This document shows positions 1 through 64,000 of a stretch of DNA of 64,000 nt, piece by piece. The DNA is from Berkelbacteria bacterium GW2011_GWE1_39_12 (GTDB lineage: Bacteria; Patescibacteriota; UBA1384; UBA12157), in contig CP011213.1 of the NCBI GenBank assembly GCA_001029735.1, forward strand, positions 848,298 to 912,297, in the 5' to 3' direction. Position numbers and translations under genes: made by a program. Under the pieces are notes generated by a model. That model was not told the origin of the DNA, did no database searches, and was given only the letters and a program-made list of their open reading frames with translations. How positions within the stretch are numbered: position 1 is the stretch's first letter; every line of letters begins with the position of its first letter.

Positions 1-105
1 TCTAATGGTTGGACTATTGTAACAGCTGACGGATCGCCTTCGGCGCACTTTGAGCATACGATCGCAATCACAAAAAATGGCGCACAGGTGTTGACGAAAA
101 TTTAA
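1..105 (+). CDS. map: methionine aminopeptidase type I, C-terminal fragment (5' end outside window)
   Basis: Translation ...[33 protein letters not shown] matches the conserved MAP C-terminus (DGWT..T.D...SAQ.EHT). Position immediately upstream of infA is as in the spc/alpha cluster. Confidence 0.75.
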
Positions 106-173
106 TTATGTGTTACTATTTATTTGTATTTATTACTTTTAAAACACAGATTTGAGTGAGTTGAGGTAGCCAG

Positions 174-386
174 TTGCATCAAGATAAATTAGTTTTTGAA
201 GGCCAAGTCACCGAGGCATTACCGAATGCTACTTTTAGAGTTGAGTTAGTAAACGGACAGGAAATTTGGGCTCATATTTCCGGCAAAATGAGAATGCATT
301 ATATTAAAATTTTAGCTGGAGATAAAGTTCAAGTTGAAATGTCACCCTATGATTTGACCAAGGGAAGAATTATTAGAAGAATGTAG
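174..386 (+). CDS. infA: translation initiation factor IF-1
   Basis: 70 aa protein ...[69 protein letters not shown] start with GAGGT 7 nt upstream. Confidence 0.9.
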
Positions 387-456
387 TAATAGCCTCGGAT
401 CATTTTTATCTATTTAACAATGACCCCGGCTTTATTTATATCATATAGAGGATTTA

Positions 457-570
457 ATGAAGGTTAGACCATCAGTTAAAAAAATTTGCCAGAAGTGTAA
501 AGTAATCCGAAGAAAAAATGTTATTCGGGTAATTTGTCAAAATCCAAAACACAAACAACGTCAAGGTTAA
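457..570 (+). CDS. rpmJ: 50S ribosomal protein L36
   Basis: 37 aa ORF below the track cutoff: [37 protein letters not shown]. Classic L36 zinc-ribbon sequence between infA and rpsM. Confidence 0.85.
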
Positions 571-585
571 TAACAGGAGTACCAT

Positions 586-972
586 ATGGCCCGTATTGCC
601 GGAGTAAACATCCCAGACAACAAACATGTAGAATATTCACTACCCTATATCAATGGGGTTGGTCTTTCGTTAGCTAAGAAAATCTGTGCTCAAGCAAACG
701 TGAAGTGCGGCACCAAAGTTTCCGATCTCACCACAACTGAAATTGACCGAATTCGCGAAGTTATCGATAAAAATTACAAGGTTGAAGGCGATTTGAAAAT
801 GGAAATCGCTCAAAATATTAAACGCTTAAAAGCAATCAGTTCATACCGCGGTTTAAGACACATGCGTAATTTGCCGGTTCACGGCCAACGCACTAAGACA
901 AATGCTCGCACAAAACGCGGCAAGAAAGTCACTGTTGGATCAGGCCGCAAGAAATCGGCTGAAAAGACATAA
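586..972 (+). CDS. rpsM: 30S ribosomal protein S13
   Basis: [10 protein letters not shown]...YRGLRH...; AGGAG RBS; conserved alpha-operon position. Confidence 0.95.
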
Positions 973-1029
973 AATTTCTGACGAAATAAAGCAAGCTTGA
1001 TTCTGAAGAATTAATCTTAAAGGAAAAAT

Positions 1030-1413
1030 ATGGCTAAAGTAGTTAAAAAGAAAAAAACAATTCAAGAAGCAGCGAAAGCTATCATTAGCGTTCATTCTTC
1101 TTTTAATAACACGATTATCACTATTGCCGATGAAAATGGTAATAACTTGGCTTGGTCTTCGGCAGGGTCAAACGGATTTAAGGGAACCAAGAAATCTACT
1201 CCTTATGCCGCTCAAATTACCATGAAAAAAGCTCTTGATAACGCGCTTGCTTATAACATCAAGGAAGCTAAGGTTCGTGTTGCCGGCGTTGGTGCAGGTC
1301 GCGAATCTGCAGTTAGAGCTATTGGCGGAACAGGAATTAAAGTTACTAATATCAAAGATATCACACCGGTGCCACATAATGGATGCCGACAAAAGAAAAC
1401 GAGGAGAGTCTAA
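1030..1413 (+). CDS. rpsK: 30S ribosomal protein S11
   Basis: S11 hallmarks (...IITIADENGNNLAWSSAGSNGFKGTKKSTPYAAQ...); stop overlaps the rpsD ATG. Confidence 0.95.
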   Translation: MAKVVKKKKTIQEAAKAIISVHSSFNNTIITIADENGNNLAWSSAGSNGFKGTKKSTPYAAQITMKKALDNALAYNIKEAKVRVAGVGAGRESAVRAIGGTGIKVTNIKDITPVPHNGCRQKKTRRV

Positions 1414-2018
1414 TGGCTGGAAATGCTTGTCGAGAATGTCGCAAATTTGGTGAAAAATTATTTGTAAAAGGCGAACGCTGTGTCGGCCCAGGTTGTGCTT
1501 TGACTCGAAGAGTCAATGCACCTGGTACTTCTGGCAGTGCAAAAGCAGGCCAGTCAAGACGCCGCAAGAAATCTGAATATGGTATTCAGCTTCAAGAAAA
1601 GCAAAAAGCTAAATTCACTTATGGTATGCGAGAACGACAATTCCGTGCAGTTTACGAAAAGGCTGTTCGGGTTGGTGGTGTTACTGGTGAAGTTATGTTG
1701 CAAAACTTGGAACGAAGACTTGATAATATTCTTTACCGAGCAGGACTTGCATCGTCAAGACCACAGGCCAGACAAATGGTTGGCCATGGTCATGTTAAAA
1801 TTAACGATAAATTAGCCGATATTCCTTCAATGTTAGTTAACATTAAAGATGTTATTACTTTAACCAAGCCGGAATTAGCAGATGACAAAAATAAAGTTGT
1901 CGCTCCTGCCTGGATGAAAGTTAATAAAATGCAGGTCGAAATTAAAGCTTTCCCAAGACGTGAGGAAATTGAAACTCCGGTCGACGAACAATTAATTGTT
2001 GAATATTATTCAAGATAA
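1413..2018 (+). CDS. rpsD: 30S ribosomal protein S4 (Cys4 zinc-finger type)
   Basis: MAGNACRECRKFGEKLFVKGERCVGPGC... plus S4 domain. The ATG at 1413 overlaps the rpsK stop; the longer ORF start at 1383 is rejected. Confidence 0.9.
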   Translation: MAGNACRECRKFGEKLFVKGERCVGPGCALTRRVNAPGTSGSAKAGQSRRRKKSEYGIQLQEKQKAKFTYGMRERQFRAVYEKAVRVGGVTGEVMLQNLERRLDNILYRAGLASSRPQARQMVGHGHVKINDKLADIPSMLVNIKDVITLTKPELADDKNKVVAPAWMKVNKMQVEIKAFPRREEIETPVDEQLIVEYYSR

Positions 2019-2043
2019 CAAAAATATTAATATGGAGGTCCTT

Positions 2044-2856
2044 ATGGACTACATTTTACCAGAAACAAATTTAGTACAAATCAAAACCATGGAAAAACTT
2101 GGCAATAACGGACTTTTCGTTATTGAACCTTTGAGCCCAGGTTATGGCGTAACATTAGGCAACTCACTTCGAAGAGTATTGCTTTCTTCATTGGAAGGCG
2201 CAGCCATTACTTCAGTTAAGATTGATGGCGCTACTCATGAATTTGCCACCTTGCCAGGTGTCAGAGAAGACGTAGTTGAGATCATTTTAAACTTAAAATC
2301 ACTTCGTTTCAGAATGCACACTGACGAACCTGTAACCATGAAACTTTCGGTTAAGGGTCCAAAGGAAGTTAAAGCTGGTGATTTTGACAAAAATTCATCT
2401 TGCGAAGTTGTCGACGGAGAAGCTTTTATTGCTTCAGTTGGCAAAACTGGCAAATTGAGCCTTGAAGTCGTAGTTGAACGCGGTCGTGGCTATGTTCCGG
2501 TTGAACGACGCCGTGATGAAAAAATGCCATTAGGCACCATCGCTGTTGACTCGGTTTTTACTCCAGTTAAGAAAATTCATTATGAAGTAGAAAATACCCG
2601 TGTCGGCGGAATGACCAACTTCGATAAATTAACTTTAGAAATTGCTACTGATGGTTCAATTGATCCTGAACAAGCTCTTGAAAAAGCTTCAGGTATCTTA
2701 GTAGAACATTTGTCTTTAATGCAAAAAGCGTTCACCAGTGAAGAACCGGTTTTAGCACTTAAAGTAAAAAAGGCTAAGAAAGAACCAAAAGAAGAAGTTG
2801 AAGCCCCAGTTGAAGAAAAGAAAACCGTTAAAAAACCTGCCAAGAAAACCAAGTAA
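2044..2856 (+). CDS. rpoA: DNA-directed RNA polymerase alpha subunit, NTD only with a K/E-rich tail and no recognisable alpha-CTD
   Basis: MDYILPE...LFVIEPLSPGYGVTLGNSLRRVLLSSLEGAAITSVKIDG... is the alpha NTD. GGAGG 6 nt upstream of ATG 2044. The C-terminal ~50 aa are low-complexity (KKAKKEPKEEVEAPVEEKKTVKKPAKKTK). Confidence 0.9.
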   Translation: MDYILPETNLVQIKTMEKLGNNGLFVIEPLSPGYGVTLGNSLRRVLLSSLEGAAITSVKIDGATHEFATLPGVREDVVEIILNLKSLRFRMHTDEPVTMKLSVKGPKEVKAGDFDKNSSCEVVDGEAFIASVGKTGKLSLEVVVERGRGYVPVERRRDEKMPLGTIAVDSVFTPVKKIHYEVENTRVGGMTNFDKLTLEIATDGSIDPEQALEKASGILVEHLSLMQKAFTSEEPVLALKVKKAKKEPKEEVEAPVEEKKTVKKPAKKTK

Positions 2857-2894
2857 TCAATTTTGATTTAAACGAGTTAAATTAAGGAACATAG

Positions 2895-3383
2895 ATGAGA
2901 GCATTATCAAGAAAAAAAGCCAGTAGAGAATCACTTTTACGGAATTTAGCCACTTCCTTGGTTTTATATGAGCGAATTGAAACCACTGAAGCCAAGGCAA
3001 AAGAAGTAAAACCAGTTGTTGAACATCTTATCGCTCTTGCAAAGAAAAACGATTTAGCCGCCCGCAGACGACTTTTGGGATACTTTTTCGACAAAAATGC
3101 GACCAAGAAAGTATTGGAAGTATTAGTACCAAGATTCGCCAATCTGCAGAGTGGTTTTATTAAATCATACCGCAAAGGAGTTAGATTAGGCGACGGCGCT
3201 ATGATTATGATTTTGGAATTACGAAAAAGTGAAATTAAAGAAGAAATTAAAGAATTAAATACAGAAGGTAAAGATGGAACAGAAAAACATGCAAAAGCCA
3301 CAAAGCCAGCCGACAAAGAAGTCGGAGCTAAAGGCAACGCAGCAAACAATTCAAAACGAACCAAAGCCAACACAGCCAAATAA
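2895..3383 (+). CDS. rplQ: 50S ribosomal protein L17 with low-complexity C-terminal extension
   Basis: MRALSRKKASRESLLRNLATSLVLYERIETTEAKAKE... L17 core. The 3' ~110 nt overlap the rplM ORF in another frame. Confidence 0.85.
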   Translation: MRALSRKKASRESLLRNLATSLVLYERIETTEAKAKEVKPVVEHLIALAKKNDLAARRRLLGYFFDKNATKKVLEVLVPRFANLQSGFIKSYRKGVRLGDGAMIMILELRKSEIKEEIKELNTEGKDGTEKHAKATKPADKEVGAKGNAANNSKRTKANTAK

Positions 3384-3732
3384 AAAAATTGAGACCAAAG
3401 AATTTGACGCAGCTGGTCAAGTCGTTGGAAGATTAGCAACCGAAATTGCCGATACTCTTCGTGGTAAGAAGAAACCATCTTTCAGACCATATTTATCAAT
3501 GGGTGATAAGGTTGTTGTTAACAACGCTTCAAAAATTGTCTTAACCGGCAATAAAGTTGAGCAAAAAGTTTATCATCACCATACTGGTTATCTAGGCCAT
3601 CTTAAAACAGTTACAGCCAAAGAATTGATGGTTAAGAACCCTGGTGAAATCCTAAAGAAAGCCGTTTACGGAATGTTGCCAAAGAACAAGCTTCGTGATG
3701 GCTGGATGAAGAACTTAACGATCAATAATTAA
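3274..3732 (+). CDS. rplM: 50S ribosomal protein L13 (N-terminal Q/P/K-rich extension; start uncertain 3274 or 3289)
   Basis: Core ...AGQVVGRLATEIADTLRGKKKPSFRPY...LTGNKVEQKVYHHHTGYLGHLK... is L13. There is no canonical start between the rplQ stop (3383) and the conserved core, so an in-frame upstream ATG is required. Confidence 0.8.
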   Translation: MEQKNMQKPQSQPTKKSELKATQQTIQNEPKPTQPNKKIETKEFDAAGQVVGRLATEIADTLRGKKKPSFRPYLSMGDKVVVNNASKIVLTGNKVEQKVYHHHTGYLGHLKTVTAKELMVKNPGEILKKAVYGMLPKNKLRDGWMKNLTINN

Positions 3733-3756
3733 CCCTTCACAGGATAAAGGAAATAT

Positions 3757-4170
3757 ATGCCAAAAGAGATTACAGAAATAAAAGAAACAATCGTCAAATC
3801 CAAAAACTACTGGTATGCTTTGGGACGCAGAAAAACTGCTATTGCCAAGGTAAAGTTAGTCAAAGGAACTGGCAAAGTAACTGTTAACGACAAAGAATTG
3901 GCCCAACCAAGCCGAGTTTATCTCGAACCGTTAAAGGTTACCGGCAAAGATAAAGAATTAGACATTTTTGCTAAGGTTTACGGTGGTGGCACAGTGGCTC
4001 AATTAGATGCAATCCGTTTAGGAATTGCTCGAGCCTTAGATAAATTCGATGGCGAACTCCATAAAACGTTAAAAGTTGAAGGTTTCCTTACTCGTGACGG
4101 AAGAATGAAAGAACGAAAGAAACCAGGTCTCAAAGGCGCTCGTAAGGCTCCACAATGGGCAAAACGTTAA
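3757..4170 (+). CDS. rpsI: 30S ribosomal protein S9
   Basis: ...YWYALGRRKTAIAKVKLVKGTG...GGGTVAQLDAIRLGIARAL...KAPQWAKR C-terminus typical of S9. Confidence 0.95.
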   Translation: MPKEITEIKETIVKSKNYWYALGRRKTAIAKVKLVKGTGKVTVNDKELAQPSRVYLEPLKVTGKDKELDIFAKVYGGGTVAQLDAIRLGIARALDKFDGELHKTLKVEGFLTRDGRMKERKKPGLKGARKAPQWAKR

Positions 4171-4194
4171 TATTTGTATCGTAGATACACAAAA

Positions 4195-4227
4195 GGGCAC
4201 AGCAATGTGTCTTTTTGTTTTTTTAGT
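4195..4227 (+). terminator. putative intrinsic terminator after rpsI
   Basis: GGGCACA-gcaa-TGTGTCT hairpin (with G-U pairs) followed by a T-rich run. Confidence 0.5.
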
Positions 4228-4272
4228 GAATTTTCCTTTGCAAATTAACCATATATTTGATAAAATATAAAC

Positions 4273-4614
4273 ATGAGCACAAGAAGAGTTGAAAAAGTAT
4301 CTGCCCTTTTAAAAAGAGAGCTTTCAGAGCTAATTAGGAATGATCTTTCAGAACAATTTGGCTTGATTACTATAATGGATATTGATATAACTCCAGATTT
4401 TAAAGATGCGAAGGTTTACATCTCAATTTTTAATACTGAAGAAGAAGATAAAATTTTAAAAACACTCGAAGGAAAAACTCGCGCTTATCAAAAGGTATTA
4501 GGGGATAAGCTAAGAATGAAATTTACTCCTCACCTAACCTTTAAAACAGACAATTACCAAGAAAAAGTTGATCGCGTTGACGAATTATTAAAGGAAATTG
4601 ACCATGGGTCTTAG
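4273..4614 (+). CDS. rbfA: ribosome-binding factor A
   Basis: 113 aa, ...RVEKVSALLKRELSELI...KVYISIF... pattern of RbfA. A TTGCAA-17-TAAAAT promoter-like hexamer pair lies upstream (4238-4266). Confidence 0.75.
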   Translation: MSTRRVEKVSALLKRELSELIRNDLSEQFGLITIMDIDITPDFKDAKVYISIFNTEEEDKILKTLEGKTRAYQKVLGDKLRMKFTPHLTFKTDNYQEKVDRVDELLKEIDHGS

Positions 4615-4975
4615 ATTATACTTATTTAGTCTTTACTCAGTCGCGATTTTATCGTTGGGACTTTGGATTTTATTGATTATTAACGTTAATCCATTTTCCG
4701 CACCTTCTTGGATAATAGTTTTAGTATATACTCTTCTTTTTTGTTTTTTTACTGGGCTATTTGCTATCATTGGTTTTTATTTAAAAGTTTGGTTATCAAA
4801 CCGGGAAGTCATATTTTCCCATTTAATGCCAACGCTTCGACAAAGCGCTTTGATTGCTTTTTCGGTGGTTGGCTTAATCTTCCTGATACAGGTTAAATCA
4901 CTTAATTGGTGGATTGCGTGTTTATTTATAATTGCAGTAATAATGTTAGAATTATTTTTTAGGAGTAAAAAATGA
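4598..4975 (+). CDS. hypothetical polytopic membrane protein (3-4 TM helices)
   Basis: Strongly hydrophobic 125 aa ORF. Its stop overlaps the pheS ATG (ATGA). Confidence 0.5.
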   Translation: MTMGLRLYLFSLYSVAILSLGLWILLIINVNPFSAPSWIIVLVYTLLFCFFTGLFAIIGFYLKVWLSNREVIFSHLMPTLRQSALIAFSVVGLIFLIQVKSLNWWIACLFIIAVIMLELFFRSKK

Positions 4976-5658
4976 AGGGACACTTACACCCACTAACTCA
5001 AATGCTTAGAGTATCATTGAAATATTTTGAAGACAGAGGATTTACAATCGCCGAAGGGCCGGAGATTGAAACAGAATGGTTTAATTTTGATGCTTTAAAC
5101 GTATCTGCGGATCATCCATCCCGAGATGTTCAGGATACATTTTGGTTAAATGACGGGCGTCTACTTAGGACTCATACAACCCCGGTAGATGTAAGAGCTA
5201 TTAAAGAAAGCAACCTGAAACCGCCTTTAAAACTAGTCATTCCTGGGCGATGCTTTAGAAATGAGGCGACCGATAATACCCACCTATACAATTTCTATCA
5301 AATCGATGGAATTGCGATAGGTAAAGATTTAAATTTGAGCGATTTAATCGGTCTTTTAGAAGGCTACGTAAAGGAATTATTCGGCGATACAGTTAAGACG
5401 CGTGTCAGACCTGGTCATTTCTCTTTCGTTGAGCCTGGATTAGAACTTGATATCCAAATGCCGGATGGGTCATGGCGAGAAATGCTGGGCGCTGGCATGG
5501 GCCACCCTAATGTACTAAAAAACATGGATTTAGATCCAAACGAATGGCAAGCTATTATGTGGGGTATGGGTATAGATCGGTATATGATGCAGCAATTTGG
5601 TTTAGACGATATTAGAACCGCATATAATGGTGATTTAAGACTCTTAAAGCAATTTTAA
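4972..5658 (+). CDS. pheS: phenylalanine--tRNA ligase alpha subunit, catalytic core only (lacks N-terminal coiled-coil domain)
   Basis: 228 aa: ...FDALNVSADHPSRDVQDTFWLNDGRLLRTHTTPV...GRCFRNEA... class II motifs. It starts directly at the catalytic domain. Confidence 0.9.
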   Translation: MKGHLHPLTQMLRVSLKYFEDRGFTIAEGPEIETEWFNFDALNVSADHPSRDVQDTFWLNDGRLLRTHTTPVDVRAIKESNLKPPLKLVIPGRCFRNEATDNTHLYNFYQIDGIAIGKDLNLSDLIGLLEGYVKELFGDTVKTRVRPGHFSFVEPGLELDIQMPDGSWREMLGAGMGHPNVLKNMDLDPNEWQAIMWGMGIDRYMMQQFGLDDIRTAYNGDLRLLKQF

Positions 5659-5670
5659 GGATAAAAAATC

Positions 5671-7566
5671 ATGAAAATACTACTCTCTTGGTTAAAAGAT
5701 TATGTACAATTTGATAAATCTGCTGATGAACTTGCCGAAGATCTAAGCATGTTTGCTCATGAAGTCGAATCAATTAAAAAATATGGCGACGATTTTGTCT
5801 TAGATTTAGAAATCACACCAAACCGTGGTGATTGTCTTTCTCATTTAGGCATCGCTCGACAAATTTCTGCCATGTATGATAAAAGCTTGAATATCCCAGA
5901 AATTGAGATTGACGACGTAGAATTATCAAAAAACATTAAAGTCGTTATTGAAAAACAGAGTATTTGTCCTCGATTTACTGCAAGAATTATCGACAATGTC
6001 TCTATTAAAGAATCGCCAAAATGGCTTCAGGAAAGAATTACTGCTTATGGTTTTAGACCGATTAACAATATTGTCGACATAACAAATTACGCGATGATCG
6101 ATGCCGGTCAACCGCTCCACGCCTTTGATTACGACAAGATTAAGTACGGCTTAATGAGAATCCGGCTTTCAAAAGATGGTGAAAAAGTTACAACATTGGA
6201 TGGTAAAGAAAGATTCTTACCAAGCGAAGCCATCATTATTGAAGACGAAGAGAAAATTTTTGACCTAGCTGGCATTATGGGTGGCCAAGCATCTGAAGTC
6301 ACAAACGACACTAAAACAATCGTATTAGTTGGCTCTGTTTTTGATCCAATTTTAATTAGAAGAGCTTCAAAAAAACTTCATCATCAAACTGATGCATCTT
6401 ATCGTTACGAGCGAGGGGTAGATTTCGAAGGTTCCGTGTATGGCGTTAATTTAGCGGCAAATTTGATTAAGGAAACCGCACCCGATGCCGCAGTTGGTAA
6501 ATTAATTGACAAAAAACAAGTCGAATCAGATAAACAAACGGTTGATTTTACTTACGATCAAATTAACCGCTTGATTGGCACAAACCTAGACAAAGCTGCA
6601 ATCGATTCGTATTTAACTAGATTACATTTTAAAGTCGAAAGTGATACTGTGTACGTTCCATCATTTAGATGGTACGATGTAAAAATTTGGCAAGATTTAG
6701 CCGAAGAGGTAGCAAGAGTATTTGGTTATAATAGTATTTCTAGAAATACTCCTGCGCTGGCTACTAATATTACACAAAACAAAGAATGGATGAAAAGAGA
6801 ATCGGCTAAAGATTACTTAAAAGAAAAAGGCTTTACCGAAGTTTATGCAACATCTTTTTCAAACAAGGATAAAATTGTTTTACTAGGTTATAACTTAGAG
6901 AATTGTGTAAGAATCATTAACCCAATTGCACCGGAAACTGAGTTTTTAAGACCGAGCCTTTCTGTGTCGCTGCTTTCTGCAGCCGCTAAAAATCCTTGGT
7001 CGCCTGATTTGAATATTTTTGAAGTTGCTAAAGTGTTTGATATAAAAAAAGAATATTGGCAAATTGGTATTCTTTCGGCTGGGAAAAATACCAAAACTTT
7101 GCAAGAAATAATCAATGGCTTAAACGTAAAAGCTCAAGTCGCACAAGTTGACCAAAACATCCTTGATGCGTTTAAAATTCGAAGACCAATCAATATGGTA
7201 ATTTTCAATTCAGACGAACTTCCTGAAAATAATCAAGAAATTAATTATGAAGTCTCACAAAATAAATTACGAGATATTTCAAAATTTGCACCGACAATCA
7301 GAGATATTTCTATTATAGTTAACGCTGACATTGAGTCAAATGAGATAGAAAAAGCGATTACAGCGGCATCTAGCGCCGTGCTTTTCGCAGAAAAGTTTGA
7401 TGAATTTGTTTCAGACAAATTTGGTTTAAATAAAAAAAGTTTAGCATTTCATATTTGGCTTCAGAACAAAACAGATGTCGTATCTGAATCTGAGGCAAAT
7501 AATGAGATAGATTGTATTGTAAAATCGTTACAAGCTTCATTCAAAGCTGAACAAAGAACTCAATAA
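5671..7566 (+). CDS. pheT: phenylalanine--tRNA ligase beta subunit (short form)
   Basis: 631 aa with B1 and B3/4 domains (...LDLEITPNRGDCLSHLGIARQ...). It follows pheS. Confidence 0.9.
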   Translation: MKILLSWLKDYVQFDKSADELAEDLSMFAHEVESIKKYGDDFVLDLEITPNRGDCLSHLGIARQISAMYDKSLNIPEIEIDDVELSKNIKVVIEKQSICPRFTARIIDNVSIKESPKWLQERITAYGFRPINNIVDITNYAMIDAGQPLHAFDYDKIKYGLMRIRLSKDGEKVTTLDGKERFLPSEAIIIEDEEKIFDLAGIMGGQASEVTNDTKTIVLVGSVFDPILIRRASKKLHHQTDASYRYERGVDFEGSVYGVNLAANLIKETAPDAAVGKLIDKKQVESDKQTVDFTYDQINRLIGTNLDKAAIDSYLTRLHFKVESDTVYVPSFRWYDVKIWQDLAEEVARVFGYNSISRNTPALATNITQNKEWMKRESAKDYLKEKGFTEVYATSFSNKDKIVLLGYNLENCVRIINPIAPETEFLRPSLSVSLLSAAAKNPWSPDLNIFEVAKVFDIKKEYWQIGILSAGKNTKTLQEIINGLNVKAQVAQVDQNILDAFKIRRPINMVIFNSDELPENNQEINYEVSQNKLRDISKFAPTIRDISIIVNADIESNEIEKAITAASSAVLFAEKFDEFVSDKFGLNKKSLAFHIWLQNKTDVVSESEANNEIDCIVKSLQASFKAEQRTQ

Positions 7567-7654
7567 ATATTTCTACTACTTGACGGCCGTTTGCATAGTG
7601 TGCTAAATTATAGTGTACTGATTTAGCAAGTTAAATTGAAATGCAGGAGAAAAA

Positions 7655-8365
7655 ATGTCATTATCAACTATGCAAGAAATTTTAGTTTTGCTCGAAGACG
7701 AAAAGCAAGTCCCTATGTACCGTCTGAATCGATGGGGAAGACCGGCTCGTGGGGCTTTAGCCAAGATGAAAAGTTTAGGCTATGTAACAAAAATTAAAGA
7801 CGGCGATGAGGACTTTTATAAAATCACTGAAAAAGGTGAAGCTTTTTTTGATAAATCTTTAGCACCTTTGAAAGACAATGCCAAATGGGATATGAAATGG
7901 CGCCTTGTTATGTTTGATATTCCTGAAACTGAACGAGGAAATCGTGATAAATTACGAAGAGCATTGACTGATATTGGCCTTGGCATTCTTCAAGCCAGCG
8001 TCTGGATTTCATCTATTGATATAAAAACCGATATCGATAAAATTACTAAGAACTTAAACTTGGGTAGTTCGATTAAATTTTTTGAGGTTACTTCAACTCC
8101 GTCATTAAATAGACAAATAATTAACAAAGCATGGAATTTGCCAGAAATTAATCTCTCGTTAGAACGTTTTATTAAAGAATCAGAGAGGGCACTCAAAGGG
8201 ATGGGAAAGGGTAACGGAGATCGCTATAACGCAAAGAAACTAATTTTTGAGTATGCTACTATACTAAAAAAAGACCCAAAGCTGCCTCTGGAATTTGTAG
8301 AACAAGATGAACTCAGAAAAAGTGCGAGAGAAACTTATCTTAAACTAAGAAAGCGTATTGTTTAA
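7655..8365 (+). CDS. PaaX-like family regulator (winged-helix N-domain + PaaX_C-like domain)
   Basis: Motif ...WDMKWRLVMFDIPETERGNRDKLRRALTDIGLGILQASVWIS... resembles the PaaX family. Assignment by pattern only. Confidence 0.55.
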   Translation: MSLSTMQEILVLLEDEKQVPMYRLNRWGRPARGALAKMKSLGYVTKIKDGDEDFYKITEKGEAFFDKSLAPLKDNAKWDMKWRLVMFDIPETERGNRDKLRRALTDIGLGILQASVWISSIDIKTDIDKITKNLNLGSSIKFFEVTSTPSLNRQIINKAWNLPEINLSLERFIKESERALKGMGKGNGDRYNAKKLIFEYATILKKDPKLPLEFVEQDELRKSARETYLKLRKRIV

Positions 8366-9064
8366 GGCCTTTTTAGAAATTTCTGCCCAACTCTCCAAGG
8401 CGGCTGCAGCAGCTGATGCTTCGGCGGCTTGCTTTGACGAACCGGTGCCTTCGCTGATCTTCTGATCATCTACAAAGCAACCAACGACAAAAACTTTGTT
8501 ATGATCTGGCCCTGTTTCTTCTAGAACTTTGTAATTTGGAGTTTTGCCTAACTCAGCCTGAGAGAGTTCTTGCAGATGACTCTTCGGATCCATATAAAGC
8601 TTTTCATCAATTACATTTTTGAGTCTTTTTAATAAAATATTTGCAATAAATTTTTTAACAACGTCATAACCTTGATCAAGATAGATTGCGCCGATTAACG
8701 CTTCAAAAGCATTTGCTAAAATAATCTGTCTGGCTTTGCCCTCTGATTTTGCTTCACCTTTAGAAAGTAAAAGATAACAGTTTAATTCAAGTTCTGAGGC
8801 TAGGTCAGAAAGCATTTTCCCTTTGACCAAGGCAGAGCGAATATTGGTCAGTTCGCCTTCTGGATTAGGCAGTTTACGATATAAATCTTCAGTTACCACT
8901 AATTCCAAAACAGCATCTCCAAGAAATTCTAATCTTTCATTATGATCTAATTTAAAACCGGGATTTTCATTCAAATAAGAACGATGAACAAAAACTTGCG
9001 TTAACAAGTCTTTGTCATTAAAGTTTATATCAATTTTTTTTTCTAATTCTGGTAAATTATTCAT
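8345..9064 (-). CDS. rnc: ribonuclease III
   Basis: ...HRSYLNE...ERLEFLGDAVLELVV... RNase III signature plus C-terminal dsRBD. The start is taken at the internal Met (MNNLPELEKK) because the longer ORF (to 9169) runs into nusB. Confidence 0.9.
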   Translation of the reverse strand: MNNLPELEKKIDINFNDKDLLTQVFVHRSYLNENPGFKLDHNERLEFLGDAVLELVVTEDLYRKLPNPEGELTNIRSALVKGKMLSDLASELELNCYLLLSKGEAKSEGKARQIILANAFEALIGAIYLDQGYDVVKKFIANILLKRLKNVIDEKLYMDPKSHLQELSQAELGKTPNYKVLEETGPDHNKVFVVGCFVDDQKISEGTGSSKQAAEASAAAAALESWAEISKKALNNTLS

Positions 9065-9503
9065 CTTTTTTAAGTTCTTTCTCGTCCTGAGTTGGATCGT
9101 ATTTAGGCGATTTTCGGTATACAGTACCAAGTACACCATTAATAAACTTTGAGGAGTTCTCTCCGCCAAATGTTTTACCTAATTCCACAGCTTCATTAAT
9201 AGCTACCTTGGGAGGGATGTCTTCGGAAAAAAGAATTTCAAAAATAGCAATTCTTAAAATTGTTTTATCTATTGCCGAAATTTGCTCAAGAGGCCATTCA
9301 GGAGCTGCTTCAGTAATAAGCTTATCTTCTTGTTCGATATTCTTTATTACTCCTGAAATTGTGTTATCAATAAACTCTTTATCAGCGTCTTCGTTATAGT
9401 TCTCTATATTTCTTTGCTTTATTTCCTCTAAAGCAGCATCCGGGCGAAAATCCCATTCATAGAGGGACTGCATAATGATTACGCGTGATAAATGTCTATT
9501 CAT
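9057..9503 (-). CDS. nusB: transcription antitermination factor NusB
   Basis: 148 aa, MNRHLSRVIIMQSLYEWDF..., NusB fold pattern. Operon with rpmF and rnc. Confidence 0.85.
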   Translation of the reverse strand: MNRHLSRVIIMQSLYEWDFRPDAALEEIKQRNIENYNEDADKEFIDNTISGVIKNIEQEDKLITEAAPEWPLEQISAIDKTILRIAIFEILFSEDIPPKVAINEAVELGKTFGGENSSKFINGVLGTVYRKSPKYDPTQDEKELKKDE

Positions 9504-9729
9504 TGGTTTTTTCTTCTTCCTCTTTGCGTCTTGCGGCTTTAGCTTGTTCTTTTTTTTCTAATTCCATAACATCGTTTCCGTTATAGAAACCACACTTTGA
9601 ACATACTTGGTGTGAAGGAACGACCGCTTTGCATTTTGGACATTCAGTTAACTTTTTTGCTTTGTGAGCGAGGTGACTTCTTCGTGCACCAGATCGAGCA
9701 CTAGTTAACCGTTTCTTTGGCTCTGCCAT
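9496..9729 (-). CDS. rpmF: 50S ribosomal protein L32 with C-terminal K/E-rich extension
   Basis: MAEPKKRLTSARSGARRSHLA...CPKC...C..CG zinc-ribbon L32. Confidence 0.85.
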   Translation of the reverse strand: MAEPKKRLTSARSGARRSHLAHKAKKLTECPKCKAVVPSHQVCSKCGFYNGNDVMELEKKEQAKAARRKEEEEKTNE

Positions 9730-9746
9730 TATATTTTCTTTCTAGA

Positions 9747-9773
9747 GAATTCCGCGACAAGCATAGGCTTGTC
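9747..9773 (-). promoter_or_regulatory. hairpin (GACAAGC-cuau-GCUUGUC) + GCGGAAUUC element in rpmF 5' region
   Basis: Perfect 7-bp stem immediately followed by GCGGAATTC, 20 nt upstream of the rpmF ATG. Same element class as at 12228, 17348 and 50002. Confidence 0.4.
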
Positions 9774-9804
9774 TATTTTTCTCCGTTTTATTAAGTTTAC
9801 TTAT

Positions 9805-12225
9805 TCATTCTATCACAATATTAACGATTTTTAAAGGGATGTAGACGGTTTTAATTACTCTCGACTCCGATATCGCTGATTTGATTTTTTCGGTTGATTT
9901 TGCCAAGTTTAAGATCTCCTCTTCGCTCATGTCCGAGTTTATTTCAATGATATCTCTTACTTTTCCGTTAATCTGAATAGGAAGCTTAATTTTTTCTTCA
10001 CTTAGGATTTCTTCGTTAAAGGCCGGCCAAGTTTCCGCGAATACCGATTTATCTTTTCCTAAAATCTGCCACAATTCTTCTGATAAATGAGGAAAAAACG
10101 GCGATAAAAGTATCGCTATTCTTTCAGCGTTCTGTTTAGATAAATTGTTATTTTTAGATAGGTGATTAAATAATTCCATTAAATGACTAATAGCAGTGTT
10201 TGGGTGAACTGATTCAATCTCTAAAGTAACAGTCTTAATGGTTTTTTCCACTAGCGGATCGACGTCGGCAGAATCTATTAATTCACTATTATAAATATTC
10301 CAAACTTTTTCCAAGAAACGATAAACTCCACTAATGCCCTGAACTTGCCATTCACTGTCTAAATCGGCCGGGCCGATAAACATTTCATAGCCTCTCAAGG
10401 CATCAGTGCCATATTTTTCAATTAATTCGTCCGGTGAAACTACATTGCCTTTAGACTTACTCATTTTGGCACCATGAAGATAAATCATTCCAATGTTAAA
10501 TAAACGCTTAAACGGCTCGCCTTTATCATCATAGTCTATGATTCCTAATTTCGTTAATGCTTTACTAATGAAACGGGCGTAAAGCAAGTGCAAGACTGCA
10601 TGTTCAATTCCACCAAAATAGAAATCGACCGGAAGCCAGTAATTGACTTTGTCTTTATCGGCAAATGAATTTGCGTTTGTTGGATCGGCATATCGAAGAT
10701 AGTACCACGAAGAACAGACAAAAGTATCCATCGTGTCAGTTTCGCGTGTGGCTTGACCGCCACATGAAGGACATTTTGTATATAAAAATTTCTTAGATTC
10801 TTTTAATGGAGATTTGCCATGTGGCTTAAATTCCACATCATCTGGCAATTCAATCGGCAGCTGATCTTCAAGCACAGGCATCTCACCACATTTATCACAA
10901 TAAACAATCGGTATTGGAGCGCCCCAATAACGTTGGCGAGAAATCAACCAATCACGGATTTTGTATTGTGTCGAACGGTAGCCTAATTCCTTCTTCTCGA
11001 TGTAGTCTATCGATTTCTCTTTGGCTGCAATCCATTTCATGCCTTTCAGCTCTTCGGGCAACTGTAGAATACCTTCCGGATCCCGGCCGTAATATATTTC
11101 TAATTTTTCAACTTTTTCCGCCCGAATTGAATCTTTTGGCAGCATAGCAGTATTTAGCGGGATATCGTATTTCTTTGCAAAGTTAAAATCTCGCTCATCA
11201 TGAGCGCTGCAGTTTACAATGCCCGTTCCGTAATCAGACAAAACATATGACGCTACCCAAATCGGCAAGTCGCCGGTCCCAAAAGGATTATCAACGTAAC
11301 GTCCGGTAAATATTCCTTCAAGATCTTTATCAACATCAAATTTGTTTTGCAATTTCTTCTTGTTGATTTTTTCGACAAAATCCATCACAGGTTTCTCATG
11401 CTCCGTGCCTTCAACAAGCTTCTTCAACAATGGGTGATCTGGAGCAATAACAGCAAATGTCTGTGCAATAAATGTTTGGGGAACGGAATCGTAGACTTCA
11501 AAACTAATATTTAGATCTTTAACCTTTTCACGGAAAATCACACCCTCGGATTTACCGATCCAGTTGCGCTGTAAAGCCTTGGTTCTTTCTGGCCAATCAA
11601 GACCATCTAAATCCTCTAATAAATCGTCGGCAAAATCTGTTATTTTAAAGAACCATTGAGTCAAATCCTTATTAATGACCTGAGAGCCACAACGCTCACA
11701 TTCACCAGAAACAACTTGTTCATTAGCCAAAACTGTTTGGCATGATGGACACCAGTTGACCGGTGCTTTTTTGCGATAAGCGAGACCGTTTTTGTATAGC
11801 TGCAAAAAGATCCATTGAGTCCATTTATAATAACTCGGGTCCGAAGTATTAATTTCTCTTGACCAATCAATCATAGTTCCAATTTGCTTAATTTGACGGC
11901 GAATATTATTAATTGCTTCTTTAGTGTAAATCGATGGATGTGATTGATTCTTTATGGCAGCGTTTTCGGCAGGTAATCCAAAAGCGTCCCAACCCATCGG
12001 ATGAAGAATATTTTTGCCATTTAATAATTGATATCTTGCAACGACATCAGAGAGCACATAACCACGCCAATGGCCAACATGAAGACCGCTACCGGAAGGG
12101 TAGGGGAACATGTCCAAGCAATAAAATTTTGGTTTATCAGGATTTTCTTCTGACTTATACATGCCTGATTCTTCCCAAATCTTCTGCCACTTTATTTCAA
12201 TTTCTTGAGGATTATATTTATTCAT
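9805..12225 (-). CDS. leuS: leucine--tRNA ligase
   Basis: ...FYCLDMFPYPSGSGLHVGHWRGY... HIGH region and ...KMSKSKGN... KMSKS motif. Start taken at MNKYNPQEIE (12225). Confidence 0.95.
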   Translation of the reverse strand: MNKYNPQEIEIKWQKIWEESGMYKSEENPDKPKFYCLDMFPYPSGSGLHVGHWRGYVLSDVVARYQLLNGKNILHPMGWDAFGLPAENAAIKNQSHPSIYTKEAINNIRRQIKQIGTMIDWSREINTSDPSYYKWTQWIFLQLYKNGLAYRKKAPVNWCPSCQTVLANEQVVSGECERCGSQVINKDLTQWFFKITDFADDLLEDLDGLDWPERTKALQRNWIGKSEGVIFREKVKDLNISFEVYDSVPQTFIAQTFAVIAPDHPLLKKLVEGTEHEKPVMDFVEKINKKKLQNKFDVDKDLEGIFTGRYVDNPFGTGDLPIWVASYVLSDYGTGIVNCSAHDERDFNFAKKYDIPLNTAMLPKDSIRAEKVEKLEIYYGRDPEGILQLPEELKGMKWIAAKEKSIDYIEKKELGYRSTQYKIRDWLISRQRYWGAPIPIVYCDKCGEMPVLEDQLPIELPDDVEFKPHGKSPLKESKKFLYTKCPSCGGQATRETDTMDTFVCSSWYYLRYADPTNANSFADKDKVNYWLPVDFYFGGIEHAVLHLLYARFISKALTKLGIIDYDDKGEPFKRLFNIGMIYLHGAKMSKSKGNVVSPDELIEKYGTDALRGYEMFIGPADLDSEWQVQGISGVYRFLEKVWNIYNSELIDSADVDPLVEKTIKTVTLEIESVHPNTAISHLMELFNHLSKNNNLSKQNAERIAILLSPFFPHLSEELWQILGKDKSVFAETWPAFNEEILSEEKIKLPIQINGKVRDIIEINSDMSEEEILNLAKSTEKIKSAISESRVIKTVYIPLKIVNIVIE

Positions 12226-12227
12226 AT

Positions 12228-12247
12228 AAATTCCGCGCCCGAAGGGC
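12228..12247 (-). promoter_or_regulatory. hairpin (GCCC-uuc-GGGC) + GCGGAAUUU element immediately 5' of leuS start
   Basis: On the coding (minus) strand: GCCCTTCGGGC GCGGAATTT, then ATG 3 nt downstream. Confidence 0.4.
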
Positions 12248-12443
12248 AATAATTCATGAGATTTTCAATAATTATTATTTTTTTAGCTAATCTAATGTTA
12301 ATATAGCATATTTTACTCCTTACTTAAAGCCTATATCAACAGTGATAGCTTCATAAAATCCAAACAAATTTCTGTAAACTTTTCCAAGCGCAAGTCGAGA
12401 CCGTCGGGATTACTACGCATCATAACTTCATCTTTTCATTCAC

Positions 12444-13235
12444 TTATGCCAGTTCCTCGCTAGCATCAAAGCCGTCAAACACTTTCTGATCCAACTCATC
12501 GTAGGCCTGCTTTAACAGAGTTAAATCAATTTGGCTCTCATCGCTAAGATGCCCATTTATTTCCAAAAGGAAACGATTCATTTCCTTAAAATTATCTGAT
12601 TGCAACTTGCACCTTGTACTATAGCTTTTAAGATCAGAATCCGAGTATAACTCTGTTGCGTAAATATCCCCCAATATTATTTGTCCTTTTTTGGTATCCT
12701 TATCCATTATGACAAAAAATACATCATTTCGAGCAATGCATCCTTTAGTTACCAATTGCTTAAAAATATCCGAAGCATTCTGACTTAATTCTTCTTTATT
12801 CGATAATTCAAACTTAGCATCATTCTGAAAGTATTTACCGGCTCTGCCAAAATAACTTTCCCAGTCCATATTACTAATAACTTCGTTTTTACCGCCTCGA
12901 GTTAGATCGGTCATGAAAAGTCGAGTATCGCCATCAACTTCACCTATCCTCATGGTTGGAATTGTCGGCAAGTGTCTTCTTTTTAATTCCGCATGTTTTT
13001 CTAAAAGTATTTTAACATGCCCTTCTACATCGTGTTTGCCAAGCATGCCTTCAGTATGAAATATTTTCTGAGCCAACTGCACTTCTTTTTGTCTTCCTCC
13101 AGAGCCAGAAATCATGCCCTCAACACAAACAACGTCGCCCTCTAATAACCCAGTCCCAAGGACTTCCGGTTTTTCTTCTCCAACCGCATCAAAATTTATT
13201 GGTTGTTCTTTATCCGAACGAAATAATTCCGGCAT
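12444..13235 (-). CDS. hypothetical protein, atypical protein-kinase-like fold (Gly-rich loop, D-x4-N catalytic loop, GDI metal site)
   Basis: GMISGSGG..K, ...FMTDLTRGGKNEV..., ...IILGDIYATE... resemble RIO/Kdo-kinase-like motifs. Weak, pattern-based. Confidence 0.45.
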   Translation of the reverse strand: MPELFRSDKEQPINFDAVGEEKPEVLGTGLLEGDVVCVEGMISGSGGRQKEVQLAQKIFHTEGMLGKHDVEGHVKILLEKHAELKRRHLPTIPTMRIGEVDGDTRLFMTDLTRGGKNEVISNMDWESYFGRAGKYFQNDAKFELSNKEELSQNASDIFKQLVTKGCIARNDVFFVIMDKDTKKGQIILGDIYATELYSDSDLKSYSTRCKLQSDNFKEMNRFLLEINGHLSDESQIDLTLLKQAYDELDQKVFDGFDASEELA

Positions 13236-13360
13236 TTTTGCCTTTCTTGTTTGTGCTTACCTAGAATTAGTATAAGCGGCAAATATTAATTAGTCTAGGT
13301 TCTTATAAAATGAATAGTTAATTCAATCACAAATTATAGATTAGATCTTTAACAATTTCA

Positions 13361-13402
13361 AGAAAAGAAAAAGGGTGATCCGGTTTTAGCCATCGATCAC
13401 CC
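13361..13402 (-). terminator. intrinsic terminator of the 13449..13823 gene
   Basis: On the minus strand, GGGTGATC-14 nt loop-GATCACCC followed by TTTTTCTTTTCTT. Confidence 0.65.
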
Positions 13403-13448
13403 TGCGATAAGTACTTCTATCAGTCAGTTTCACTATTGATTTCTGCAA

Positions 13449-13823
13449 CTATTTACAGCGTCGCCTTAGCACATAGCTGAGTGTTTGTGGCTGGAAGCGC
13501 GACCCTCCGTAGCTATAGTCACAAACATCTTCAAGTGAATTGTAACCAGAATCTGCGTATGCTACCAGAAGCACCCGTTGCGAAAGAGGCAAAGCCCGAC
13601 CCTTTTCTCTCAACTGTCGTACCAAAGCGATTGCACCTTCGACACTGGCGCTAATAAAGAACGCCCTAATAGTACTGGCCGCAACAGGCCAAGCCAATTC
13701 GACTCCGTGTAGTGTTTGGACAGAGACAATCTCTTCATTGGAAATACCATTATTATTAAGAAAGTCTCTTATCTCCTCAGCCTCTTTATCAATGCCCGTA
13801 GCAATAACAACCTTCGCTGACAT
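13449..13823 (-). CDS. hypothetical protein (124 aa), higher GC than surroundings
   Basis: ORF MSAKVVIATGIDKEAEEIRD...; no confidently recognisable domain. Local GC clearly above background. Confidence 0.5.
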   Translation of the reverse strand: MSAKVVIATGIDKEAEEIRDFLNNNGISNEEIVSVQTLHGVELAWPVAASTIRAFFISASVEGAIALVRQLREKGRALPLSQRVLLVAYADSGYNSLEDVCDYSYGGSRFQPQTLSYVLRRRCK

Positions 13824-14023
13824 ATCCGCCTCCTGAATGACAGAGAATTATTGAAAGACGACTTTAGATATCGATTAAAACTATACCAAAAATAGGTCAA
13901 ATTATCAAGATATGAACAAGAAAATTATCTTAGAAGATATTAACAAAGAAGCGCATGTCGAAAAAGAGTTCCAAATATGCTAGGGTATATACAAAAAATC
14001 AGGTCTATAACCTGTTATTTTAA

Positions 14024-14098
14024 TGGTGGACCGTCGGGGACTCGAACCCCGGACCTCTTCCATGCCATGGAAGCATTCTACCACTGAACTAACGGCCC
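14024..14098 (-). tRNA. tRNA-Ala (anticodon GGC), CCA encoded
   Basis: Reverse complement GGGCCGTTAGTTCAGTGGTAGAATGCTTCCATGGCATGGAAGAGGTCCGGGGTTCGAGTCCCCGACGGTCCACCA. G3:U70 in the acceptor stem, anticodon loop AUGGCAU, T-loop GGTTCGAGTCC. Confidence 0.85.
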
Positions 14099-14149
14099 CG
14101 ATATTAAAATGTTATCATATTATTACCGTTAATTCAACCTGTTACAAGA

Positions 14150-14644
14150 TTAAGTGATTTTATAGTAAACTTCTTTAACTAGTCTGGCATCATCTAAGGC
14201 GTTGTGCTGAATAAATTCACCTTTAATACCGAGTTTTTTAATATACTCTTTTTGATTCTCGTAATATTTATCAACGTCCAATCCTTTAACTACCATCAAC
14301 GTAGCAAGATCGATTGGCGGCCAACCATACGGAATATCATTTTCGCCAAAAAGTTTATGTAGATAAACCACATCGAATTGGTTAACAAAGGCCACTAGTA
14401 TTGGTTTACTGTCGCCAATAAACTCCTGAATCTTTTTGACAGCAAGCTCTTTGGAAATTTTTTCCTGTTTTAAAGTGGGCAGGATATTTTCTTTTACCCA
14501 TTCATTTGTTGGGCCGCTATAATCGATCTCGAAATATAGTTCTTCGCCTGTATCTTTAATAAAGCCAGCCGACAAGATCTCGCCGACATTTGGATTGAGA
14601 GAACTGAATTCCGTATCAAAAAAAATTAAATTTTCTTTGATCAT
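14150..14644 (-). CDS. DEDDh-type 3'-5' exonuclease (DnaQ/oligoribonuclease-like)
   Basis: ...IFFDTEFSSL... and ...HNALDDARL... motifs. Confidence 0.7.
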   Translation of the reverse strand: MIKENLIFFDTEFSSLNPNVGEILSAGFIKDTGEELYFEIDYSGPTNEWVKENILPTLKQEKISKELAVKKIQEFIGDSKPILVAFVNQFDVVYLHKLFGENDIPYGWPPIDLATLMVVKGLDVDKYYENQKEYIKKLGIKGEFIQHNALDDARLVKEVYYKIT

Positions 14645-15468
14645 TTCTTTTCTACATTAATTGCGCCGTCTGGACAGATTTGCATACATTTTCCGCAACC
14701 TATACACTTTTCCATATCGACAATCGGCATAGGGGTTCCTAAAAAGTTTAAATCCTTCGCAAAGGTAATAGCCTTAACCGGACAACTTAGTATACAAAGA
14801 GAGCAGCCCTTACAGTATTCTGGGAATCTTGTCCATTTAACTTTGTCATTTTCGAAACTTCTAACGGTTTCATCTGGACTTTTACCCGTCAAATGGTCAG
14901 AGCTTTCATAATTTTGCGCAAATTCAGCACCCATTTGCAGAGCTGAATTATTAAGCTCTTTTAGCTCAGGCTTTATCTTAATTTTAGCTGCTAATTCCAT
15001 CAAAACAGTATCCTGAAAATCTTGAAAACTTATATCTTTCAGCTGTGCTGACAAAACACCTAGAATAATAATGTTGGCAACTTTGGTTGAAAGTTTTTCG
15101 GAAGCAATGTTTTTAGCTGGTACAGCAACAAATCGTTTAATTTCAGCCTTTAATTCGTTAATATCTTTTTCGTAAATTTCTGCACTATCATAAATTACCA
15201 AAGAATTATCTGAAATAAAATTTTTGATTGTTTCGCACGATCTACTAGATAAAGTAACCACAAAATCAGCCTTTGAAAATCTAGGGTAGGGGATTGGCCG
15301 GCTGCTAACTTGAATATATGCAAGTGAAACACCGCCACGCTGTTCAACCCCAAAAGAAGGCAAGTATGAAACATTTTTCCCGGATTTTTTGGCGGCCTTC
15401 GTTAATATTTTGGCGATAGTTTGAACACCTTGTCCACCTTCTCCTGCTATGATAATTTTAGCTGGCAT
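14641..15468 (-). CDS. 2-oxoacid:ferredoxin oxidoreductase gamma subunit fused to delta (2x[4Fe-4S] ferredoxin) subunit
   Basis: N-terminal gamma domain (...IIIAGEGGQGVQT...) and C-terminal CxxCxxCxxxCP x2 ferredoxin motifs. Confidence 0.85.
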   Translation of the reverse strand: MPAKIIIAGEGGQGVQTIAKILTKAAKKSGKNVSYLPSFGVEQRGGVSLAYIQVSSRPIPYPRFSKADFVVTLSSRSCETIKNFISDNSLVIYDSAEIYEKDINELKAEIKRFVAVPAKNIASEKLSTKVANIIILGVLSAQLKDISFQDFQDTVLMELAAKIKIKPELKELNNSALQMGAEFAQNYESSDHLTGKSPDETVRSFENDKVKWTRFPEYCKGCSLCILSCPVKAITFAKDLNFLGTPMPIVDMEKCIGCGKCMQICPDGAINVEKK

Positions 15469-15490
15469 TTATTTTCCTATCTAAAATTTG

Positions 15491-16237
15491 TTAAGCTAAT
15501 TTTTGCGGGCATTTGAATTCTCCTAACGGATAAACTTTTGTCATTTCTTTTTCACTAAAATCTAATGATTGCAAAGCGTCTGTATGCCAGTTAACTGGAC
15601 ACATTGAAATTATTTCTATAAAACTAAATCCGCGACCGTCAATTTGGTTCTGAAGCGCTTTGCGTATTTTAGTTTTACAATCAGCTATGTCAGTCGAAAT
15701 TGTTCTTGCGATATAGGAACCTTCTTGTGCGATTTCCGCCAACATCTCAGGCCCATGAATAGGTTTGCCGACTTTTTGCCAGTCCCTACCATTGGGCGCC
15801 GTTGTGGCTTTTTGCCCAACCAAAGTAGTCGGGGCCATTTGTCCGCCAGTCATGGCATAATTGGCATTGTTAATTAGTATTGCCGTAATCGGATCGTCGC
15901 GCATTGCTGCATTAATTAAATGCTGAGCACCAATTGCATAGCCGCCGCCATCACCCATAAAGGCAATAGTAATCGCCGATGGCTTAGCCAATTTAAACCC
16001 GACCATCGTTGGGACCACGCGTCCGTGATGAGTCTGAATAGTATCTATTTCAAACATATCCCAGGTAAGGAGTGAACAACCAATGTCACAGGCATAAACG
16101 GTTTTATCGGCAATTTGTAACTCGTCTATCACAAAACCAAGATTTTTTAAGGCTAAAGATTGGCCGCACCCAGGACAAAACTTATGAGGTTTTGAGGATT
16201 TCTTCCATGATTTTGGAAAGTTATTGTTTTCAGCCAT
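15491..16237 (-). CDS. 2-oxoacid:ferredoxin oxidoreductase beta (TPP-binding) subunit
   Basis: ...CPGCG...GDGG...TPP-binding pattern; overlaps the alpha-subunit gene by 8 nt. Confidence 0.9.
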   Translation of the reverse strand: MAENNNFPKSWKKSSKPHKFCPGCGQSLALKNLGFVIDELQIADKTVYACDIGCSLLTWDMFEIDTIQTHHGRVVPTMVGFKLAKPSAITIAFMGDGGGYAIGAQHLINAAMRDDPITAILINNANYAMTGGQMAPTTLVGQKATTAPNGRDWQKVGKPIHGPEMLAEIAQEGSYIARTISTDIADCKTKIRKALQNQIDGRGFSFIEIISMCPVNWHTDALQSLDFSEKEMTKVYPLGEFKCPQKLA

Positions 16238-17300
16238 TCATCTCCTTTAAAAAATCTTTAACTCTCTCAACTATTTCATCTGGATTGATGCCGAGGGCCG
16301 GTTTTTTAATTGCCACCATTGGAATATTCTCGCCATAAAGATTTTCTTTGACCATTCTTTCAAATTGACCCAATGATGACTCAATAACAACAATTAACTT
16401 TTTTTTCTGAACAACTGATCGAAGAGTTTCAGAGGGAAAAGGATTAAGAGTGATTGGCCTAAATAAACCAACTTTTTCATCTTCACTTTTTAATATATCG
16501 ATCGCACATTTTGCGGAAATAGCTATATTACCATGAGCAACAATTACGATCTCGGCCCCCAAGGTTTGATAGTCATCGAACTCGACAATTTCGGATGTAA
16601 AACCATCGAAGGCCATCTTATGCTTCATCAGCAAGGTATTGAGCTCTGTTTCTAAATTATATGTATTTCTTAAATTTACACTACCTGAACTGTTATCCTC
16701 ACCAAGCAAATACGGTGCAGAAGAAACTCGTTCAATCTTTCTTTCTTCCAAACTATAAGTTTCGACTTCCGTAAGAGTCTTTGCGGAATATCCATCACCC
16801 AACACAAAAGCAGGGAAACGATACCTCCAAGCAGTATTAAAGGCTTTAATTGCATAATCGTACATTTCTTGCGGATTTCCAACTGAATAAACAATCCTCA
16901 AGCCTTCGCCATTACCACCAAAACATGTTAGGTTTAATTCTTGTTGCGAATATATAACTGTGCCTGTGGACGGACCACCGCGCTGATTAATAAAAACCAC
17001 AGTCGGCAGTCTCATACTTTCGGCCATAACAAGGGCATCTTGCATTAAAACATTACCTGGACCAGCCGTTGCCGAAAAAGTCTTTAGACCTGCCAAGACG
17101 CCACCAATCATAGAAAAACCTGCGGACATTTCGTCTTCAGTTTGTAAAAAGTTGAGGTTTGAATTTTTTGCTGCTTCTTCCGCCCAATTTTCCAAAATTT
17201 CGGTCGTTGGCGTAATAGGATAGCCAGTCATCATCTGGGCACCGCTTGCTAATGCGCCCTTTACGATTGCCTGATTACCGGTTAACAATTCCTTATTCAT
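16230..17300 (-). CDS. 2-oxoacid:ferredoxin oxidoreductase alpha subunit
   Basis: 356 aa, ...LTGNQAIVKGALASGAQMMTGYPITPTTEILE... POR/KOR alpha N-domain. Confidence 0.9.
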   Translation of the reverse strand: MNKELLTGNQAIVKGALASGAQMMTGYPITPTTEILENWAEEAAKNSNLNFLQTEDEMSAGFSMIGGVLAGLKTFSATAGPGNVLMQDALVMAESMRLPTVVFINQRGGPSTGTVIYSQQELNLTCFGGNGEGLRIVYSVGNPQEMYDYAIKAFNTAWRYRFPAFVLGDGYSAKTLTEVETYSLEERKIERVSSAPYLLGEDNSSGSVNLRNTYNLETELNTLLMKHKMAFDGFTSEIVEFDDYQTLGAEIVIVAHGNIAISAKCAIDILKSEDEKVGLFRPITLNPFPSETLRSVVQKKKLIVVIESSLGQFERMVKENLYGENIPMVAIKKPALGINPDEIVERVKDFLKEMNG

Positions 17301-17347
17301 TTATTTTTTCCTAATGAGAAATTAAGAATCTTATTTATATTTCGAAG

Positions 17348-17372
17348 AAATTCCGCGATCAGCTTGCTGATC
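17348..17372 (-). promoter_or_regulatory. hairpin (GAUCAGC-aa-GCUGAUC, overlapping acd stop codon) + GCGGAAUUU element upstream of porA
   Basis: Minus strand: GATCAGCAAGCTGATC GCGGAATTT, 43 nt upstream of the porA ATG. Confidence 0.4.
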
Positions 17373-19350
17373 TATACCTTGCGTCAACGCAAATGGCTCC
17401 ACCACTTGTCATTTTAACCGGATTCAAATCAAGCTCAATGATATTTGGAAAGTCGGTCATAATTTGACAAACTTCGATAATTATATTTTTGATACTCGAG
17501 AGATCGAAATTTTCTTTAATTAAAATTCTACCTATCTTCGTTTCCTTAATCATCTCCTCAAGATCATACTCTGTCAAGGGCATAATTTTTGTAGAAATAT
17601 CATCAATATCTTCAGTAAAAACACCGCCCCAGCCAAATGTAACGACCGTACCAAGTTTTTCTTCACGCTTTGCCCCTATGATTACTTCGAACGGAGAGTT
17701 GACCATTCTTTGAATCAAAACTGGGTAACCGACTTTTTCTACAGACTGCTTTAGATATGATTCACTTTGTACATCTAAAACGACTTTTCCGGCCTTAAAT
17801 TTATGTACAAACTTTTTGGAAATACATTTTACCGCTAATGGAAAGCCGATTCTTCCGGCGATTTTCATAACAACGTCGATATTTGTGGCTATCCCAGAAG
17901 GGGGGATGGGTATGTTATAATTCTCGAGAAGCTCCAAGGCGTCGATTTCTGGAATAGGACAGTTTTGAGAAGCGGTCATCTCGATAAATGATTTTGGATG
18001 AGAATTTTTTTCTTGATATTTAGTAACTTTAGCAATAGCTCTAACTGCATCTTCCGGCTCCTCAAAAAACGGAACCTTTTCTTTTCTGAGTATTTCAATT
18101 CCTTTTTTGACCATTTTATCACCGAGAAAAGACGCGACGATCACTTTGTTACTGGTTTTATATTTGGCTAAGACTTTAGCTGTTTCTTCAACCTCTGTCA
18201 TGGTTTGAGGTGTTAGCAATACCAATATTGATGAAATACTATCTTCTCCAATAAGGGCTCTTAAGCCTATTTCATAATCTTTAGCCAAGGCTTCGCCGGC
18301 CAAATCAAGCGGGTTCGAAATGGAACCAACTGGCGGAAGAGATTTTTTAAGTATACTGATGGTTTTTTCAGAAAGCGGCGGCATACGCAAACCAATTTTA
18401 CTGGCAACATCGGTACTTAAAATACCAGGCCCGCCCGCATTAGTTAATATAGCTAAATCTTTTTTATTTACCGCAGGTTCAGTGGCAAAAATTTGTAATA
18501 GATTGAGCATCTCTTTAATACTCTTGGCAACAATTAAATTACCTTGACTAAAAATCGCTTGGTCAATTTTTTCGGAAGTCACCATTGCCGCCGTGTGAGA
18601 AAAAGCGGCTACTGCGCCTTGCTTAGTAGTACCACCTTTCAAAATGATAATTGGCTTTTTTTCCGAAACTTTTCTAGCAACTTCAAAAAATCTTTTTGGA
18701 TTCGCAATATTTTCTAAATAAAGAGCGATAATCTTAGTTTCTTTATCTTCGCCAAGATATTCAATAATCTCTGATTCTTCTAGATCAGCCTTATTTCCTA
18801 AACTAATAAATTTTGAAAATCCAAACTCGTATGATTCGGCCATGTCAAGCAAGGCTACACCTAAAGCTCCCGATTGAAAAACCGCTGACACACTGCCTCT
18901 GGTAAGGCTTGGAGCAGCAAAGGTCGCATTTAAGTTACATTCACTGCTTATAATGCCAAGGCAATTCGGCCCGACGAGTCGTAGGGGAGAGGTTTTAATA
19001 ATAACATCTTTAATTTCTTCCTGAAGAATTTTTCCTTTTTCACCGATTTCCGAAAAACCTGCCGAGATTACCACTGCATAGCTAATATTTGCTGCCACAC
19101 ATTCTTGTAATACTTCCGGCACAATGTTCGCAGGAACCACGATAATTGCCAAATCGATTGTCTCGTTAATATCTTTTACTGTCCGGAAAGTTTCTAGACC
19201 TAGTATTTCATTAGCCGTCGGATTAATTGGAAAAATTTTACCTTTGTAACCATTGTTAATTATATTACCCAATACTTGGTAACCAAGTTTTTCTTTGTGC
19301 GGCGACGCACCAATAACTGCAATATTTCCTGGATTAAATAGTTTTTCCAC
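17359..19350 (-). CDS. acetate--CoA ligase (ADP-forming), fused alpha/beta (ACD)
   Basis: 663 aa with CoA-binding N-domain (...IAVIGASPHKEKLGYQV...), succinyl-CoA-synthetase-like flavodoxin domain and ATP-grasp C-domain. Confidence 0.9.
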   Translation of the reverse strand: MEKLFNPGNIAVIGASPHKEKLGYQVLGNIINNGYKGKIFPINPTANEILGLETFRTVKDINETIDLAIIVVPANIVPEVLQECVAANISYAVVISAGFSEIGEKGKILQEEIKDVIIKTSPLRLVGPNCLGIISSECNLNATFAAPSLTRGSVSAVFQSGALGVALLDMAESYEFGFSKFISLGNKADLEESEIIEYLGEDKETKIIALYLENIANPKRFFEVARKVSEKKPIIILKGGTTKQGAVAAFSHTAAMVTSEKIDQAIFSQGNLIVAKSIKEMLNLLQIFATEPAVNKKDLAILTNAGGPGILSTDVASKIGLRMPPLSEKTISILKKSLPPVGSISNPLDLAGEALAKDYEIGLRALIGEDSISSILVLLTPQTMTEVEETAKVLAKYKTSNKVIVASFLGDKMVKKGIEILRKEKVPFFEEPEDAVRAIAKVTKYQEKNSHPKSFIEMTASQNCPIPEIDALELLENYNIPIPPSGIATNIDVVMKIAGRIGFPLAVKCISKKFVHKFKAGKVVLDVQSESYLKQSVEKVGYPVLIQRMVNSPFEVIIGAKREEKLGTVVTFGWGGVFTEDIDDISTKIMPLTEYDLEEMIKETKIGRILIKENFDLSSIKNIIIEVCQIMTDFPNIIELDLNPVKMTSGGAICVDARYRSAS

Positions 19351-19352
19351 AA

Positions 19353-20966
19353 TTACTCCAATCTATTCAGCAGCGAATGTCCTGTCATTTGCGCTGGTTT
19401 AGGTATTTCTAAAAGTTGTAAAATTGTCGGCGCGATATCTGCTAAACTGTCGGTTGCTGAAATAATTTTGCTCAAAGCATTTGGTCCATACGAAAGCGAT
19501 GTTCTGATTAAATCTTTTTTTGCGTCATTTTTTACCATAATAAACGGCACAGGATTTAACGTGTGCATTGTCTCCCTCTCTCCAACATCACTTTGATTTA
19601 TATTAACCATTTGTTCCGCATTACCATGATCTGCTGTAATAATGGTCACCCCGCCAACCGATCTATTTGCTTTCACAATCTGACCTACTTGTTCATCCAA
19701 AGACTGGACTGCTTGACCAACTGCAATGATATTCCCTGTATGAGCAATCATGTCTACATTAGCAAAATTCAACACAATTAAGTCATATTTTCTTGATTTG
19801 ATAGCCGAAAGTGTCGCCGAAGTAATTTGTCTCGAAGACATTTCTGGCTTTAAATCATACGAAGCAACCTTTGGCGACGAAATTATCTTCCTTTCTTCAC
19901 CAGGATAAGCTTCTTCTTGACCACCATTTAAAAAGTAGGTAACATGGGCCATTTTTTCTGATTCAGCAATTTTTAACTGTTTGCCATTACTTTTTGAGAC
20001 AACTTCAGAAAGATTATTGGCGTAAATTTCATCTGGAAAAGCAACTTTAGCCGGCAGATCTTTTTGATAATTTGTAAAACCGCAGAAATATAAATTTTCA
20101 ACTTTTTTTGGTCTAAAGAAAAAAGTTTTAAATTTAGAATCAAGAAAAACTTTTGCCAATTGGCGAGCGCGATCCTCTCTAAAGTTAAAGAAAATAACAG
20201 CATCACCAGCTTTGATAGGATTAATTTTTCCGTCTTTATCTTTGATAAGCGTCGGCTCGATATATTCGTCTGTTAAATTATTCCTATAGCTCTCAGAAAT
20301 CGCGCTTTCAATTTTATCGGAAATTTTACCATTTCCTTCAGTTAGGGCAAGATAATATTTTTTAATTTTATCCCAGTTCTCATCTCGGTCCATGGCGGTA
20401 TTTCTTCCGCAAACACTGCCAAATTGACCAATCTTAACGTCATCCATTTTTACGCGAATTTTTTCAATAAAATTCAAAGCCTGGGTTGGTCCAGTATCAG
20501 TTCCGTCAGTAATTGCATCAATAAATACCCGGTCAAAATCTTGTCGGTGAGCCATTTCGAGTAAAGCGAGTAAATGCGAGATATCGGAATGCACGCCACC
20601 GTTAGAAATCATACCGATCAAGTGAACATTGCTATTATTTTGTTTTGCCCAAGCAAATGCTCCAGCTAATTGCTGGTTTTTGTAAAATGTTCGCCCAATT
20701 ATTTCTTGATTAATACGAGTATGAGGACTTTTAACAGACCGTCCAGCGCCAATCATTAAATGGCCCAAGCGCGACTCGCCGACGACATTGCCATATTCGA
20801 TTGCCCCAAGTGCTTGCAGAATCTTGTGGGGATAATTGCGCCAAAGATTATCAATATTTTTCGGATTATTCATGACTAAAGCATTACCACCCCAAGAAGG
20901 TGATAAGCCCCAACCATCTAATATCATTAAAACTACAGGTCTATTCTTCTGCATTTGCCCCTCCAA
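19353..20966 (-). CDS. gpmI: 2,3-bisphosphoglycerate-independent phosphoglycerate mutase paralog 1 (most divergent)
   Basis: ...LMILDGWGLSP..., ...GESRLGHLMIGAGR..., ...ITADHGNAEQM..., ...DMIAHTG... iPGM/alkaline-phosphatase-superfamily motifs. Confidence 0.85.
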   Translation of the reverse strand: MEGQMQKNRPVVLMILDGWGLSPSWGGNALVMNNPKNIDNLWRNYPHKILQALGAIEYGNVVGESRLGHLMIGAGRSVKSPHTRINQEIIGRTFYKNQQLAGAFAWAKQNNSNVHLIGMISNGGVHSDISHLLALLEMAHRQDFDRVFIDAITDGTDTGPTQALNFIEKIRVKMDDVKIGQFGSVCGRNTAMDRDENWDKIKKYYLALTEGNGKISDKIESAISESYRNNLTDEYIEPTLIKDKDGKINPIKAGDAVIFFNFREDRARQLAKVFLDSKFKTFFFRPKKVENLYFCGFTNYQKDLPAKVAFPDEIYANNLSEVVSKSNGKQLKIAESEKMAHVTYFLNGGQEEAYPGEERKIISSPKVASYDLKPEMSSRQITSATLSAIKSRKYDLIVLNFANVDMIAHTGNIIAVGQAVQSLDEQVGQIVKANRSVGGVTIITADHGNAEQMVNINQSDVGERETMHTLNPVPFIMVKNDAKKDLIRTSLSYGPNALSKIISATDSLADIAPTILQLLEIPKPAQMTGHSLLNRLE

Positions 20967-20971
20967 CCAAT

Positions 20972-22525
20972 TTAACTAATCAGACTTTCCCCAGTCATTT
21001 CCATCGGTTTTTGCAAATCCATAATTTGCAATACTGTTGGTGCAATATCGGAAAGTTTCAACGTTTGATCACCAACTGCTTGTCTTAGTGGTCTTTGAAA
21101 ATTCGGGTCTTTAGAAATCATCATAAACGGCACTGGGCTAGCAGTATGCTCGGTGTAATTTTCACCCGTATTTGGATTCAGCATCTGTTCCGCATTGCCA
21201 TGATCAGCCGTAATTAATAAGACAACATCTTTATCGATACTTCTACTTACTATTTTACCAATAAGTTCGTCTAATTTCTCGCAAGCCCTTATTGCAGCTT
21301 TGATATTTCCAGTATGTCCAACCATATCGGCGTTCGCAAAATTACAGACTATAAAATCATATTTTCCAATTGCCCCCATGACTTTGTCAGCTACGTCATC
21401 TGCTGCCATCTCTGGCTTAAGATCGAAAGTTGCCACTTTTGGCGAATGTACCAAAATACGATCTTCTCCTGGAAAAGGAGCTTCACGACTACCATTAAAA
21501 AAGAAAGTAACATGGGCGTATTTTTCAGTTTCTGCAATATGAAGTTGCTTTAATCCCGCATCTGAAATCACTTTGGCCAAAGGATTATTGATATCATGGC
21601 GATGGAAAACCGGTTTTACTAGATTACCATCTGCATATTCGTCCAAGTAGGCGAAAGAGGCAAAGTAAATATTTTGCAATTTCTTCTTTCGATCAAAGCC
21701 TTTAAAATTATGAGTAACCAAGCTTTCCGTTAATTCTCTGGTTCGTTCTGCTCTAAAATTGAAAAATATTATAGAATCGTTGTCAGCGATCGGAACAAAA
21801 GGACTTTCCGGCTTATTAATCGCCGTTGGCAAAATAAACTCATCGGTTTTATTCTGTCTATAATTTTCAGAAATAGCTTTTTGAACGCTCAATGATTGTG
21901 GACCGATCCCTTGAGTTAAGATATCATATGATTTTTGAATTCTATCCCAATGTTTATCTCTATCCATCGCCCAATAACGCCCAGAGACAGATTCTACTTT
22001 ACCAATACCAATTTCCTTAATTTTATCTTCTAGTTCCGATAAGTAAGATAGGGCTTTCATCGGATCAGTATCTCTGCCGTCAGTAATCATATGAATGTAA
22101 GCATTTTGCACTTGTTGTTTTTTTGCCATTTCCAATAAAGCATAGAGGTGATCAATGTGCGAGTGGATCCCGCCGTCAGAAACCAACCCGATCAAATGCA
22201 AATTGGATTGATTTTGTTTAACTTGAGTAAAAGCACCAAGTAAAACTTCGTTGCTGAAAAAAGATCCATCGTTAATTGCAGTAGTAATGCCCGGCAGATT
22301 TTGAAAAACAATTTGGCCACTACCGATGTTTAAATGACCGACCTCTGAATTTCCGTTTTCATGCCTTGGCAAACCAACTGATTCTTCGGCTGCTTTTAAT
22401 GCGGTATGAGGATACTTACGCCAAATTTCATCTAATAACGGTGTTTCGGACATTTCGATTGCATTGCCACCCCATGCCGGCGCCAAGCCCCAACCATCCA
22501 AAATCACCAATACAACTTTTTTCAT
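20972..22525 (-). CDS. gpmI: 2,3-bisphosphoglycerate-independent phosphoglycerate mutase paralog 2
   Basis: ...VILDGWGLAP..., ...NGNSEVGHLNIGSG..., ...ITADHGNAEQM..., ...DMVGHTG... Confidence 0.9.
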   Translation of the reverse strand: MKKVVLVILDGWGLAPAWGGNAIEMSETPLLDEIWRKYPHTALKAAEESVGLPRHENGNSEVGHLNIGSGQIVFQNLPGITTAINDGSFFSNEVLLGAFTQVKQNQSNLHLIGLVSDGGIHSHIDHLYALLEMAKKQQVQNAYIHMITDGRDTDPMKALSYLSELEDKIKEIGIGKVESVSGRYWAMDRDKHWDRIQKSYDILTQGIGPQSLSVQKAISENYRQNKTDEFILPTAINKPESPFVPIADNDSIIFFNFRAERTRELTESLVTHNFKGFDRKKKLQNIYFASFAYLDEYADGNLVKPVFHRHDINNPLAKVISDAGLKQLHIAETEKYAHVTFFFNGSREAPFPGEDRILVHSPKVATFDLKPEMAADDVADKVMGAIGKYDFIVCNFANADMVGHTGNIKAAIRACEKLDELIGKIVSRSIDKDVVLLITADHGNAEQMLNPNTGENYTEHTASPVPFMMISKDPNFQRPLRQAVGDQTLKLSDIAPTVLQIMDLQKPMEMTGESLIS

Positions 22526-22556
22526 TATCTAGTATTCCTTTGTTTAATTAGAATTA

Positions 22557-24098
22557 TTATATTACTTGACTTAAATCCTGTCCTGTTACTATTTCTGGCT
22601 GATTTAAGCCCAAGCGATTAATTACAGTTGCAGTCACATCGGCCAGAACCCCAATTGGTTCTGTTGTAGCACTGGCTAATTTGGTATCCAAATTAACAGT
22701 CACAGGCCTTTGATTAATTTTTTCCTGAAAACAAAGCAATAAAGGAACAGGATTAATTGTATGTTCCTTGTCAACTTCGCCGGTTTGTAAATTGATCATC
22801 TGCTCGGCATTGCCATGATCGGCTGTCACCAACAAGTCACCACCAGCATTCAAAACCGCTTGAGCTAATTTACCCAAACAATTATCAACTTTTGCCACTG
22901 CTTTTTGCGTTGCCGCCAAAATACCTGTATGGCCAACCATATCAGCATTAGCAAAGTTTAAAACAGTAAAATTTGGTTTATTTTTCTGGAAATATTCGAT
23001 AAATTTAGCGGTTAATTCATCGGCCGACATTTCTGGCTTTAAATCGTAAGTAGCAACTTTTGGCGATGGCACCACAATCCGCTCTTCACCGGCAAACGGA
23101 GCTTCCCAGCCACCATTAAAGAAATAGGTAACATGGGCGTATTTTTCTGTTTCAGCAATATGCAATTGAGTTAATTTAGCACTACTTAAAACCATTGCCA
23201 ACTGGTCCGTAACTTTATCAGCTAAAAAGGCAACTTTAACTAGCGGCGTTGGTTCGTGACCATAACTGGTAAATGACGCAAAATAAATTTCTGGAATATT
23301 TATTAGTTCATCAGAAATTTGTCTAGCCCTATCCGAACGAAAATTATAAAAGATGACAGCATCTTTTGACTTTATTCTGGCAGTATTACCGATTTTAGTG
23401 GGCTCGATAAATTCATCAGTTTTTCCGGCGGCATAGGAATCATTGATTGCTTTTTCTATCGTTTCAGCAGTCGGCGAGCTATCTGATGTTAAAATATTGA
23501 ATGCTTTTCGAGTACGTTCAACGCGTTTATCACGATCCATACCATAAAAACGGCCCATGACCGAGGCAATTTTGCCTACTCCGGTTTGAGTAATTTTTGC
23601 TTGGAGTTTTGGCAAATCACTTAAAATGGTTTTTGGAGCGGTGTCACGGCCATCGGTTATTACATGGATATAAACCTCGGTAAAATTTTGCAATTTTGCC
23701 AAATCAATTAAAGCCAATAAATGGTTAATATGCGCATGTACTCCACCCGAAGAACAAAGACCCAAAAGGTGGACTTTGGTGTTATTCTGCTTGGCATAAT
23801 TAAATGCGTCAACTAATTCCTTATTAACAAAAAAGGTTTTATCGGCAATGCTTTTATCAATTCGAGGTAAATCTTGCATAACAACACGACCGGTGCCTAG
23901 ATTTAAATGGCCAACTTCAGAATTTCCCATTTCGCCCCACTCCAAACCAACTTCTTCACCAGAAGCATGAAGGCTAGTACTAGGAAACATCGATAGTAAT
24001 TTATCATAATTTGGCGTCGGCGTTGAAAAAACGGCGTTTCCTTTTGTCTCCACGCTCAGACCCCAACCATCTAATATTGCTAAAACTAAAGGCCTCAA
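22557..24098 (-). CDS. gpmI: 2,3-bisphosphoglycerate-independent phosphoglycerate mutase paralog 3
   Basis: ...AILDGWGLS..., ...MGNSEVGHLNLGTGR..., ...VTADHGNAEQM..., ...DMVGHTG... Confidence 0.9.
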   Translation of the reverse strand: MRPLVLAILDGWGLSVETKGNAVFSTPTPNYDKLLSMFPSTSLHASGEEVGLEWGEMGNSEVGHLNLGTGRVVMQDLPRIDKSIADKTFFVNKELVDAFNYAKQNNTKVHLLGLCSSGGVHAHINHLLALIDLAKLQNFTEVYIHVITDGRDTAPKTILSDLPKLQAKITQTGVGKIASVMGRFYGMDRDKRVERTRKAFNILTSDSSPTAETIEKAINDSYAAGKTDEFIEPTKIGNTARIKSKDAVIFYNFRSDRARQISDELINIPEIYFASFTSYGHEPTPLVKVAFLADKVTDQLAMVLSSAKLTQLHIAETEKYAHVTYFFNGGWEAPFAGEERIVVPSPKVATYDLKPEMSADELTAKFIEYFQKNKPNFTVLNFANADMVGHTGILAATQKAVAKVDNCLGKLAQAVLNAGGDLLVTADHGNAEQMINLQTGEVDKEHTINPVPLLLCFQEKINQRPVTVNLDTKLASATTEPIGVLADVTATVINRLGLNQPEIVTGQDLSQVI

Positions 24099-24126
24099 AA
24101 ACCCTCCTTGCGGCAGCTGTGTCGCA

Positions 24127-25290
24127 TCATGTTAATTCACTGGCGATCTCTTCCAACCGTTTGTATTTAATCTCCCTTTCGGACGCAAATGGGGCACCAG
24201 CCTTCAGATATTTGGCCGCCGTACCTACGGCCAAGTCTGAAATATATGAATCCATTGTTTCGCCAGATCGATGTGATAGAATATGGACGAAATCTGCTTT
24301 TTTAGCTAAGGAAATAACCTTTAAAGTCTCTGTTAAAGTACCGGTTTGATTCACCTTCACTATCATAGCGTTAGCGGCAAAGTTTTCGATCCCTGCCTCC
24401 AAACGTTCTTTACTTGTAACAAAAAGGTCGTCACCAACTAATAAATAATCCTTGCCTTTACGATCTAATTCAAGCTTTAATTCTGCCCAATGATCTATTT
24501 TGTCTTCAGGTGCTGGATCTTCAATTGAATAGATCGGGAAGTTATCAAGCATATGCAAAATATCTTCATTTGAAATATTGCAGTAATTGGCCGCTATATC
24601 TAATCCGATCATTATATCTTTAGAAACGCTTAATTTTGAAATTTCGATGGCGCTTTGCAATAAATCAATGGCATCTTCGTCATAGTTTAGTTTTGGTGAA
24701 AAACCGCCCTCTAAACCAAGATCGGGCTCTAACCCTTGTGAAGTAATAAGTTCTCTCAATGTGTGCCAGATTTTTTTGCCATGTTCAAGTTTTCCGATGA
24801 CTAATATTTCTTGAAGACAAAGCTTGTTTTTGGCATGCTTTCCACCTTCAATCATCACCATCATCGGAGTAGGTAGCGACGGTTCAATTTCTTCACCACA
24901 AATTCTTGAATACAGTTTATTAATGTACCAGTAAAGAGGCATTTTTTCCGTAAGAGCCGCCACTCTGGAAAGGGCAAGTGAAACACCTAATATTGTGTTT
25001 GCTCCTAAACTTGATTTATCGCCAGTTCCATCCATATCCAACATTAACTGATCGATGCCAAATTGATCTAACGGATCAAGCCCAATAATTTTAGGTTTAA
25101 TAGTTTGATTAATTGTATTCACGGCAATTTCGGGCTTAACCGGAATCGATTCAAAGCTACCAGTCGAAATACCACTCGGAACAGAATCAGTTGCCATTAA
25201 CCCATCGTCCGTAGAAATTTCTACTTCTAAAGTCGGCTCGCCTCGCGAATCGAGAATTTCTCTAGCGTTGACATCGGTTATTTTAGACAA
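24127..25290 (-). CDS. eno: enolase (short, divergent)
   Basis: MSKITDVNAREILDSRGEPTLEVE..., ...SHRSGET... enolase signature; 387 aa. Confidence 0.85.
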   Translation of the reverse strand: MSKITDVNAREILDSRGEPTLEVEISTDDGLMATDSVPSGISTGSFESIPVKPEIAVNTINQTIKPKIIGLDPLDQFGIDQLMLDMDGTGDKSSLGANTILGVSLALSRVAALTEKMPLYWYINKLYSRICGEEIEPSLPTPMMVMIEGGKHAKNKLCLQEILVIGKLEHGKKIWHTLRELITSQGLEPDLGLEGGFSPKLNYDEDAIDLLQSAIEISKLSVSKDIMIGLDIAANYCNISNEDILHMLDNFPIYSIEDPAPEDKIDHWAELKLELDRKGKDYLLVGDDLFVTSKERLEAGIENFAANAMIVKVNQTGTLTETLKVISLAKKADFVHILSHRSGETMDSYISDLAVGTAAKYLKAGAPFASEREIKYKRLEEIASELT

Positions 25291-25319
25291 CTTACCCTTC
25301 CTTTTTTTTGAGAAACGAA

Positions 25320-26456
25320 CTATTCTTTAAACGGTTCGTCGGCTAATTTACCCTTCAAAAACTTTATGATTTCCACGGGATTTGGTTCAATATTGTTCAA
25401 GATAGCTAAATAATATGAGATATAATCTCCCAGCATTATCATCTGCAATATTTCGGAAATTTCCGATCCGGACGGTTGGACAAGCAGTGTTTCGTAAGGA
25501 ATTCTTTTTTGCTCTAAAATTTGTGCTGTAATATTTTCACGTAATTTATTTCTCGCGTGGTCATACTTTGACTGTAAAATAATAAAGAAAAGTTTCTGCC
25601 TGATATCAGTAGGGAATTCTAAACCAACTAGGGAATTGTGGTTTAACTCGGGAATCGTTTCATAATAGGACGCGGTTTTTGAATTTTCATTGAATTGACC
25701 TTTGAAACGCCTGGCTACTTCAGTCATAATGCCGGCGCCATAGATTATCGGGAAACGCCCGTTTAATTTCTGGGCTAAAACCTTTGTGATATTTCGTCTC
25801 TCAGGAACCTCAACATCGATCTTTTGCTTTAAAGCGCGAAGCAATAAAACCGCTTCCTTAATATCGTCATCTGTTATTTCGATAATATTTAATTTTTTAA
25901 AAATAGCCAAAATACTTGTTAAGCCATAGCCCAACGCCGCTCGCGGCTGACTGCCATAATGAATTTGATAGTGAAGAGCTCTTTTTTGACTGCCAATGGA
26001 ATATATTCTACCACCAGTTGAAATAGTGATAAGTTTTTCGGTTTTACCAACCGCTTGAGAAAAAGCATTAATTGTTTCTTCGGTTTCACCAGAATACGAC
26101 ACGGCGATAACTAAAGTATTTTTATCTACCCAGCCTGGAATATCATAATCTCGTAAAATGACAACCGGAATCTGTGATTTGGTCGCCATTTGAGCAACAA
26201 TACCGCCACCTTGAGCCGAACCGCCCATACCTAGAATTAAAATTGATTTTGCGTTTATATAAGGAGTTGGCAAGGCGATATTTTTCCAATCGTCCCAACA
26301 TTTTTCCACTTGATCAGGAAAGTCCTGAATATTTCCCAGTATATTTTCTTCATCAAGTTTTTTCATTGCTTGTATATTATCTAAATTAGCCACTTGGCTC
26401 CTTTCGATTGATTGTTTAAAAATGCCACAATTTTGAAAAACTGCTTTTGTCTTCAT
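25320..26456 (-). CDS. bifunctional phosphoglucose/phosphomannose isomerase (SIS-domain, archaeal-type); true start may be the internal Met near 26366
   Basis: ...ILILGMGGSAQGG... and ...VSYSGETEE... SIS motifs; C-terminal PGI/PMI domain. Confidence 0.7.
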   Translation of the reverse strand: MKTKAVFQNCGIFKQSIERSQVANLDNIQAMKKLDEENILGNIQDFPDQVEKCWDDWKNIALPTPYINAKSILILGMGGSAQGGGIVAQMATKSQIPVVILRDYDIPGWVDKNTLVIAVSYSGETEETINAFSQAVGKTEKLITISTGGRIYSIGSQKRALHYQIHYGSQPRAALGYGLTSILAIFKKLNIIEITDDDIKEAVLLLRALKQKIDVEVPERRNITKVLAQKLNGRFPIIYGAGIMTEVARRFKGQFNENSKTASYYETIPELNHNSLVGLEFPTDIRQKLFFIILQSKYDHARNKLRENITAQILEQKRIPYETLLVQPSGSEISEILQMIMLGDYISYYLAILNNIEPNPVEIIKFLKGKLADEPFKE

Positions 26457-26650
26457 ATTTAATATACCAACGGCACCTCAAAAGAGCAAGTTTTGTAAGG
26501 ACTTGTAGTTCTGAGACTGATAGCCGGTACTCTTATCAAATGTCTCATCTCTTGCAAGTTTACAACGCCTTTGACAAATAATTATATTAATGATAGCATT
26601 TAAGCTTGTGCTTTTTAGCGTTTAATGTAAAATTTAATTGAGGAGTTTAA

Positions 26651-27721
26651 ATGAATATAGAAAATGAAAGTGAAATGCTTCAGCCACCGCAAGAAAAGAA
26701 CATTGAAGAATCTTTACAGGAATACACCAGACAATGTGAGCAAGGTGAATTTGAAATCGTTAATATCAAAGAAGTGATCGTCGACGGCCTGGCTGAAGAC
26801 GAGCGCATCGGCGGTATTACAGCTGCAACCGATGAAGACCAGCGCGCCGCTGAAATTGATGTCTATAATTTTAGTAAATCCGGCAAGAATTTGATCGCTA
26901 GGTTTGATCGTCGTAACCAAAAAATCGGCGCCATAGTTGCGATTTGTGAGCCTTCCGGCGATGGCCACTATCGGCTGATTAAAGGTGCGGAAGTTCTGGA
27001 TAATTGTGAAGATCCGGTCGTAAACCGAGTCTACAACAAAGATATTACTTGCATCGTTAAGACTTTTTCAGATGAAGAAGGTGAAATTCATTGCCACGAA
27101 AATATTTTTTCTTCAAATGGCGATTTAACCAAACGTGAGCTATTGGCCACCGGTCCGATTGATGAAAAAGACATCCGGGCGCAAGAGCTGGACGATCCGA
27201 ATATCGGCCTTTTCCGCCGTCCGAAAGAAGGGGAATACGCGGACGGTCAAATTGGTTGGCAAACTGTCGAAGGGTTTGATAAAATTCAAGACGCACTTGA
27301 CGGTAAAATCGCAATGAAAATCATCAAGAAATTTGCGCCGAATGAGTGGGGCGGCATCAACGATAGTAAAAAATTAAACGACGGCAACATTTTTTATGTT
27401 GGCCACATGGCCGGTTTTGACCGCGACCGAAATGATCCGGAAGCTAAAAAACTATATTACGGCACCTGCGGAATTTTTGATCCGAAAACCGAAGAAATTG
27501 TCAGCTGGAAAATTATATTGGACGAGAAAACAATTCAAGATTTGTTAGCCAAACGTGTCGATGCAAAAAATGAGGAAATCGGTTCAGTTTGTTACATATC
27601 TTCAATTCAAAGTATTGACGAAGAAAAAGGCGAAGTTGCACTTTGCGTCAGTCTTCAAGACACAAAAGGATTTGAAATTACCCTAAAAGTTCCAATTGAA
27701 GAGTTGAAGAAGCGAACATAA
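26651..27721 (+). CDS. hypothetical acidic protein (356 aa), higher-GC islet
   Basis: Long uninterrupted ORF with codon-like periodicity; no recognisable motifs. GC well above the flanking genes. Confidence 0.55.
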   Translation: MNIENESEMLQPPQEKNIEESLQEYTRQCEQGEFEIVNIKEVIVDGLAEDERIGGITAATDEDQRAAEIDVYNFSKSGKNLIARFDRRNQKIGAIVAICEPSGDGHYRLIKGAEVLDNCEDPVVNRVYNKDITCIVKTFSDEEGEIHCHENIFSSNGDLTKRELLATGPIDEKDIRAQELDDPNIGLFRRPKEGEYADGQIGWQTVEGFDKIQDALDGKIAMKIIKKFAPNEWGGINDSKKLNDGNIFYVGHMAGFDRDRNDPEAKKLYYGTCGIFDPKTEEIVSWKIILDEKTIQDLLAKRVDAKNEEIGSVCYISSIQSIDEEKGEVALCVSLQDTKGFEITLKVPIEELKKRT

Positions 27722-27734
27722 GAGCTTAATAAAA

Positions 27735-27770
27735 ATGACAGAAAAAGTAATTTTTTTCTGTCATTTTTTT
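27735..27770. terminator. bidirectional intrinsic terminator
   Basis: ATGACAGAAAAA-gtaatt-TTTTTCTGTCAT perfect 12-bp stem flanked by A-run and T-run. Confidence 0.7.
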
Positions 27771-27902
27771 ATATAGGTTTTGAGCTAATCCGACAAGGAT
27801 CGCAGGAGTACTATAGTGCATCAGTAAGCTAAATTCATTAAATACACTAACTTATCGCTTTGATGGACCCGCCTTTAGGCATGCGGACACTCGAAAATGA
27901 CT

Positions 27903-27977
27903 GGTGGACCTGAGGAGACTCGAACTCCTTACCTCAGCAATGCGAATGCTGCGCTCTACCAGATGAGCTACAGGCCC
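27903..27977 (-). tRNA. tRNA-Ala (anticodon CGC), CCA encoded
   Basis: RC GGGCCTGTAGCTCATCTGGTAGAGCGCAGCATTCGCATTGCTGAGGTAAGGAGTTCGAGTCTCCTCAGGTCCACCA; G3:U70; anticodon loop UUCGCAU. Confidence 0.85.
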
Positions 27978-28105
27978 ACAGCTTTATTGACAATGCTAAT
28001 ACCTTTAGGCGATTTGAACTACTGGCCCACAGGTATATGTTGGCACGCATGCTGTGCTCCAGAATGCCAACCTTACTTTTCAGTTGGCAGACGAGCTACA
28101 GGCCC
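27978..28105 (-). pseudogene. two tandem degenerate tRNA-Ala-derived fragments (GGGCCAGTAG-TTCAAATCGCC; GGGCCTGTAGCTCGTCTG...+insert...TCTGGAGCACAGCATGCGTGCC)
   Basis: The 5' 13-18 nt of the tRNA-Ala(CGC) (GGGCCTGTAGCTC) recur at 28093-28105 and, degenerate, at 28018-28028. The remaining segments align loosely to D-arm/anticodon or T-arm portions. They cannot be folded into a complete cloverleaf. Confidence 0.45.
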
Positions 28106-28140
28106 ATTTCTGGTTCCTCAGTATATTTTCTTTGCGGCGA

Positions 28141-28160
28141 GAATACCGCGAAGCGGTATC
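28141..28160. other. palindromic hairpin GAATACCGC-GAA-GCGGTATC downstream of tRNA-Leu
   Basis: Near-perfect 8-9 bp inverted repeat next to the tRNA 3' end; no adjacent U-run on the minus strand. Confidence 0.3.
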
Positions 28161-28178
28161 AAAAATCACTTTTATTTT

Positions 28179-28264
28179 TGGTGCCCGAGGCGAGAATCGA
28201 ACTCGCATGAGCCGAAGCTCACAGCATTTTGAGTGCTGCGTGTCTACCGTTCCACCACCCGGGC
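28179..28264 (-). tRNA. tRNA-Leu (anticodon CAA), class II with long variable arm, CCA encoded
   Basis: RC GCCCGGGTGGTGGAACGGTAGACACGCAGCACTCAAAATGCTGTGAGCTTCGGCTCATGCGAGTTCGATTCTCGCCTCGGGCACCA; anticodon loop CUCAAAA. Confidence 0.85.
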
Positions 28265-28370
28265 AATAGCTGCTTATGTATACTCAATTTATACCATACA
28301 ATTGAGTAAAATTCAATCGTATAAGGATCGCATTTCCATTTTAGTATATTTTGATTTACAATAAAAATAA

Positions 28371-29216
28371 GTGGAGGGGATTTTGAATAATCCTGTTTTT
28401 GACGAGAACGATCTAAAAACATTTTTTAGTAGCAACGACACAGAAAAGAAAGATTCTGATTTTGTTGTTATGCAAAAAGAACCGGCAAAACAAAAACCGG
28501 TTGAGGTTGAATTAAAACTTGAAAATGACAATAAAGTCTTTCCAGTACCTCCGCCACCGCCACCTCCGGGCGCTTTAAGAAAAGTCGAAAACTCTTTCGT
28601 TGACAAACTAGAATTCAGACCTAAAAGCACTTTCCAAACAATCCTAAAATTTTTGGGTACTTTTGTATTAATTTTCATCATTTCTTTTACCATTATTAAT
28701 GGCGCTGCTCTAATACAAAAGATGAAATACTTTTATGCAACGGATTTTCGCAACCAATCATGGGCCGCAAATGCCACTATCCCGACAGCTTATTTGAATC
28801 AAAGTAGAATAATCATACCTAAAATTCATGTTGATGCTCCAATTAACTGGAATGTAAAAGAAGACGATATATTAAAGAGCCTCGAAAATGGCGTGGCTCA
28901 TTATCAAGATACCGCCAAACCAGGGCAAATCGGTAATATTTTCATAACCGGACACTCTTCTTACTACATCTGGTCAAAGGGCAGTTACAAAGACGTTTTT
29001 GCTTTGCTGGACAAACTTTCTGCCGGAGATAAGATTTATGTCCAATACAACGGAGCTAACTTCATTTATGAGGTGACAAACGCTCAAATCGTTAGTCCAA
29101 ATAATCTCACAGTATTAAATCCAACTAATGATAAAACTTTAAGTCTTATGACTTGTACGCCAGTTGGCACGAACTTAAAAAGATTGATTATCACTGCTAA
29201 ACAGGTAGCGAACTAG
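28371..29216 (+). CDS. sortase-family transpeptidase (TLxTC active-site motif) with N-terminal polyproline linker and TM segment
   Basis: ...LSLMTCTPVGT... catalytic Cys motif, conserved His region ...IFITGHSS..., and PPPPPPP run. GTG start after GGAGGGG. Confidence 0.8.
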   Translation: MEGILNNPVFDENDLKTFFSSNDTEKKDSDFVVMQKEPAKQKPVEVELKLENDNKVFPVPPPPPPPGALRKVENSFVDKLEFRPKSTFQTILKFLGTFVLIFIISFTIINGAALIQKMKYFYATDFRNQSWAANATIPTAYLNQSRIIIPKIHVDAPINWNVKEDDILKSLENGVAHYQDTAKPGQIGNIFITGHSSYYIWSKGSYKDVFALLDKLSAGDKIYVQYNGANFIYEVTNAQIVSPNNLTVLNPTNDKTLSLMTCTPVGTNLKRLIITAKQVAN

Positions 29217-29219
29217 AAT

Positions 29220-29960
29220 TCATCTTATTTGAGCTTGATATACTTTATCTTTCAATATATATGAAAGAGTATTTGAGTTTATCGACATTATAATTGGCTC
29301 TATTGAGTCGAACTTAATTATTAAATTATCATTACTACCGTCGGGGAAAATCACGTGAATTCCATCGCTTAATTGAACTAAAAATTGACTTGCGGACGAA
29401 TCATATACAGCTGAAATTATTTCTTGACTAAATCTTGTAATAAGCTTGTCGTTCTGCCAAAGCTCATTTTTTATAATAGCAAATTGAGTAGTATCGACAA
29501 TATTATCACTTTTAATTTTATTTATAGTTTTTATATCACTAACTATTTCTTTAGGCTTTATATTTTGCTTGATCAAATTAATATCATTAACCATAACTGC
29601 TTGGCCACCATTTAACTGGAAAGATTTTTGATAGCTAAAGAAACCCTCTTTTTCTATTTTAACCGAGTAAGAGCCGGGGAAAAGTTGAGGAAATTTGGCT
29701 GGTAGTGTTACGGTTTTTTCTTTTCCATTAATCGTAACCTTAACCGGTTCTGTGCTACCATAAATTACGATCATACCGGTTTTTTCCACTTTAAAATTTT
29801 TATAGTTGAGATGATAACCGTTAGCAACGAGTACTAAAAGTGAAGCAAAAAAAATAAAGGAAGCTACTAGAACTATCCAAAATATACCAAAATAAAATTG
29901 TTTTCTTCCGACCTTTTTCATTTGTATCTCTGAGACTATTGTATTAAAATTAAATCGCAA
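29220..29960 (-). CDS. membrane-anchored PEGA-domain-like protein (start possibly at MKKVGRK, 29918)
   Basis: N-terminal TM helix then ...VIYGSTEPVKVTINGKEKTVTLPAKFPQLFPGSYSVKIEKEGF..., resembling a PEGA repeat. Confidence 0.5.
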   Translation of the reverse strand: MRFNFNTIVSEIQMKKVGRKQFYFGIFWIVLVASFIFFASLLVLVANGYHLNYKNFKVEKTGMIVIYGSTEPVKVTINGKEKTVTLPAKFPQLFPGSYSVKIEKEGFFSYQKSFQLNGGQAVMVNDINLIKQNIKPKEIVSDIKTINKIKSDNIVDTTQFAIIKNELWQNDKLITRFSQEIISAVYDSSASQFLVQLSDGIHVIFPDGSNDNLIIKFDSIEPIIMSINSNTLSYILKDKVYQAQIR

Positions 29961-29998
29961 AGTAAATCACGACTTGAAAAAGGACCATAAAAACACTT

Positions 29999-31255
29999 AT
30001 GTCTAAATTTATTATTAATCAATCAAAAAATTTGATGGGTGAAATCAAAGTAATGGGAGCGAAGAACGCAGCTCTCAAAATGATTGCGGCGTCTGTTTTG
30101 ATTCCCGACAAGATTACGTTAAATAACGTACCCGATATCGTTGATATCCAAAATTTGCTCAATATTTTAACGGAAAACGGCGCAGTAATTAAGAGAATCG
30201 ATCACACACTAGAAATTGACACCAAAAACCTCAGCGATCAAAATCCTAATCCTAAATTAGTTAAAAAAATGCGCGGATCAATTGTTTTAATCGGTCCGTA
30301 TTTATCGAGATTTGGCAAAATATCAATTCCTCAACCAGGCGGCTGTTTAATCGGCGCCCGACCTATCGATACTCACCTGAAAGCTTTTGAAGATGTGGGT
30401 GCAAATATTACTTGTAACAATGAGTTTAATCACCTTGAGCTTAAAGAAAATATGGGTGGCGATGTAAAATTAGCCGAAGCTTCTGTCACTGCCACAGAAA
30501 ATATCATCATGTCACAAGTAATTGGCACGCAAAAAACAGTTATTTCCAATGCTGCTACCGAGCCTCAAATCGTTGATCTGGCTAATTTTTTGATTAAGGC
30601 TGGTGCAGAAATTTATGGCGCCGGTACAAGAACAATCGAAATTAAAGGCGTTGAAAAACTGCATTCGCTCGAATATAATGTTATGCCTGATCCTTTTGAA
30701 ACAAGCACTTTTGTTTGTTTGGCAGTTGTTACAGATAGTGAGCTTAAAATTACTTCATGTGAACCTAATCATATGTATCCTTTCCTTGATATCATTAAAG
30801 AAATCGGCGTCAACTTCGAAATAGGTGATGATTTTATTTTTGTTAGAAAATTACGCGGCAAGTTGAAACCCACTAAAATTGTTGCCGATATTCATCCTGG
30901 CTTTTCCACTGATATGCAGGCGCCAATTGGCTTGGTCTTAACTCAGGCTGACGGCGAAAGCTACATCTACGAAAAACTTTTTGAAAATCGGCTTGGTTAC
31001 TTAAATGAATTAAAAAAAATGGGTGCTAAAGTCGAAATAGTTAATAGTCATGAGGCTAAAATATTTGGGCCGACTCCGCTGCATGGTGCAAAAATCGACA
31101 CTTTAGATTTGAGAGCCGGAGCGACCGTTGTCTTGGCAGGTCTTGCAGCAGATGGCGAAACGGAAATTTCCAATATTGAAATTATCGACAGAGGATACGA
31201 AAAAATAGAAGAACGATTAAAAGCCTTGGGCGCACAGATCGAGAGAGTTGAATAA
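29999..31255 (+). CDS. murA: UDP-N-acetylglucosamine 1-carboxyvinyltransferase
   Basis: ...KVMGAKNAALKMIAAS..., ...QPGGCLIGARPIDTHL... MurA motifs; 418 aa. Confidence 0.9.
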   Translation: MSKFIINQSKNLMGEIKVMGAKNAALKMIAASVLIPDKITLNNVPDIVDIQNLLNILTENGAVIKRIDHTLEIDTKNLSDQNPNPKLVKKMRGSIVLIGPYLSRFGKISIPQPGGCLIGARPIDTHLKAFEDVGANITCNNEFNHLELKENMGGDVKLAEASVTATENIIMSQVIGTQKTVISNAATEPQIVDLANFLIKAGAEIYGAGTRTIEIKGVEKLHSLEYNVMPDPFETSTFVCLAVVTDSELKITSCEPNHMYPFLDIIKEIGVNFEIGDDFIFVRKLRGKLKPTKIVADIHPGFSTDMQAPIGLVLTQADGESYIYEKLFENRLGYLNELKKMGAKVEIVNSHEAKIFGPTPLHGAKIDTLDLRAGATVVLAGLAADGETEISNIEIIDRGYEKIEERLKALGAQIERVE

Positions 31256-32262
31256 TGATTTTAAGAAGGCTAGGCATCGACCTTGGCACAACTAACGTCC
31301 TTATTTACGTCCCAGACAAAGGCATTGTAATTAACGAGCCTTGTGTTGTGGGACTTGATGCTTCAGATAACAAAGTTATGTCTATCGGCAATGAAGCTAA
31401 AGAAATGCTGGGCAGAACTCCTGAAAGCATTATTGCCGCTCATCCTTTAAAAGAAGGTGTTATTGCCAACTTTCAAATTACCAAGGCCATGCTGAAATAT
31501 TTTATTAACAAGCTTGGTGGTAGAGTTAGAATCTTTAAGCCAGAAGTGATGGTAGCAATTCCAGCCGGTGTAACTTCAACCGAAAAGCGTGCCGTTGTCG
31601 ATGCCTGTATCGCCGCGGGTGCCAAAAATGCTTATGTAATCAAAGAGCCGATTGCCGCCGCCTTGGGCGCGGGGATTCCCATCGCAGCCGCCTCTGGAAA
31701 CATGATTATTGATATTGGTGGAGGAACCTCGGAAATTGCCGTAATTGCGCTTGGCGATATTGTTGCTTCGTCTTCAGTCCGAGTCGGCGGAAATAAAATG
31801 GATCAAGCAATTGCCAGTTTTATTAGAAAAAAATATAACTTAGTTATTGGCGAGTCAACCGCAGAAAACATTAAAATTAAAATTGGTTCAGCCTTGCCGT
31901 TAAAAAAAGAATTAACCATGGAAGTTTCGGGCTGCAATACTATCACCGGGCTACCCGAAAGTGTCATGGTTTCTTCTTCAGATGTCGTTATTGGTATTAG
32001 AGAAGTATTAACCGAAATAATCGCGGCAGTAAAACAAGTACTTCAACACACACCGCCAGAATTAGCTTCTGATATTATGGATAAAGGAGTAGTTATGACC
32101 GGTGGGGGATCACAGCTTCGTAGCTTAGACAAAATGTTAACAAAAGTTATCGGCGTACCATGCCAAACCGCTGAAGATCCGGTTTTATGCGTAGCTAAAG
32201 GCACCGGCATCGCCGTTGAGAATTTGGAATCATTTAAAAAATCTGTTTTGTGGGCAAGATAG
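31255..32262 (+). CDS. mreB: rod shape-determining protein MreB
   Basis: ...LGIDLGTTNVLIYV..., ...IIDIGGGTSEIAVI... actin-fold motifs; 335 aa. Start overlaps the murA stop. Confidence 0.9.
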   Translation: MILRRLGIDLGTTNVLIYVPDKGIVINEPCVVGLDASDNKVMSIGNEAKEMLGRTPESIIAAHPLKEGVIANFQITKAMLKYFINKLGGRVRIFKPEVMVAIPAGVTSTEKRAVVDACIAAGAKNAYVIKEPIAAALGAGIPIAAASGNMIIDIGGGTSEIAVIALGDIVASSSVRVGGNKMDQAIASFIRKKYNLVIGESTAENIKIKIGSALPLKKELTMEVSGCNTITGLPESVMVSSSDVVIGIREVLTEIIAAVKQVLQHTPPELASDIMDKGVVMTGGGSQLRSLDKMLTKVIGVPCQTAEDPVLCVAKGTGIAVENLESFKKSVLWAR

Positions 32263-32274
32263 AAAAGGATAACA

Positions 32275-33360
32275 TTGACTATTGGTATTGATACAAGCAG
32301 AGCGGTAAAAGAACATTTAACCGGGACAGAGTATTATTCAATTGAATTGATTAAGTCTTTTATGAAACTAGATAAAGAAGACCGGTTTTTATTGTATTCG
32401 CCAAAAGATCCTCGTCCGAACCTCGGACATTTGCCAGAAAATTTTCATACAAAAATAATGCCTTTCCCAAAATTTTGGAGTCAAGTTCGACTTTCAATTG
32501 AAATGCTTTCTAATAAACCTGATGTTCTGTTTGTCCCGGCACACTTAGTCCCGATTATTCATCCTAAAAATACCGTCACAACTATTCATGACCTTGGTTT
32601 TAAACATTTTCCAGAGTTATATCCAGCCAAAGAGCTTCTTTATCACAATTGGGGCATGAATTTTTCGGTAAAACACGCCAAAAAAATCATCACCGTTTCC
32701 GAATACACCAAGAAAGATCTACTTGAAACCTATAATATCGAACCGACCAAAATTGACGTTGTTTGGTCTGGCGTCGATTTAGAACGCTTTAAACCAGACG
32801 AAACTGTCAAAAAGAAACCATATATTCTGTTTATCGGCCGACTGGAAGAAAAAAAGAACATCGTAAATATGATCAAGGCCTATGCATTTTTACGCAAAGA
32901 GCAGCACGTAACACACCAATTAGTTTTAGCGGGCAGCCCTGGATTTGGTTATGAAAATATTCAGAAAGAGATTGAAGGCTTACCCGCTGAAATTCAAAAA
33001 GATATTATTCAAACGGGTTATATCAGCGAAGAAGAATACATTAAACGATTGCGCGAAGCGGATATTTTCTTGTTTTGCACTAATTTTGAAGGATTTGGCT
33101 TCCCAGTGATCGAGGCCATGGCTACTGGTACACCAGTTGTCGCTTCCAATGTAACATCGATTCCGGAAATTGCCGGTAATGCCGCCATGCTAGTTAATCC
33201 TAAAAAACCAATTGAAATTGGCGCTGCTTTAAGCAGACTAATAAATAACAAAGGATTAAAAAAATCTTTTATATTAAAAGGTCGTGTAAGATCAAAAATC
33301 TTTACTTGGGAACAAACTGGCCAGAAAACTCTAGAAATTATTAAAAAAGCATCACAGTAG
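32275..33360 (+). CDS. glycosyltransferase family 4 (GT1/GT-B fold)
   Basis: ...[13 protein letters not shown]... and ...[28 protein letters not shown]... motifs. Confidence 0.8.
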
Positions 33361-33426
33361 AGTTATTTTGTATTCAAAAATAATTTCATATATAATCAAA
33401 TCAAGATGAACATATTAGGTATTTAC

Positions 33427-33528
33427 ATGTCAACGAATGTACTTGCAGGCATTGGAATTACTGCTGTATTAGTTTTAGGGACAATTTTATTTTCACTTTC
33501 AAGAAGAAGTCGAAACCCTAATATTTAA
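33427..33528 (+). CDS. small hydrophobic peptide (33 aa; alternative start 33406)
   Basis: MSTNVLAGIGITAVLVLGTILFSLSRRSRNPNI with a single TM helix; below the track cutoff. Confidence 0.3.
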   Translation: MSTNVLAGIGITAVLVLGTILFSLSRRSRNPNI

Positions 33529-33538
33529 TGGGAGGAAC

Positions 33539-33694
33539 ATGAAAAAGATCGGAGATCTCCTGGTAGCTTTATCGGCCATAGCCGTAATCTTTTCGATTAT
33601 CGGTGCGTTTGGTAATGATATCTGGCTAGCCTCAACGCAGTGGATTTTAATCGCTGCCGTTTTAGGCATTTATGCTTTGTATTTCAAAAAATAA
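33539..33694 (+). CDS. small membrane protein (51 aa, two TM segments)
   Basis: GGGAGG RBS 5 nt upstream of ATG; MKKIGDLLVALSAIAVIFSIIGAFGNDIWLASTQWILIAAVLGIYALYFKK. Confidence 0.45.
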   Translation: MKKIGDLLVALSAIAVIFSIIGAFGNDIWLASTQWILIAAVLGIYALYFKK

Positions 33695-33707
33695 AATGGA
33701 GGGGTAA

Positions 33708-34178
33708 ATGAAATTTCGCAAAATTTTATTCGTAGTTTTAGGAATCCTAGTTATTGCTGCAATCGTAACTGTGGTTTGGTCTTTGGTTCAGAATAAAAAT
33801 TTGAAGAATGAGCAGACAGCGATTCGAAATGTTAATGTTCAGTCACTAACATCGGATGATGAAAAAAAGGTTGGCACTATTATTTACGCCGGCGCTAAAA
33901 AAGATGGCGAAGTCGTCACAACAAATGGCAATCAAACTATTAATTTAACTTCAACTGACTCAGTTGACGGCGCTTTTAATATCTATTATCAGGATGTTCT
34001 AAACCGCTATAAGACTTATAGCGTCAACAAAAAAGAAGTTAGTAAGAGTGACGCATTAAACAAAATCTCTCGAGTTATTACTGTTAGCGGACAAACCGGA
34101 AAAATCACGATTACAGTTTGGGGCGACAATAAGGGTGTAACTCATATCCAAATTGTAACTACTTCTGACTTTAAGTAA
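33708..34178 (+). CDS. hypothetical membrane-anchored protein
   Basis: N-terminal TM helix followed by a 130-aa T/N/S-rich domain; GGAGGGG RBS. Confidence 0.5.
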   Translation: MKFRKILFVVLGILVIAAIVTVVWSLVQNKNLKNEQTAIRNVNVQSLTSDDEKKVGTIIYAGAKKDGEVVTTNGNQTINLTSTDSVDGAFNIYYQDVLNRYKTYSVNKKEVSKSDALNKISRVITVSGQTGKITITVWGDNKGVTHIQIVTTSDFK

Positions 34179-34216
34179 TCATTGGAATACAAACCCTTTT
34201 CCCTTAGAATGACTCT

Positions 34217-34930
34217 ATGAAGAAAATCTTAGGCGTTGCAATTTCCGAATACTCTTTTTCAGAAGTGATGCAAAAAATCACTGGTTTTTTGCAATCCAAT
34301 AATTGTCATCTGATTGCGACAGTTAATCCGGAATTTGTGGTCGCGGCTCAGAAGGATGAAGAATTTAAAAATATCTTAAACAACGCCGATTTAAATGTGC
34401 CAGATGGTTTTGGCCTAAAATGTGCTGCCGTATGGAAGAGAATAAAGATAGGGGAGAGAATAACTGGTGTAGATTTAACCTGGGAGATGGCCAAGATTGC
34501 TTCAGAAAAAGGTTATTCAATTTATCTACTAGGCGGTAAAAAAGGCGTGGCAGAAATGACTGCCAGGAGATTAAGGTATCTCTACCATAATCTCAAAATT
34601 GCCGGTACGTATGCCGGTAGTCCTGAAGAAGAGGGGATTATTCAAAAAATTAACGATTCAAAAGTCGATATTTTATTAGTCGCCTTTGGCGCGCCAAAAC
34701 AAGAAAAGTTTATCGCGCAACATAAAAATGAGCTCCAATGTAAAGTAGCCATGGGCGTCGGCGGCACTTTTGATTATATTTCGGGCGCTTTACCGCGTGC
34801 GCCAAAATTCATGAGGGCTTTGGGACTAGAGTGGCTTTACAGATTATTCAAACAACCCTCAAGGATTGGCCGAATCTATAACGCCGTCATTAAATTTCCA
34901 ATATTAGTAGTTTTTTCTCGTTCTAAATAA
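34217..34930 (+). CDS. WecB/TagA/CpsF family glycosyltransferase (GT26, N-acetylmannosaminyltransferase-like)
   Basis: ...ATVNPEFVV...ADLNVPDGFGL...YLLGGKKGVAE...FGAPKQEKFI... family pattern. Confidence 0.8.
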   Translation: MKKILGVAISEYSFSEVMQKITGFLQSNNCHLIATVNPEFVVAAQKDEEFKNILNNADLNVPDGFGLKCAAVWKRIKIGERITGVDLTWEMAKIASEKGYSIYLLGGKKGVAEMTARRLRYLYHNLKIAGTYAGSPEEEGIIQKINDSKVDILLVAFGAPKQEKFIAQHKNELQCKVAMGVGGTFDYISGALPRAPKFMRALGLEWLYRLFKQPSRIGRIYNAVIKFPILVVFSRSK

Positions 34931-34933
34931 GTT

Positions 34934-35197
34934 CTAGCAATCTATGTCAGGCGAGACTTGGCCTGTTTTATAGCGCAAATAGATAGTGGTTATTAATCCA
35001 ATCAGTAATAATGCTGACATTATAATTAATATAATTTTATTTTTCCGTGTGAACGCATTTTCTTTTATCGCAATCTGTTCGACGATAAAAACGAGTGCAA
35101 TAACAATAGTTACAGATCCTAACCCCCAGCCAATCCAGTTAATTATCAACAGCCATAATGGCGGCGTAAATATGCATTTCATAGTTGTATTATTCAT
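34934..35197 (-). CDS. small hypothetical membrane protein (87 aa)
   Basis: Three hydrophobic helices; weak evidence beyond ORF length. Confidence 0.35.
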   Translation of the reverse strand: MNNTTMKCIFTPPLWLLIINWIGWGLGSVTIVIALVFIVEQIAIKENAFTRKNKIILIIMSALLLIGLITTIYLRYKTGQVSPDIDC

Positions 35198-35242
35198 TAA
35201 GTCTCCTTGTTCAAATATATTTTACCATCTTTTTTGAGTTTT

Positions 35243-35268
35243 AAAAAACCGGGCAATTAACCCGGTTT
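35243..35268. terminator. bidirectional intrinsic terminator
   Basis: AAAAAA-CCGGGC-aattaa-CCCGG-TTT; serves the 35278..36042 gene on the minus strand. Confidence 0.65.
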
Positions 35269-35277
35269 GAGGAACTA

Positions 35278-36042
35278 TTAGCTCATGATGATCTCGGCCG
35301 CTCTCTTGAGGACGAGGATCTTTTCTGTGATGCGATCCGATGTCTCAAGCGCATTGAGATCGACAGCTATATCTTCCCGCTGAAGATCCTCGATCTCCGT
35401 CAACAGCTGGTTAATTGCCAGCTCACGGGTAAGGATTTGATTGGCAATGGCCTGCTTAGTATCCAGCGCCATTTGTGCATTAGTTGCCAAAGCTTCTGAC
35501 AGCTCAGCGATTCTACGATCAATTGAAGCAGTCGGTGATTCGACAACAACGACAGCCATTTCAACAACCGTTTCCGGCGGCTCCTCCACAGGAGCTTGTT
35601 CGGCTGGAGGTTCAACTGGAGCAGGCGGTTCGGTTGATTCAACCGGCGGCTCGACCGTATCGGTAGGAGCAGGCGGCACCACGTCTGTTTGCGTGGACTT
35701 GGCCGTCTTTGGCTTCTTAGGCAATTGGCTCGCCTTCACCGTCTTGATTTCGATTGGCGTGTCGCCGAAGAATGCAACGAGATCTATGACATCGCCGTTA
35801 CGATAGGCTTCGCCGTTGATTAAAACTTCGGCAGCATCTAGCCGGAGCTTGGCGTAATGCTTGATCAACTTATAACTGCTTCTAACATCGGGCTCATGCT
35901 CGATGAAGCCGCCCTTGCGCAGGTATGTCATGTAAACCGAAATGTTGCCTCGGGTCTTTTGTGTGATCACCATCAGAGCGTCCGTGTCGACCAGCCCGTA
36001 TTTATCGAACTTGAGCTGATTACCCAATGCACTGTAGAGCAT
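35278..36042 (-). CDS. hypothetical protein with central proline-rich linker and C-terminal coiled coil; higher-GC islet (start chosen at internal Met 36042, just downstream of the sigma-factor stop)
   Basis: The longer ORF (to 36258) overlaps the sigma gene by ~200 nt in another frame. MLYSALGNQLKFDKYG... start removes the overlap. Contains PPAPTDTVEPPVESTEPPAPVEPPAEQAPVEEPPE linker. Confidence 0.45.
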   Translation of the reverse strand: MLYSALGNQLKFDKYGLVDTDALMVITQKTRGNISVYMTYLRKGGFIEHEPDVRSSYKLIKHYAKLRLDAAEVLINGEAYRNGDVIDLVAFFGDTPIEIKTVKASQLPKKPKTAKSTQTDVVPPAPTDTVEPPVESTEPPAPVEPPAEQAPVEEPPETVVEMAVVVVESPTASIDRRIAELSEALATNAQMALDTKQAIANQILTRELAINQLLTEIEDLQREDIAVDLNALETSDRITEKILVLKRAAEIIMS

Positions 36043-36061
36043 AATACCAGTGGGAGTAATT

Positions 36062-37288
36062 TCATCCGTTACATCGTTTGGTAGCGGAGACAACGCCGGA
36101 TTTGATCCAGCGTCTGGAATGAACGGGGGAACACTCGGCCATATTGATCGGCTTGTGCTTTTCCACGGTGCCGATACCAACAATAGCCAAGACTGATACT
36201 TTGCTGTCATCAAATTCAACTGTGGTGACAGGTCCTCTGGAGACATTGTAACCTCCATGATGAATCACCAGGTCCTTTTCGATAAGTATCTCCAGACTAC
36301 CTGTCACATCATCAGGCCTCATCTTGCAGGCGTTTGCCGCTCTACTGATGGCTAGTAACACCACTTCAGACGAAGCGGTCAGTTGATAGATATGCGCTAA
36401 TAAGGTTAATGACTTAGCGCGAAGAACTGGTATCTCTCTGATTTCTGTCGATTCCACTACTTTTCCTACCCTTCCTTCCGGTTTTACCGGAATATCCGTC
36501 GATCGAACTACTTCATGATCTGAGTCATCTAGAAGTTCTTTCAGTCGTTTCAACGCTTTGTCTTGCAATCTGCTGACATGCATTTGACTGATACTGAGAA
36601 TTTCAGCCACTTCCGCTTGAGGTTTATCCTCAAAAAAACGGAGATAGATAATGCTCTTCTGGCGTTCATCAAGACATTCGATGGAGTGAAAAAGATCTCC
36701 GTAATTGTCTTGATTCGCAATACCAGGATCAAGTTCTCCCATGAATTCAGCGAGCGTTAAAGCAGTTGATTCACCATCGGAGCCCAGAGCGGTATCCAAC
36801 GATACTGTTTCGTAGGCGTTTCCCATCTCCATTGCAGCTAGAGTATCTTCTTCACTTGCGCCAACTGCTTCAGAAACTTCTTCAACCGTCGGCGCCCTTC
36901 CCAGACTCTGGCTAAGATTTTCGGAGACCTTGTTACAAGCCCAGTTCAGCTCCTTCAGTCGTCTTGGAACCTTTAAACTCCATTTTTTATCCCGAAAATG
37001 CCGTCTGATCTCTCCAACAATGGTAGGTGTTGCAAAGGTTGAAAATACAGTACCTCTTTCTGAGTCATATCTATCGACTGCGTGAATCAATCCTATCATT
37101 CCGACCTGGATCAAATCATCTAACGGCTCCCCCCGGTTCGCGAATTTTCCCGCTAAGAAACGAACAAGACTCTGATGCATCAAAACCAACCTGTCCCTAG
37201 TCCTCTGATCTCTGTTTTGTGCATAAGATCTCAACAATCTCTGTTCTTCCTCTTTGCGGTCTTGCAGGCAGCGATTTGCTTTCCTCAT
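36062..37288 (-). CDS. group-3 (SigB/FliA-like) RNA polymerase sigma factor with ~160-aa C-terminal extension; higher-GC islet
   Basis: Region 2 (...DLIQVGMIGLIHAVDRYDSERGTVFSTFATPTIVGEIRRHFRD...) and region 4 (...YLRFFEDKPQAEVAEILSISQMHVSRLQDKALKRLK...), followed by an unassigned 160-aa tail. Confidence 0.75.
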   Translation of the reverse strand: MRKANRCLQDRKEEEQRLLRSYAQNRDQRTRDRLVLMHQSLVRFLAGKFANRGEPLDDLIQVGMIGLIHAVDRYDSERGTVFSTFATPTIVGEIRRHFRDKKWSLKVPRRLKELNWACNKVSENLSQSLGRAPTVEEVSEAVGASEEDTLAAMEMGNAYETVSLDTALGSDGESTALTLAEFMGELDPGIANQDNYGDLFHSIECLDERQKSIIYLRFFEDKPQAEVAEILSISQMHVSRLQDKALKRLKELLDDSDHEVVRSTDIPVKPEGRVGKVVESTEIREIPVLRAKSLTLLAHIYQLTASSEVVLLAISRAANACKMRPDDVTGSLEILIEKDLVIHHGGYNVSRGPVTTVEFDDSKVSVLAIVGIGTVEKHKPINMAECSPVHSRRWIKSGVVSATKRCNG

Positions 37289-37378
37289 TTCTTTTCACCT
37301 GCTTTCCTTGAACCTATTTTTCAAACACCGATATTTTATCATTAAAATATTTTTTTGTAAAGATTATCAAGGCTGACA

Positions 37379-37446
37379 TTGACATATTCGCGTTTTTTCG
37401 ATATAGTTGTAATTGAGATGGTAAGTTATTAAACTTACCTTTTTTT
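37379..37446 (+). promoter_or_regulatory. consensus-like promoter (TTGACA-17-TATAGT) immediately followed by intrinsic terminator hairpin (GGTAAGTT-atta-AACTTACC + T7)
   Basis: Promoter hexamers at 37379-37384 and 37402-37407; terminator 37420-37446. Would give a ~30-nt transcript or act as an insulator/attenuator. Confidence 0.4.
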
Positions 37447-37447
37447 A

Positions 37448-37512
37448 TATCCTAAGGATACAAGCTCCGCTTATACCCGAAGGATACAAACTTGATTTAT
37501 ATCCGAAGGATA
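37448..37512. promoter_or_regulatory. array of three 13-bp palindromes TATCC-N3-GGATA (TATCCTAAGGATA, TACCCGAAGGATA, TATCCGAAGGATA) at exact 26-bp spacing - putative operator array
   Basis: Direct reading; each palindrome is embedded in a conserved ~20-nt unit TTATAYCCKAAGGATACWA. Located between the divergent sigma-factor gene and the nusA promoter. Confidence 0.5.
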
Positions 37513-37520
37513 CTAGCGAT

Positions 37521-37570
37521 TTGACAAAATTTATCAATATAATACAATAAATGTAAAGTTAAGTTTACAT
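37521..37570 (+). promoter_or_regulatory. putative nusA promoter (TTGACA ... TACAAT) and downstream 20-bp palindrome ATGTAAAGTTAAGTTTACAT in 5' UTR
   Basis: -35 at 37521-37526, -10 at 37543-37548 (16-nt spacer). Palindrome 37551-37570, 24 nt before the nusA ATG. Confidence 0.4.
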
Positions 37571-37593
37571 TAGAGAATTAAAGGAGTCCCCAA

Positions 37594-38811
37594 ATGGCAA
37601 TTTCACCATTTATGGCAGCAATCAATCAATTATGTGACGAAAAAAGTCTTTCAAAAGACACGATTTTAGAAACCATCGAAGCCGCGATCGCCGCCGCTTA
37701 CAGAAAAGATTATGGTGAACCTAGCCAAATTGTTAAGGCAAAAATGGACGAAGAAACTGGCGAGGCGAAGTTCTGGCAGGTTTTTGATGTCGTGGAAGAA
37801 GTCGAAGACCCAGAGTCTCAAAAGACATTAGATGAAGCCAAAAAAATTGATAAAAAAGCCAAGCTTGGTGAACAAGTTGAAATCGAATTGGAGACTCATT
37901 CTGAATTCGGACGTATTGCCGCTCAAACTGCTAAACAGGTTATTACTCAGCGTATTCGCGAAGCAGAACGAGATATGCTCTTTACCGAATTTAAAGATAA
38001 AGAAGCTCAATTAATCAACGGCACGATTCAACAAATTGAAAGTGGCAACGTTATTATCGATTTGGGAAAAATCAACGGTATTATGCCACCATCAGAACAA
38101 ATTTCAAATGAAAAATATTATTCTGGCCAAAGAATTAAAATTTTTGTTAAAGCAGTTGAAGAAACCAGTCGTGGTCCAAAAATTTTAGTTTCAAGATCAG
38201 ACGCAGGTTTGGTTGAAGGCCTTTTTGAAAATGAAGTCCCTGAAATAGCCGCCGGATCAGTTGAAATTAAGGGAATTGCCAGAGAAGCCGGCAGCCGTAG
38301 CAAGGTTTCAGTTTTTACTTCCCAAGAAGGACTGGATCCAGTAGGCTCATGTGTGGGTCAGCGCGGTACCCGTATCCAAGCAGTTTTAGCTGAACTACCA
38401 GAAGAAAAAATAGATATTATTCTATGGAATGCAGATGAAAAACAGTATATAATTAATGCTCTTTCACCAGCAAAGGTGGACAAAGTTAAGCTCAGTAAAG
38501 AAGAGCAACGTGCCATTGTTTATGTTCCAGATGATCAACTTTCATTAGCCATTGGAACTGGCGGACAAAATGTTCGACTCGCCAGCAAATTAACCGGTTG
38601 GAGCTTAGACATTGAAAAAACTGACGAAGCTACAGAAAAAGAAAAAACAGAAGCAGTAGACGAAGAACCAAAAGAAAAAATTGCAAAGCCAAAAAAAACC
38701 AAAAAGAATAAAAAAGAAAAAGATGCTGAATTGCCAGAAGACTCAGCTATTAATACAGAAACTCCTATGGCTGAGACCGGCGATTTAGACGAAATCGCCA
38801 CCAATGAATAA
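37594..38811 (+). CDS. nusA: transcription termination/antitermination factor NusA with acidic/lysine-rich C-terminal tail
   Basis: NusA N-domain, S1 and two KH domains (...GSCVGQRGTRIQAV...). Confidence 0.9.
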   Translation: MAISPFMAAINQLCDEKSLSKDTILETIEAAIAAAYRKDYGEPSQIVKAKMDEETGEAKFWQVFDVVEEVEDPESQKTLDEAKKIDKKAKLGEQVEIELETHSEFGRIAAQTAKQVITQRIREAERDMLFTEFKDKEAQLINGTIQQIESGNVIIDLGKINGIMPPSEQISNEKYYSGQRIKIFVKAVEETSRGPKILVSRSDAGLVEGLFENEVPEIAAGSVEIKGIAREAGSRSKVSVFTSQEGLDPVGSCVGQRGTRIQAVLAELPEEKIDIILWNADEKQYIINALSPAKVDKVKLSKEEQRAIVYVPDDQLSLAIGTGGQNVRLASKLTGWSLDIEKTDEATEKEKTEAVDEEPKEKIAKPKKTKKNKKEKDAELPEDSAINTETPMAETGDLDEIATNE

Positions 38812-38891
38812 TTTGTGGCCAGAAAGCACAAAAATTAATGAATAATTATGGCCCTAACGGGCGCGGAAATTATTCACTAATATAAAAACAT

Positions 38892-41423
38892 ATGAATAAT
38901 TATGACCCACAAGAAATATTTAAAAAATTTGCTCCGAACGCTCGCAAGATCCTAATTTCCAGTCAAAAAATTGCCCAAAGCATGGACAGTGCTTTGGGAA
39001 GCGAACATATTCTTCTCGCTTTAGCCGTTACGCCAAATACTTTGGCAAACGGTATTTTAAAGGAGCATATGATCAGCATGGACCAAATCCGGCTGGTTAT
39101 TTCTTTACATCGCTTTGCCGATAAAAACGGTACCGGAATCACCGACGAAGCAAAAGAAGTGTTCGAATTGGCGGCAAAAGAAGCACAAAATTTCGGCCAT
39201 AATAAAATCGATACGGAACACATTCTTTTAGCGATAACGGAAAAACCGGATTCGCTCGGGGCTGAGGTTATTAATAAAATTGGCATTAATCCAGAAGATA
39301 TCCGGACTCAAATTGAAAATTTTTTCGAAGATTTAAAAGACATGGAAGACGCCAACGAGATAATTTCCCAGCAACAACTGCCGCCAAACTTTAGTGGTGG
39401 TGATTTGCCGAACTATCCAGATTTACCACCAATGCAAGAAATGCCTATGCCTGGCAAACCAAAAGGTTTAGAATACTATACAACTGACTTAACTAAAGAA
39501 GCAGAAGAGAAAAAACTTGATCCGGTCATCGGCCGCGAAAAAGAAATTCAACGAGCAATTCAAATACTTACTCGACGCACCAAAAACAATCCAGTTTTAG
39601 TCGGAGAACCTGGTGTCGGTAAAACCGCAATTGTCGAAGGCTTGGCTCAAAAAATCGCCGAAAATGACATTCCTGAAAGTCTCAAAGGCAAAAGAGTTAT
39701 TATGCTCGATTTGGCTTTAATGATTGCCGGCACAATGTACCGCGGTCAATTTGAAGAAAGAGTCAAAAAAGTATTAGACGAACTTATCAAAAGAGGGGAT
39801 ACTCTCTTGTTTGTCGACGAAATTCATACCATTGTAGGCGCGGGCTCGGCCGAAGGTTCTTTGGATTTAGCCAATATTTTGAAACCATCTTTAGCCAAAG
39901 GTAAAATTCACTTGATTGGTGCCACCACACATGAAGAGTACCGCAAATTCATCGAAAAGGACCCGGCTTTGGAACGCAGATTGCAAAAAATCACAGTCAA
40001 TGAACCATCGCCTGAAGAAGCTGTTCAAATTTTAAAGGGAATTAAAAAAAACTATGAAGTTCATCACGGCGTAAAGATATCCGACGAAGCCATTGAAGTG
40101 GCTGTCGATCTTTCCAGAAGATACATCTTTGATCGATTTTTGCCCGATAAGGCAATTGATTTAATCGATGAAGCTTCTGCCGCCTGGCAGATTCGCTATG
40201 GCAGAAAAACGATTATTGATACTGATGCCTTACAAAAACAATTGGATCAAGTAAAAAAGCAAAAAGAGCAGGAAGTCCGAAATGAAAACTTTGAAAAAGC
40301 TGCAAATTTACGCAATCTTGAAACTCGTTTAAAAGATGAGATTGAAGTTAATAAAAAAATTAAGACCGAAACTGGTCCGGTTTCAATTGGTCGTGAAGAC
40401 ATTGCCAAGGTTTTAGCACTCTGGACCAATGTTCCTGTGGAGACTTTAAAAACTGAAGAAAAAGAAAAATATCTTAAATTAAAAGAAATTTTGAAAAAGT
40501 CGATTATTGGTCAAGATGAAGCCATTGAAGAAATATCTTTAGCAATCAAAAGATCAAAATCGGGTATGTCTGATCCGCATCGTCCAATCGGTTCCTTTAT
40601 TTTCTTAGGTCCAACTGGTGTAGGAAAAACGGAATTAGCCAGAGTTCTTTCAGAAGAACTTTTCGGCAGCCGCGAATCTATTATCAAAATTGATATGTCG
40701 GAATTTATGGAACGCCATAATGTATCCAGATTATTGGGGGCGCCTCCAGGATATGTCGGTTATGAAGAAGCGGGTAAACTAACCGAGCAAGTTCGTCAAA
40801 AACCATATTCAATTATTTTGTTTGATGAAATTGAAAAAGCCCATCCGGAAATTTTCAATATTTTATTGCAGATTTTGGAAGATGGGGAATTAACTGACGC
40901 CAAAGGCCGAAAGATTAATTTCCGCAACACTATTATTATTATGACTTCAAATATTGGCATGCATAAGCTAACCGAGCAAGCTGCCATTGGTTTTGCAACC
41001 AAAGAAAAAGACGAGAAGGCAGTGAAAGATAATTACGAACGAATGAAAGACGAAGTGGTCAAAGAATTAAAGCACGAGTTCAGACCAGAGCTTTTAAACC
41101 GCTTAGATAAGGTCATTGTTTTTCGTCCATTGGGCAAAGAAGAAATTGAGAAGATCGCCAAGTTACAGCTTGAACGATTAGCGAAAAGATTAAGAGAAGA
41201 AAAAACAGAAATAACTTTTGATAACAAAGTGGTAAGTCTTATTGCCGAAAAAGGCTATGATCCGCACTTTGGTGCCCGTCCAATTCGTCGCGCTATTTCG
41301 GAATTAATTGAAAATCCTTTAAGCGACTATATTTTATCGGATAAATTTGACCAAAGCGAACCGATAAAAATCACTGTCACTAAAGGTGAGATTAGTTTTA
41401 AAAAAGCGGCTAAATTAGTTTAG
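38892..41423 (+). CDS. clpC: ATP-dependent Clp protease ATP-binding subunit ClpC (two Clp_N repeats, two AAA+ modules, UVR-like middle motif)
   Basis: Walker A GEPGVGKT and GPTGVGKT; ...KAIDLIDEA...; 843 aa. Confidence 0.9.
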   Translation: MNNYDPQEIFKKFAPNARKILISSQKIAQSMDSALGSEHILLALAVTPNTLANGILKEHMISMDQIRLVISLHRFADKNGTGITDEAKEVFELAAKEAQNFGHNKIDTEHILLAITEKPDSLGAEVINKIGINPEDIRTQIENFFEDLKDMEDANEIISQQQLPPNFSGGDLPNYPDLPPMQEMPMPGKPKGLEYYTTDLTKEAEEKKLDPVIGREKEIQRAIQILTRRTKNNPVLVGEPGVGKTAIVEGLAQKIAENDIPESLKGKRVIMLDLALMIAGTMYRGQFEERVKKVLDELIKRGDTLLFVDEIHTIVGAGSAEGSLDLANILKPSLAKGKIHLIGATTHEEYRKFIEKDPALERRLQKITVNEPSPEEAVQILKGIKKNYEVHHGVKISDEAIEVAVDLSRRYIFDRFLPDKAIDLIDEASAAWQIRYGRKTIIDTDALQKQLDQVKKQKEQEVRNENFEKAANLRNLETRLKDEIEVNKKIKTETGPVSIGREDIAKVLALWTNVPVETLKTEEKEKYLKLKEILKKSIIGQDEAIEEISLAIKRSKSGMSDPHRPIGSFIFLGPTGVGKTELARVLSEELFGSRESIIKIDMSEFMERHNVSRLLGAPPGYVGYEEAGKLTEQVRQKPYSIILFDEIEKAHPEIFNILLQILEDGELTDAKGRKINFRNTIIIMTSNIGMHKLTEQAAIGFATKEKDEKAVKDNYERMKDEVVKELKHEFRPELLNRLDKVIVFRPLGKEEIEKIAKLQLERLAKRLREEKTEITFDNKVVSLIAEKGYDPHFGARPIRRAISELIENPLSDYILSDKFDQSEPIKITVTKGEISFKKAAKLV

Positions 41424-42394
41424 CCGCTAAAGAGATCGGATGTGAAAACAATCTCACCTTCCCAATGAGGGACCAATAGGTCAAACCCAATATGACCTCG
41501 TCTTCTTCTGTCTTCGTCATATTTGATTCGGCCCTTGCAGTAAGGACGCATGCCGCAATTTTGAGCACAATAAAATGCTCTCTTTTGCAAGTTATGCTTA
41601 GGCGCTTTCGCGCAAATATCAGCACTTAACCACCACCCGCCTTGGGAAAAATCCACCCAGGATATGTTGTGGTCCAAACAAACTTGGCAATAATCAGTAC
41701 TGAGCAATAGTGCGATTGCATCTTTATATTCAGTGTCCGACGACGTGATAACGCCCAATTCAAATGCCTTTCTTAGGGCATGAACATCTACTGGCACAGC
41801 CGGAATCTTACTGGCTGTTTCCCAATCTGCCTTATGAGTTCGCCAACTTACTGCCTGAAACCAAATGATAATGAGTTGCGCAATCTTATGTGCTATTCCG
41901 TCAAAATCACACAACCTCTCCATCAGCTCAAGCCTTTGCTCCATCGGGTCGCCTGGTTTTAGATTATAGAAGATTTTTCGAGGATCCCCATCGTAATCCG
42001 TATGCAACCTAATCAGATTGTTTTTCCAGTTCTTGATATATTCTGGATGCGTCTCGCCGAATGGGACTATTGGCGTCATGTCTTCTATAAATCGTTTAAG
42101 ACTCGTATGCGGGTTTAGAAGATGGCGCCGATTTTGCATTATATCTGCCACCTTCGAAATAACTTCGGTTGCTTTTTTACCACTTCGACTTAATTGTCCC
42201 ATACAAAAAAGCTGAAGAGCATGCTCTCGGCTACCATATTTTATGTTTGGCGATGAAAACCTTTCTTCTGGCGGTTTCTGATAATACGGCGAACACTTAT
42301 ACAATTGCCATAACTCAGCAATCCGAATCACTACCTCAACCATCCTGTCCTCATCAACTGTGAATCGTCTCTTGGGATTCTTCCACCCCGGCAT
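41420..42394 (-). CDS. HhH-GPD-superfamily DNA glycosylase-like protein with C-terminal Cys4 ([4Fe-4S]-like) cluster; higher-GC
   Basis: Helix-hairpin-helix-like ...DFDGIAHKIAQLIIIWF... and ...VPVDVHALRKAFELGVI..., then C-x14-C-x3-C-x5-C. GGAGGTGGAG RBS. Pattern-based. Confidence 0.5.
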   Translation of the reverse strand: MPGWKNPKRRFTVDEDRMVEVVIRIAELWQLYKCSPYYQKPPEERFSSPNIKYGSREHALQLFCMGQLSRSGKKATEVISKVADIMQNRRHLLNPHTSLKRFIEDMTPIVPFGETHPEYIKNWKNNLIRLHTDYDGDPRKIFYNLKPGDPMEQRLELMERLCDFDGIAHKIAQLIIIWFQAVSWRTHKADWETASKIPAVPVDVHALRKAFELGVITSSDTEYKDAIALLLSTDYCQVCLDHNISWVDFSQGGWWLSADICAKAPKHNLQKRAFYCAQNCGMRPYCKGRIKYDEDRRRRGHIGFDLLVPHWEGEIVFTSDLFSG

Positions 42395-42621
42395 CTGTCT
42401 CCACCTCCGTCATAAACAGACTATCGCTAATCTGCTCGGCAATTCGCTTTTCATGATGCTTACTGCTTTAGGCAGACTCGATCTTATATCAAGGTACTCA
42501 TCTGTATCACCTCCTGTAGCTTTTTCATTATTACAAAAGAATTAGAAAAACTACAATTTTGTCAACCTAAACATGAGTGAATATTTTTTGATATACTAAA
42601 ATAAATAAATGTGGAGGGTAA

Positions 42622-43575
42622 ATGCATAATAAAGTCTTAGGTGTGTTTTTGATATTTGTAACCATACCATTAGTCATGCTCTCAATAATTAGTCTTGGCA
42701 CTGGTAAACTTTCTACAGCAACATATTATAAAAACCTTTTTAAAAAAGCTGATGCTTACAAGCTCGCAATTCAAGCGCTACCTAAATCCGAAACAACTAA
42801 AAATGATGACATTATTGCTCAAATTTCAAACGATATGACGCCCGTCTGGCTTGAGCAAACCATAACAAAAAATTTAGATCAATTTGATGCTTATTTTAAT
42901 GGGCGAACTACAGCCATTGATCCGAGTATTGATATTACAGCCTTCAAAGGTGATCTAACTGCCACACTGCCAGCCGAATTTAAATCGGTTGTGCCAGATG
43001 TTATTAGTTTCACTACTTACAACGACTACTTAAACCAAACGGAAAAATTAGTGTCAGAAAACTCCGGACTAATTCAAACAGAGGACCAGAGTAATTCAGA
43101 GCAGATTCAGCAACAGCTTGAATCAACTCGAAAAACCCAGCAACAATTTTTCACCAGTTTATCATCAGCCAAGCAAGGTTATCATTTTGTCATCATTTTA
43201 AAATATGTTTTATATGTACTGACAATACTGATGCTTTTAACCATAGTACTAGCTGCCAGACATTGGTATCCGGCCATCTTGCGTTGGGCTGGCCAAACTC
43301 TTTTGATTAGCGGCGTTGCAACCCTTGGATTCTTTTTTGCCATACAAAAAATTGCTTTAGGATTCAATCTAATTGATAAAACTAGCCTCAGTGATAGTTT
43401 AAAACAAATTCTTAAACCGCTCTATAATAATATCTTTCAAGATATCACCTTTGGCGTAGAAAAAATCGCCCTGATTGTTGCCCTCATTGGCTTACTTTTC
43501 ATTATTGCATCATACATTTTGCCATTTTTTTCGCCGGAAGCGAAAAAAGTAACACCCGTATCTGCAAATAGTTGA
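42622..43575 (+). CDS. hypothetical membrane protein (N-terminal and C-terminal TM regions)
   Basis: GGAGGG RBS; hydrophobic termini flanking a polar domain. Confidence 0.5.
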   Translation: MHNKVLGVFLIFVTIPLVMLSIISLGTGKLSTATYYKNLFKKADAYKLAIQALPKSETTKNDDIIAQISNDMTPVWLEQTITKNLDQFDAYFNGRTTAIDPSIDITAFKGDLTATLPAEFKSVVPDVISFTTYNDYLNQTEKLVSENSGLIQTEDQSNSEQIQQQLESTRKTQQQFFTSLSSAKQGYHFVIILKYVLYVLTILMLLTIVLAARHWYPAILRWAGQTLLISGVATLGFFFAIQKIALGFNLIDKTSLSDSLKQILKPLYNNIFQDITFGVEKIALIVALIGLLFIIASYILPFFSPEAKKVTPVSANS

Positions 43576-43596
43576 CACTTATGATATACTCTGAAT

Positions 43597-45081
43597 ATGG
43601 GCTATGACGAATTAGCAAATAAAATTGCGTATCTGTCTAAACCCGATCAACAGCTGGTTCGGCACGCTTTTTTGTTTGCGCAAAAATGCCATGAGGGACA
43701 AGTCAGAAATACTGGTGAACCTTATGTCCAACATGCAATTGCTGCCGCCGGCACCATTGCCGATTTACATTTAGATGCCAAAACTGTGGCTGCTGCACTC
43801 CTTCATGATACATGTGAAGACACTGATTTAACTTTAAATGACCTTAGAAAAGAATTTGGTCGTGAAATTGCCAATTTGGTAGACGGAGTAACAAAGCTAA
43901 GTAAAATCCGAATTACTACCAAGTGGCTGTTCGTTAAAGAAAAAGAACAATTGGCTGAATACGACCGACAAATTGAAACCTTGCGCAAAATGTTTGTGGC
44001 TATGAGCAGTGATATCCGTGTTGTTATTTTAAAACTTGCCGATCGCTTACATAACATGCAAACGCTCGATGGAGTTCCCAAGGAAAAACGCTATCGCATT
44101 GCTAAAGAAACTTTAGCAATTTATGCACCTTTGGCTTATCGATTAGGTATGGGAGAAGTAAAAGGAAAGTTGGAAGACTTGGCTTTTCCGTATGTTTATC
44201 CGGAAGAATACGCCGCGCTAAAGAAAAAAGCGGCAGGCAGATTAGTAGAAAAAGAAAGATATATTCTGCAATTTAAAAAGAAAATATTGGCAAAACTTTA
44301 CAAAGACGGGATTAAGGGCCAAATTCATGGCCGCACCAAGCATATGTATTCCTTGTGGCGTAAACTTCAGCGATATGACAACGATCTTTCTCATATCTAC
44401 GATCTAGTTGCGCTTCGAATTATTGTGAATTCTGTGGAAGAATGCTACAAAGCTCTCGGCATCATTCATAATAACTGGAAGCCGTTGGTTGGTCGTATTA
44501 AAGATTATATTGCCATGCCAAAACCGAATGGTTATCGCTCAATCCACACCACGGTTTTCGGACCAGGCGGCGAAATTGTAGAAATTCAGATCAGATCTAA
44601 AGAAATGCACGAACAAGCCGAATTTGGTATTGCCGCTCATTGGCATTATTCCGAAAAAAAAGGTGGCATAGACTACTTACTGCGTAAAGTTTCGCGTGCT
44701 CCAAAAAAAGAATTAGTGTGGGTCAATGAACTGGCCAAATGGCAGAAGGCAGTCGGCGACAACAAAGAGATGGAATCTGATTTAGGCATGGACTTTTTCT
44801 CTGACCGCATCTTTGTTTATACTCCAACTGGCGATGTAAAAGATCTGCCAATCGGTGCGACGCCAATTGATTTTGCCTACGCAGTTCATACCGATTTAGG
44901 CAACCATGTCGGCGGCGCTAAAGTTAATGGAAAAATGGTTGATTTAGCCCATGAACTCAAAAGAGGCGATATTGTCGATATTATAAAAAAGAAAAACGCC
45001 TCGCCAAAAAGAGATTGGTTGGAATTTGCCAAGACTTCACTCGCTCGAGGCAAAATCAAGTCTCAGATTAAAGGAAAATAG
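43597..45081 (+). CDS. rel: short bifunctional (p)ppGpp synthetase/hydrolase (HD + RelA/SpoT synthetase + TGS; no ACT domain)
   Basis: HD motif ...HDTCEDT...; synthetase motifs ...RIKDYIAMPKPNGYRSIHTTV...; 494 aa. Confidence 0.85.
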   Translation: MGYDELANKIAYLSKPDQQLVRHAFLFAQKCHEGQVRNTGEPYVQHAIAAAGTIADLHLDAKTVAAALLHDTCEDTDLTLNDLRKEFGREIANLVDGVTKLSKIRITTKWLFVKEKEQLAEYDRQIETLRKMFVAMSSDIRVVILKLADRLHNMQTLDGVPKEKRYRIAKETLAIYAPLAYRLGMGEVKGKLEDLAFPYVYPEEYAALKKKAAGRLVEKERYILQFKKKILAKLYKDGIKGQIHGRTKHMYSLWRKLQRYDNDLSHIYDLVALRIIVNSVEECYKALGIIHNNWKPLVGRIKDYIAMPKPNGYRSIHTTVFGPGGEIVEIQIRSKEMHEQAEFGIAAHWHYSEKKGGIDYLLRKVSRAPKKELVWVNELAKWQKAVGDNKEMESDLGMDFFSDRIFVYTPTGDVKDLPIGATPIDFAYAVHTDLGNHVGGAKVNGKMVDLAHELKRGDIVDIIKKKNASPKRDWLEFAKTSLARGKIKSQIKGK

Positions 45082-45097
45082 TTCTATAAAAAGCAAA

Positions 45098-45126
45098 GAG
45101 CCCCGCGGTTTAAAACCAAGGGGCTC
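45098..45126. terminator. bidirectional terminator hairpin between convergent rel and 45148..45546 gene
   Basis: GAGCCCC-15 nt-GGGGCTC. Confidence 0.5.
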
Positions 45127-45147
45127 GATGTGTTTGCCATGAAATTC

Positions 45148-45546
45148 TTATTGCAGAGAACGAAATGCTTTCTCTGCAAGCTCTAGACTTATTTGTGCGG
45201 CGTGATAGCGCAGAAATGTACCTTTGTCACGCAGGTACTCATCCTGCCACTTCGCACTATTGACAAGGTCGTTTTTCACCTGATCGGCCATTTTGGACTT
45301 TTCAGTTGAGTCTTCCGCCATGATGGCGTTAAGGCTCAAGCCTTTCCGAGAAACTCGATCGGTAGTTGTCGCTTCGACATTATATACTCGGAATGATTCG
45401 GCTCGGTAACTTTCCGAGAGCTTAATCATTGCCTCGCTCTCTGCTTGAAACTGCCCGATGACCTGGTGCTGTTTGAAGATTGTCGTACCAATCACCAGCA
45501 CGACCATCAACAGCCACAATTTCCACAGACTTAACAGCTCTGCCAT
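45148..45546 (-). CDS. hypothetical membrane-anchored protein (132 aa); higher-GC islet; preceded by duplicated structured leader
   Basis: N-terminal TM helix (LWKLWLLMVVLVIGTTIF) then soluble domain. AGGAGG RBS inside the conserved leader. Confidence 0.5.
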   Translation of the reverse strand: MAELLSLWKLWLLMVVLVIGTTIFKQHQVIGQFQAESEAMIKLSESYRAESFRVYNVEATTTDRVSRKGLSLNAIMAEDSTEKSKMADQVKNDLVNSAKWQDEYLRDKGTFLRYHAAQISLELAEKAFRSLQ

Positions 45547-45642
45547 TTTGCTTTCCTCCTGGAAAGATATACTTGATCAGGTATGGCTACCTCATCAAGC
45601 GCAGGGCATTCTGCCCAGTATACCCCTTACAGGGGAAATTGG
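45541..45642 (-). promoter_or_regulatory. structured 5' leader, copy 1 of a 102-bp near-identical repeat (hairpins CCCCU-gua-AGGGG, GGGCA-gaa-UGCCC, CUUGAUGAGG-loop-CCUGAUCAAG, SD-sequestering CUUUCC-AGGA-GGAAAG)
   Basis: Read directly; ends at the ATG-GCA of the downstream ORF. Confidence 0.55.
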
Positions 45643-45732
45643 TGATTAGATTTTCTAATCCTCAATGTTTCCATGTAAGGAACTTTGGAGCCGAGGTATG
45701 AACCCCAGCTCCGCTGTAACAAAACCAATCTA

Positions 45733-46032
45733 TCAGCTCTTTGACAGATCGGTAACTGCGCATTTGAACCTATAATTTACTTCGTTTGCACTCTTGTAGA
45801 CTATTTCTACCCTGAGCCTACAAACTCTACTGTCTGACCGTCGGAAGAGAATAACCCCTTCCATTTTATGATCAGACTTCTTCTCTCGACTGTCGTCGGC
45901 TTGAACCTCTATCCTCTCCAGCGACCAGAAGTGAAGAAAATCTAAATCTCCCACTTCCTTCGCGAGATACCCATATGCTGCTGATACCAGATGTCCAGCC
46001 GCGCTGCCTATAACGATTGATCTTCTTGCCAT
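45733..46032 (-). CDS. hypothetical protein (99 aa), preceded by leader copy 2
   Basis: MARRSIVIGSAAGHLVSAAYGYL...; not similar to the 45148 ORF beyond Met-Ala. Confidence 0.4.
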   Translation of the reverse strand: MARRSIVIGSAAGHLVSAAYGYLAKEVGDLDFLHFWSLERIEVQADDSREKKSDHKMEGVILFRRSDSRVCRLRVEIVYKSANEVNYRFKCAVTDLSKS

Positions 46033-46128
46033 TTTGCTTTCCTCCTGGAAAGATATGCTTAATCAGGTATGGCTACCTAATCAAGCGCAGGGCATTCTGC
46101 CCAGTATACCCCTTACAGGGGAAGTTGG
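46027..46128 (-). promoter_or_regulatory. structured 5' leader, copy 2 (differs from copy 1 at 4 positions, including a compensatory pair in the long stem)
   Basis: Alignment of the two copies. An upstream TTGACT-17-TATTAT promoter sits on the minus strand at about 46215-46245. Confidence 0.55.
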
Positions 46129-46278
46129 CTACCTAAATTATAGATAGACAATTTCTCCTCAAGGAGCAAATAATAAACCTGTAAAATTATTAATGATCAT
46201 TCTTGTAAACCCATCTATAATAGCACGAAATGATTGAAAAGTCAAGTCATTAACAGGTAAACTCATAAAATTATTAGC

Positions 46279-46321
46279 AAAAACCCGCGGCTTTTGACCA
46301 AATGGTCGCCGCGGGTTTTTA
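46279..46321. terminator. bidirectional intrinsic terminator (ACCCGCGGC-17 nt-GCCGCGGGT, A-run/T-run flanks)
   Basis: Perfect 9-bp GC-rich stem. Confidence 0.65.
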
Positions 46322-46328
46322 GTTCGAA

Positions 46329-46586
46329 TCACACCGAATGTTCATAAAGCCAGAGTGTTAGAGCAGCCCACGTGGCTCCGCCAACATAGGCAGGAACGTC
46401 ATTGTCAACCGCTTCCTTAATCAGCCCCACCAGCTCGTTAGCATTCGGATCTTGCTCCCGAAGACCGCTTACTATATCGGTCAGTTCAGATGGAGTTTCG
46501 GATCCATTATTTCGAGCAGCAATTGTCTTGTTTACCAGGCCTCTGAACCTTTCAACGACTATCGGATTAACATCTCGATGAAGCAT
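46329..46586 (-). CDS. hypothetical protein (85 aa); own TTGACT-17-TATAGT promoter upstream on minus strand
   Basis: ORF plus GAAAAGGAG RBS; no recognisable domain. Confidence 0.4.
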   Translation of the reverse strand: MLHRDVNPIVVERFRGLVNKTIAARNNGSETPSELTDIVSGLREQDPNANELVGLIKEAVDNDVPAYVGGATWAALTLWLYEHSV

Positions 46587-46732
46587 ATCTGGTCTCCTTT
46601 TCAGTCTCTGATTTTCATTCTAAACTAACCACTATACCATAAAAACTACAAAAAGTCAATCCCTTGATTAAACCTGTGTTTAGGTTTAAAATGGGGTTAG
46701 ATTAAGTAATCTCTCGAAGTAAAGGAATTTAA

Positions 46733-48049
46733 ATGGCAGAAAACTTACAAAAGCCTCGTGGCACAAAAGACATTCTCCCTGATGAACAAAAATACTGGCA
46801 GTACGTTAGCCAGGTTGTTTTTGACAAATGCGAAAGCTTCGGTTGCGGCAAAATAACTACACCGATGTTCGAGTTCGCAGAAGTTTTTACCAAGAGTTTA
46901 GGTTCAAGCTCTGACATTGTCACCAAAGAAATGTTCGAAGTTCGCCGTGCCATTAATCCTTCACTAATTGAAGAGGGAAGCGAAACAGACAAGAAAACCA
47001 TGGTTCTCCGTCCAGAATTTACAGCTGCCATTGTTCGATCATATATTGAGAACGGTATGAAGATTTGGCCTCAACCAGTCAAACTATACTACGAGGGCTC
47101 CTGCTTCCGCTACGAGCGCCCACAATCAGGCCGATACCGTCAATTCAACCAATTCGGCGTTGAAGTCTTTGGCGACATTGATCCCTTAATTGACGCATCG
47201 ATTATTTACCTTGGTTATCAAATATTAAAGAAATTAGGCTTGGCACAAAACATCACCATCGATATCAACTCTGTTGGTTGTTCGACTTGCCGACCAAAAA
47301 TGAGAAAGAAATTAACCGACTATTTTGAAAAGTTCCTACCAACCCTATGCACGGATTGCAACAAAAGATTTATTGAAAATCCATTAAGAATTTTGGATTG
47401 CAAAGAAGAAAAGTGCCAAAAGGTAGTTGAAGGGGCACCTCAATTAGTCGATATGCTTTGCACCGAATGCAAGACACACTTCAAATCAGTTTTGGAAAAC
47501 TTGGATATTATGCAGATTCCTTACAACCTCAACTCCAAGTTGGTCCGCGGTTTGGATTACTATACCAAAACCGTCTTCGAATTTTACGATAGCAACGACA
47601 CTGCTCGCCAGTCAACTCTTTTGGGCGGCGGACGATACGATAATTTGATTAAAATGTTCGGTGGCAGCGATACACCAGCCGTTGGTTTTGGTGCCGGTAT
47701 TGAACGGCTTGTTGAGAAAATGAAGGAACTGGAAGTCGAAGTGCCGGAAGGCGGACGCGCTGAGGTTTCGATCATTCAAATCGGCGACAAAGCCCGAAAA
47801 AAATGCTTGCCTCTTCTTAATGAACTTGAAGAATTAGGCATTAAAGTAACCTGTATTATGGGTAAAGATAGCCTCAAAAGCCAGCTTCGCATGGCTTCAA
47901 GAATGAAGAGTAAAGTTTCAGTCATTATTGGCCAGCGTGAAGTGTTGGATAATTCAGCCATCGTTCGCGACATGATCGACGGCGTTCAAGAAACCGTGAA
48001 AATGGACAAATTGATCGGCATTCTAAAAGGGAAATTAGACAAAATTTAA
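46733..48049 (+). CDS. hisS: histidine--tRNA ligase
   Basis: ...KPRGTKDILPDE... motif 1 region, class II core and anticodon-binding domain; 438 aa. Confidence 0.9.
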   Translation: MAENLQKPRGTKDILPDEQKYWQYVSQVVFDKCESFGCGKITTPMFEFAEVFTKSLGSSSDIVTKEMFEVRRAINPSLIEEGSETDKKTMVLRPEFTAAIVRSYIENGMKIWPQPVKLYYEGSCFRYERPQSGRYRQFNQFGVEVFGDIDPLIDASIIYLGYQILKKLGLAQNITIDINSVGCSTCRPKMRKKLTDYFEKFLPTLCTDCNKRFIENPLRILDCKEEKCQKVVEGAPQLVDMLCTECKTHFKSVLENLDIMQIPYNLNSKLVRGLDYYTKTVFEFYDSNDTARQSTLLGGGRYDNLIKMFGGSDTPAVGFGAGIERLVEKMKELEVEVPEGGRAEVSIIQIGDKARKKCLPLLNELEELGIKVTCIMGKDSLKSQLRMASRMKSKVSVIIGQREVLDNSAIVRDMIDGVQETVKMDKLIGILKGKLDKI

Positions 48050-48063
48050 GTTCTATATAATAC

Positions 48064-48094
48064 AAAAAAAGCTCCGCAACTCGGAGCTTTTTTT
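48064..48094. terminator. intrinsic terminator after hisS (AGCTCCG-caact-CGGAGCT + T7)
   Basis: Perfect 7-bp stem flanked by A7 and T7. Confidence 0.7.
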
Positions 48095-48171
48095 GGTATA
48101 GATGTATGTATGCATTGACAGTTACTTCTAAATCAGTTAATATAATATGTCTGATTACAGGAGGTGGAAAA

Positions 48172-48717
48172 ATGGATGAAATTCTAGCTAAACTCAAAAA
48201 GTTGCTTGAGGCAAAAATTAGAGTGCTCACAGCAATTCGCCGAACGAAGAGCGATACGGCAGACAAGCTTAAATCCGGATCCGACGAATTCGCAGACGAA
48301 CTGCGCCAAATTCTTCGCTGTGTTTCAGATCACGCAGAAGATTTGGTCGGAGAAAAAAGTGATATGATCACTTGGGGATGTGCCAGATGGGCAGAGGATT
48401 CCAATGATTATCGCAAACTGTATCTGACAAAAGCTGGGGACTGGAGATCCCAGACACATCCTGGCTGTCATGTGCCTTGGCATTATCTTATTGATCCCAA
48501 TGCTCCGAATCCTCGATATGAGATCAATAACTATACGTGGATCGCTGAAGCTTTCGAAGATGGACTAAAGACGCTTCTTCGGACCACGGATCTTGACGAG
48601 GCTAAAACCGAAAGCCTAAAGGCCGACGACAAACTCTCGTATTTCAAAAACCAGAGAGCTACTCTTCGCCAAGCAATCACTGACGCATACAAACAACTCA
48701 ATCAGCCATCCGACTGA
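48172..48717 (+). CDS. hypothetical protein (181 aa from ATG 48172; longer ORF from 48106), higher-GC
   Basis: AGGAGGTGG RBS before ATG 48172; no recognisable domain; followed by terminator 48725-48753. Confidence 0.5.
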   Translation: MDEILAKLKKLLEAKIRVLTAIRRTKSDTADKLKSGSDEFADELRQILRCVSDHAEDLVGEKSDMITWGCARWAEDSNDYRKLYLTKAGDWRSQTHPGCHVPWHYLIDPNAPNPRYEINNYTWIAEAFEDGLKTLLRTTDLDEAKTESLKADDKLSYFKNQRATLRQAITDAYKQLNQPSD

Positions 48718-48724
48718 AAATATA

Positions 48725-48753
48725 AGCGCACGGAAACGACGATGCGCTTTTTT
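48725..48753 (+). terminator. intrinsic terminator (AGCGCA-12 nt-TGCGCT + T6)
   Basis: Stem-loop followed by TTTTTT. Confidence 0.6.
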
Positions 48754-48776
48754 AAATCAAAAAAATAATACTTTAA

Positions 48777-49519
48777 CCATATTCCACCTCGTAGGTGGAA
48801 TATGGTTCAGCCTGCATAATCTTCGATAATTATTTTTCTAATAATGGATAGATTTTTTTGGTAGGATTTTCGATCATTAACAAATTCTTGATACTGCTTT
48901 GGCGTGAAATCAAACAACCCATCAAAAGAACATAATTGAAGGTTTGATTGCCCTAAATATTCTTGATAGGACGAAAAGTCCCAATCTTGAGGTTTTTTAA
49001 CCAAACCAGCTGATGTTGGATTGAGATGAATATAACGACTTAAATGCAGAAGCTGCTCATCTGATTTAACTAGAACGCTTTTAAACCTACCTGCCCATAA
49101 GGGCCCGGTTCTCTTAAATTTAATATTGTGATAACGAGTATAGCAATTAAGTGTTTTCGCCATAAAATTCGAGATTCCTTTGTCGGTAATTTGCTTCAAA
49201 ATTAAATGAATATGAGTTGGCATAAGACAATAGGCAATTATCTGCACGTCTACTTGACCAGACTTCTTCATCTCATTAATTATTGCGGCTTGTAATTTTT
49301 TATCTAAGTTTAAAAATCTCGAATATTTAAAATTAAAATTATTAAAGCGATATAGATCCAAGATGTTGATTAACCGATTAAAATCTTGAGCATTGTTAAA
49401 AATGACATATTTGGCGATGCTCCGACTATAAACATGATATACCGAGCCTGACACCAATGGTTCTTTTCTGTACTGCATAATATCACTATACCATATTCCA
49501 CCTACGAGGTGGAATATGG
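48777..49519. mobile_element. REP-associated tyrosine transposase (RAYT) unit: tnpA-REP flanked by two inverted 29-bp palindromic REP hairpins (CCATATTCCACCT-CGTA-GGTGGAATATGG at 48777-48805; reverse complement at 49491-49519)
   Basis: Flanking hairpins are exact reverse complements of each other and bracket the Y1-transposase gene. Confidence 0.7.
48807..49478 (-). CDS. REP-associated tyrosine transposase (IS200/IS605-like Y1 HUH transposase)
   Basis: ...YHVYSRSI...IIAYCLMPTHIHLIL... HUH motif and ...LSRYIHLNP... catalytic Tyr region; 223 aa. Confidence 0.8.
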   Translation of the reverse strand: MQYRKEPLVSGSVYHVYSRSIAKYVIFNNAQDFNRLINILDLYRFNNFNFKYSRFLNLDKKLQAAIINEMKKSGQVDVQIIAYCLMPTHIHLILKQITDKGISNFMAKTLNCYTRYHNIKFKRTGPLWAGRFKSVLVKSDEQLLHLSRYIHLNPTSAGLVKKPQDWDFSSYQEYLGQSNLQLCSFDGLFDFTPKQYQEFVNDRKSYQKNLSIIRKIIIEDYAG

Positions 49520-49620
49520 TTGTAAGATAATTATTTATGAAAATTACTTATATAAATAGCAAAGAGCCCGCGGTCATATGATCTTTGATATCATTTCAGA
49601 TCGTAACCACGGGCTTGATG

Positions 49621-49866
49621 TCATTCTGCATAGCCGTCATATCTCATCTTAACTACCACGGCAGCATTACCGGATGTGTTACCAATGGAGGGCGGCTGTT
49701 CTATCGAAACAGTATCCAGAAGCTCTTGGCGCACATCCTCCTCAGACGCGTTAGATGATATTGCCCATTTGCACACTGAGTCGATCAGCTCTCTCTGTTC
49801 GGCGGTCATTCCTCTTGTAGAAATACCAATACCTTGCCTGATTTTCGTAAACTGACTCTGATTCAC
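49621..49866 (-). CDS. hypothetical protein (81 aa), higher-GC, divergent from lexA
   Basis: ORF only; shares the lexA control region. Confidence 0.4.
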   Translation of the reverse strand: MNQSQFTKIRQGIGISTRGMTAEQRELIDSVCKWAISSNASEEDVRQELLDTVSIEQPPSIGNTSGNAAVVVKMRYDGYAE

Positions 49867-49953
49867 AGCGCACCCTCTTTCTTATCAACATTCGGCTGTA
49901 TAGTATTACTTTTCACCCATAAAGTCAATATATCTAATGTAAGTTATCCACAA

Positions 49954-49982
49954 TTGACATTCGTTTTTTGTTCGCTTAGAGT
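49954..49982 (+). promoter_or_regulatory. lexA promoter (TTGACA-17-TAGAGT) with candidate SOS operator TTCGTTTTTTGTTCG (49960-49974) filling the spacer
   Basis: The same 15-nt motif (1 mismatch) fills the spacer of the dinB-operon promoter at 55623-55637. Confidence 0.55.
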
Positions 49983-50001
49983 AAATATATACAAACAAAA
50001 A

Positions 50002-50046
50002 GCGAAAAGGAGACCAATAGAAAAGAATACTTTTCGCGGAAATTTC
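50002..50046 (+). promoter_or_regulatory. lexA 5' UTR hairpin (GCGAAAAG-20 nt-CTTTTCGC) + GGAAATTTC element
   Basis: Same hairpin-GCGGAA(A)TT architecture as upstream of leuS, rpmF and porA. Confidence 0.4.
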
Positions 50047-50057
50047 AAGGAGAAATT

Positions 50058-50654
50058 ATGGAACCACTAACAAAACGCCAAAAAGAAATCTATGACTTTA
50101 TCGAACAATATATCGCATCTCACGATTACGCCCCCTCCTATCGTGAGATTGCGGAATTTTTCAATCTTTCTTCCGTCGCCACGGTGTCAGATCACATCGA
50201 GAATTTGAAGGAAAAGGATTATCTCAAAAAGGACTTTAACGAAGCCCGATCCTTGCAACTGACACCGCGTTTCGACGAGCGAACATTCACCATTCCGTTG
50301 CTCGGCGCCATTGCTGCCGGCATGCCGATCGAAGCAATTCGTACCAACGAGACGATTGATATCCCTAAAGATATGATGGGTAAAAACGTTTTTGCTCTGA
50401 AAGTAAGAGGGGACTCAATGATTGACGATGGTATTTTTGACGGCGATTATATTGTCATTGAACAAACTAACAGCCCTCATGATGGCGAAATAGTCGTCGC
50501 CTTAATCGAAAACGAAATGGCCACGCTAAAAAGATTTTACCGCGAAAAAGATTGTATTCGTTTGCAACCAGCCAATTCAAATTACAACCCAATTAGAACT
50601 AATAAAGTTACTATCCAAGGTCGGGTAAAAGGGGTCATTAGAAAGTTTAGCTAA
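50058..50654 (+). CDS. lexA: LexA repressor
   Basis: N-terminal wHTH (...LTKRQKEIYDFIEQYI...), Ala-Gly cleavage region, S24 peptidase ...VRGDSMID... and Lys (...TLKRFY...). Confidence 0.9.
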   Translation: MEPLTKRQKEIYDFIEQYIASHDYAPSYREIAEFFNLSSVATVSDHIENLKEKDYLKKDFNEARSLQLTPRFDERTFTIPLLGAIAAGMPIEAIRTNETIDIPKDMMGKNVFALKVRGDSMIDDGIFDGDYIVIEQTNSPHDGEIVVALIENEMATLKRFYREKDCIRLQPANSNYNPIRTNKVTIQGRVKGVIRKFS

Positions 50655-50672
50655 TTTCCTAAAGGAGGGAAG

Positions 50673-50840
50673 ATGCTCTTAGAAACAGTCTCTAACTTAA
50701 TTTGGACCGGAGGTATGAATTTACCCGATGTGGCTTTAATCGTCGAAGATTGCTGCGATCCGATGGTTTTAGATACTTATAAAAAGGAGGAATGTGGAAA
50801 CGAAAATTCAAGTCATTTTAATCTTGCTCATCTTTAATAT
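50673..50840 (+). CDS. possible small ORF (55 aa) downstream of lexA, overlapping the next gene start
   Basis: AAAGGAGGGAAG then ATG; MLLETVSNLIWTGGMNLPDVALIVEDCCDPMVLDTYKKEECGNENSSHFNLAHL. Coding status uncertain. Confidence 0.25.
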
Positions 50841-51147
50841 TTTCTTTATTGTCCTTTGGCGGACGAACAAAAACCGCTACAACGATCTCGCTTTTCGCAA
50901 GCAATCTCTCTCGTCCCGCTACGGGAAAATGACCGAACAGTTTATGCCATTTTTAAAAGACTACCCATATGATCCATGTAACTTTCGTTTTCTAGGTTCG
51001 CCAATTGACGGTGTGCAATTTGAAGAGGATAAAGTCATTTTTATTGAGTTCAAAACAGCTAATTCTAAAATGAGCGACAAACAAAGAAATATCGCCGATC
51101 TCATCTACAGAAAAAAGATAGATTTTGAAGAACACCGGATTGATTGA
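50794..51147 (+). CDS. hypothetical membrane-anchored protein with PD-(D/E)xK-like motif (IDGVQFEEDKVIFIEFK)
   Basis: N-terminal TM helix; the D...E.K spacing suggests a restriction-endonuclease-like fold. Pattern-based. Confidence 0.4.
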   Translation: METKIQVILILLIFNIFFIVLWRTNKNRYNDLAFRKQSLSSRYGKMTEQFMPFLKDYPYDPCNFRFLGSPIDGVQFEEDKVIFIEFKTANSKMSDKQRNIADLIYRKKIDFEEHRID

Positions 51148-51184
51148 GGTGTTCTGTATTCCCAAGAACACCGGATTGATTGAT
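51128..51184 (+). repeat. 20-nt direct repeat AAGAACACCGGATTGATTGA x2 separated by GGTGTTCT-containing spacer (alternative hairpins)
   Basis: Copies at 51128-51147 and 51165-51184. GGTGTTCT (51148-51155) can pair with either AGAACACC. Confidence 0.5.
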
Positions 51185-51185
51185 A

Positions 51186-51210
51186 TTAAAAAGGCCCGCT
51201 TAGCGAGCCC
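51186..51210 (-). terminator. intrinsic terminator of the 51210..51980 gene (GGGCTCGC-uaa-GCGGGCC + U5), overlapping its stop codon
   Basis: Read on the minus strand. Confidence 0.6.
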
Positions 51211-51980
51211 TATTCATTTGAGAGTGTTCTAATACGATAGACCTTTTGCGCATTGCGCAGCTGTTCTTCGTCGTTGATTCCCAGCGCTTCCTCAGGATCT
51301 TGAAGACGAAATTCCGAAACACCGCCGTTTTCCATAAAGTGATAGAGAGCTGAGTTTATGGTTTTCTCTCTCTTAGACGTGACATGGGTAATGCTCTGGA
51401 TTGCCTGCGCTAGCATTTCCCGACGGAAGATAAACATCGATGGGTTAACATCGCGGATTACTGCAGCCTCGGGTAGAGGATCTTCGGGTTCGAAGATACC
51501 AAGGATATTGCCGGCGGCATCTTTGGCAATTCGGCCGTATCGACGAGTACTGTGTTCGTCCCATTTTTCAGCACATATACTCATCATGGACATGTTCTTA
51601 CCAGAGTCAAGATGATGTTTGGCGAACTCTTTGAGTGTTGACGATCGCCACAATGCCATGTCACCGAAGAGCACCATCACATGTTCAGTATTAACATACT
51701 CCAGTGCCTGTAAAACTGCCGGTGCCGTCCCAAGCCGCCGTTCTTGAATCACCACTGTTGCGTCAGATGGCAGAAACGGCATTATCTGGCTAGCAAAGAG
51801 AGGATTAAGCACTACAACTGCTTCATGCATTCCCGCACCATAAACTGCGTTCATCAGAACCTCGATCATTGGCTCAGCTTCTCTTATTTCTGCCAATAAC
51901 TTCGATATGCCAGAATTTACAGGAATCTGACCGTAGCCGGCCGCGGTAATTATTGGAGTGACATATTTTCTAATCATCAC
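51210..51980 (-). CDS. sugar-phosphate nucleotidyltransferase-like protein (NTP_transferase fold); higher-GC
   Basis: N-terminal ...ITAAGYGQ... glycine loop and overall size (256 aa). Weak pattern. Confidence 0.5.
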   Translation of the reverse strand: MMIRKYVTPIITAAGYGQIPVNSGISKLLAEIREAEPMIEVLMNAVYGAGMHEAVVVLNPLFASQIMPFLPSDATVVIQERRLGTAPAVLQALEYVNTEHVMVLFGDMALWRSSTLKEFAKHHLDSGKNMSMMSICAEKWDEHSTRRYGRIAKDAAGNILGIFEPEDPLPEAAVIRDVNPSMFIFRREMLAQAIQSITHVTSKREKTINSALYHFMENGGVSEFRLQDPEEALGINDEEQLRNAQKVYRIRTLSNE

Positions 51981-52100
51981 TGCCTCCTTTTTCCAATGTG
52001 CTCCCCTGATTTAATTAATTTAACCTGAAAAGCAAAATTTGTCAACCTTGAGCTGTTGCAAAGCAAGCCCTTTATCATATAATAAGAGCAAAGGAAGAGA

Positions 52101-52670
52101 ATGTCTAAACGTGCCTTCGACATATTACCGCCCATGCCTAGCAACGAGCCGCGGACCTACCACCATAGGGCAATTCACAAAGACAAGGGTAAAAAGGAAA
52201 AGAAATCCTTGCATACTTTTTTTGTGTTTGTTTTTGGTCTTTTTTTTATTTTTGTTCTATTTTCATTTGCTAAACTCAACAATTTTAATATTACTTCAAG
52301 TGGTACTAATGCAACCAAGCAAACAACTCAAAAAGACTCGAGTTTTGAATTGTTTAATAACCAGGGTCAATCCACTCTTTCGACAGAGTCCCAAAATAAA
52401 ATTATTAGTGTCAAGCTTCAGGATGGCGGCACTACGGCCAGTAATCTAGTCTTAGTGAAAGACACGCTCCTAAAAAACGGTTATGAGATTAATTCAACCG
52501 AAAAAGCCTTGATCACTACAGACAAAACAATCATTTACTATAAAAAAGGCGATATAGCCATGGCTAAGAAAGCTTTGGCCACACTAAGTACTATTCTTAC
52601 TGCCCAGATCCAAGAATCCGGTTCACTAAGCGCAGACTATGATTTATTGATATTAATTGGTAATCAGTAA
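52101..52670 (+). CDS. membrane-anchored protein with LytR_C-like C-terminal domain
   Basis: TTGCAA-16-TATAAT promoter upstream; TM helix; C-terminal ...IISVKLQDGGTTASNLVLVKDTLLKNGYEI... pattern. Confidence 0.45.
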   Translation: MSKRAFDILPPMPSNEPRTYHHRAIHKDKGKKEKKSLHTFFVFVFGLFFIFVLFSFAKLNNFNITSSGTNATKQTTQKDSSFELFNNQGQSTLSTESQNKIISVKLQDGGTTASNLVLVKDTLLKNGYEINSTEKALITTDKTIIYYKKGDIAMAKKALATLSTILTAQIQESGSLSADYDLLILIGNQ

Positions 52671-52721
52671 TTTGTTCTTTTTCACAAATAATTTTTAGAT
52701 CTAAAATTGTAAGATTTAAAT

Positions 52722-53345
52722 ATGGAAAATAAAACATTTATATTCGATAATGTCGAAATAACTCACATTAACCACGCGTCATTTAGGATTAAATACGATG
52801 ATCTGGTTATTTATATTGATCCGTATCAGGTTAAAGATGAACCAGCCGACTATATTTTAATCACTCATGATCATTTTGATCATTTCGACCCTAATTCAAT
52901 CGAGTTATTAAAAACACCGCAAACCGTTTTTATTGTGCCAGAGATTATGGCCGATAAATTCACCGGCAATGTTCATTCACTACTACCAGAAGAATCGTTT
53001 GGCGACGGCAAAATCAGCGTCTATACCATACCGATGCACAATATGCACCATCCAAAACAAAAGGATTTTTTAGCCTTTATTTTAGAAGTCGACAAAAAAC
53101 GCATTTTCCATGCGGGTGATAGCGGGCCGACCGACGAGATGAAAATGCTTTTAAATATCGATGTGGCTTTAATGCCAATCGACGGCAAATACACCATGAA
53201 TGAAGCTGAAGCAGCTGATATGGTTAAAGAGTTCAAGCCAAAAGTAGTAATTCCAATGCACTACGGCGAAATTCCCGGAGGAGGCGACCCGGAGCTTTTT
53301 AGACGGTTAGTGAACGGTAATGCCCAGGTTGAGATCTTAGAATAA
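52722..53345 (+). CDS. metallo-beta-lactamase-fold hydrolase
   Basis: ...LITHDHFDHFD... HxHxDH motif; 207 aa. Confidence 0.75.
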   Translation: MENKTFIFDNVEITHINHASFRIKYDDLVIYIDPYQVKDEPADYILITHDHFDHFDPNSIELLKTPQTVFIVPEIMADKFTGNVHSLLPEESFGDGKISVYTIPMHNMHHPKQKDFLAFILEVDKKRIFHAGDSGPTDEMKMLLNIDVALMPIDGKYTMNEAEAADMVKEFKPKVVIPMHYGEIPGGGDPELFRRLVNGNAQVEILE

Positions 53346-53407
53346 TATATTAGAGCCTCTAGATATGAAAAATCCCGCCTCTTAAAGAGACGGGGGTAAG
53401 TTCAACA

Positions 53408-53481
53408 TGTCAGCGTTCAGTTGACTGAACCTGTTCAACGCACTTTTTAAGGTGCAATCAGGTTCAGTCATTTTGCTGACA
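53408..53481 (+). other. nested/alternative palindrome cluster (TGTCAGC...GCTGACA outer; GTTCAG-TTGA-CTGAAC; TGACTGAACCTG...CAGGTTCAGTCA; GCAC-ttttt-aag-GTGC)
   Basis: All inverted repeats are perfect. CTGAAC can pair with either of two GTTCAG copies (mutually exclusive helices). Confidence 0.5.
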
Positions 53482-53620
53482 AGATCTATATTAGCACAAA
53501 ACTCAGCATTTGTCAATAGTTTTGGTCGTTTTTATGTTTACTTCTCTTTTTATAATGTTTAAGATAGCATCAATAGACAACCGCTCCTTCACAATTTCAG
53601 TCAGAAAGCGAGGTATAAAT

Positions 53621-55576
53621 ATGGGGGCTTGTAAAATATCTGTTTTTACAATAGATAAACGTGAAAGCCGTATTTTAGATGACGCCATTAACGTTGAACG
53701 GATAGCAAACGGATGGACATTAAGAGTCGCCATAACAGATACCACCGAGGAAATCATTAAAGGCTCTGTCAACGATCAGAAAGCCGAAAGCTTAATTCGA
53801 TCTCATTATTCCTCGTCCCGAGAGTTTCACAAGCACATGTTGCCGACCACTGTTAGTGAGAAGTTAAGTATGACAGAAGGAATGATACGTTCTGCCATTG
53901 TTGTCGATGTTTTTATCGATAAAAAAGGTAAGCTGGGTAAAGCAAAAATCCATCATAGTGAAGTCGAAATCAGACGCAAATTTACTTATGATGAAGTAAA
54001 CTCGATTCTTAGCTCCAGCCATCATGAAGATCCGTATGAAGGAACATTAAGAGAATGTTTTAAGCTTGCCAAATCTCTATTGAAGTACCGCAAAGCACTC
54101 GGCGCAATCACAATCAGTGATCAGTCAGGCTGGACGACAACGGAAGACGGTTTATTGGTAAAAATTTCGCCGGATGAAGTTGAAAGTCCTTCAAAATTGA
54201 TCATCTGTGAAATCAGGGTCGTCGTTAACCAACTAGTGGCTCAGTTCTTGGCAGCAAAGAAGATCCCAGCCCTTTATCGGAATCAAGAAGTTATATCTGG
54301 AGAGACGGATCGAAAACTGATAATCAGGGCGCTGCAAAAGATGGTTTTAAGCGCAGATTGCGCCGAACAACTTGCCAGACCAAACTGGACCGACAGCAGA
54401 TTAGGCATTGCCGTCTACAGTACTGAGCCAAAAGGCCATTTCGCCCTTAATCTTCCGGCCTACATCCATATCAATTCTCCACTTAGAAAATATGCTGATA
54501 TTGTGAACCAACGAATCTTAATGGCGACGATCAAAGGTGATTTGTCACCTTATTCAAAAGAAGAATTGGAGAAGATTGCCGAACGCATTAATAAGATAGA
54601 TCAGACCCGTATTGATGCAAGAAGGCAAATTTTCCATTGTATAGCGGAAGAATCTGCGGGCGAAGCCACAATCTTAAGGTCTAAAACCACCGACTTAGCG
54701 ATAAAGCTTTGCAACGTATTGCCCGAATCCCATACTAATATCCATTCGTGGGGCAACCCAATCTGCCTTGCTAACATTCTTTTATCCGAACCACCGATTC
54801 TCAGGCGGTATAAGTTGATTTTGCTTAAAGAGATCAAGAAGACAAAAGATCTATCCAAACGGATTCTAGCCGAGTGTAACCCGAATCTTTATTTCCAATA
54901 CCAAACCAATAAAGCGGGTAAGATAGTCATAACAGCTCATACCACTTATAAAGACATGAGCTACCAGGCGTCTGGCGTTAATGACGATTTGGCAGAAGCC
55001 ATTAACCTGGCTTGTTACCATCTTCTCTATCTAGTATCTGGTGCCGGCAAAATAGAAACTGATTACATCTCTAATGATCCTGAAACATTCTTCGGTGATC
55101 CGAAAGGACGATTAGAAGCTATTTGTCTTGATCACGGCTGGCCGATTCAATACCAGCTTCTAAAAAAGAGCTGTCAAAATTTCTATTTTCAGGCTAGATT
55201 AGACATCAATGACCATGCATTTTTTTCTGAAGTGCAAGAAGATAGTTCATATGAACTATCGCAGCAAAAAGCTGCTGCAGACTTATTGCACAAGTTAAAT
55301 GACGTTATATTTTTCATGATTAACCCATCCTTCTTGGAAATAGAGGAAGAAAATTACATCGATGCTTTGAACAAACTATCAGGAAACCTCCAAGCTAAGC
55401 TACCGGTGTACGAGATCAAGCTACCGACAAAAGACTCCCCACACTTTACATGCCACATCGAGTTTCAGCCCAATGGAAAGAGGTTTAGAAATACTGGAAC
55501 TGGAAATCGTAAAATATTGGCTAAAAATGCAGCCGCCAAGGCTATTTTAGCCGAATTATTCCCTTATCAATTCTAG
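53621..55576 (+). CDS. RNB-domain 3'-5' exoribonuclease (RNase II/R family) lacking N-terminal CSDs and S1, fused to 2-3 C-terminal dsRNA-binding domains
   Basis: RNB motifs ...FTIDKRESRILDDAI... and ...GHFALNLPAYIHINSPLRKYADIVNQRIL.... C-terminal dsRBD signature ...LPVYEIKLPTKDSPHFTCHIEFQPNGKRFRNTGTGNRKILAKNAAAKAILAEL.... Start at ATG 53621 (GAGGT upstream), not 53510. Confidence 0.75.
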   Translation: MGACKISVFTIDKRESRILDDAINVERIANGWTLRVAITDTTEEIIKGSVNDQKAESLIRSHYSSSREFHKHMLPTTVSEKLSMTEGMIRSAIVVDVFIDKKGKLGKAKIHHSEVEIRRKFTYDEVNSILSSSHHEDPYEGTLRECFKLAKSLLKYRKALGAITISDQSGWTTTEDGLLVKISPDEVESPSKLIICEIRVVVNQLVAQFLAAKKIPALYRNQEVISGETDRKLIIRALQKMVLSADCAEQLARPNWTDSRLGIAVYSTEPKGHFALNLPAYIHINSPLRKYADIVNQRILMATIKGDLSPYSKEELEKIAERINKIDQTRIDARRQIFHCIAEESAGEATILRSKTTDLAIKLCNVLPESHTNIHSWGNPICLANILLSEPPILRRYKLILLKEIKKTKDLSKRILAECNPNLYFQYQTNKAGKIVITAHTTYKDMSYQASGVNDDLAEAINLACYHLLYLVSGAGKIETDYISNDPETFFGDPKGRLEAICLDHGWPIQYQLLKKSCQNFYFQARLDINDHAFFSEVQEDSSYELSQQKAAADLLHKLNDVIFFMINPSFLEIEEENYIDALNKLSGNLQAKLPVYEIKLPTKDSPHFTCHIEFQPNGKRFRNTGTGNRKILAKNAAAKAILAELFPYQF

Positions 55577-55577
55577 A

Positions 55578-55602
55578 GCCACCCTAACAGGTGGCCCTTT
55601 TT
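55578..55602 (+). terminator. intrinsic terminator after the RNB gene (GCCACC-ctaacag-GGTGGC + T5)
   Basis: Perfect 6-bp stem and U-run. Confidence 0.65.
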
Positions 55603-55616
55603 ATTTATTAAAATTA

Positions 55617-55645
55617 TTGCTTTTCGCTTTTTGTTCGGCTAATAT
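55617..55645 (+). promoter_or_regulatory. promoter (TTGCTT-17-TAATAT) of small-ORF-dinB operon with candidate SOS operator TTCGCTTTTTGTTCG (55623-55637) in the spacer
   Basis: Same architecture as the lexA promoter. Confidence 0.5.
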
Positions 55646-55651
55646 TTAATT

Positions 55652-55873
55652 ATGGAACAAATAAAAGTTTTAGCCAAATTTAATCTAGATAAAATCGAAA
55701 TAGCCGCTTTTAGTCGAGCGGGGCGGTCTTATAAAATAACTCGTCAAAACTTCGTTCATCATTTCCGCGAAGGCGACCGAACGATTTTTATTTTCCATGT
55801 TTCCGACGAAGCCAATACTTATCAACTACGTTTCGAGCCAGAAACATTAAAGTGGTTTTTGGTAGAGGACTAA
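55652..55873 (+). CDS. hypothetical small protein (73 aa) co-oriented and adjacent (7-nt gap) upstream of dinB
   Basis: ORF with good periodicity; possible Y-family polymerase accessory (UmuD/YolD-like role is speculative). Confidence 0.45.
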   Translation: MEQIKVLAKFNLDKIEIAAFSRAGRSYKITRQNFVHHFREGDRTIFIFHVSDEANTYQLRFEPETLKWFLVED

Positions 55874-55880
55874 ACAAAAC

Positions 55881-57089
55881 ATGGTTATGCACTTAGATAT
55901 GAACTCATATTTTGCCACCGTGGAGCAGCAATGCGACCCGTTTTTACGCGGTAAACCTATCTGCATTGCCGGCAAAGGCAAAAACGAACGAACAGTTTGC
56001 GCGGCCGCTTCTATCGAAGCAAAGAAGTTTGGCGTTAAAAGCAGCACTAGTGCCTGGGAGGCAAAAGCGCTGTGTCCGGACATTATCTTAGTTCCCCCTG
56101 ATTTCGAAAAATATCAATTTATCAGCCGAAAAGTTTTTGCCATACTCGAAGAATATTCACCAACTATCGAAATTTTTTCGATTGATGAAGCCTTTGCCGA
56201 TTTAAGCCATATCAAGACTTATACCGAAGCCGCTGTTTTAGCCCAAGAAATAAAATTCCGGATTAGAAATGAAATTGGCGAATACTTGAAATGTTCAGTG
56301 GGACTTGCTGAAAACAAACTGCTCGCCAAGCTGGCTTCCGAGATGCAAAAGCCAGATGGTTTAACCATAATCAAAAGACACCATGTCAAAGATATATTAG
56401 ACAAAACACCAATTGAAGAACTCTGCGGGATTGGTTCGCGCCTACAATTAAGACTTAATAGTCTCGGCATTAAAATGGTAGGGGAATTAGGCGCTTACTC
56501 TTTAGAAAATTTAATCCAACTCTTTGGACCTCATTCAGGAAAGCATCTTAAACAAATGGGACAGGGGATTGATTCTTCGCCGATCATATCTTACCGTGAT
56601 TTTCCTGCCGAAAAGTCTTTTGGCCATTCTTATACGCTACCCAAAGATATCAGTGATATTAATGAAGCTAAAAAAGTCTTGCTGAAACTTTCTGAAAAAG
56701 TCGGTCGCCGGATGCGTAAAGCCGGAGTTTTTGGCAAAACCATTCATGTGTATTTGAGATTTTTTGATTTTACAGGTTTTGGTAAACAAGCTTCCGGCGC
56801 TTATCTTCAAAACGGATATGATATTTATCAAGCTGCTTTAAAGATACTCGAAAGCAATCCGTCTAAACGTCCAATCCGCTTAATTGGCGTTTCGGTAAGC
56901 AATCTTAAAAATGCTAGACAAGTTAATCAGGTTTTATTTTTAGACAAACAAAAAGAAGAAAAAGCGCTGAACGCTACTGACAAAATTAATGATCATTTTG
57001 GCGAGTTCACAATTTTTCGTAGCTCGTTAGTCAAAATTAAAGATAGAATTCAAAATATTCCAGACGGAAGAAACAAAAGACTGATGTAA
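55881..57089 (+). CDS. dinB: DNA polymerase IV (Y-family)
   Basis: ...HLDMNSYFATVEQ... palm motif, ...IFSIDEAFADLS... catalytic D/E, little-finger domain; 402 aa. Confidence 0.9.
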   Translation: MVMHLDMNSYFATVEQQCDPFLRGKPICIAGKGKNERTVCAAASIEAKKFGVKSSTSAWEAKALCPDIILVPPDFEKYQFISRKVFAILEEYSPTIEIFSIDEAFADLSHIKTYTEAAVLAQEIKFRIRNEIGEYLKCSVGLAENKLLAKLASEMQKPDGLTIIKRHHVKDILDKTPIEELCGIGSRLQLRLNSLGIKMVGELGAYSLENLIQLFGPHSGKHLKQMGQGIDSSPIISYRDFPAEKSFGHSYTLPKDISDINEAKKVLLKLSEKVGRRMRKAGVFGKTIHVYLRFFDFTGFGKQASGAYLQNGYDIYQAALKILESNPSKRPIRLIGVSVSNLKNARQVNQVLFLDKQKEEKALNATDKINDHFGEFTIFRSSLVKIKDRIQNIPDGRNKRLM

Positions 57090-57095
57090 AAAAAG

Positions 57096-57157
57096 AACCC
57101 CGTCCATATATTGTTTTGAGAGGGACCGTTCTCAAAAGCATGGACGGGGTTTGACGT
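57096..57157 (+). other. nested hairpin downstream of dinB (AACCCCGTCCAT...ATGGACGGGGTT 12-bp outer stem enclosing TTTTGAGAG-ggaccgt-TCTCAAAA)
   Basis: Both stems perfect; weak U-tract after. Terminator or small structured RNA. Confidence 0.45.
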
Positions 57158-57287
57158 GAGGAGGCATGGGACAGAAAAGACTGCAAAAGTATAATAACAC
57201 GCCCTTGCACCAATTGTCAAGAGATAATATACTGGTAGAGAAGATAATTCAGACAAATTTTCTGATTAGAAATTTAAAGGAGACATT

Positions 57288-58286
57288 TTGAACCAAGATA
57301 AACCTATTTTTGTCCCACATGAAGACAGTACGAATAATTCAAGTGATCAAAACAATACACCAGCTGCAGACCCAAACGATAATCAAAGTAATTCAACTTT
57401 CGACCCACCGCTAAGCCCAAGTAATCCAATAGAAAAACCTACTACTTCGCCATCTTCAAATCCTCAAATAAATGATTTAACTGCCGCTCCAAAATTTGAA
57501 GCGAAATCAATTCCTGAAACGCCGGCACCAACACAAGTACCACCAAAACCGGAAGTAACATTGACACAGCCAGTGGATACGAGCAAACCAGCGCCAACGG
57601 CACCAGTATTTAACAAGGAGCCAGATCTCGCATCAACAATGTTTCCGCCAAAAAAAACCTCTGGAACAGGCGTCGCTGTCGCCACTACCGCCATCTTAGC
57701 TGTAGCCTTTGTCGCCATTGGTTTTGCTGGTGGATTTTTTGGCTATAAATATTCGCCAAAATTAGCCAGCTTAATCAAAACTTCAGCCGACTCAAGTAAT
57801 GCCACGACTACAACAGATAACACCCAACCCCAATCAACCAGTGCCACACCGGGCGATGTTTCAGTTTGGCCAATTTACGACAATACTACTTATCTTTACT
57901 CAGTTAAATATCCTGACAATTGGTATAGCCAAAATACCGATGACTCAACGGCTGCAACCGCCACTTTCACTAATTTTGCCCCACAAAGTAAAACCAATAC
58001 TGAAGAAAAAATTGAGGTTTCTGCCCAAAGCGCCAATAGCCAAGATTTAAAAACATGGATTGAAGCACAAAACACTATTTCTCAAAATACGGCTACTTTG
58101 ACAAAGCTGACAATTTCAGGACAAGACGCTTATCAACAAGAAACAGCTGGTGAAAACAAAACTCTGACAACTTTTATTAAACAAGGTGAAAACATTATTT
58201 CCATCATATATTCAGCCGACGCCGGCGTTTACAACGATGGAAAAGCTGTTTACAACACTGTAATCGCTTCATTTAAACTTTCTTGA
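57288..58286 (+). CDS. hypothetical single-pass membrane protein with N-terminal proline/serine-rich disordered region
   Basis: TTG start after AAAGGAGAC; TM helix ~aa 125-150; extracytoplasmic C-domain. TTGCAC-17-TATACT promoter-like hexamers upstream. Confidence 0.5.
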   Translation: MNQDKPIFVPHEDSTNNSSDQNNTPAADPNDNQSNSTFDPPLSPSNPIEKPTTSPSSNPQINDLTAAPKFEAKSIPETPAPTQVPPKPEVTLTQPVDTSKPAPTAPVFNKEPDLASTMFPPKKTSGTGVAVATTAILAVAFVAIGFAGGFFGYKYSPKLASLIKTSADSSNATTTTDNTQPQSTSATPGDVSVWPIYDNTTYLYSVKYPDNWYSQNTDDSTAATATFTNFAPQSKTNTEEKIEVSAQSANSQDLKTWIEAQNTISQNTATLTKLTISGQDAYQQETAGENKTLTTFIKQGENIISIIYSADAGVYNDGKAVYNTVIASFKLS

Positions 58287-58353
58287 TCTACCTTGCAACA
58301 AGTGCAAGGTTTTTCTTGAATTTTAATAGGTTTACAACCTCTAAAATAAAATT

Positions 58354-58788
58354 ATGAAATTAGAATTCTCTGCTGGTGGTATCGTCTACAAAAAACAAGG
58401 GGACGATATTTATTTTGCTGTAATCCTAAATCATGACAAGCAATGGACTTTTCCAAAAGGTCATATTGAGAAAGGCGAGAAACCGGAAGAAGCTGCCATA
58501 AGAGAGGTCGGGGAAGAAATTGGTATCCCTAATTTACAAATCGAAAACTTACTAGAAAAAATTGATTATTGGTTTGTATTTAAAGGGGATAAGATCCATA
58601 AGTTTGTTTATTTCTATCTATTAGAGGCACCCGCTGAGGCAGAACTCATACCTCAACTAGAAGAAGTCGGTGATGCTCAATGGCTTAAGCCAACTGAATT
58701 GTTAGATAGTCTCAAATACAAAGAGGATTTTTCTATTACAAAAAAAGCATTTTCTCTGTTAAAAATAGATTCCATCTTTAATAAATAA
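58354..58788 (+). CDS. NUDIX hydrolase
   Basis: Nudix box ...GHIEKGEKPEEAAIREVGEEIGI...; 144 aa. Confidence 0.8.
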   Translation: MKLEFSAGGIVYKKQGDDIYFAVILNHDKQWTFPKGHIEKGEKPEEAAIREVGEEIGIPNLQIENLLEKIDYWFVFKGDKIHKFVYFYLLEAPAEAELIPQLEEVGDAQWLKPTELLDSLKYKEDFSITKKAFSLLKIDSIFNK

Positions 58789-58909
58789 AAAAATTAGGCT
58801 ACAATATAAATAGATACGATTACAGATCTTAAGGAGGGAAATGCTCGTAAATCGTTCAATTTTAGGTATTAAGCAGGCAATTATTTTGCCTCTCTTTTTG
58901 TAGGAAGAC

Positions 58910-60256
58910 GTGAATAAATTTATCAATTTTCTCAAGGAAAATTCGCAGTTCATCTATTCAGTTATATTAATTATACTGATTCCTATTTTGATAGTCGCAA
59001 ATACGCTTTGGCAGATAAGATCGAGTAACGCAACTCAAGAAGCAGAGCAAGAAAAAAAAGCACTTCTAACTGAAGCAGTTTTAGTTAATTCTATCGATGT
59101 CATTAAACAACCACCAGCATATATTCAAAACCAGATCGATAACATAGCCAAAGAAAATGATGAAATAAAAGAGATAACAATTTTAAATACTAAAAGTGAT
59201 GGATTTGCGGTTTTAGCCTCTACAAATCAGCAGAACTTGGGTTTAACTTTCACATCCGAAGAATATATTAAAGCCTTTGCTCAAGACAAACCGTCTATAA
59301 ATATAATCCAAGATACTTCAAAAACAACTAATGAGCGATTTTTAACGGTGAGTGCGCCGATTAAAAATAGCCTAAGCGCTCAAAAAACTGCTCTCGTTAA
59401 TGTAAAAATCTCTTTATCAGATATTGATACTCTAAACCGTAAAAATTACAGTACAACCTTGGTTTTCTTGGTTGTAACAGTTTTTCTTGTTCTGTTGCTT
59501 CTCATAAACTTTGCACGATTCTTTGAATTTGCAGTTTTGTTTAAAAAATTAAATGAAGTCGATAAAATGAAAGACGATTTCATTTCCATCGCTACTCATG
59601 AAATGAAAACTCCTATGGCAGCAATTAAAGGGTATATTTCCATGATGATGGAAGGGCTAGTTGGAAAATTCGATGATAAAACCAGAGATCATTTACTAAA
59701 AATTAATACTAATATTCAACGACTTGATTTGCTTTTGAGTGAAACTTTAGATGTCTCGCGTTTGGAGCAGGGAAGAATGCAGTTCGATATGCAACCGTAC
59801 GATATTAGCAAGGTAGTTGAGCAATCCATCAAAATGTCACTGGATCAAGCTATCACAAAGGGATTAAAACTAAGTCAAGAAAAGTTGGAACGTATGCCGA
59901 TGACCTTTATTGATCCGGATAGAATTCAACAAGTTGTCGATAACTTGATCGGAAACGCAGTTAAGTATACTCAAAAAGGCAGTGTCACGGTTCTCTATAA
60001 GATGGAAAATGGCCAGCTGCGCGTTATAGTAAAAGATACAGGTATCGGCATGAACGAGGAAGATCGAAAAGGCCTATTTACAAAGTTTTATAGAATTAAA
60101 AATGAAAAAACTGTCGATATTGCTGGTACTGGTTTGGGACTGTGGATTGCTCGAGAAATCGTAAGAAAAATGAATGGAGATATTTTAGTGAATTCTAAAG
60201 AGAATGTTGGTTCAGAGTTTATTATTTCTCTCCCGTATATGAAGGAAAAAGTATGA
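58910..60256 (+). CDS. sensor histidine kinase (two TM helices flanking an extracytoplasmic domain; HisKA + HATPase_c); no cognate response regulator adjacent
   Basis: H-box ...IATHEMKTPMAAIKGY...; G-boxes ...DTGIGMNEE... and ...GTGLGLWIAREIV.... Confidence 0.85.
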   Translation: MNKFINFLKENSQFIYSVILIILIPILIVANTLWQIRSSNATQEAEQEKKALLTEAVLVNSIDVIKQPPAYIQNQIDNIAKENDEIKEITILNTKSDGFAVLASTNQQNLGLTFTSEEYIKAFAQDKPSINIIQDTSKTTNERFLTVSAPIKNSLSAQKTALVNVKISLSDIDTLNRKNYSTTLVFLVVTVFLVLLLLINFARFFEFAVLFKKLNEVDKMKDDFISIATHEMKTPMAAIKGYISMMMEGLVGKFDDKTRDHLLKINTNIQRLDLLLSETLDVSRLEQGRMQFDMQPYDISKVVEQSIKMSLDQAITKGLKLSQEKLERMPMTFIDPDRIQQVVDNLIGNAVKYTQKGSVTVLYKMENGQLRVIVKDTGIGMNEEDRKGLFTKFYRIKNEKTVDIAGTGLGLWIAREIVRKMNGDILVNSKENVGSEFIISLPYMKEKV

Positions 60257-61353
60257 AAAAGACAACCATACTTTTTGTTATCTTATATTTAGTAATTTTC
60301 GTCTCAGTCAGCTGGTGGGCTTATAATAAATATTTTCGTAATACCAGCGCTATTAGCGGCGAGACTCAAACAATTAGTTTTAACAAGAATAAAACTATTT
60401 TTTATACAATTGAGAATAATCTTTATTTGTTAAACTCTGACAATCTGAATAAATCCACCAACCAAATTGGCACTTTAAGATTGCAATCTACTGGTGAAGT
60501 CCAAACGATTAATTTTGATCAAAAGAATGAATTCATTGTTTATAGTAGCATTAACCCCCAGAATGCGTCCGAAATTTGGAAGGTCGATTTAGCTGACAAC
60601 CACTCAGAAAAGATATTCGCCAAAGAAATCCCTGGCTTCGAAAATTACACGAATTTTAGAAGCCCAAAGATGTCAAATACTGAACGTTTTATGGTTTTTA
60701 TCGCTAAACTGTCAGCTAATTCAGGCGTTGATGATATTTTTCTGTGGGATATAGAGCAAAACAGTATTGAAAATTTAACCAAACAAACCATAAAAAGCAA
60801 AATATCTGCCATTTGCTGGTCAGGTTCTGAACAAAAAATTTATTACGCCGCAGAAGATACAACCGGCAGCTTGGTTAGCCTAATGGATTTAAAAGCAATA
60901 AATCAAAATGTCTTTGTAAGCCCTGATAAAATTACCAGGATGGAAGCTACTCGAGATCGCTTAATTCTTTCTCTCCAAGACGCTAATTTAACAACAAATC
61001 TAAGTTATATTTTATATGCTAAGCCTCAAAGTATCATTCCTATTACTGATCTGGCTTCTCCTAAGACACTAGTGAATTTTGATCTTTCTTCAGATTTCAA
61101 AAAAATAATTTATCAGGTTAATGACTCAAACTTAAAAACCAATGATCTTTATTTAGTAAATAGTGATGGCAATAATTTGCTTCAACTATCAACTGACGGC
61201 AAATCGTATTTTGGTGTTTTCTCGCCAGAGAACGATAAGATAGCGTTCTGGAGCAATGGATCCGGTATCTATACCGAGGGCTTAACAAAAGATAACAAAC
61301 AAAAACTGCTAAACGAGAGTAAACTAATCAACAAAATTATTATTTGGAGGTAA
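60253..61353 (+). CDS. secreted/membrane-anchored beta-propeller-like protein (TolB/PD40-like repeats)
   Basis: Signal/TM segment then repeated ...LYLVNSDG.N..QLS... style blades. Pattern-based. Confidence 0.5.
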   Translation: MKKTTILFVILYLVIFVSVSWWAYNKYFRNTSAISGETQTISFNKNKTIFYTIENNLYLLNSDNLNKSTNQIGTLRLQSTGEVQTINFDQKNEFIVYSSINPQNASEIWKVDLADNHSEKIFAKEIPGFENYTNFRSPKMSNTERFMVFIAKLSANSGVDDIFLWDIEQNSIENLTKQTIKSKISAICWSGSEQKIYYAAEDTTGSLVSLMDLKAINQNVFVSPDKITRMEATRDRLILSLQDANLTTNLSYILYAKPQSIIPITDLASPKTLVNFDLSSDFKKIIYQVNDSNLKTNDLYLVNSDGNNLLQLSTDGKSYFGVFSPENDKIAFWSNGSGIYTEGLTKDNKQKLLNESKLINKIIIWR

Positions 61354-61354
61354 A

Positions 61355-62479
61355 GTGGACGAAAAAAAGACCGAACCAGCAAAAAAGAAGAAGAAAATAA
61401 AAGCCTTAACCATCATTTCGATTGCCGCGCTTTGCATAATTTTCGGATTTGGCGGTTTTATTGCCTATAAGAGATATTTCACCAAAGAGAAAATGGCTTC
61501 AATTTTCAGCCCTACAAAAATCAATGTCAGTGAAGATTTAACGGTTCAAAACAAGTTAGACGGCACCAAAGTCTTACAGGAGAAAGCCGATCGCCATCCG
61601 CTAGCCGTAATAATTGAAAATCATCCTGATGCCAGACCGCAAGCCGGCCTGGACAAAGCTTCGATCGTTTACGAAGCCATAACTGAAGGCGGAATTACTC
61701 GTTTTATGGCCATATTCGGACCTTATGATGCGGCAAAAATTGGCCCCGTTAGGTCCGCGAGAACATATTATATTGACTGGTTAAAGGAATTTAATGCCTT
61801 CTATGCTCATGTCGGTGGTAATCTCGACGCTCTAGATAAGATAAAAACCGATGGGATTATGGATCTTGACCAGTTTGGCCTGGGCACTGCAGCTTATTGG
61901 CGTGTACCTAAAGCTGGAATCGCCACCGAACACACAATGTACACTTCAACAGATAAGCTTTATCAGTATGCTTTTAACACTAAAAAATGGTCAAATAGTT
62001 CTGATTATAAATCTTTGACCTTTACGCCAGCCGTGGAATTGGCTGACAGGTCAGCTGGGCAAACAGTTACAATTGATTTTTCTTCGCCTTCATATCTGGT
62101 CAGATGGACATACGACAAAGCAACCAACACGTATCTGCGCGATTTAGACGGAAAAGCTCACAATGATTTGGTATCAGGTAAACAATTAGCGAGTTCTAAT
62201 ATAATTATTCAAGAAGTAGACCGATGGGAAGTTACAACCGCAATCAATGAGAGCGGATACGCCATGAAGACGATTGGAACAGGTAAAGCTTTAATATTCA
62301 GCCAAGGAAAGAAAACAACTGGCACCTGGAGCAAAACAGACCAAACATCGCGAACCATATTTTTAGACAGTACAGGTAAGGAAATAACGTTTATACCTGG
62401 TCAGTTCTGGATTGAGATCACCCCACCTGATGTTTTCTCTGGTATAAAAGTAACCGATTTGGCACCTAGCACCAACTAA
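61355..62479 (+). CDS. DUF3048 (YerB-like) family lipoprotein-like protein
   Basis: ...PLAVIIENHPDARPQAGLDKASIVYEAITEGGITRFMAIF... matches the conserved DUF3048 N-region. Confidence 0.65.
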   Translation: MDEKKTEPAKKKKKIKALTIISIAALCIIFGFGGFIAYKRYFTKEKMASIFSPTKINVSEDLTVQNKLDGTKVLQEKADRHPLAVIIENHPDARPQAGLDKASIVYEAITEGGITRFMAIFGPYDAAKIGPVRSARTYYIDWLKEFNAFYAHVGGNLDALDKIKTDGIMDLDQFGLGTAAYWRVPKAGIATEHTMYTSTDKLYQYAFNTKKWSNSSDYKSLTFTPAVELADRSAGQTVTIDFSSPSYLVRWTYDKATNTYLRDLDGKAHNDLVSGKQLASSNIIIQEVDRWEVTTAINESGYAMKTIGTGKALIFSQGKKTTGTWSKTDQTSRTIFLDSTGKEITFIPGQFWIEITPPDVFSGIKVTDLAPSTN

Positions 62480-62483
62480 TCAC

Positions 62484-63058
62484 GCCTAATGATAACCACC
62501 GGCGAATGCCGGTGGTATCTATCCTGCCCGCTGATCGCGGGCGAGGTTACAACAGGACTGGTTGAGCTGATTGCTGTTTGTCTTGGTTTTGAATGTATTT
62601 TCTGATTGCTATTTCACTGATGCCGATAGTGGAAACAAAGTATCCACGACTCCAAAAGGTTCCTAAGGGAATCTTTTTGTTTTTCTTTTTGATCCAAGCG
62701 GATGATTTACCTTTCAGAATGCTCATGGCGTAGCTAACAGAGTATTTAGGAGGAATAGAAATATAGATATGAATATGGTCATCGGCAATATGGATTTCGT
62801 AAATCACAAGTCCTTTCCATTTGGCGATCATCTTGAAGATACGTTCAAATTCTTGTTTAATATAGGTAGAACACATGACTCTACCGCGATACTTTGGTGA
62901 CCAGACCAAGTGGTATCGACAACAGTATAACGCATGATTTAGTTGGTACAATCGAGAATTAGACAATAAAATCACCTCCTTCCTTCGTCGGGGTGATTTT
63001 ATTGTAACGCGATGCTTTAAAACGCACACGCCAGCTAAAGCTGGCGGATTTTCCTTTA
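62484..63058. mobile_element. IS200/IS605-family insertion sequence (tnpA only) with subterminal hairpins (ACCACCGGC-gaat-GCCGGTGGT, GCCCGC-tgat-GCGGGC at left; CGCCAGC-taa-GCTGGCG at right) and an RBS-sequestering hairpin
   Basis: TnpA Y1 transposase flanked by imperfect palindromes. AAAATCACC...GGTGATTTT stem (62970-63002) covers the GGAGG of tnpA. Confidence 0.55.
62547..62966 (-). CDS. tnpA: IS200/IS605 family transposase TnpA (Y1 HUH)
   Basis: ...YHLVWSPKYRGRV..., ...DDHIHIYISIPPKYSVS... (HuH), ...RGYFVSTIG... (catalytic Tyr). TTG start 8 nt after GGAGG preferred over the upstream GTG. Confidence 0.75.
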   Translation of the reverse strand: MSNSRLYQLNHALYCCRYHLVWSPKYRGRVMCSTYIKQEFERIFKMIAKWKGLVIYEIHIADDHIHIYISIPPKYSVSYAMSILKGKSSAWIKKKNKKIPLGTFWSRGYFVSTIGISEIAIRKYIQNQDKQQSAQPVLL

Positions 63059-63059
63059 A

Positions 63060-63110
63060 CTAAAAAGGACCCGCAGAGAGGCTTTTTAAGCCTTCTGGGG
63101 CCCTTTTTGT
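63060..63110 (-). terminator. intrinsic terminator of the glucosaminidase gene (long imperfect hairpin + U5)
   Basis: GGGCCCCAGAAGGCTT-aaaa-AGCCTCTCTGCGGGTCC followed by TTTTT on the minus strand. Confidence 0.55.
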
Positions 63111-63123
63111 ATACAATACATAG

Positions 63124-63660
63124 TTATAGACTGGCCATAACCGATTCAACTCGTAAGTGCCAAGTATCACCGACACAATAGATAGGGTTGATTTTAGCAG
63201 GCGTATCTAAACCACGACTGAAGTAAACACGTTTGATATAGTCAAACTGGTCACGAATACCTTCTTCTGGGGTAGACCATGAGGCCCAACCACCAGATTT
63301 GGCCTTACGACCAAAGTAGTTGTGGTTGCGTTCGGCAAGCGAAGAACCATAATTACCGGATTCGTGGTAACCAATAGCATAAACTAATTTCCAGTCAACG
63401 GAGTATTCAGGAGCAATAGACTGCATGAAAGCCTTAATTTTTTCAGGGGTAGGATTTTCATTAAAATCCTTCATATCGGCCTCAGAAACACCAATAATAA
63501 TTTCGGTTTTTTGAGGTTCGATTTTTAACATCTGGCTAGCACCCTTATCAAAAACAATGTTTGATTCAGGTTTATTACTCTTAGCCTGGGCGATAGCGGT
63601 AGAAGCTAAGAAGATAGCGGCAACAGATAAAGAGATAGTTAATATTTTCTTAATAGTCAT
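63124..63660 (-). CDS. secreted GH73-family N-acetylglucosaminidase-like peptidoglycan hydrolase
   Basis: Signal peptide then ...YAIGYHESGNYGSSLAERNHNYFG... (FlgJ/GH73 catalytic region). Confidence 0.65.
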   Translation of the reverse strand: MTIKKILTISLSVAAIFLASTAIAQAKSNKPESNIVFDKGASQMLKIEPQKTEIIIGVSEADMKDFNENPTPEKIKAFMQSIAPEYSVDWKLVYAIGYHESGNYGSSLAERNHNYFGRKAKSGGWASWSTPEEGIRDQFDYIKRVYFSRGLDTPAKINPIYCVGDTWHLRVESVMASL

Positions 63661-63836
63661 TGAAACTCCTTTAATTAAATTAATAAAAAAATCTTTCGGA
63701 TCTCTCCAAAAGACGATCTAGTATATCATATAAGTAACCGCTTGTCAAGATATTAACCCACAATCGGTAAACAAAAAGAGCCTTTGCAAAGCATTGGCTC
63801 TTTTTGAATATTTAATATTAAATTGTTTTACCCTTA

Positions 63837-64000
63837 CATACCTATCTCGTAGGCAATAGTTTTAACTTTGGTTACATACCATTGTGCATGGTTATAGTTA
63901 AACAAAGCATCGTCAATACGACCTTCGTCGGCACCGGATCTAGCTAAATAGTGAGCCGCGCCGTAAATAGCATCAACAACGTCAGTCGCATCAGCGACAC
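63837..64000 (-). CDS. lytic-transglycosylase (SLT-domain)-like protein, C-terminal fragment (5' end outside window)
   Basis: ...DAIYGAAHYLARSGADEGRIDDALFNYNHAQWYV... resembles the SLT ...AYNAG... region; stop at 63834-63836. Bidirectional terminator hairpin at ~63776-63806. Confidence 0.45.

What the first reader, a model, noticed from the sequence alone, without database searches (positions are those of the whole stretch)
19353..24098. Tandem triplication of cofactor-independent phosphoglycerate mutase with one strongly diverged copy
Three adjacent, same-strand ~515-537-aa paralogs all retain the iPGM metal/phosphoserine motifs (ILDGWG, TADHGNAE, DM[VI][GA]HTG). They are far from identical, so the duplications are old. 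Copy 1 (19353-20966) has diverged around the phosphoserine loop (GESRLGHLMIGAGRSV versus MGNSEVGHLN in copies 2 and 3) and in its N-terminus. Three iPGMs in a reduced genome is unexpected. It suggests sub- or neofunctionalisation, for example another phosphomutase or phosphatase activity within the alkaline-phosphatase superfamily.
Basis: partly seen in the sequence, partly recalled or inferred. Interest (0 to 1): 0.55.

Follow-up and report, generated by a model that had tools for sequence, protein, structure and literature searches.

The report
Three old phosphoglycerate mutase genes, one remodelled
A tiny (<1 Mb) Berkelbacteria genome keeps three ancient, side-by-side copies of the glycolytic enzyme phosphoglycerate mutase in its sugar-to-acetate operon; the third copy belongs to an undescribed, conserved subfamily that keeps the catalytic machinery but has a rebuilt substrate pocket, so it probably does a different, still unknown job.

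Summary
Three intact minus-strand iPGM genes lie in tandem: copy 3 at 22557-24098, copy 2 at 20972-22525 and copy 1 at 19353-20954. They share 42-49% amino-acid identity and only short patches of nucleotide similarity. Each has its own RBS, and all score above the TIGR01307 cut-off. They sit in an operon ordered PGI, enolase, iPGM x3, ADP-forming acetyl-CoA synthetase, OFOR.

The array is not a local oddity. Eight other Berkelbacteria loci carry the same three genes in the same order. Each position forms its own clade with bootstrap 99-100.

Copies 2 and 3 are canonical at every catalytic and substrate-binding residue. Copy 1 keeps Ser62, all metal ligands, H123, D154, R185, R191, R261, R264 and K336. 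It has lost the substrate-binding Arg153 (to T/V/I). It also carries N61 to D/E, E63 to R/H and H147 to D. These four positions are at least 91% conserved in 87-99 canonical iPGMs and are fixed differently in all 74 clade members.

That clade nests in a wider CPR clade of last-position paralogues. No paper describing this was found.

The most likely reading is an active phosphotransferase with altered specificity. Its substrate is unknown. I class it as a new variant of a known kind, of moderate interest.

The parts
25320..26456 (-). First gene of the operon: bifunctional phosphoglucose/phosphomannose isomerase (378 aa).
   Evidence: PF10432 and SIS domains. NF006426 scores 330.6 bits against a cut-off of 295. 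It occupies the same position in L002-L007, L088-L092, L095 and L096.
24127..25290 (-). Enolase, short form (387 aa).
   Evidence: Enolase_N and Enolase_C domains. TIGR01060 scores 351 bits against a cut-off of 300.
22557..24098 (-). iPGM copy 3 (operon position 1), 513 aa. Canonical active site. TTG start 4 nt after the RBS AAGGAGG.
   Evidence: TIGR01307 scores 582 bits. It is canonical at Bst positions 12, 61-68, 123, 147, 153, 154, 185, 191, 261, 264, 336, 403, 407, 444, 445 and 462. The position-1 clade has bootstrap 100. RBS and start codon are shown.
20972..22525 (-). iPGM copy 2 (operon position 2), 517 aa. Canonical active site. ATG start.
   Evidence: TIGR01307 scores 626 bits. All catalytic and substrate residues are canonical. 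The position-2 clade has bootstrap 99-100. The start codon is shown.
19353..20954 (-). iPGM copy 1 (operon position 3), 533 aa from the ATG at 20954. The mechanical ORF runs to the TTG at 20966. It is a member of the Berkelbacteria subfamily with the remodelled pocket.
   Evidence: TIGR01307 scores 537 bits. It is 100% identical to P0001. The RBS GGAGGGG precedes the ATG. The AlphaFold2 model has pLDDT 86 and pTM 0.83, and its best PDB matches are iPGMs 1EJJ, 1O98 and 4MY4. The clade of 74 has bootstrap 100.
20754..20780 (-). Nucleophile loop of copy 1, GESRLGHLM, where canonical iPGMs have GNSEVGHLN. Ser65 of the 537-aa ORF corresponds to Bst Ser62. The changes are N61 to E, E63 to R, V64 to L and N68 to M.
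   Evidence: Translation. Mapping to 1EJJ. In the clade of 74, position 61 is D in 36, E in 35 and N in 3. Position 63 is R in 66 and H in 8. Canonical iPGMs have N and E in 99 of 99.
20496..20522 (-). Transferase-domain strand of copy 1, IDAITDGTD, where canonical iPGMs have IHxxxDGRD. H147 is replaced by D and the substrate-binding R153 by T. D154 is kept.
   Evidence: Translation. In the clade of 74, position 147 is D in 71, and position 153 is T in 38, V in 20 and I in 16. Canonical iPGMs have H in 91 and R in 97 of 99.
17359..19350 (-). ADP-forming acetyl-CoA synthetase (acetate--CoA ligase, fused alpha and beta), 663 aa. Its start codon lies 2 nt after the copy 1 stop.
   Evidence: Pfam domains CoA_binding, Succ_CoA_lig and ATP-grasp_5. 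TIGR02717 scores 503 bits, below its cut-off of 567. It is syntenic in L002-L005, L007, L091 and L092.
14641..17300 (-). 2-oxoacid:ferredoxin oxidoreductase. Alpha subunit at 16230-17300, beta (TPP) at 15491-16237, gamma/delta (POR plus 2x[4Fe-4S]) at 14641-15468.
   Evidence: POR_N and PFOR_II; TPP_enzyme_C; POR and Fer4.

Best explanation
SHOWN. The window comes from a Candidatus Berkelbacteria (CPR/Patescibacteria) genome. Three ancient, positionally orthologous iPGM paralogues are encoded in one operon ordered PGI, enolase, iPGM, iPGM, iPGM, ADP-forming acetyl-CoA synthetase, 2-oxoacid:ferredoxin oxidoreductase.

INFERRED from residue conservation. Copies 3 and 2 are ordinary Mn-dependent phosphoglycerate mutases that interconvert 3PG and 2PG through a phosphoserine intermediate.

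Copy 1 is the Berkelbacteria form of a wider CPR 'last-position' iPGM-like paralogue. It keeps the whole phosphoryl-transfer core: the Ser nucleophile, seven metal ligands, and the phosphate-binding R261 and K336. It also keeps most glycerate-binding residues. Its pocket is nevertheless remodelled and fixed by selection: Arg153 is lost, Glu63 next to the nucleophile is replaced by Arg or His, Asn61 by Asp or Glu, and His147 by Asp.

INFERRED. Copy 1 is therefore a catalytically active phosphoserine-forming phosphotransferase (mutase or phosphatase). Its specificity or kinetics differ from the canonical 3PG/2PG mutase, and its substrate is most probably still a small phospho-acid of lower glycolysis. 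This non-redundant role explains why a genome under 1 Mb retains it. The actual substrate is not known.
For: Organism. Copy 1 is 100% identical to P0001, named Candidatus Berkelbacteria, on a 915 kb contig. L001 is Ca. Berkelbacteria RBG_13_40_8, 0.84 Mb.

Conserved triple array with the same gene order. It occurs in L001-L005, L007, L091 and L092 with a copy-1-signature last gene. It also occurs in L089, L095 and L096 with a wider-clade last gene.

Positional orthology. The position-1 clade has bootstrap 100, the position-2 clade 99-100, and the copy-1 clade of 74 sequences 100. The wider last-position clade has bootstrap 96-100.

Signature residues. N61, E63, H147 and R153 are 91-100% conserved in 87-99 canonical iPGMs. 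They are replaced in the whole clade of 74 and are canonical in copies 2 and 3.

Core retained. D12, S62, H66, H123, D154, R185, R191, R261, R264, K336, D403, H407, D444, H445 and H462 are all present in copy 1.

Purifying selection. There are about 80 invariant columns among 31 clade members down to 47% identity. Mean pairwise identity among the same 7 genomes is 0.53 for position 3 against 0.61-0.62 for positions 1 and 2.

Direction of drift. Across the 50%-identity representatives of the subfamily, the metal, Ser, R185, R261 and K336 positions are invariant, while H123, R153, D154, R191 and R264 vary.

Glu63 is an active-site residue. Its C. elegans equivalent, E87, sits next to the nucleophile S86 and the metals and hydrogen-bonds ligands there (PMC8113725).

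Arg153 as a substrate ligand rests on my own knowledge of the UniProt/HAMAP GpmI annotation (binding site 153-154) and of Jedrzejas et al. 2000. I could not read the paper.

Fold. AlphaFold2 gives pLDDT 86, and the top PDB matches are iPGMs.

Rarity. iPGM paralogues are rare in bacteria (PMC2964296; controls).
Against: There are no biochemical data for any member. Only one direct substrate ligand, R153, is lost in the window's copy.

Arg at position 63 could functionally replace it, in which case copy 1 would remain a plain 3PG/2PG mutase.

In the wider last-position clade R153 is sometimes retained (14 of 29). Its loss is therefore not a defining, ancient feature.

Copy 1 still scores well above the iPGM equivalog cut-off, and overall it is only modestly more diverged than copies 2 and 3.

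I could not measure distances in the model, because no coordinates are returned. The spatial relation of residues 61, 63, 147 and 153 is therefore unverified.

The NJ backbone is unresolved, so the order of the duplications is unknown.
Confidence: 0.55

Rival explanations
1. All three are ordinary 3PG/2PG mutase isozymes. This would be subfunctionalisation or dosage without a new reaction, for example different metal (Mn, Co, Zn), pH or kinetic optima. Under this view the substitutions in copy 1 compensate each other, with Arg63 standing in for Arg153 and Asp147 or Asp/Glu61 rebalancing charge.
For: All three pass the TIGR01307 equivalog cut-off. Copy 1 keeps 7 of the 8 substrate-contacting residues and every catalytic residue. 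The coupled changes E63 to R and R153 to T/V/I look like a relocated positive charge. The genes are co-operonic with enolase.
Against: Three co-transcribed isozymes for a single near-equilibrium reaction are hard to justify in genomes of 0.8-0.9 Mb, yet the array has been retained across deep divergence, with orthologues down to 47% identity. They share one operon, so differential regulation is unlikely. In derived members of the copy-1 subfamily further glycerate-binding residues are lost: H123 to N, R191 to S/K/N, and R264 to N/Y/A/P/K. That pattern is not expected for a conserved PGM. In the wider clade R153 is lost without any E63 to R change, so compensation is not required.
Confidence: 0.28
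2. A specific sub-case of the best explanation. Copy 1 acts on phosphoenolpyruvate as a PEP phosphatase or a PEP-dependent phosphotransferase. It would supply the PEP-to-pyruvate step, the only step between 3PG and acetate that the operon does not visibly encode.
For: In every triple locus with a downstream acetate module, the last-position paralogue sits between the enolase/iPGM genes and the pyruvate-consuming and acetate-forming genes. Those are ACD plus OFOR, or PTAC plus AckA plus OFOR in L089. PEP is a close analogue of 2PG. The residues retained are the phosphate and carboxylate binders, while the repositioning residues are relaxed. Pyruvate kinase was found in only about a third of CPR genomes, and the authors allow for undetected substitute enzymes (PMC7304191).
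Against: This is purely contextual. I could not check whether this genome has pyk, ppdK or ppsA, because only 64 kb of about 915 kb is available. Gene order need not follow pathway order. A PEP phosphatase would waste a high-energy phosphate. L006, L088, L090 and L097 have the paralogue without the downstream acetate module.
Confidence: 0.08
3. Another specific sub-case. Copy 1 has become a sugar-phosphate mutase (pentose, glucose or mannose 1-P to 5/6-P) that feeds PGI/PMI and the pentose-phosphate shunt.
For: An acidic residue before the nucleophile ([D/E]-S) resembles phosphopentomutase and alkaline phosphatase; this comparison rests on my own knowledge. The operon starts with a bifunctional PGI/PMI. 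A DUF1861 gene, possibly glycoside-phosphorylase-like, neighbours the operon here and in L004. Phosphopentomutase is the next-best fold match after the iPGMs.
Against: The arginine-rich carboxylate and phosphate pocket (R185, R191, R261, R264, K336) is retained in the window's copy, which fits an acid rather than a neutral sugar. Phosphopentomutase models score 34 and 28 bits against cut-offs of 254 and 256. The TM-score to PPM is only about 0.35. The DUF1861 neighbour is not conserved in most loci.
Confidence: 0.06
4. Copy 1 is a decaying or non-catalytic copy, either a pseudoenzyme or a regulatory subunit.
For: It evolves somewhat faster than copies 2 and 3. One sub-branch (L007_pos3, P0095, P0097, P0098) has lost H123, R191 and R264.
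Against: The ORF is intact with an RBS. The nucleophile and all seven metal ligands are invariant in all full-length members. There are about 80 invariant columns across the clade, and the array is retained in at least 9 loci.
Confidence: 0.03
5. The array is an assembly or collapse artefact that created false tandem copies.
For: None.
Against: The copies share 42-49% amino-acid identity and only short nucleotide patches. The same array appears in independent assemblies from NCBI, ENA and JGI.
Confidence: 0.005

Closest known systems
Bacterial-type cofactor-independent phosphoglycerate mutase (GpmI/GpmM; Geobacillus stearothermophilus 1EJJ/1O98; TIGR01307)
   Same: Copy 1 has the same two-domain fold, is 40-42% identical, and keeps the Ser62 nucleophile, the two-metal site and K336/R261 phosphate binding. 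Its HMM score is above the equivalog cut-off. Copies 2 and 3 are ordinary members.
   Different: Copy 1 and its 74-member clade lack the substrate-binding Arg153. They also carry fixed replacements at N61, E63 and H147, which are 91-100% conserved in canonical enzymes.
Duplicate bacterial-type iPGMs described by Foster et al. 2010 (PMC2964296)
   Same: More than one bacterial-type iPGM gene in a single bacterial genome.
   Different: That study found only 4 of 702 genomes with duplicates: one pseudogene, one recent duplicate at 90% similarity and two lateral transfers. PGM paralogues in general went with large genomes. Here there are three ancient copies at 42-49% identity, in tandem in one operon, in genomes under 1 Mb, and syntenic across a class-level lineage.
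Phosphopentomutase (DeoB), same alkaline-phosphatase-superfamily core
   Same: It shares the Metalloenzyme (PF01676) core and a two-metal site with a hydroxyl nucleophile. The nucleophile is preceded by an acidic residue (own knowledge), as in the copy-1 clade.
   Different: It has a different cap domain rather than iPGM_N, and a Thr nucleophile. NCBIfam scores are 28-34 bits against cut-offs of 254-256, and the Foldseek TM-score is about 0.35. Copy 1 is not a member.
Wider CPR 'last-position' iPGM-like paralogue (this work; motif GNSE[IV]GH[ASG]S, residue 153 variable)
   Same: It occupies the same operon position, last in PGI, Eno, iPGM(1-2), X. It forms a clade with the copy-1 group at bootstrap 96-100. 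It shares the derived states A28 to N/S, T334 to S and G482 to A/S.
   Different: It keeps N61 (or has S), E63 and H147. Arg153 is retained in about half of its members.

Membership tests
Bacterial-type iPGM (TIGR01307 / PF06415+PF01676) | Two-domain architecture: a Metalloenzyme phosphatase core with an inserted iPGM_N transferase domain. | tested here: met
   All three copies match PF01676 and PF06415 over their full length. For copy 1, the AlphaFold2 model (pLDDT 86) matches 1EJJ, 1O98 and 4MY4 with TM-scores of 0.76-0.85.
Bacterial-type iPGM (TIGR01307 / PF06415+PF01676) | Score above the curated equivalog cut-off of 330.65 bits. | tested here: met
   Copies 1, 2 and 3 score 537.2, 626.2 and 582.1 bits.
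Bacterial-type iPGM (TIGR01307 / PF06415+PF01676) | Ser62 nucleophile and the metal ligands D12, D403, H407, D444, H445 and H462. | tested here: met
   These residues are present in all three copies and in all full-length relatives.
Bacterial-type iPGM (TIGR01307 / PF06415+PF01676) | Complete set of substrate-contacting residues: H123, R153, D154, R185, R191, R261, R264, K336. | tested here: not met
   Copies 2 and 3 have the complete set. Copy 1 has R153 replaced by T156. Across the clade of 74 the residue is T in 38, V in 20 and I in 16, whereas canonical iPGMs have R in 97 of 99. The role of R153 rests on my own knowledge of the UniProt/HAMAP annotation.
Bacterial-type iPGM (TIGR01307 / PF06415+PF01676) | The family-invariant nucleophile-loop motif G-N-S-E-V-G-H, plus H147. 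| tested here: not met
   Copy 1 has G-E-S-R-L-G-H and D150. N61 and E63 are 99 of 99, and H147 91 of 99, in canonical sequences. Copies 2 and 3 meet this feature.
Bacterial-type iPGM (TIGR01307 / PF06415+PF01676) | Catalysis of the 3PG/2PG interconversion. | not testable with these tools
   This needs an enzyme assay or complementation.
Phosphopentomutase (DeoB; NF009049 / NF003766 / TIGR01696) | Score above the curated cut-off, and a PPM cap domain instead of iPGM_N. | tested here: not met
   Copy 1 scores 33.9 and 28.3 bits against cut-offs of 254 and 256, matching only the C-terminal core. The Foldseek TM-score to PPM is about 0.35.
Archaeal-type iPGM (ApgM; TIGR00306 / NF003104) | Score above the curated cut-off. 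| tested here: not met
   Copy 1 scores 24.9 and 29.3 bits against cut-offs of 320 and 489.

The most novel reading that the evidence does not exclude
The last-position iPGM paralogue of Berkelbacteria and related CPR bacteria is a new enzyme activity recruited from the iPGM scaffold. It would fill one of the 'missing' central-carbon steps of CPR metabolism. The most attractive candidate is PEP to pyruvate, through a phosphoserine enzyme acting as a PEP phosphatase or a PEP:acceptor phosphotransferase. That would explain why the operon encodes every step from 3PG to acetate except this one.
Probability: 0.1. Interest if true: 0.8.

Novelty: new variant of a known kind. Interest (0 to 1): 0.5.

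Why it matters
CPR/Patescibacteria genomes are among the most reduced known, and their central metabolism has unexplained gaps. Pyruvate kinase, PFK and hexokinase are patchy or absent, and Jaffe et al. 2020 explicitly allow for undetected substitute enzymes.

Three iPGM genes have been retained under selection for a very long time in genomes of 0.8-0.9 Mb. [quoted passage not shown] The third gene is therefore hidden functional diversity in the core fermentative operon.

It is cheap to test, because three soluble monomeric enzymes can be expressed in E. coli. A new activity would change metabolic reconstructions for a whole CPR class and add a new specificity to the alkaline-phosphatase superfamily. 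If all three turn out to be plain PGMs, that is a smaller puzzle: why a minimal genome keeps three isozymes.

Tried and rejected
1. The genome-contig scan with the clade alignment A2 was unproductive. It returned mostly canonical iPGMs of unrelated phyla, so it served only as a control set and revealed a few other tandem pairs.

2. I could not document the structural roles of R153, E63, N61 and H147 from Jedrzejas et al. 2000, because the paper is not held. Four full-text searches found no substitute. Only E63 (as C. elegans E87) and K336 could be documented.

3. The AlphaFold2 model could not be used to ask whether Arg66 occupies the space of the lost Arg153. The tool returns no coordinates, so this idea remains untested.

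4. dN/dS was not computed. The closest relatives with DNA available are at most 78% identical at amino-acid level, so synonymous sites are saturated. I used column invariance and relative amino-acid divergence instead.

5. I could not check for pyruvate kinase, PPDK or PEP synthase in this genome, because only 64 kb is available. None occurs among the ORFs of 150 aa or more in the window that I scanned with Pfam (most of them). The supplements of PMC7304191 held as text contain no per-genome enzyme table for Berkelbacteria.

6. Pseudogene and assembly-artefact readings are rejected.

7. Membership in the phosphopentomutase and archaeal iPGM families is rejected on HMM scores.

8. A strict E63R/H147D contact-swap idea is weakened. 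D147 also occurs together with E63 in some canonical representatives, P0132 and P0143.

9. Rfam and tRNA scans found no riboswitch or leader associated with the operon.


Full report
**1. Observation**

The region holds three adjacent minus-strand ORFs: 19353-20966 (537 aa), 20972-22525 (517 aa) and 22557-24098 (513 aa). Copy 3 is transcribed first and copy 1 last.

- All three have the Metalloenzyme core (PF01676) with an inserted iPGM_N domain (PF06415).
- All three exceed the curated TIGR01307 equivalog cut-off of 330.65 bits, scoring 537, 626 and 582 bits.
- Pairwise identities are 47% (copies 1/2), 42-44% (1/3) and 49% (2/3).
- At DNA level only patches of 35-253 nt align, at 67-86% identity. 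An assembly artefact is excluded.
- Each gene has its own Shine-Dalgarno sequence. Copy 3 starts at the TTG at 24098, 4 nt after AAGGAGG. Copy 2 starts at the ATG at 22525.
- The true start of copy 1 is almost certainly the ATG at 20954, after GGAGGGG. That gives the 533-aa protein found in the databases. The TTG at 20966 is only the mechanical ORF start.
- Intergenic gaps are 2-31 nt from PGI through to the acetyl-CoA synthetase, so the genes form an operon.

**2. Context**

The minus-strand operon contains, in order:

- a bifunctional PGI/PMI (25320-26456);
- a short enolase (24127-25290);
- iPGM copies 3, 2 and 1;
- an ADP-forming acetyl-CoA synthetase (17359-19350);
- a three-gene 2-oxoacid:ferredoxin oxidoreductase (14641-17300).

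A small exoribonuclease-like ORF and tRNA-Ala follow. The operon thus encodes lower glycolysis and acetate fermentation.

Copy 1 is 100% identical to a protein named Candidatus Berkelbacteria on a 915 kb contig. The rest of the window is typical CPR housekeeping content.

**3. Relatives**

A search with copy 1 found about 70 clusters at 47-78% identity. Below that, the hits grade into other iPGMs.

Every locus with a copy-1-type gene and enough flank carries the same array: PGI, (Eno), iPGM, iPGM, iPGM, ACD, OFOR. These loci are L001-L005, L007, L091 and L092. The short contigs L093 and L094 are consistent with this. L001 is Ca. Berkelbacteria RBG_13_40_8, 0.84 Mb.

Three further triples have a more distant last gene: L089, L095 and L096. 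In L089, PTAC and acetate kinase replace ACD.

Five loci have a pair made of a canonical iPGM followed by a last-position paralogue: L006, L008, L088, L090 and L097.

Flanking synteny is shared across these loci: sortase, PEGA, MurA and MreB on one side, LeuRS, NusB and RNase III on the other.

As controls, 73 of 80 GTDB iPGM loci and 73 of 80 metagenome iPGM loci had a single iPGM within 7-8 kb either side. Foster et al. 2010 found duplicate bacterial-type iPGMs in 4 of 702 genomes, with PGM paralogues (mostly dPGM) and dPGM/iPGM co-occurrence associated with large genomes (PMC2964296).

**4. Phylogeny**

I built neighbour-joining trees with Kimura-corrected distances and 100 bootstraps, on 132 and 149 sequences. 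They give the following clades:

| Clade | Bootstrap |
|---|---|
| Position 1 (copy 3 type) | 100 |
| Position 2 (copy 2 type) | 99-100 |
| Copy-1 type (74 sequences) | 100 |
| Copy-1 type plus other CPR last-position paralogues | 96-100 |

The three genes are therefore positional orthologues across these genomes. The duplications predate the divergence of the genomes.

The backbone among canonical clades is unresolved. I cannot say whether copies 2 and 3 are sisters, or whether one was acquired laterally.

Copy 1 is only moderately more divergent than its neighbours. Its tree distance to the Geobacillus enzyme is 1.07, against 0.86 and 0.97 for copies 2 and 3.

**5. Active site**

I mapped the sequences onto G. 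stearothermophilus iPGM, 1EJJ.

Copy 1 retains:

- the nucleophile Ser62;
- the metal ligands D12, D403, H407, D444, H445 and H462;
- H66, H123, D154, R185, R191, R261, R264 and K336.

It differs at positions that are 91-100% conserved in 87-99 canonical iPGMs:

| Bst position | Canonical | Copy-1 clade (74) | Window copy 1 |
|---|---|---|---|
| N61 | N 99/99 | D 36, E 35, N 3 | E |
| E63 | E 99/99 | R 66, H 8 | R |
| H147 | H 91/99 | D 71 | D |
| R153 | R 97/99 | T 38, V 20, I 16 | T |

V64 to L, A28 to N, P31 to K, T334 to S and G482 to A also distinguish the clade. Copies 2 and 3 and their orthologues are canonical at all of these positions.

R153 is annotated as a substrate-binding residue (UniProt/HAMAP GpmI, binding site 153-154). 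This is my own knowledge; the primary paper could not be read. The C. elegans equivalent of E63, E87, lies in the active site beside the nucleophile and the metals (PMC8113725). K336 binds the phosphate oxygens (PMC3145672).

A profile search of 1.84 billion representatives found the signature in only 5 of the top 150, so the subfamily is narrow. In its most divergent members H123, D154, R191 and R264 are also replaced. The metal ligands, Ser62, R185, R261 and K336 stay invariant. The same pattern is seen in the L007/P0095/P0097/P0098 branch.

The AlphaFold2 model of copy 1 (pLDDT 86, pTM 0.83) has the iPGM fold. Phosphopentomutases are far behind in the structure search.

**6. Interpretation**

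Shown:

- three real, old, co-operonic iPGM paralogues, conserved as an array in Berkelbacteria;
- a conserved subfamily with an intact phosphoryl-transfer core and a remodelled pocket.

Inferred:

- copies 2 and 3 are the 3PG/2PG mutases;
- copy 1 is an active phosphoserine-forming enzyme with altered specificity or kinetics.

Drift within the subfamily relaxes the glycerate-repositioning residues and never the phosphatase core. This argues for a move away from the mutase reaction, towards a phosphatase or phosphotransferase acting on a related phospho-acid.

The main rival is that the substitutions compensate each other, with Arg63 replacing Arg153, and that all three are PGM isozymes. I give that about 0.28.

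One contextual observation is worth testing. The operon encodes every step from 3PG to acetate except PEP to pyruvate, and the odd paralogue sits at that junction. Pyruvate kinase is reported in only about a third of CPR genomes (PMC7304191). I could not check this genome for pyk or ppdK, so this stays a low-probability idea of about 0.1.

**7. Novelty**

All these proteins are annotated simply as iPGM. Full-text searches found no description of tandem iPGM arrays or of this subfamily in CPR bacteria.

I classify it as a new variant of a known kind, of moderate interest. It is clearly real, under selection and easy to test, but its function is still unknown.

Noticed in passing
window 24127-25290 (-): The enolase is short, at 387 aa against about 430 aa for typical enolases. 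It matches TIGR01060 positions 1-410 of 425 with gaps and scores 351 bits against a cut-off of 300. The same length of 386-400 aa recurs in the related loci, so this looks like a conserved compact CPR form.
   Followed up: partly
window 26651-27721 (+); L004 2019-3053: A DUF1861 (PF08950) gene is divergently transcribed from the PGI end of the operon. It recurs upstream of the operon in L004 but not in most other loci. It is possibly a glycoside hydrolase or phosphorylase-like beta-propeller. Its function is unknown.
   Followed up: partly
L007 9956-11554 (P0097); P0095, P0098; representatives P0122, P0123, P0125: A sub-branch of the copy-1 subfamily has additionally lost H123 (to N), R191 (to S/K/N) and R264 (to N/Y/A/P/K). 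P0123 has also lost D154 (to N). All metal ligands and Ser62 are kept. This is a more extreme departure from a phosphoglycerate pocket.
   Followed up: partly
L011, L017, L018, L051, L077, L052 (GTDB loci): A different kind of tandem iPGM pair follows enolase: one copy of NSEA...D125 type plus one canonical copy. It occurs in Falkowbacteria and Patescibacteria MAGs. It also occurs in MAGs labelled 'uncultured Gammaproteobacteria' or 'Actinomycetota', with GC of 34-51%. Either the labels are doubtful or tandem iPGM duplication happened independently.
   Followed up: no
L089 9648-11368: One triple-iPGM operon has PTAC (phosphate acyltransferase) plus acetate kinase where the others have the ADP-forming acetyl-CoA synthetase. 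The acetate-forming module has been swapped while the iPGM array is conserved.
   Followed up: no
L004 9932-10000; L007 9956-10000: The public gene calls for the copy-1 orthologues P0065 and P0097 are truncated at the N-terminus. The ILDGWG metal-ligand motif is encoded in frame upstream, with no ATG, so these genes probably use a non-canonical start codon.
   Followed up: yes
window 48807-49478 (-); L004 16157-16804: An IS200/Y1-transposase-like gene occurs in the window, and another lies directly downstream of the operon in L004.
   Followed up: no
window 35278-36258 and 36062-37288 (-): A 408-aa sigma-70 ORF overlaps by about 200 nt a 326-aa ORF that has no Pfam match. This may reflect a start-codon or frame problem, or an unusual C-terminal extension of the sigma factor.
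   Followed up: no
window 43597-45081, 50058-50654, 55881-57089 (+): The reduced genome keeps a RelA/SpoT homologue, LexA and a DinB/ImuB-type Y-family polymerase. It therefore retains stringent-response and SOS-type functions.
   Followed up: no
window 514-618 (+): An Rfam Alpha_RBS (RF00140) element lies upstream of the rpsD and rpoA genes. Its score of 38.6 bits is just above the gathering threshold of 38.
   Followed up: no
window 7655-8365 (+); L004 21077-21512: A protein with a PaaX_M (Cas2-like central) domain lies next to the RNase III gene. A similar gene sits in the same relative position in L004.
   Followed up: no

Follow-up and report, generated by a model that had tools for sequence, protein, structure and literature searches.

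Two kinds of bacterial sigma factor are among the closest described systems for the locus considered here. Group-3 sigma factors of the SigB/SigF/SigG type share a compact architecture of ~250-270 aa that ends just past region 4.2, and partner-switching control is recognized in them by adjacent genes for an RsbW/SpoIIAB-type kinase (HATPase_c_2) and a STAS protein. In ECF sigma factors, by contrast, a C-terminal extension replaces the separate anti-sigma factor, as in the ECF41 type with its fused regulatory domains (PMC3426412, PMC8999054). Our literature search turned up no account of an alternative sigma factor in CPR bacteria, Berkelbacteria included, and no paper on the sigma protein reported here. 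It is encoded in the 915-kb genome of the CPR bacterium Berkelbacteria GW2011_GWE1_39_12, within the 64-kb stretch of DNA that we analyzed and refer to as the window, and with 408 aa it departs from the compact architecture of group 3.

Several lines of evidence place this protein, encoded on the minus strand at 36062..37288, among the group-3 sigma factors. Its first 255 residues (36524..37288, minus strand) form a core with regions 2, 3, and 4, as judged from Pfam, TIGR02980, and the homologs: the Pfam models Sigma70_r2, Sigma70_r3, and Sigma70_r4 all match above their cutoffs (44.7 bits for Sigma70_r3), and TIGR02980, which describes SigB/F/G, scores 270 bits over residues 28-252 against a cutoff of 234.35, in agreement with the group-3 assignment made in a preliminary description of this DNA. 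A clade of ~257-aa sigma factors shares 62-68% identity with the core. The best 119 listed matches are 63-68% identical and all 248-277 aa long; every one of the seven among them whose source name carries a phylum is from Armatimonadota/Armatimonadetes. Identity among the members of this clade is 73-99%, as against 62-66% between the window protein and each of them, which places the window protein outside the tight clade. Despite ~35% divergence from the clade, the core has no stop or frameshift over 255 codons and retains 115 of the 138 clade-invariant columns (83%), with most of the 23 changes falling between similar residues. The closest solved structures to the core are 8x6g_H and 1l0o_C, and matches in the PDB end at query residue 250-262. 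Based on these sequence comparisons, the core is judged to be intact and its donor to be Armatimonadota-like, and the protein probably still works as an alternative sigma factor. Its expression signals resemble those of the host: a sigma-70-type promoter-like site on the minus strand at 37333..37361 (TTTACA-17-TAAAAT with a TG extension, 10/12 matches), AT-rich like the host, precedes the ATG at 37288 by ~45 nt, and an AGGTGA ribosome-binding site stands 6 nt before that ATG.

Since the best 119 listed homologs are 248-277 aa long and cover only 58-63% of the query, the remainder of the protein is an extension of 153 aa (residues 256-408; 36062..36523 with the stop, minus strand), close to the ~160 residues estimated previously. 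This tail is coding and fused in frame to the core. In the sigma frame it scores codon log-odds of +16 to +22 bits, with a coding signal that holds up to a run of five cytosines discussed below, and the chance of 153 open codons is ~4e-4 on a rough estimate from base composition. The tail has no homolog: a word-indexed search of 5.8 billion proteins returned only the protein itself, and no usable match was found in Pfam (E up to 10), NCBIfam, PHROG, or PADLOC (E up to 1). Searches with the tail and with the product of the downstream gene, hereafter the partner, gave only noise among PDB sequences (amicoumacin kinase, E = 1.9; Cas2, E = 0.12 over 34 residues), no tblastn match in IMG/VR, GenBank phages, or PLSDB plasmids, and no match in donor-type loci or elsewhere in the window. 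The Cas2 lead was dropped because a Pfam search at E up to 10 brought up no Cas2 model. The resemblance to anti-sigma, STAS, or zinc-finger domains that had been raised for the tail was not borne out by Pfam, NCBIfam, PHROG, PADLOC, or PDB sequences, and the tail has no HxxxCxxC motif. AlphaFold2 modeled the sigma core but not the tail, for which, at pLDDT 23-56, it gave three helices and a beta-hairpin between residues 285 and 368 (H285-304, H307-320, H325-337, E354-360, E363-368). The tail-coding sequence also holds a stable RNA hairpin on the minus strand at 36225..36307, an inverted repeat with 19-nt arms that are complementary at 17/19 positions (dG -39.8 kcal/mol, z -3.9) and a loop containing GGAGG-N5-ATG.

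The partner gene, likewise an orphan, follows on the same strand at 35278..36042 and is recorded at NCBI with 254 aa (AKM82778.1). Its full ORF (35278..36258, 326 aa) overlaps the sigma gene, and the overlap disappears, as proposed earlier, if translation begins at the ATG at 36042, 19 nt past the sigma stop, to give the 254-aa product; Prodigal prefers a TTG at 36093, which gives 271 aa. Neither candidate start has a Shine-Dalgarno site, unlike the sigma gene, the flanking ORF orf87, and nusA, each of which has one. The division of the partner into an N-domain (35719-36042), a proline-rich linker (35554-35718), and a helical or coiled-coil C-terminus (35281-35553) corresponds to the architecture given in the preliminary description: the C-terminal helices are the only confident part of the prediction (pLDDT 71-86), and the N-domain stays below 50 in a conceptual tail-partner fusion modeled without an alignment. 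A word search of the 5.8 billion proteins and an exhaustive phmmer search of 1.84 billion representatives recovered only the partner itself, a fragment of it, and one low-complexity proline-rich sequence. There is a faint Pfam match to HTH_34 (E = 0.17). BLASTP and hhalign detect no relationship between the tail and the partner N-domain. The secondary-structure pattern 'L..L.ek.L/F-v/i... + beta-hairpin' occurs in both and, with the HTH_34 match of the partner, is the basis on which winged-helix domains might be proposed; if such a fold were real, these regions could perhaps bind DNA or another protein. The unit closes with an intrinsic terminator on the minus strand at 35240..35268, in which a AAACCGGGU/GCCCGGUUU stem is followed by a U-run. 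The hairpin is real (dG -16.6 kcal/mol, z -3.8), but a proper U-run is present on the minus strand only, so that the terminator is essentially unidirectional and not bidirectional as first described. Thus delimited, the sigma and partner genes lie within one promoter-to-terminator unit.

The block at 35278-37288 is a lineage-specific insertion that was acquired horizontally. Its composition is deviant: at 48.0% GC it is the highest-GC 2-kb stretch of the whole 64 kb, where all remaining stretches of 2,011 bp have a mean of 38.5% (sd 2.1, maximum 44.4%), so that the earlier description of a GC-rich islet holds and only its figure of ~50% was slightly high. GC3 is 0.42 in the sigma core, 0.41-0.47 in the tail, and 0.65, 0.51, and 0.53 in the partner N-domain, linker, and C-terminus, against 0.348 +/- 0.055 (maximum 0.534) in the 54 background genes of the window. 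The tail resembles the core in GC at the three codon positions (0.57/0.39/0.41 and 0.55/0.38/0.42), and the contrast between ~0.42 in sigma plus tail and 0.53-0.65 in the partner suggests that these two parts may differ in origin. The surrounding gene order from wecG to nusA-clpC is retained in six related contigs, in which the flanks read MurA-MreB-GT4-...-WecG on one side and NusA-ClpC on the other, with NusA proteins 58-85% identical to that of the window; these relatives came from a metagenome scan, a scan of NusA in GTDB species representatives having given at most 50% identity and no close relative. None of the six carries the sigma factor, the tail, the partner, or orf87 at the wecG-nusA site (tblastn). 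The gap between wecG and nusA is a bare 186-208 nt in two of them (L092 and L094) and holds 0.9-5.4 kb of cargo in three others (L087, L088, and L089) that is unrelated to the block by blastn and tblastx, with matches limited to elements of the nusA leader. Because the site is bare in two relatives and occupied by unrelated cargo in three, we consider it a hot spot. The cargo of the closest relative, L087, includes another GC-rich orphan ORF, and that of L089 includes a Y1 transposase (Y1_Tnp). In or beside the block we found no integrase, transposase, att or flanking direct repeats, or tRNA target, no phage genes were found nearby, and Rfam detects no RNA family in 35150-37650. Taken together, the deviant composition, the site that lacks the block in six relatives, and nearest homologs in a distant phylum bear out the earlier suggestion that the block was imported.

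On its downstream side the block is adjoined by orf87 (34934..35197, minus strand), a small low-GC ORF for a hydrophobic, putatively membrane-bound protein with its own ribosome-binding site and an extended -10. It has no tblastn match in the relatives, and the gaps in L092 and L094 are too short to hold it; orf87 is part of the same variable region and lies outside the GC-rich block. On the other side the insertion is bounded by the native nusA leader (37379..37593, plus strand), which is conserved in relatives and comprises promoter 1, an 8-bp hairpin with a T-run, promoter 2, a palindrome (ATGTAAAG..TTTACAT), and a ribosome-binding site. Three 26-nt palindromic repeats (TATCCnnnGGATA) at 37439-37517 are unique to this genome. 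Part of the complex control region that was previously taken as a boundary (37289-37593) is this native conserved leader and not imported sequence.

What the sigma gene lacks is its customary company. In the three homolog loci that we examined, the sigma gene is preceded by genes for a STAS protein and a HATPase_c_2 anti-sigma kinase; at the window locus no such genes adjoin it, and tblastn with the STAS and HATPase_c_2 proteins of the donor-type loci finds nothing in the 64-kb window of the 915-kb genome (best E = 0.7). A cognate promoter motif was also sought, as the preliminary description had advised. Three patterns of the SigB, mycobacterial SigF, and cyanobacterial SigF-like types (GTTT...GGGTAT-type), whose consensus sequences come from phyla other than that of the host and may not apply to it, show no match or no excess over shuffles in the window, which is 7% of the genome. 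With no SigB/F-type promoter enriched, no regulon is visible there. A single match to GGTTT-N19-GGTAA, a pattern defined post hoc, stands before orf87.

Based on these observations, we favor, as probable if only just, the hypothesis that the block is an imported group-3 sigma unit in a hot spot, with a functional core and a tail and partner that possibly regulate it. On this view the 2 kb of GC-rich DNA, inserted between wecG and the nusA leader, brought a SigB/SigF/SigG-type sigma factor from an Armatimonadota-like donor, and the genes for a STAS anti-anti-sigma factor and a kinase-type anti-sigma factor that lie ahead of the donor-clade copies in the loci examined did not come with it. The sigma stop codon is gone, so that the core runs in frame into ~130-150 residues that have no known relative, with the orphan partner next to it and the whole unit served by a host-type promoter that is AT-rich, by a Shine-Dalgarno site, and by a terminator of its own. 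With no partner-switching genes at hand, transcription would set the activity of the sigma factor, possibly along with the fused tail, the partner, or both, in analogy to the ECF sigma factors described above. Since the tail and the partner are both orphans, the term regulatory module that was applied to them earlier is best read as a hypothesis. In a bolder form, which we regard as quite improbable, the group-3 sigma factor would have swapped partner-switching control for a built-in module, consisting of the tail (possibly a winged helix) and the coiled-coil partner, that gates it in cis or adds a third DNA contact upstream of -35 and that was built from acquired and de novo or unsampled sequence.

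Other readings of the block differ in how much of this history they would retain. The segment could be native, its higher GC reflecting amino-acid constraints, or it could be a chimera in which contigs of two organisms were mis-joined. Two features lend themselves to such a reading, namely that other genes of the window reach 47% GC (45148..45546 and 51210..51980) and that two Logan contigs break off within the sigma gene, at 36744/36745. The assembly record speaks against it: the block sequence is 100% identical in three other aligned assemblies from three different samples, the same 408-aa sigma protein appears in the NCBI records AKM82779.1 and HBO60137.1, records of the block proteins exist for contigs of 786,633 and 915,059 bp as well, and 12.8 kb of a 99,919-bp ENA contig align here at 100% identity across both junctions. 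Given this identity across assemblies and NCBI records, the block is not an assembly artifact. The construct is confined to one clonal population. Both flanks, moreover, belong to the same low-GC genome with conserved synteny, the relatives lack the block at this site, and the partner GC3 of 0.65 exceeds that of all background genes. The native or chimeric reading is already contradicted by these data and has a very small probability. Just as improbable is the proposal that the block comes from a phage or from an anti-phage system in which a sigma-like protein takes part, MzaA of the MZA system and phage sigma factors being examples. A match to the phage sigma family phrog_351 (197 bits) and weak matches to MzaA (NCBIfam, 91.5 bits; PADLOC, 45 bits) point that way; however, the 91.5 bits compare with a cutoff of 800 and come from generic sigma domains only, PADLOC reports nothing for the partner, the tail and partner match nothing in the phage and plasmid collections, the setting is free of integrase and phage genes, and the core has its nearest relatives among chromosomal genes of rsbV-rsbW-sig operons. 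This reading is thus already unsupported.

Two further readings deserve more weight. In one, which we deem unlikely, the block is a decaying import with no present function, in which the sigma stop was lost, translation reads through into unrelated DNA, the downstream ORF is a remnant, and the whole is neutral cargo of a fast-turnover hot spot. The cargo at this site does differ from lineage to lineage and is partly orphan, the GC-rich ORF of L087 included; tail and partner have no relatives, neither a regulon nor anti-sigma genes are visible in the window, and the C run may mark a frameshift. Decay is nevertheless hard to reconcile with a core that keeps 83% of its clade-invariant residues and 255 unbroken codons at ~35% divergence, with the acquisition of a host-type promoter and ribosome-binding site, and with 153 plus 254 codons that are open and have clear codon-position structure; genome-reduced CPR bacteria, too, seldom retain 2 kb of useless DNA. 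The other reading is doubtful yet a real possibility, and it would modify the preferred history of an imported sigma unit rather than exclude it. The C5 homopolymer at 36125..36129 (minus strand) may, from frame statistics, mark a switch of the coding signal from the sigma to the partner frame, and removing one C there yields a single ORF of ~669 aa, linking ...INMAECS to PFIPDAGSNPALSPLPNDVTDEITPTGIMLYS... An ORF that once ran from the sigma core through the tail, a linker, the partner N-domain, and the proline-rich linker to the helical C-terminus could therefore have been split by a one-base insertion in the C run, leaving the sigma protein with 25 junk residues at its end and the downstream part to be made only by re-initiation (UGA 36062, AUG 36042) or rare +1 slippage, if it is made at all. 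Scores ahead of the run are +16 to +19 bits for the sigma frame and -3 to -10 for the partner frame; over the 24-25 codons after it the values are -3.6 to +2.9 and +1.0 to +4.9, and over the stretch up to the ATG at 36042, where the sigma-frame figure includes codons past the sigma stop, they are -3 to -12 and +6 to +13. The last 25 residues of the sigma protein, past the run, indeed look out-of-frame: they (CSPVHSRRWIKSGVVSATKRCNG) abound in Cys, Trp, and Arg, a bias typical of out-of-frame translations, and the same stretch in the partner frame is Pro/Ser/Asp-rich and linker-like. The missing Shine-Dalgarno site at both partner starts fits as well. Against the split stand the weakness of the signal in the 24 codons after the run (+1.0 vs -1.3 bits) once the proline-rich linker is taken out of the training set, the lack of any homolog with the unbroken form among the billions of proteins searched, and the rise in GC3 from 0.42 to 0.65 where the two parts meet, for which two genes of different origin account better. 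Every aligned assembly has the same C5 run, which is hence not a sequencing error. The preliminary description had envisaged a frameshift that would hand the tail to a separate gene of known function; the run does suggest a possible frameshift, but one that would join the tail to the partner instead.

CPR bacteria have tiny genomes, and here one of them took up a stress- or developmental-type sigma factor across phyla, re-fitted it with a host-type promoter, and joined it to orphan sequence. Should the tail or the partner turn out to control the sigma factor, C-terminal extensions that regulate in cis would be known beyond the ECF group, in group 3, and the locus would provide an example of new regulatory proteins built from orphan sequence; as decaying cargo, the block would be no more than an ordinary islet. 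The wecG-nusA hot spot, in addition, is a place where genes are gained in genomes that are otherwise noted for losing them, and the donor phylum is a testable clue to the companions of this Berkelbacterium; on the bolder reading it would also hint at a physical host or neighbor.

Comparison with known systems sets out which features of the locus are familiar and which are not. With integration hot spots and genomic islets it shares conserved flanks, a site that is empty or holds other cargo in relatives, and deviant composition, whereas neither an integrase, nor a tRNA gene at the site, nor flanking direct repeats accompany the window copy. With the Armatimonadota-type rsbV-rsbW-sigma operons (P0002, P0009, and others; L002-L004) it shares 62-68% core identity and the same domain order. 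The sigma proteins of those operons, however, end in ...KRLKELLS where the window protein continues, and their sigma gene lies after the STAS and HATPase_c_2 genes and is followed by an AI-2E transporter gene, neighbors that the window copy does not have. The likeness to the SigB/SigF/SigG family (TIGR02980; e.g., 8x6g_H and 1l0o_C) extends to regions 2, 3, and 4, to a score above the cutoff, and to conserved sequences in regions 2.4 and 4.2 (TPTIVGEIRRHFRD and ISQMHVSRLQ); the window protein differs from that family in having 408 rather than ~255 aa, in a 153-aa extension without a match in any homolog or solved structure, and in the missing adjoining kinase and STAS genes. The ECF sigma factors with a fused C-terminal domain (ECF41, ECF42, ECF56, and others; PMC3426412, PMC8999054) are set apart from it by family, in that the window sigma factor possesses region 3, where an ECF core consists of regions 2 and 4 only, and is best described by TIGR02980, with a far lower score for the generic ECF superfamily model, and by the extension itself, which has no SnoaL-like, TPR, or zinc-finger signature and is absent from all other proteins searched. 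In concept, these ECF groups and the window protein are nonetheless alike, with no cognate anti-sigma gene nearby and an extension of ~100-200 aa after region 4 that is a potential regulator in cis.

Synteny proves that the GC-rich block at 35278-37288 (minus strand), which carries the sigma gene and its downstream partner gene, was inserted into this genome. Related contigs were recovered by a metagenome scan with NusA, and synteny was read from local tblastn. NusA identity is 85% in L087, 79-84% in L088, 74-76% in L089 and L091, 72% in L092, and 58% in L094, and the order MurA-MreB-GT4-orf51-orf156-WecG ... NusA-ClpC-...-orf494 is conserved in these relatives. The wecG-nusA gap holds no genes in L092 (208 nt, 1478-1685) or L094 (186 nt, 4275-4460). 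It spans ~0.9 kb with one 185-aa ORF without a family match in L088 (6110-7000), ~2.5 kb in L087 (4514-7000; an ORF of unknown function, a GNAT acetyltransferase, an AAA_33 kinase-like protein, and an orphan ORF of 199 aa with 50-61% GC), and ~5.4 kb in L089 (1509-6952; an ankyrin protein, an IS200-like Y1 transposase, Dus, and several orphans). The GC-rich orphan of L087 is separate from our block, yet it lies at the same position. None of L087, L088, L089, L092, and L094 contains the sigma factor, the tail, the partner, or orf87, a small ORF beyond the block, and their cargos resemble the block in nothing apart from the nusA leader. Because the site is empty in two relatives and filled with unrelated cargo in three, we regard it as a gene-gain hot spot, and the block, lying in the variable region 34931-37378 and missing from the relatives, as one lineage-specific cargo. 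The preliminary description of this segment as imported is supported.

The block is also distinct in composition. Its GC content of 48.0%, against a mean of 38.5% (sd 2.1, maximum 44.4%) for other 2-kb windows, makes it the most GC-rich 2-kb stretch in the 64 kb, as had been noticed from the sequence. The partner deviates more than the sigma gene, because its GC3 is 0.65 in the N-domain, 0.51 in the linker, and 0.53 in the C-terminus versus 0.42 in the sigma core; the tail (the C-terminal extension, residues 256-408) has 0.41-0.47 and 54 background genes have 0.348 +/- 0.055 (maximum 0.534). The block may be composite in origin. Two other compositional outliers, a 132-aa ORF without a Pfam match (45148-45546, minus strand; 47.4% GC, GC3 0.53) and a nucleotidyl-transferase gene (51210-51980, minus strand; 46.8% GC), may be further imports.

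The right boundary of the block is the native nusA leader (37379-37593, plus strand), which is conserved in all relatives (L087 6840-7003, L088 6795-6960, L089 6800-6960, L091 385-563, L092 1505-1660). The control region that had been taken as the block's edge does border the insertion, but part of it is native. The leader comprises a strong near-consensus promoter (37379-37407), an 8-bp hairpin with a T-run (GGTAAGTT/AACTTACC, 37420-37446) within about 10 nt of that promoter, a second promoter (37521-37548), and a palindrome, ATGTAAAG..TTTACAT, just 5' of the nusA ribosome-binding site. Compensatory changes are found in the hairpin: L089 and L091 have G-C for A-T, and L092 has C-G for T-A. 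In other bacteria NusA autoregulates via leader terminators, and the hairpin would fit this kind of element; the leader looks like a leader terminator/attenuator or else encodes a very small RNA, and no Rfam family matches it. Elsewhere in the window, a match to RF00140, the alpha-operon ribosome-binding-site element (514-618, plus strand; 38.6 bits, gathering score 38), is an ordinary ribosomal-protein operon leader. Only three tandem 26-nt repeats (37439-37517), each with a palindrome TATCCnnnGGATA and set between the hairpin and the second promoter, are unique to this genome, being found nowhere else in the window and in none of the relatives' leaders. On the minus strand the repeats pair strongly with one another (z = -5.1), and they could be operator sites, possibly for a block-encoded protein. 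These odd leader features and the wecG-nusA hot spot are the most reusable by-products of the analysis.

The sigma gene is preceded by a host-type promoter-like site, TTTACA-17-TG-TAAAAT (37361..37333, minus strand), which lies with an AGGTGA ribosome-binding site in AT-rich DNA between the leader and the ATG. On the other side, the sigma-partner unit is closed by a GC-rich hairpin and U-run (35240-35268, minus strand; dG -16.6 kcal/mol, z -3.8); it had been called a bidirectional terminator, and the hairpin is there, but a proper U-run exists on the minus strand only. Just downstream is orf87 (34934..35197, minus strand), a low-GC, hydrophobic, putative membrane ORF that is absent from relatives and has a good ribosome-binding site and a TG-extended -10. 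Upstream of orf87, GGTTT-N19-GGTAAA is loosely SigF-type promoter-like, a single match defined post hoc.

A chimeric assembly or a homopolymer error can be dismissed, as three further assemblies (two Logan and one ENA, each from a different sample) match the window with 100% identity across 7.5-12.8 kb and the ENA contig spans both block junctions. This identity indicates that all data come from one clonal population, and the sigma-tail fusion is seen in this single population of an uncultivated organism. Exact look-up identified the 408-aa protein as AKM82779.1 and HBO60137.1; the partner is AKM82778.1 (UT28_C0001G1004) of Berkelbacteria bacterium GW2011_GWE1_39_12, and the longest recorded contig with both is 915,059 bp. 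The Logan contigs L001 and L086 (SRR6487450 and SRR3309327) end at the same base, 36744/36745, between sigma regions 3 and 4, where Megahit-type assemblies continue; this suggests an assembly-graph branch caused by a minor variant or a k-mer common to another organism.

The imported sigma gene (36062..37288, minus strand) is intact. All three Pfam sigma regions (2, 3, and 4) score above their cutoffs, and residues 28-252 match TIGR02980 (SigB/SigF/SigG; 270 bits, cutoff 234). The nearest solved chains are 8x6g_H and 1l0o_C, and all PDB matches stop at query residue 250-262. The 119 listed homologues (120 less the top match, the query's own fragment) share 63-68% identity with the query, range from 248 to 277 aa, and terminate in ...KRLKELLS; a phylum can be read from the source name of seven, and it is Armatimonadota/Armatimonadetes in every case. 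A set of 37 homologues share 73-99% identity among themselves and 62-66% with the window protein, which keeps 115 of 138 clade-invariant columns, most of the 23 changes being to similar residues. By these comparisons the core looks functional and falls outside the tight donor clade. In its AlphaFold2 model, pLDDT is mostly 70-90 across regions 2 and 3, and the remainder scores lower. In three homologue loci, the sigma gene lies between the classic partner-switching pair of STAS and HATPase_c_2 genes on its upstream side and an AI-2E transporter gene downstream. These regulator genes are absent from the 64-kb window, where tblastn with the STAS and kinase proteins of those loci gave no match and no second sigma gene is present.

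The sigma gene is fused in frame to an orphan sequence. Word-indexed searches of 5.8 billion proteins returned only the tail for the tail and only the partner for the partner. An exhaustive phmmer search of 1.84 billion cluster representatives with the partner added its own fragment and one proline-rich low-complexity match. Neither matched IMG/VR or phage and plasmid collections, and Pfam, NCBIfam, PHROGs, PADLOC, and PDB sequences gave at best E = 0.05-0.2. No anti-sigma, STAS, or zinc-finger signature, a resemblance that was to be checked, is present in the tail. Both are coding-like, as their annotated frames are strongly favored by codon log-odds; GC1/2/3 of the tail (0.57/0.39/0.41) is like that of the core (0.55/0.38/0.42), and that of the partner N-domain is 0.53/0.32/0.65. 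The AlphaFold2 model of the tail (pLDDT 23-56; H285-304, H307-320, H325-337, E354-360, E363-368) has a predicted order of three helices and a hairpin that would suit a winged helix. When tail and partner are modelled together from single sequence, confidence is limited to the C-terminal helices (pLDDT 71-86). HTH_34 matches the N-domain of the partner faintly (E = 0.17). A 'helix - L..L.ek.L/F-I/V - hairpin' pattern typical of winged helices might be read by eye in both tail and N-domain, between which no relationship is detectable.

Whether sigma factor and partner were once a single gene depends on how their junction is read. The long version of the partner ORF (326 aa, 35278..36258, minus strand) overlaps the sigma ORF by 197 nt, and it had been proposed that a start at 36042 removes the overlap; an ATG is indeed found there, 19 nt past the sigma stop, giving a 254-aa partner. 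On the 5' side of a C5 run (36125-36129) the sigma frame scores +16 to +19 bits over 39 codons and the overlapping frame -3 to -10, so the 326-aa ORF is non-coding over its first ~40 codons. A hairpin in the tail-coding sequence (36225-36307, minus strand; 83 nt, 19-nt arms with 17/19 paired, dG -39.8 kcal/mol, z -3.9) carries GGAGG-N5-ATG in its loop, the start of this long frame. Past the C5 run the coding signal may move to the partner frame: the last 25 sigma codons (CSPVHSRRWIKSGVVSATKRCNG) score -3.6 to +2.9, versus +1.0 to +4.9 for the other frame and +6 to +13 when it is run out to ATG 36042. Removal of one C would yield a continuous protein of ~669 aa (...INMAECS-PFIPDAGSNPALSPLPNDVTDEITPTG-MLYS....), as expected if a real frameshift had split a former sigma-tail-partner fusion. 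Both TTG 36093 and ATG 36042 lack a Shine-Dalgarno site, which sigma, orf87, and nusA all have. Together these observations are suggestive of a split fusion, or of termination followed by re-initiation at the partner. The statistics weaken once proline-rich training data are removed, and the abrupt rise in GC3 between tail and partner speaks for separate origins of the two genes. We consider a split fusion less likely than not.

The sigma gene shares one promoter-to-terminator interval with the orphan coiled-coil partner, and the two are probably co-transcribed. The 408-aa protein would act as an alternative sigma factor; transcription would set its activity, perhaps together with the tail or the partner. 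In the 64-kb window no enrichment was seen for SigB-like, mycobacterial SigF-like, or cyanobacterial SigF-like motifs, and no regulon is visible there. The reading of sigma factor plus partner as a regulatory module is unproven.

Control by the tail or the partner would be analogous to those ECF sigma factors in which a C-terminal extension replaces the anti-sigma factor (PMC3426412, PMC8999054). The window sigma factor itself is not an ECF member, because it has region 3. Identity with MzaA was rejected (91 bits, cutoff 800). In the literature we found neither the 408-aa protein nor any account of alternative sigma factors in Berkelbacteria or elsewhere among CPR bacteria. Its score and the order of its domains place the core in the SigB/F/G family, but the whole protein departs from that family's compact architecture and stands locally outside its partner-switching context. 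Overall, it is a group-3 sigma factor to which an orphan sequence has been fused C-terminally.

What the first reader, a model, noticed from the sequence alone, without database searches (positions are those of the whole stretch)
37379..37570. Complex control region between sigma gene and nusA: promoter-terminator pair, three TATCC-N3-GGATA palindromes at 26-bp spacing, and a UTR palindrome
In order, the region contains:
1. a near-consensus TTGACA-17-TATAGT promoter whose +1 runs straight into a perfect intrinsic terminator;
2. three copies of a 20-nt unit centred on the palindrome TATCC-N3-GGATA, spaced exactly 26 bp (about 2.5 helical turns) apart and ending 9 nt before the nusA -35;
3. a 20-bp perfect palindrome (ATGTAAAGTTAAGTTTACAT) in the nusA leader.
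This looks like an operator array for a dimeric regulator, possibly controlling both divergent genes. The promoter-terminator pair could produce a tiny RNA or insulate nusA.
Basis: seen in the sequence. Interest (0 to 1): 0.55.

Follow-up and report, generated by a model that had tools for sequence, protein, structure and literature searches.

The report
Berkelbacteria nusA promoter-terminator control region
This is the control region of the nusA-clpC genes in a Candidatus Berkelbacteria genome: a promoter-plus-terminator cassette and a second promoter are conserved across the group and probably let NusA limit its own synthesis, while the three palindromic repeats occur only in this genome and have no identified binding partner.

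Summary
All four features are at the stated coordinates. Two details are wrong: the middle repeat reads TACCC, not TATCC, and the "perfect" 20-bp palindrome is symmetric at only 18 of 20 positions.

I compared 11 orthologous nusA loci from other Berkelbacteria (NusA 70-88% identical). This splits the region into two layers.

- **Conserved layer.** P1 (TTGACA-17-TATAAT) runs after 8-12 nt into the hairpin GGTAAGTY-loop-RACTTACC followed by T6-7. The hairpin is in all 12 loci and P1 in the 11 that reach that far upstream. P2 follows, and an ATGTAAA-N6-TTTACAT motif covers its start site (all 12 loci). I read P1 plus hairpin as a leader attenuator ahead of the main promoter, working like the NusA-stimulated leader terminator of Bacillus subtilis nusA.
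- **Private layer.** The 3 x 26-nt array sits in a hypervariable 13-133-nt spacer between the two modules. It is absent from all relatives; one relative has a single degenerate copy. It is also absent from the other 63.9 kb of the window.

The 19-nt repeat cores are conserved (6/57 mismatches) while the 7-nt spacers are not (15/21). Protein-binding sites are therefore plausible, but no regulator or regulon was found. The adjacent sigma gene and a 254-aa orphan gene form an insertion specific to this lineage.

Overall this is an ordinary kind of control region with moderately interesting details.

The parts
37333..37361 (-). Promoter-like site for the divergent sigma gene (TTTACA-17-TAAAAT with an upstream TG)
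   Evidence: Consensus scan, 10 of 12 positions. It lies back-to-back with P1. The sigma ORF starts at 37288. No experimental support.
37379..37407 (+). P1: TTGACA-17-TATAGT promoter of the leader cassette
   Evidence: 11 of 12 consensus positions. A promoter with the same -35/-10 geometry sits 8-12 nt upstream of the hairpin in 11 of 11 loci that extend that far.
37420..37446 (+). Leader hairpin GGTAAGTT-ATTA-AACTTACC followed by T7 (intrinsic-terminator structure starting about 5 nt after the inferred P1 start site)
   Evidence: Present once per locus, and only upstream of nusA, in all 12 Berkelbacteria loci. 100% of stem cells are paired, with one compensatory U-A to C-G pair and one U-A to U-G change. 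Loop length varies from 3 to 8 nt.
37445..37463 (.). Repeat unit 1, TTATATCC-TAA-GGATACAA
   Evidence: Overlaps the last two T of the terminator tail.
37471..37489 (.). Repeat unit 2, TTATACCC-GAA-GGATACAA (imperfect left arm)
   Evidence: The T-to-C change still allows a G-U pair, but only in a minus-strand RNA.
37497..37515 (.). Repeat unit 3, TTATATCC-GAA-GGATACTA
   Evidence: Its right arm overlaps a weak minus-strand promoter-like -10 (TTGATA-16-TAGTAT, 37537 to 37510).
37521..37548 (+). P2: TTGACA-16-TACAAT, the proximal nusA promoter
   Evidence: 11 of 12 consensus positions. TTGACA is invariant in all 10 aligned loci and a TAnnAT-type -10 follows. Also present in L330 and L331.
37551..37570 (.). 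Imperfect palindrome ATGTAAAG-TTAA-GTTTACAT covering the inferred P2 start site (about 37555)
   Evidence: ATGTAAA is invariant and the TTTAC-type right arm nearly so in 10 of 10 aligned loci. Right-arm changes are not compensated in the left arm.
37581..37596 (+). Shine-Dalgarno sequence AAGGAG and the nusA ATG
   Evidence: Read directly from the sequence. nusA ORF 37594-38811.
37594..41423 (+). nusA (37594-38811) and a clpC-like gene (38892-41423), the genes controlled
   Evidence: Pfam NusA_N/S1/KH and Clp_N/AAA_2/UVR. The nusA-clpC order is kept in all relatives, and the two genes often nearly abut or overlap.
35278..37288 (-). Lineage-specific insertion upstream of P1: a sigma B/F/G gene (36062-37288, 408 aa, with an orphan 150-aa C-terminal extension) and a 254-aa orphan gene (35278-36042)
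   Evidence: Absent from relatives. In L081, WecG, a 179-aa gene and a 106-aa minus-strand gene lie directly before P1, and the 106-aa gene is the orthologue of window 34934-35197. The sigma core is 64-68% identical to roughly 257-aa sigma factors, several named Armatimonadota. The extension and the 254-aa protein have no homologues.

Best explanation
The stretch is the control region of the nusA-clpC operon of a Candidatus Berkelbacteria genome. It has two layers.

**Layer 1, conserved across the group.**
- P1 is a near-consensus promoter. Its transcript forms a weak 8-bp hairpin followed by a U-tract within about 35 nt of its start.
- Most P1 transcripts should therefore end as roughly 30-nt RNAs, and only read-through reaches nusA.
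- NusA stimulates termination at weak hairpins, so I infer that this cassette is a NusA-sensing attenuator: more NusA means less read-through. It would work like the leader terminator of B. subtilis nusA.
- P2 lies 13-133 nt downstream and supplies basal expression.
- The ATGTAAA-N6-TTTACAT motif covers the inferred P2 start site. It is more likely a DNA-level site (an operator, or a conserved start-site sequence) than an RNA hairpin, because P2 transcripts would lack its 5' arm.

**Layer 2, private to this genome.**
- Three 19-bp near-palindromes (TTRTATCC-N3-GGATAYAA) lie at exact 26-bp spacing in the hypervariable spacer.
- Their centres are at about +40, +66 and +92 from P1 and about -101, -75 and -49 from P2.
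- They are most likely three binding sites for an unidentified dimeric DNA-binding protein. Bound there, it would block P1 elongation and read-through, and/or modulate P2.

**Shown:** the sequence features, their conservation or absence in relatives, and the selective conservation of the repeat cores.

**Inferred:** start sites, termination, NusA dependence and any protein binding.
For: **Conserved layer.**
- All 12 Berkelbacteria nusA loci carry the hairpin, the variable spacer, P2 and the GTAAAG...TTTAC motif. P1 is seen in the 11 that extend far enough.
- The hairpin is 100% paired, with one compensatory U-A to C-G pair. Its loop varies from 3 to 8 nt, and T6-7 always follows. This fits an RNA terminator and not a fixed-spacing protein operator.
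- The hairpin alone folds at only -7.4 to -9.0 kcal/mol, so it is weak.
- The hairpin motif occurs once per locus and only upstream of nusA.
- E. coli greA likewise has a leader terminator that yields short GraL RNAs involved in autoregulation (PMC6829880).
- A Saccharibacteria nusA locus (L076) has a terminator-like hairpin 30 nt upstream of nusA. A Moraniibacteria locus (L001) has a promoter followed by a hairpin and T-run that I saw by eye in the sequence, although the scan did not call it.

**Array.**
- Highest-scoring tandem repeat in the window.
- 3 matches against 0.07 expected by chance.
- Cores differ at 6 of 57 compared positions and the 7-nt spacers at 15 of 21, Fisher p = 4e-7.
- Each core is a near-palindrome with 8-nt arms and a 3-nt centre.
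Against: - P2 is itself near-consensus, so P1 read-through may add little to nusA expression.
- The perfect U7 tract could make the terminator efficient without NusA.
- The near-invariant stem sequence (6 of 8 pairs never vary) is more conservation than a terminator alone needs.
- A second promoter-then-terminator cassette precedes an unrelated glucosaminidase-like gene (63748 to 63691 on the minus strand). The design is therefore not specific to nusA. It may be a general leader style, or a hairpin that stabilises the mRNA 5' end.
- For the array: it is absent from all 11 orthologous loci and from the other 63.9 kb of the window.
- No cognate regulator was identified.
- 26 bp is about 2.5 helical turns, which puts neighbouring sites on opposite faces of the helix. 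That is unusual for cooperative operators.
- There are no transcript data of any kind.
Confidence: 0.5

Rival explanations
1. The 3 x 26-nt array is a selectively neutral or selfish tandem expansion of a local palindrome-containing segment in a spacer that tolerates any sequence. It binds nothing, and only P1, the terminator and P2 matter.
For: - The spacer between terminator and P2 is hypervariable in length (13-133 nt) and sequence.
- Other lineages show tandem duplications in the same control region, for example a roughly 47-nt duplication in the L331 leader.
- The closest relative with data, L330, has one degenerate unit-like sequence at the position of unit 1, which suggests the array grew in place.
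- The motif is absent elsewhere.
Against: Uniform neutral decay cannot give 6/57 mismatches in the cores against 15/21 in the spacers while the exact 26-nt register is kept. The recent L331 duplication is uniformly about 95% identical across its whole unit, unlike this array.
Confidence: 0.2
2. The array acts as RNA. In P1 read-through transcripts, or in a minus-strand transcript running towards the sigma gene, the units form hairpins or one long hairpin (unit 1 pairing with unit 3, unit 2 at the tip). This structure would affect read-through, stability or processing.
For: - The minus-strand RNA of 37440-37520 folds at -29.5 kcal/mol (z = -5.1), against -16.3 (z = -2.6) for the plus strand.
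- The unit-2 variant keeps pairing, as G-U, only on the minus strand.
- A weak minus-strand promoter-like site (TTGATA-16-TAGTAT, 37537 to 37510) overlaps unit 3.
Against: - Any array of palindromes folds well, so the z-score is not independent evidence.
- There is only one sequence, so covariation cannot be tested.
- The individual hairpins have only 5 bp and a 3-nt loop.
- The minus-strand promoter matches just 9 of 12 positions.
- Rfam finds nothing credible in the region; the best match has E = 0.4, far below its gathering score.
Confidence: 0.12
3. The P1-hairpin cassette is not an attenuator. It is either a gene for a conserved roughly 30-nt RNA that is itself the product, or a hairpin that stabilises the 5' end of a P1-derived nusA mRNA.
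For: - The stem sequence is almost invariant across loci whose flanking DNA is unalignable.
- The hairpin starts within a few nucleotides of the inferred 5' end, as stabilising 5' stem-loops do.
- A similar cassette precedes another gene that has no second promoter, so such hairpins cannot terminate all transcripts.
Against: - A 5' stabiliser does not need the U-tract, yet T6-7 is conserved in 12 of 12 loci.
- No target or partner for a tiny RNA is evident.
- The motif occurs only upstream of nusA.
- A micro-ORF (ATG GTA AGT TAT TAA) is present in this clade but not conserved in L084, L085 or L208.
Confidence: 0.13
4. The units are REP/BIME-like extragenic palindromes mobilised by a RAYT-type Y1 transposase.
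For: - The window encodes two Y1_Tnp proteins (48807-49478 and 62547-63029).
- One of them is flanked by inverted copies of a perfect 33-nt palindrome, the classic RAYT arrangement.
- REP elements often cluster in tandem next to terminators (my own knowledge, not checked here).
Against: The RAYT-flanking palindrome (ACCATATTCCACCT...AGGTGGAATATGGT) is unrelated in sequence to the TATCC units. No further copy of the TATCC unit exists in 64 kb, even allowing 3 mismatches.
Confidence: 0.05

Closest known systems
Bacillus subtilis nusA leader attenuator (NusA-stimulated intrinsic terminator; Mondal et al. 2016 as summarised in PMC12288461)
   Same: A promoter followed by an intrinsic terminator in the 5' leader of nusA, with no obvious antiterminator structure. 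The terminator hairpin is weak, the kind NusA is known to assist.
   Different: - Here the hairpin starts about 5 nt after the inferred start site, so the terminated RNA is only about 30 nt.
- A second near-consensus promoter (P2) lies downstream of the terminator.
- The operon is nusA-clpC, with no rimP gene called upstream and no infB downstream in these loci.
- NusA dependence is untested.
Escherichia coli greA leader / GraL short RNAs (PMC6829880)
   Same: A transcription-factor gene whose promoter region yields short leader RNAs ending at an intrinsic terminator. The cassette takes part in autoregulation.
   Different: GreA is not a termination factor. There is no downstream second promoter, and no sequence similarity.
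Tripartite phage operators such as lambda OR1-OR2-OR3 (my own knowledge)
   Same: Three near-palindromic sites of 17-19 bp separated by 6-7-bp spacers, lying in a region between divergent genes.
   Different: - The period is 26 bp, against 23-24 bp in lambda.
- The sites do not overlap any -35 or -10 element of P1, P2 or the sigma promoter.
- No cI/Cro-like repressor gene is adjacent.
- The flanking genes are a sigma factor and nusA.
REP/BIME extragenic palindromes with RAYT transposases
   Same: Short palindromic units in tandem, located just downstream of a terminator. A RAYT-like gene with its own flanking palindromes is present 11 kb away.
   Different: There are no dispersed copies in 64 kb. 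The sequence is unrelated to the palindromes that flank the RAYT-like gene.

Membership tests
Intrinsic (factor-independent) terminator | Stem-loop immediately followed by a U-tract on the transcribed strand | tested here: met
   8-bp stem (3 G-C pairs), 4-nt loop, T7. The hairpin alone folds at -7.8 kcal/mol; the leader folds at -10.2 kcal/mol, z = -4.0.
Intrinsic (factor-independent) terminator | Structure rather than loop spacing is conserved in relatives | tested here: met
   12 of 12 loci are fully paired. One compensatory U-A to C-G pair and one U-A to U-G change. Loops of 3, 4, 7 and 8 nt. T6-7 tail always present. Covariation is thin, because 6 of 8 pairs never vary.
Intrinsic (factor-independent) terminator | Transcripts actually end in the U-tract | not testable with these tools
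   No transcriptome data available.
NusA autoregulatory leader attenuator (B. subtilis type) | Terminator lies in the 5' leader between a promoter and nusA | tested here: met
   The hairpin lies upstream of nusA in all 12 loci, and P1 precedes it in the 11 that extend far enough. However, a second promoter (P2) lies between the terminator and nusA.
NusA autoregulatory leader attenuator (B. subtilis type) | Termination efficiency increases with NusA, and read-through sets nusA expression | not testable with these tools
   Needs in vitro transcription with and without NusA, or NusA depletion.
Sigma-70-type promoter (P1 and P2) | -35 and -10 hexamers close to consensus at 16-18-bp spacing, conserved in position in relatives | tested here: met
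   11 of 12 consensus positions for each promoter. P1 is conserved in 11 of 11 loci that reach it and P2 in 12 of 12. Start sites are inferred, not mapped.
Operator array of a dimeric transcription factor | Dyad-symmetric sites repeated in register | tested here: met
   Three near-palindromes with 8-nt arms and a 3-nt centre, at exact 26-bp spacing. Cores are conserved and spacers are not.
Operator array of a dimeric transcription factor | Sites conserved at orthologous loci | tested here: not met
   Absent from all 11 orthologous nusA loci. L330 has one degenerate unit-like sequence.
Operator array of a dimeric transcription factor | Further sites elsewhere in the genome (a regulon), or next to the regulator's own gene | tested here: inconclusive
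   None in the 64-kb window, which is about 7% of the 915-kb genome. The rest of the genome could not be read.
Operator array of a dimeric transcription factor | An identifiable cognate DNA-binding protein | tested here: inconclusive
   The adjacent orphan proteins have no homologues, no Pfam or PHROG domains, and only low-confidence models. LexA and the PaaX-like protein are in the window but are not linked to the motif.
REP/BIME elements | Many dispersed extragenic copies, and the same palindrome flanking a RAYT gene | tested here: not met
   No other copy in 64 kb. The RAYT-like gene is flanked by a different palindrome.
Known RNA families (Rfam 15) | Match at or above the family gathering score | tested here: not met
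   Nothing in 37280-37620 at the gathering threshold. The best permissive match has E = 0.4, 21 bits against a gathering score of 52.

The most novel reading that the evidence does not exclude
The conserved P1-hairpin cassette is a dedicated gene for a roughly 30-nt primary transcript whose invariant GGUAAGU/ACUUACC stem is recognised by NusA or RNA polymerase, acting as a titratable decoy or sensor specific to Berkelbacteria. In this one genome the three palindromes would then be docking sites for a protein from the adjacent orphan insertion, either the sigma factor's unique 150-aa C-terminal extension or the 254-aa coiled-coil protein. That would place horizontally acquired regulation directly on the nusA-clpC promoters.
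Probability: 0.07. Interest if true: 0.7.

Novelty: new variant of a known kind. Interest (0 to 1): 0.38.

Why it matters
Gene regulation in CPR/Patescibacteria is almost unexplored, because these organisms are uncultured and encode few recognisable regulators. A promoter-terminator-promoter module upstream of nusA, conserved across Berkelbacteria, is a concrete and testable cis-regulatory element. It suggests that NusA autoregulation by leader termination, known from B. subtilis, extends to this lineage in a very compact form (terminated RNA of about 30 nt).

The private triple palindrome shows how fast the spacer in this module gains lineage-specific sites. If it is bound by a protein, it would give access to an otherwise unrecognisable regulator. 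None of this overturns current views, and the elements are of known kinds.

Tried and rejected
1. **Genome-contig scan with NusA.** It returned only relatives at 50% identity or less, from other phyla. None carries the motif, so it was useless for orthology.
2. **Metagenome-contig scan for two units (TATCCN3GGATA-N8-20-TAYCCN3GGRTA).** The rows were unrelated tandem repeats and TTATCCAC-type palindromes. The source contig was not among them, so the scan is uninformative.
3. **Viral-contig scan for one unit.** Uninformative.
4. **Rfam at gathering and permissive thresholds.** No credible hit.
5. **Candidate regulators next door.** The sigma C-terminal extension and the 254-aa protein have no Pfam or PHROG hits and no homologues among 5.8 and 1.8 billion proteins. 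The AlphaFold models have pLDDT 33 and 56; only a C-terminal long helix is confident. No fold search was worth running.
6. **Look-up of the identical NusA (P0121) to get other assemblies.** Not on record.
7. **SigB/SigF-type promoter reading of the units.** GGGTAT appears on the minus strand of unit 2, but no properly spaced -35 element exists. Rejected by inspection.
8. **DnaA-box reading.** ATATCCGAA matches TTATCCACA at only 6 of 9 positions. Rejected.
9. **LexA-box or PaaX-operator reading.** No similar site lies near lexA (50058) among the matches with up to 2 mismatches. Rejected.
10. **Micro-ORF in the P1 leader (MVSY-stop).** Not conserved in L084, L085 or L208. Rejected.
11. **30-aa minus-strand ORF across the array (37445-37537).** It has a TTG start and nothing else supports it, and the 26-nt period is not a multiple of 3. 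Rejected.
12. **Long-range pairing between the terminator 3' arm and the P2 palindrome (12 of 13 in the window).** It drops to about 10 of 13 in relatives. Treated as coincidental.
Full report
**What is in the sequence.**
The 305-nt gap between a minus-strand sigma ORF (36062-37288) and nusA (37594-38811) contains, in order on the plus strand:
- TTGACA-17-TATAGT at 37379-37407. I call this P1.
- After 12 nt, the hairpin GGTAAGTT-ATTA-AACTTACC (37420-37439) followed by T7 (37440-37446).
- Three 26-nt tandem units starting at 37445, 37471 and 37497.
- TTGACA-16-TACAAT at 37521-37548. I call this P2.
- ATGTAAAGTTAAGTTTACAT at 37551-37570.
- AAGGAG and then the nusA ATG.

The consensus scan scores both promoters at 11 of 12 positions. 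It finds this hairpin as the only terminator-like site in 36800-38000. The P1 leader folds at -10.2 kcal/mol with z = -4.0.

The repeat array is the highest-scoring tandem repeat in the 64-kb window. The 19-mer consensus with up to 3 mismatches occurs three times against 0.07 expected by chance.

- The middle copy reads TACCC, not TATCC.
- The 20-bp "perfect" palindrome has a G:G clash, so only 18 of 20 positions are symmetric.

The symmetric repeat unit is also longer than described. It is TTRTATCC-N3-GGATAYAA.

**Genes and organism.**
- The minus-strand ORF has sigma-70 regions 2, 3 and 4. It is annotated in public records as a B/F/G-family sigma factor of 408 aa, AKM82779.1.
- The adjacent NusA is AKM82780.1, on a 915,059-bp Candidatus Berkelbacteria contig.
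- A ClpC-like ATPase gene follows nusA.

**Comparative evidence.**
I fetched 11 orthologous nusA loci from other Berkelbacteria, with NusA 70-88% identical to the window's.

All 12 loci, including the window, share one architecture:
- A consensus-like P1, seen in the 11 loci that extend far enough upstream.
- After 8-12 nt, the hairpin GGTAAGT(T/C)-loop-(A/G)ACTTACC followed by T6-7.
- A spacer of 13-133 nt with no sequence conservation.
- P2, with an invariant TTGACA.
- The block AATGTAAAGTAGAGTTTACAT, which directly abuts or overlaps the -10 of P2. After it come a leader of variable length, a Shine-Dalgarno sequence and nusA-clpC.

On an alignment of the 12 hairpins, every stem position pairs. 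One pair switches U-A to C-G by changes on both sides, one goes U-A to U-G, and six never vary. The loop length is 3, 4, 7 or 8 nt.

Variable loop length with a constant U-tract is what an RNA terminator shows. A dimeric protein operator would need fixed spacing between its half-sites.

The hairpin motif occurs exactly once per locus, always upstream of nusA.

For the P2 palindrome, the left arm ATGTAAA is invariant. The right arm changes in L083, L085, L086, L087, L208 and L209 without any compensating change in the left arm.

The -10 hexamer ends 0-4 nt before the palindrome or overlaps it by 2 nt. The inferred start site therefore falls inside the palindrome, and P2 transcripts would lack the 5' arm. 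This points to a DNA-level function (an operator, or a conserved start-site sequence) rather than a hairpin in the P2 mRNA. Only P1 read-through RNA could form the hairpin, at -6.2 kcal/mol and z = -1.1.

**The TATCC array is private to this genome.**
- None of the 11 relatives has it. A scan allowing 3 mismatches over all these loci finds only one chance-level hit elsewhere, in L085.
- The nearest relative with sequence at that spot, L330 (NusA 87%), has one degenerate unit-like sequence, TATACCCCCAGCATAG, exactly where unit 1 sits. This suggests the array grew in place.
- Within the window the motif occurs nowhere else.

The array is nevertheless not a uniformly decaying duplication. The three 19-nt cores differ at 6 of 57 compared positions and the 7-nt spacers at 15 of 21 (Fisher p = 4e-7), while the 26-nt register is exact. 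By contrast, a recent tandem duplication in the L331 leader is about 95% identical across its whole unit.

Selective conservation of dyad-symmetric cores is the signature of protein-binding sites. That is why I keep the operator reading as the most likely one.

With start sites inferred at about 37414 (P1) and about 37555 (P2), the site centres lie at:
- +40, +66 and +92 from P1;
- -101, -75 and -49 from P2;
- -128 to -180 from the sigma promoter-like site.

Unit 1 overlaps the end of the terminator's T-tract. A protein bound there would stop P1 elongation complexes early, or it could act on P2 from upstream. Control of the sigma gene is unlikely from this geometry.

**Neighbourhood.**
In relatives, the DNA between the WecG glycosyltransferase gene and P1 varies. 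In L081 a 106-aa membrane-protein gene lies directly before P1. Its orthologue in the window is 34934-35197, at 54% identity.

The sigma gene and the following ORF (35278-36042, 254 aa) are therefore an insertion specific to this lineage.
- The sigma core is 64-68% identical to roughly 257-aa SigB/F/G-type proteins, several of them named Armatimonadota.
- Its last 150 residues have no homologue among 5.8 billion proteins.
- The 254-aa protein has none among 1.8 billion cluster representatives.
- Neither has a Pfam or PHROG domain.
- The single-sequence AlphaFold models are unreliable, apart from a long C-terminal helix in the 254-aa protein.

The array and the insertion are both private to this genome and both flank the conserved P1 cassette. 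That co-occurrence is the only link between them.

**Mechanism.**
For the conserved layer, the best-supported analogy is B. subtilis. [quoted passage not shown]

The E. coli greA leader, whose terminator yields short GraL RNAs involved in autoregulation, is a second precedent for a transcription-factor gene (PMC6829880).

The Berkelbacteria hairpins are weak, -7.4 to -9.0 kcal/mol for the stem-loop alone. From my own recollection of Mondal et al. 2016, which I did not re-read here, this is the class of terminator that NusA assists.

Terminator-like hairpins also precede nusA in a Saccharibacteria locus. A Moraniibacteria locus shows a promoter followed by a hairpin and T-run that I saw by eye, although the scan did not call it.

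Several points weaken this reading:
- P2 is itself a near-consensus promoter.
- The U7 tract is perfect.
- The stem sequence is more conserved than a terminator needs.
- A second promoter-then-terminator leader precedes an unrelated glucosaminidase-like gene at 63748 to 63691 on the minus strand (TTGACA-17-TATACT, then a 9-bp stem with a GAGA loop and a T-run). That gene has no second promoter.

So such leaders are not unique to nusA in this genome. They may be a general design that makes the downstream genes sensitive to termination efficiency, or they may act as hairpins that stabilise the mRNA 5' end.

**Rivals for the array.**
- **Neutral or selfish expansion.** The core-versus-spacer contrast argues against it.
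- **An RNA structure.** The minus-strand RNA folds at -29.5 kcal/mol, z = -5.1, and the unit-2 variant keeps a G-U pair only on that strand. However, any array of palindromes folds well, and a single sequence gives no covariation test.
- **REP/BIME-like elements.** A RAYT-like Y1 transposase gene at 48807-49478 is flanked by inverted copies of a perfect 33-nt palindrome. That palindrome is unrelated in sequence to the TATCC unit, and the TATCC unit has no dispersed copies.

**Searches that failed.**
- The genome-contig scan with NusA returned only distant phyla.
- Rfam finds nothing in the region.

**Verdict.**
That core is most likely a leader attenuator followed by the main promoter and a site covering its start point.

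It still looks like a set of selected binding sites for a regulator that has not been identified.

All the elements are of known kinds. The compact promoter-terminator-promoter arrangement in a CPR lineage is a new variant and is worth a modest follow-up.

Noticed in passing
window 36062-36515 (minus strand; residues about 258-408 of the sigma ORF): The SigB/F/G-type sigma factor carries a 150-aa C-terminal extension. Its roughly 257-aa relatives lack it, and it has no homologue among 5.8 billion proteins. The AlphaFold model has pLDDT 33. JGI called only residues 183-408 as a gene, whereas NCBI calls all 408 aa.
   Followed up: partly
window 35278-36042 (minus strand): A 254-aa orphan protein: an N-terminal domain, a proline-rich linker and a confidently predicted long C-terminal helix (residues 170-253). 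It has no homologues and no domains. The mechanical 326-aa ORF (35278-36258) overlaps the sigma ORF, so the real start is probably the Met at 36042.
   Followed up: partly
window 48775-49520: An IS200-like Y1 transposase gene (48807-49478, minus strand) is flanked by two inverted copies of a perfect 33-nt palindrome, AACCATATTCCACCT-N3-AGGTGGAATATGGTT (48775-48807 and 49490-49520). This is a RAYT/REP-like arrangement in a CPR genome. No further copies occur in the window.
   Followed up: partly
window 63691-63748 (minus strand): A second promoter-then-terminator leader: TTGACA-17-TATACT, then 5 nt, then a 9-bp hairpin with a GAGA loop and a T-run. It lies about 30 nt upstream of a glucosaminidase-like gene (63124-63660), with no second promoter in between.
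   Followed up: partly
window 62547-63029 (minus strand): A second IS200-like Y1_Tnp gene (Pfam E = 3e-32). No flanking palindrome was detected.
   Followed up: partly
window 41420-42394 (minus strand): A 324-aa ORF with no Pfam hit lies between clpC and the conserved roughly 319-aa gene. Relatives such as L081 and L082 have no gene there, so this is another lineage-specific insertion.
   Followed up: no
L331 3090-3220 (leader between P2 and nusA): A roughly 47-nt segment starting with the right arm of the P2 palindrome (CTTTACATTGCAAGGTTAAAAACCTTGTAAC...) is tandemly duplicated at about 95% identity. L086 carries a second GTGTAAAG-TTTACAC palindrome in its leader.
   Followed up: no
L208 2811-2837; L087 3766-3792: Other lineages carry their own short palindromes in the same spacer upstream of P2. 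L208 has two AACAATTGTT-type palindromes 14 nt apart. L087 has TTGATACT-N11-AGTATCAA. L208 also has two rve-type transposase genes just upstream of P1.
   Followed up: no
L076 3953-3970; L001 about 3832-3915: The nusA genes of a Saccharibacteria locus and a Moraniibacteria locus are also preceded by a terminator-like hairpin in the leader. In L001 it follows a TTGACA-18-TAGTAT promoter and was seen by eye only, because the scan did not call it. This hints that leader termination upstream of nusA is widespread in CPR bacteria.
   Followed up: partly
window 514-618; 7655-8365; 50058-50654; 58910-60256: An Rfam Alpha_RBS leader match at the ribosomal-protein cluster (38.6 bits against a gathering score of 38). 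The window also encodes a PaaX-like protein, LexA and a HisKA histidine kinase, the recognisable regulatory proteins in the ORFs I scanned.
   Followed up: no
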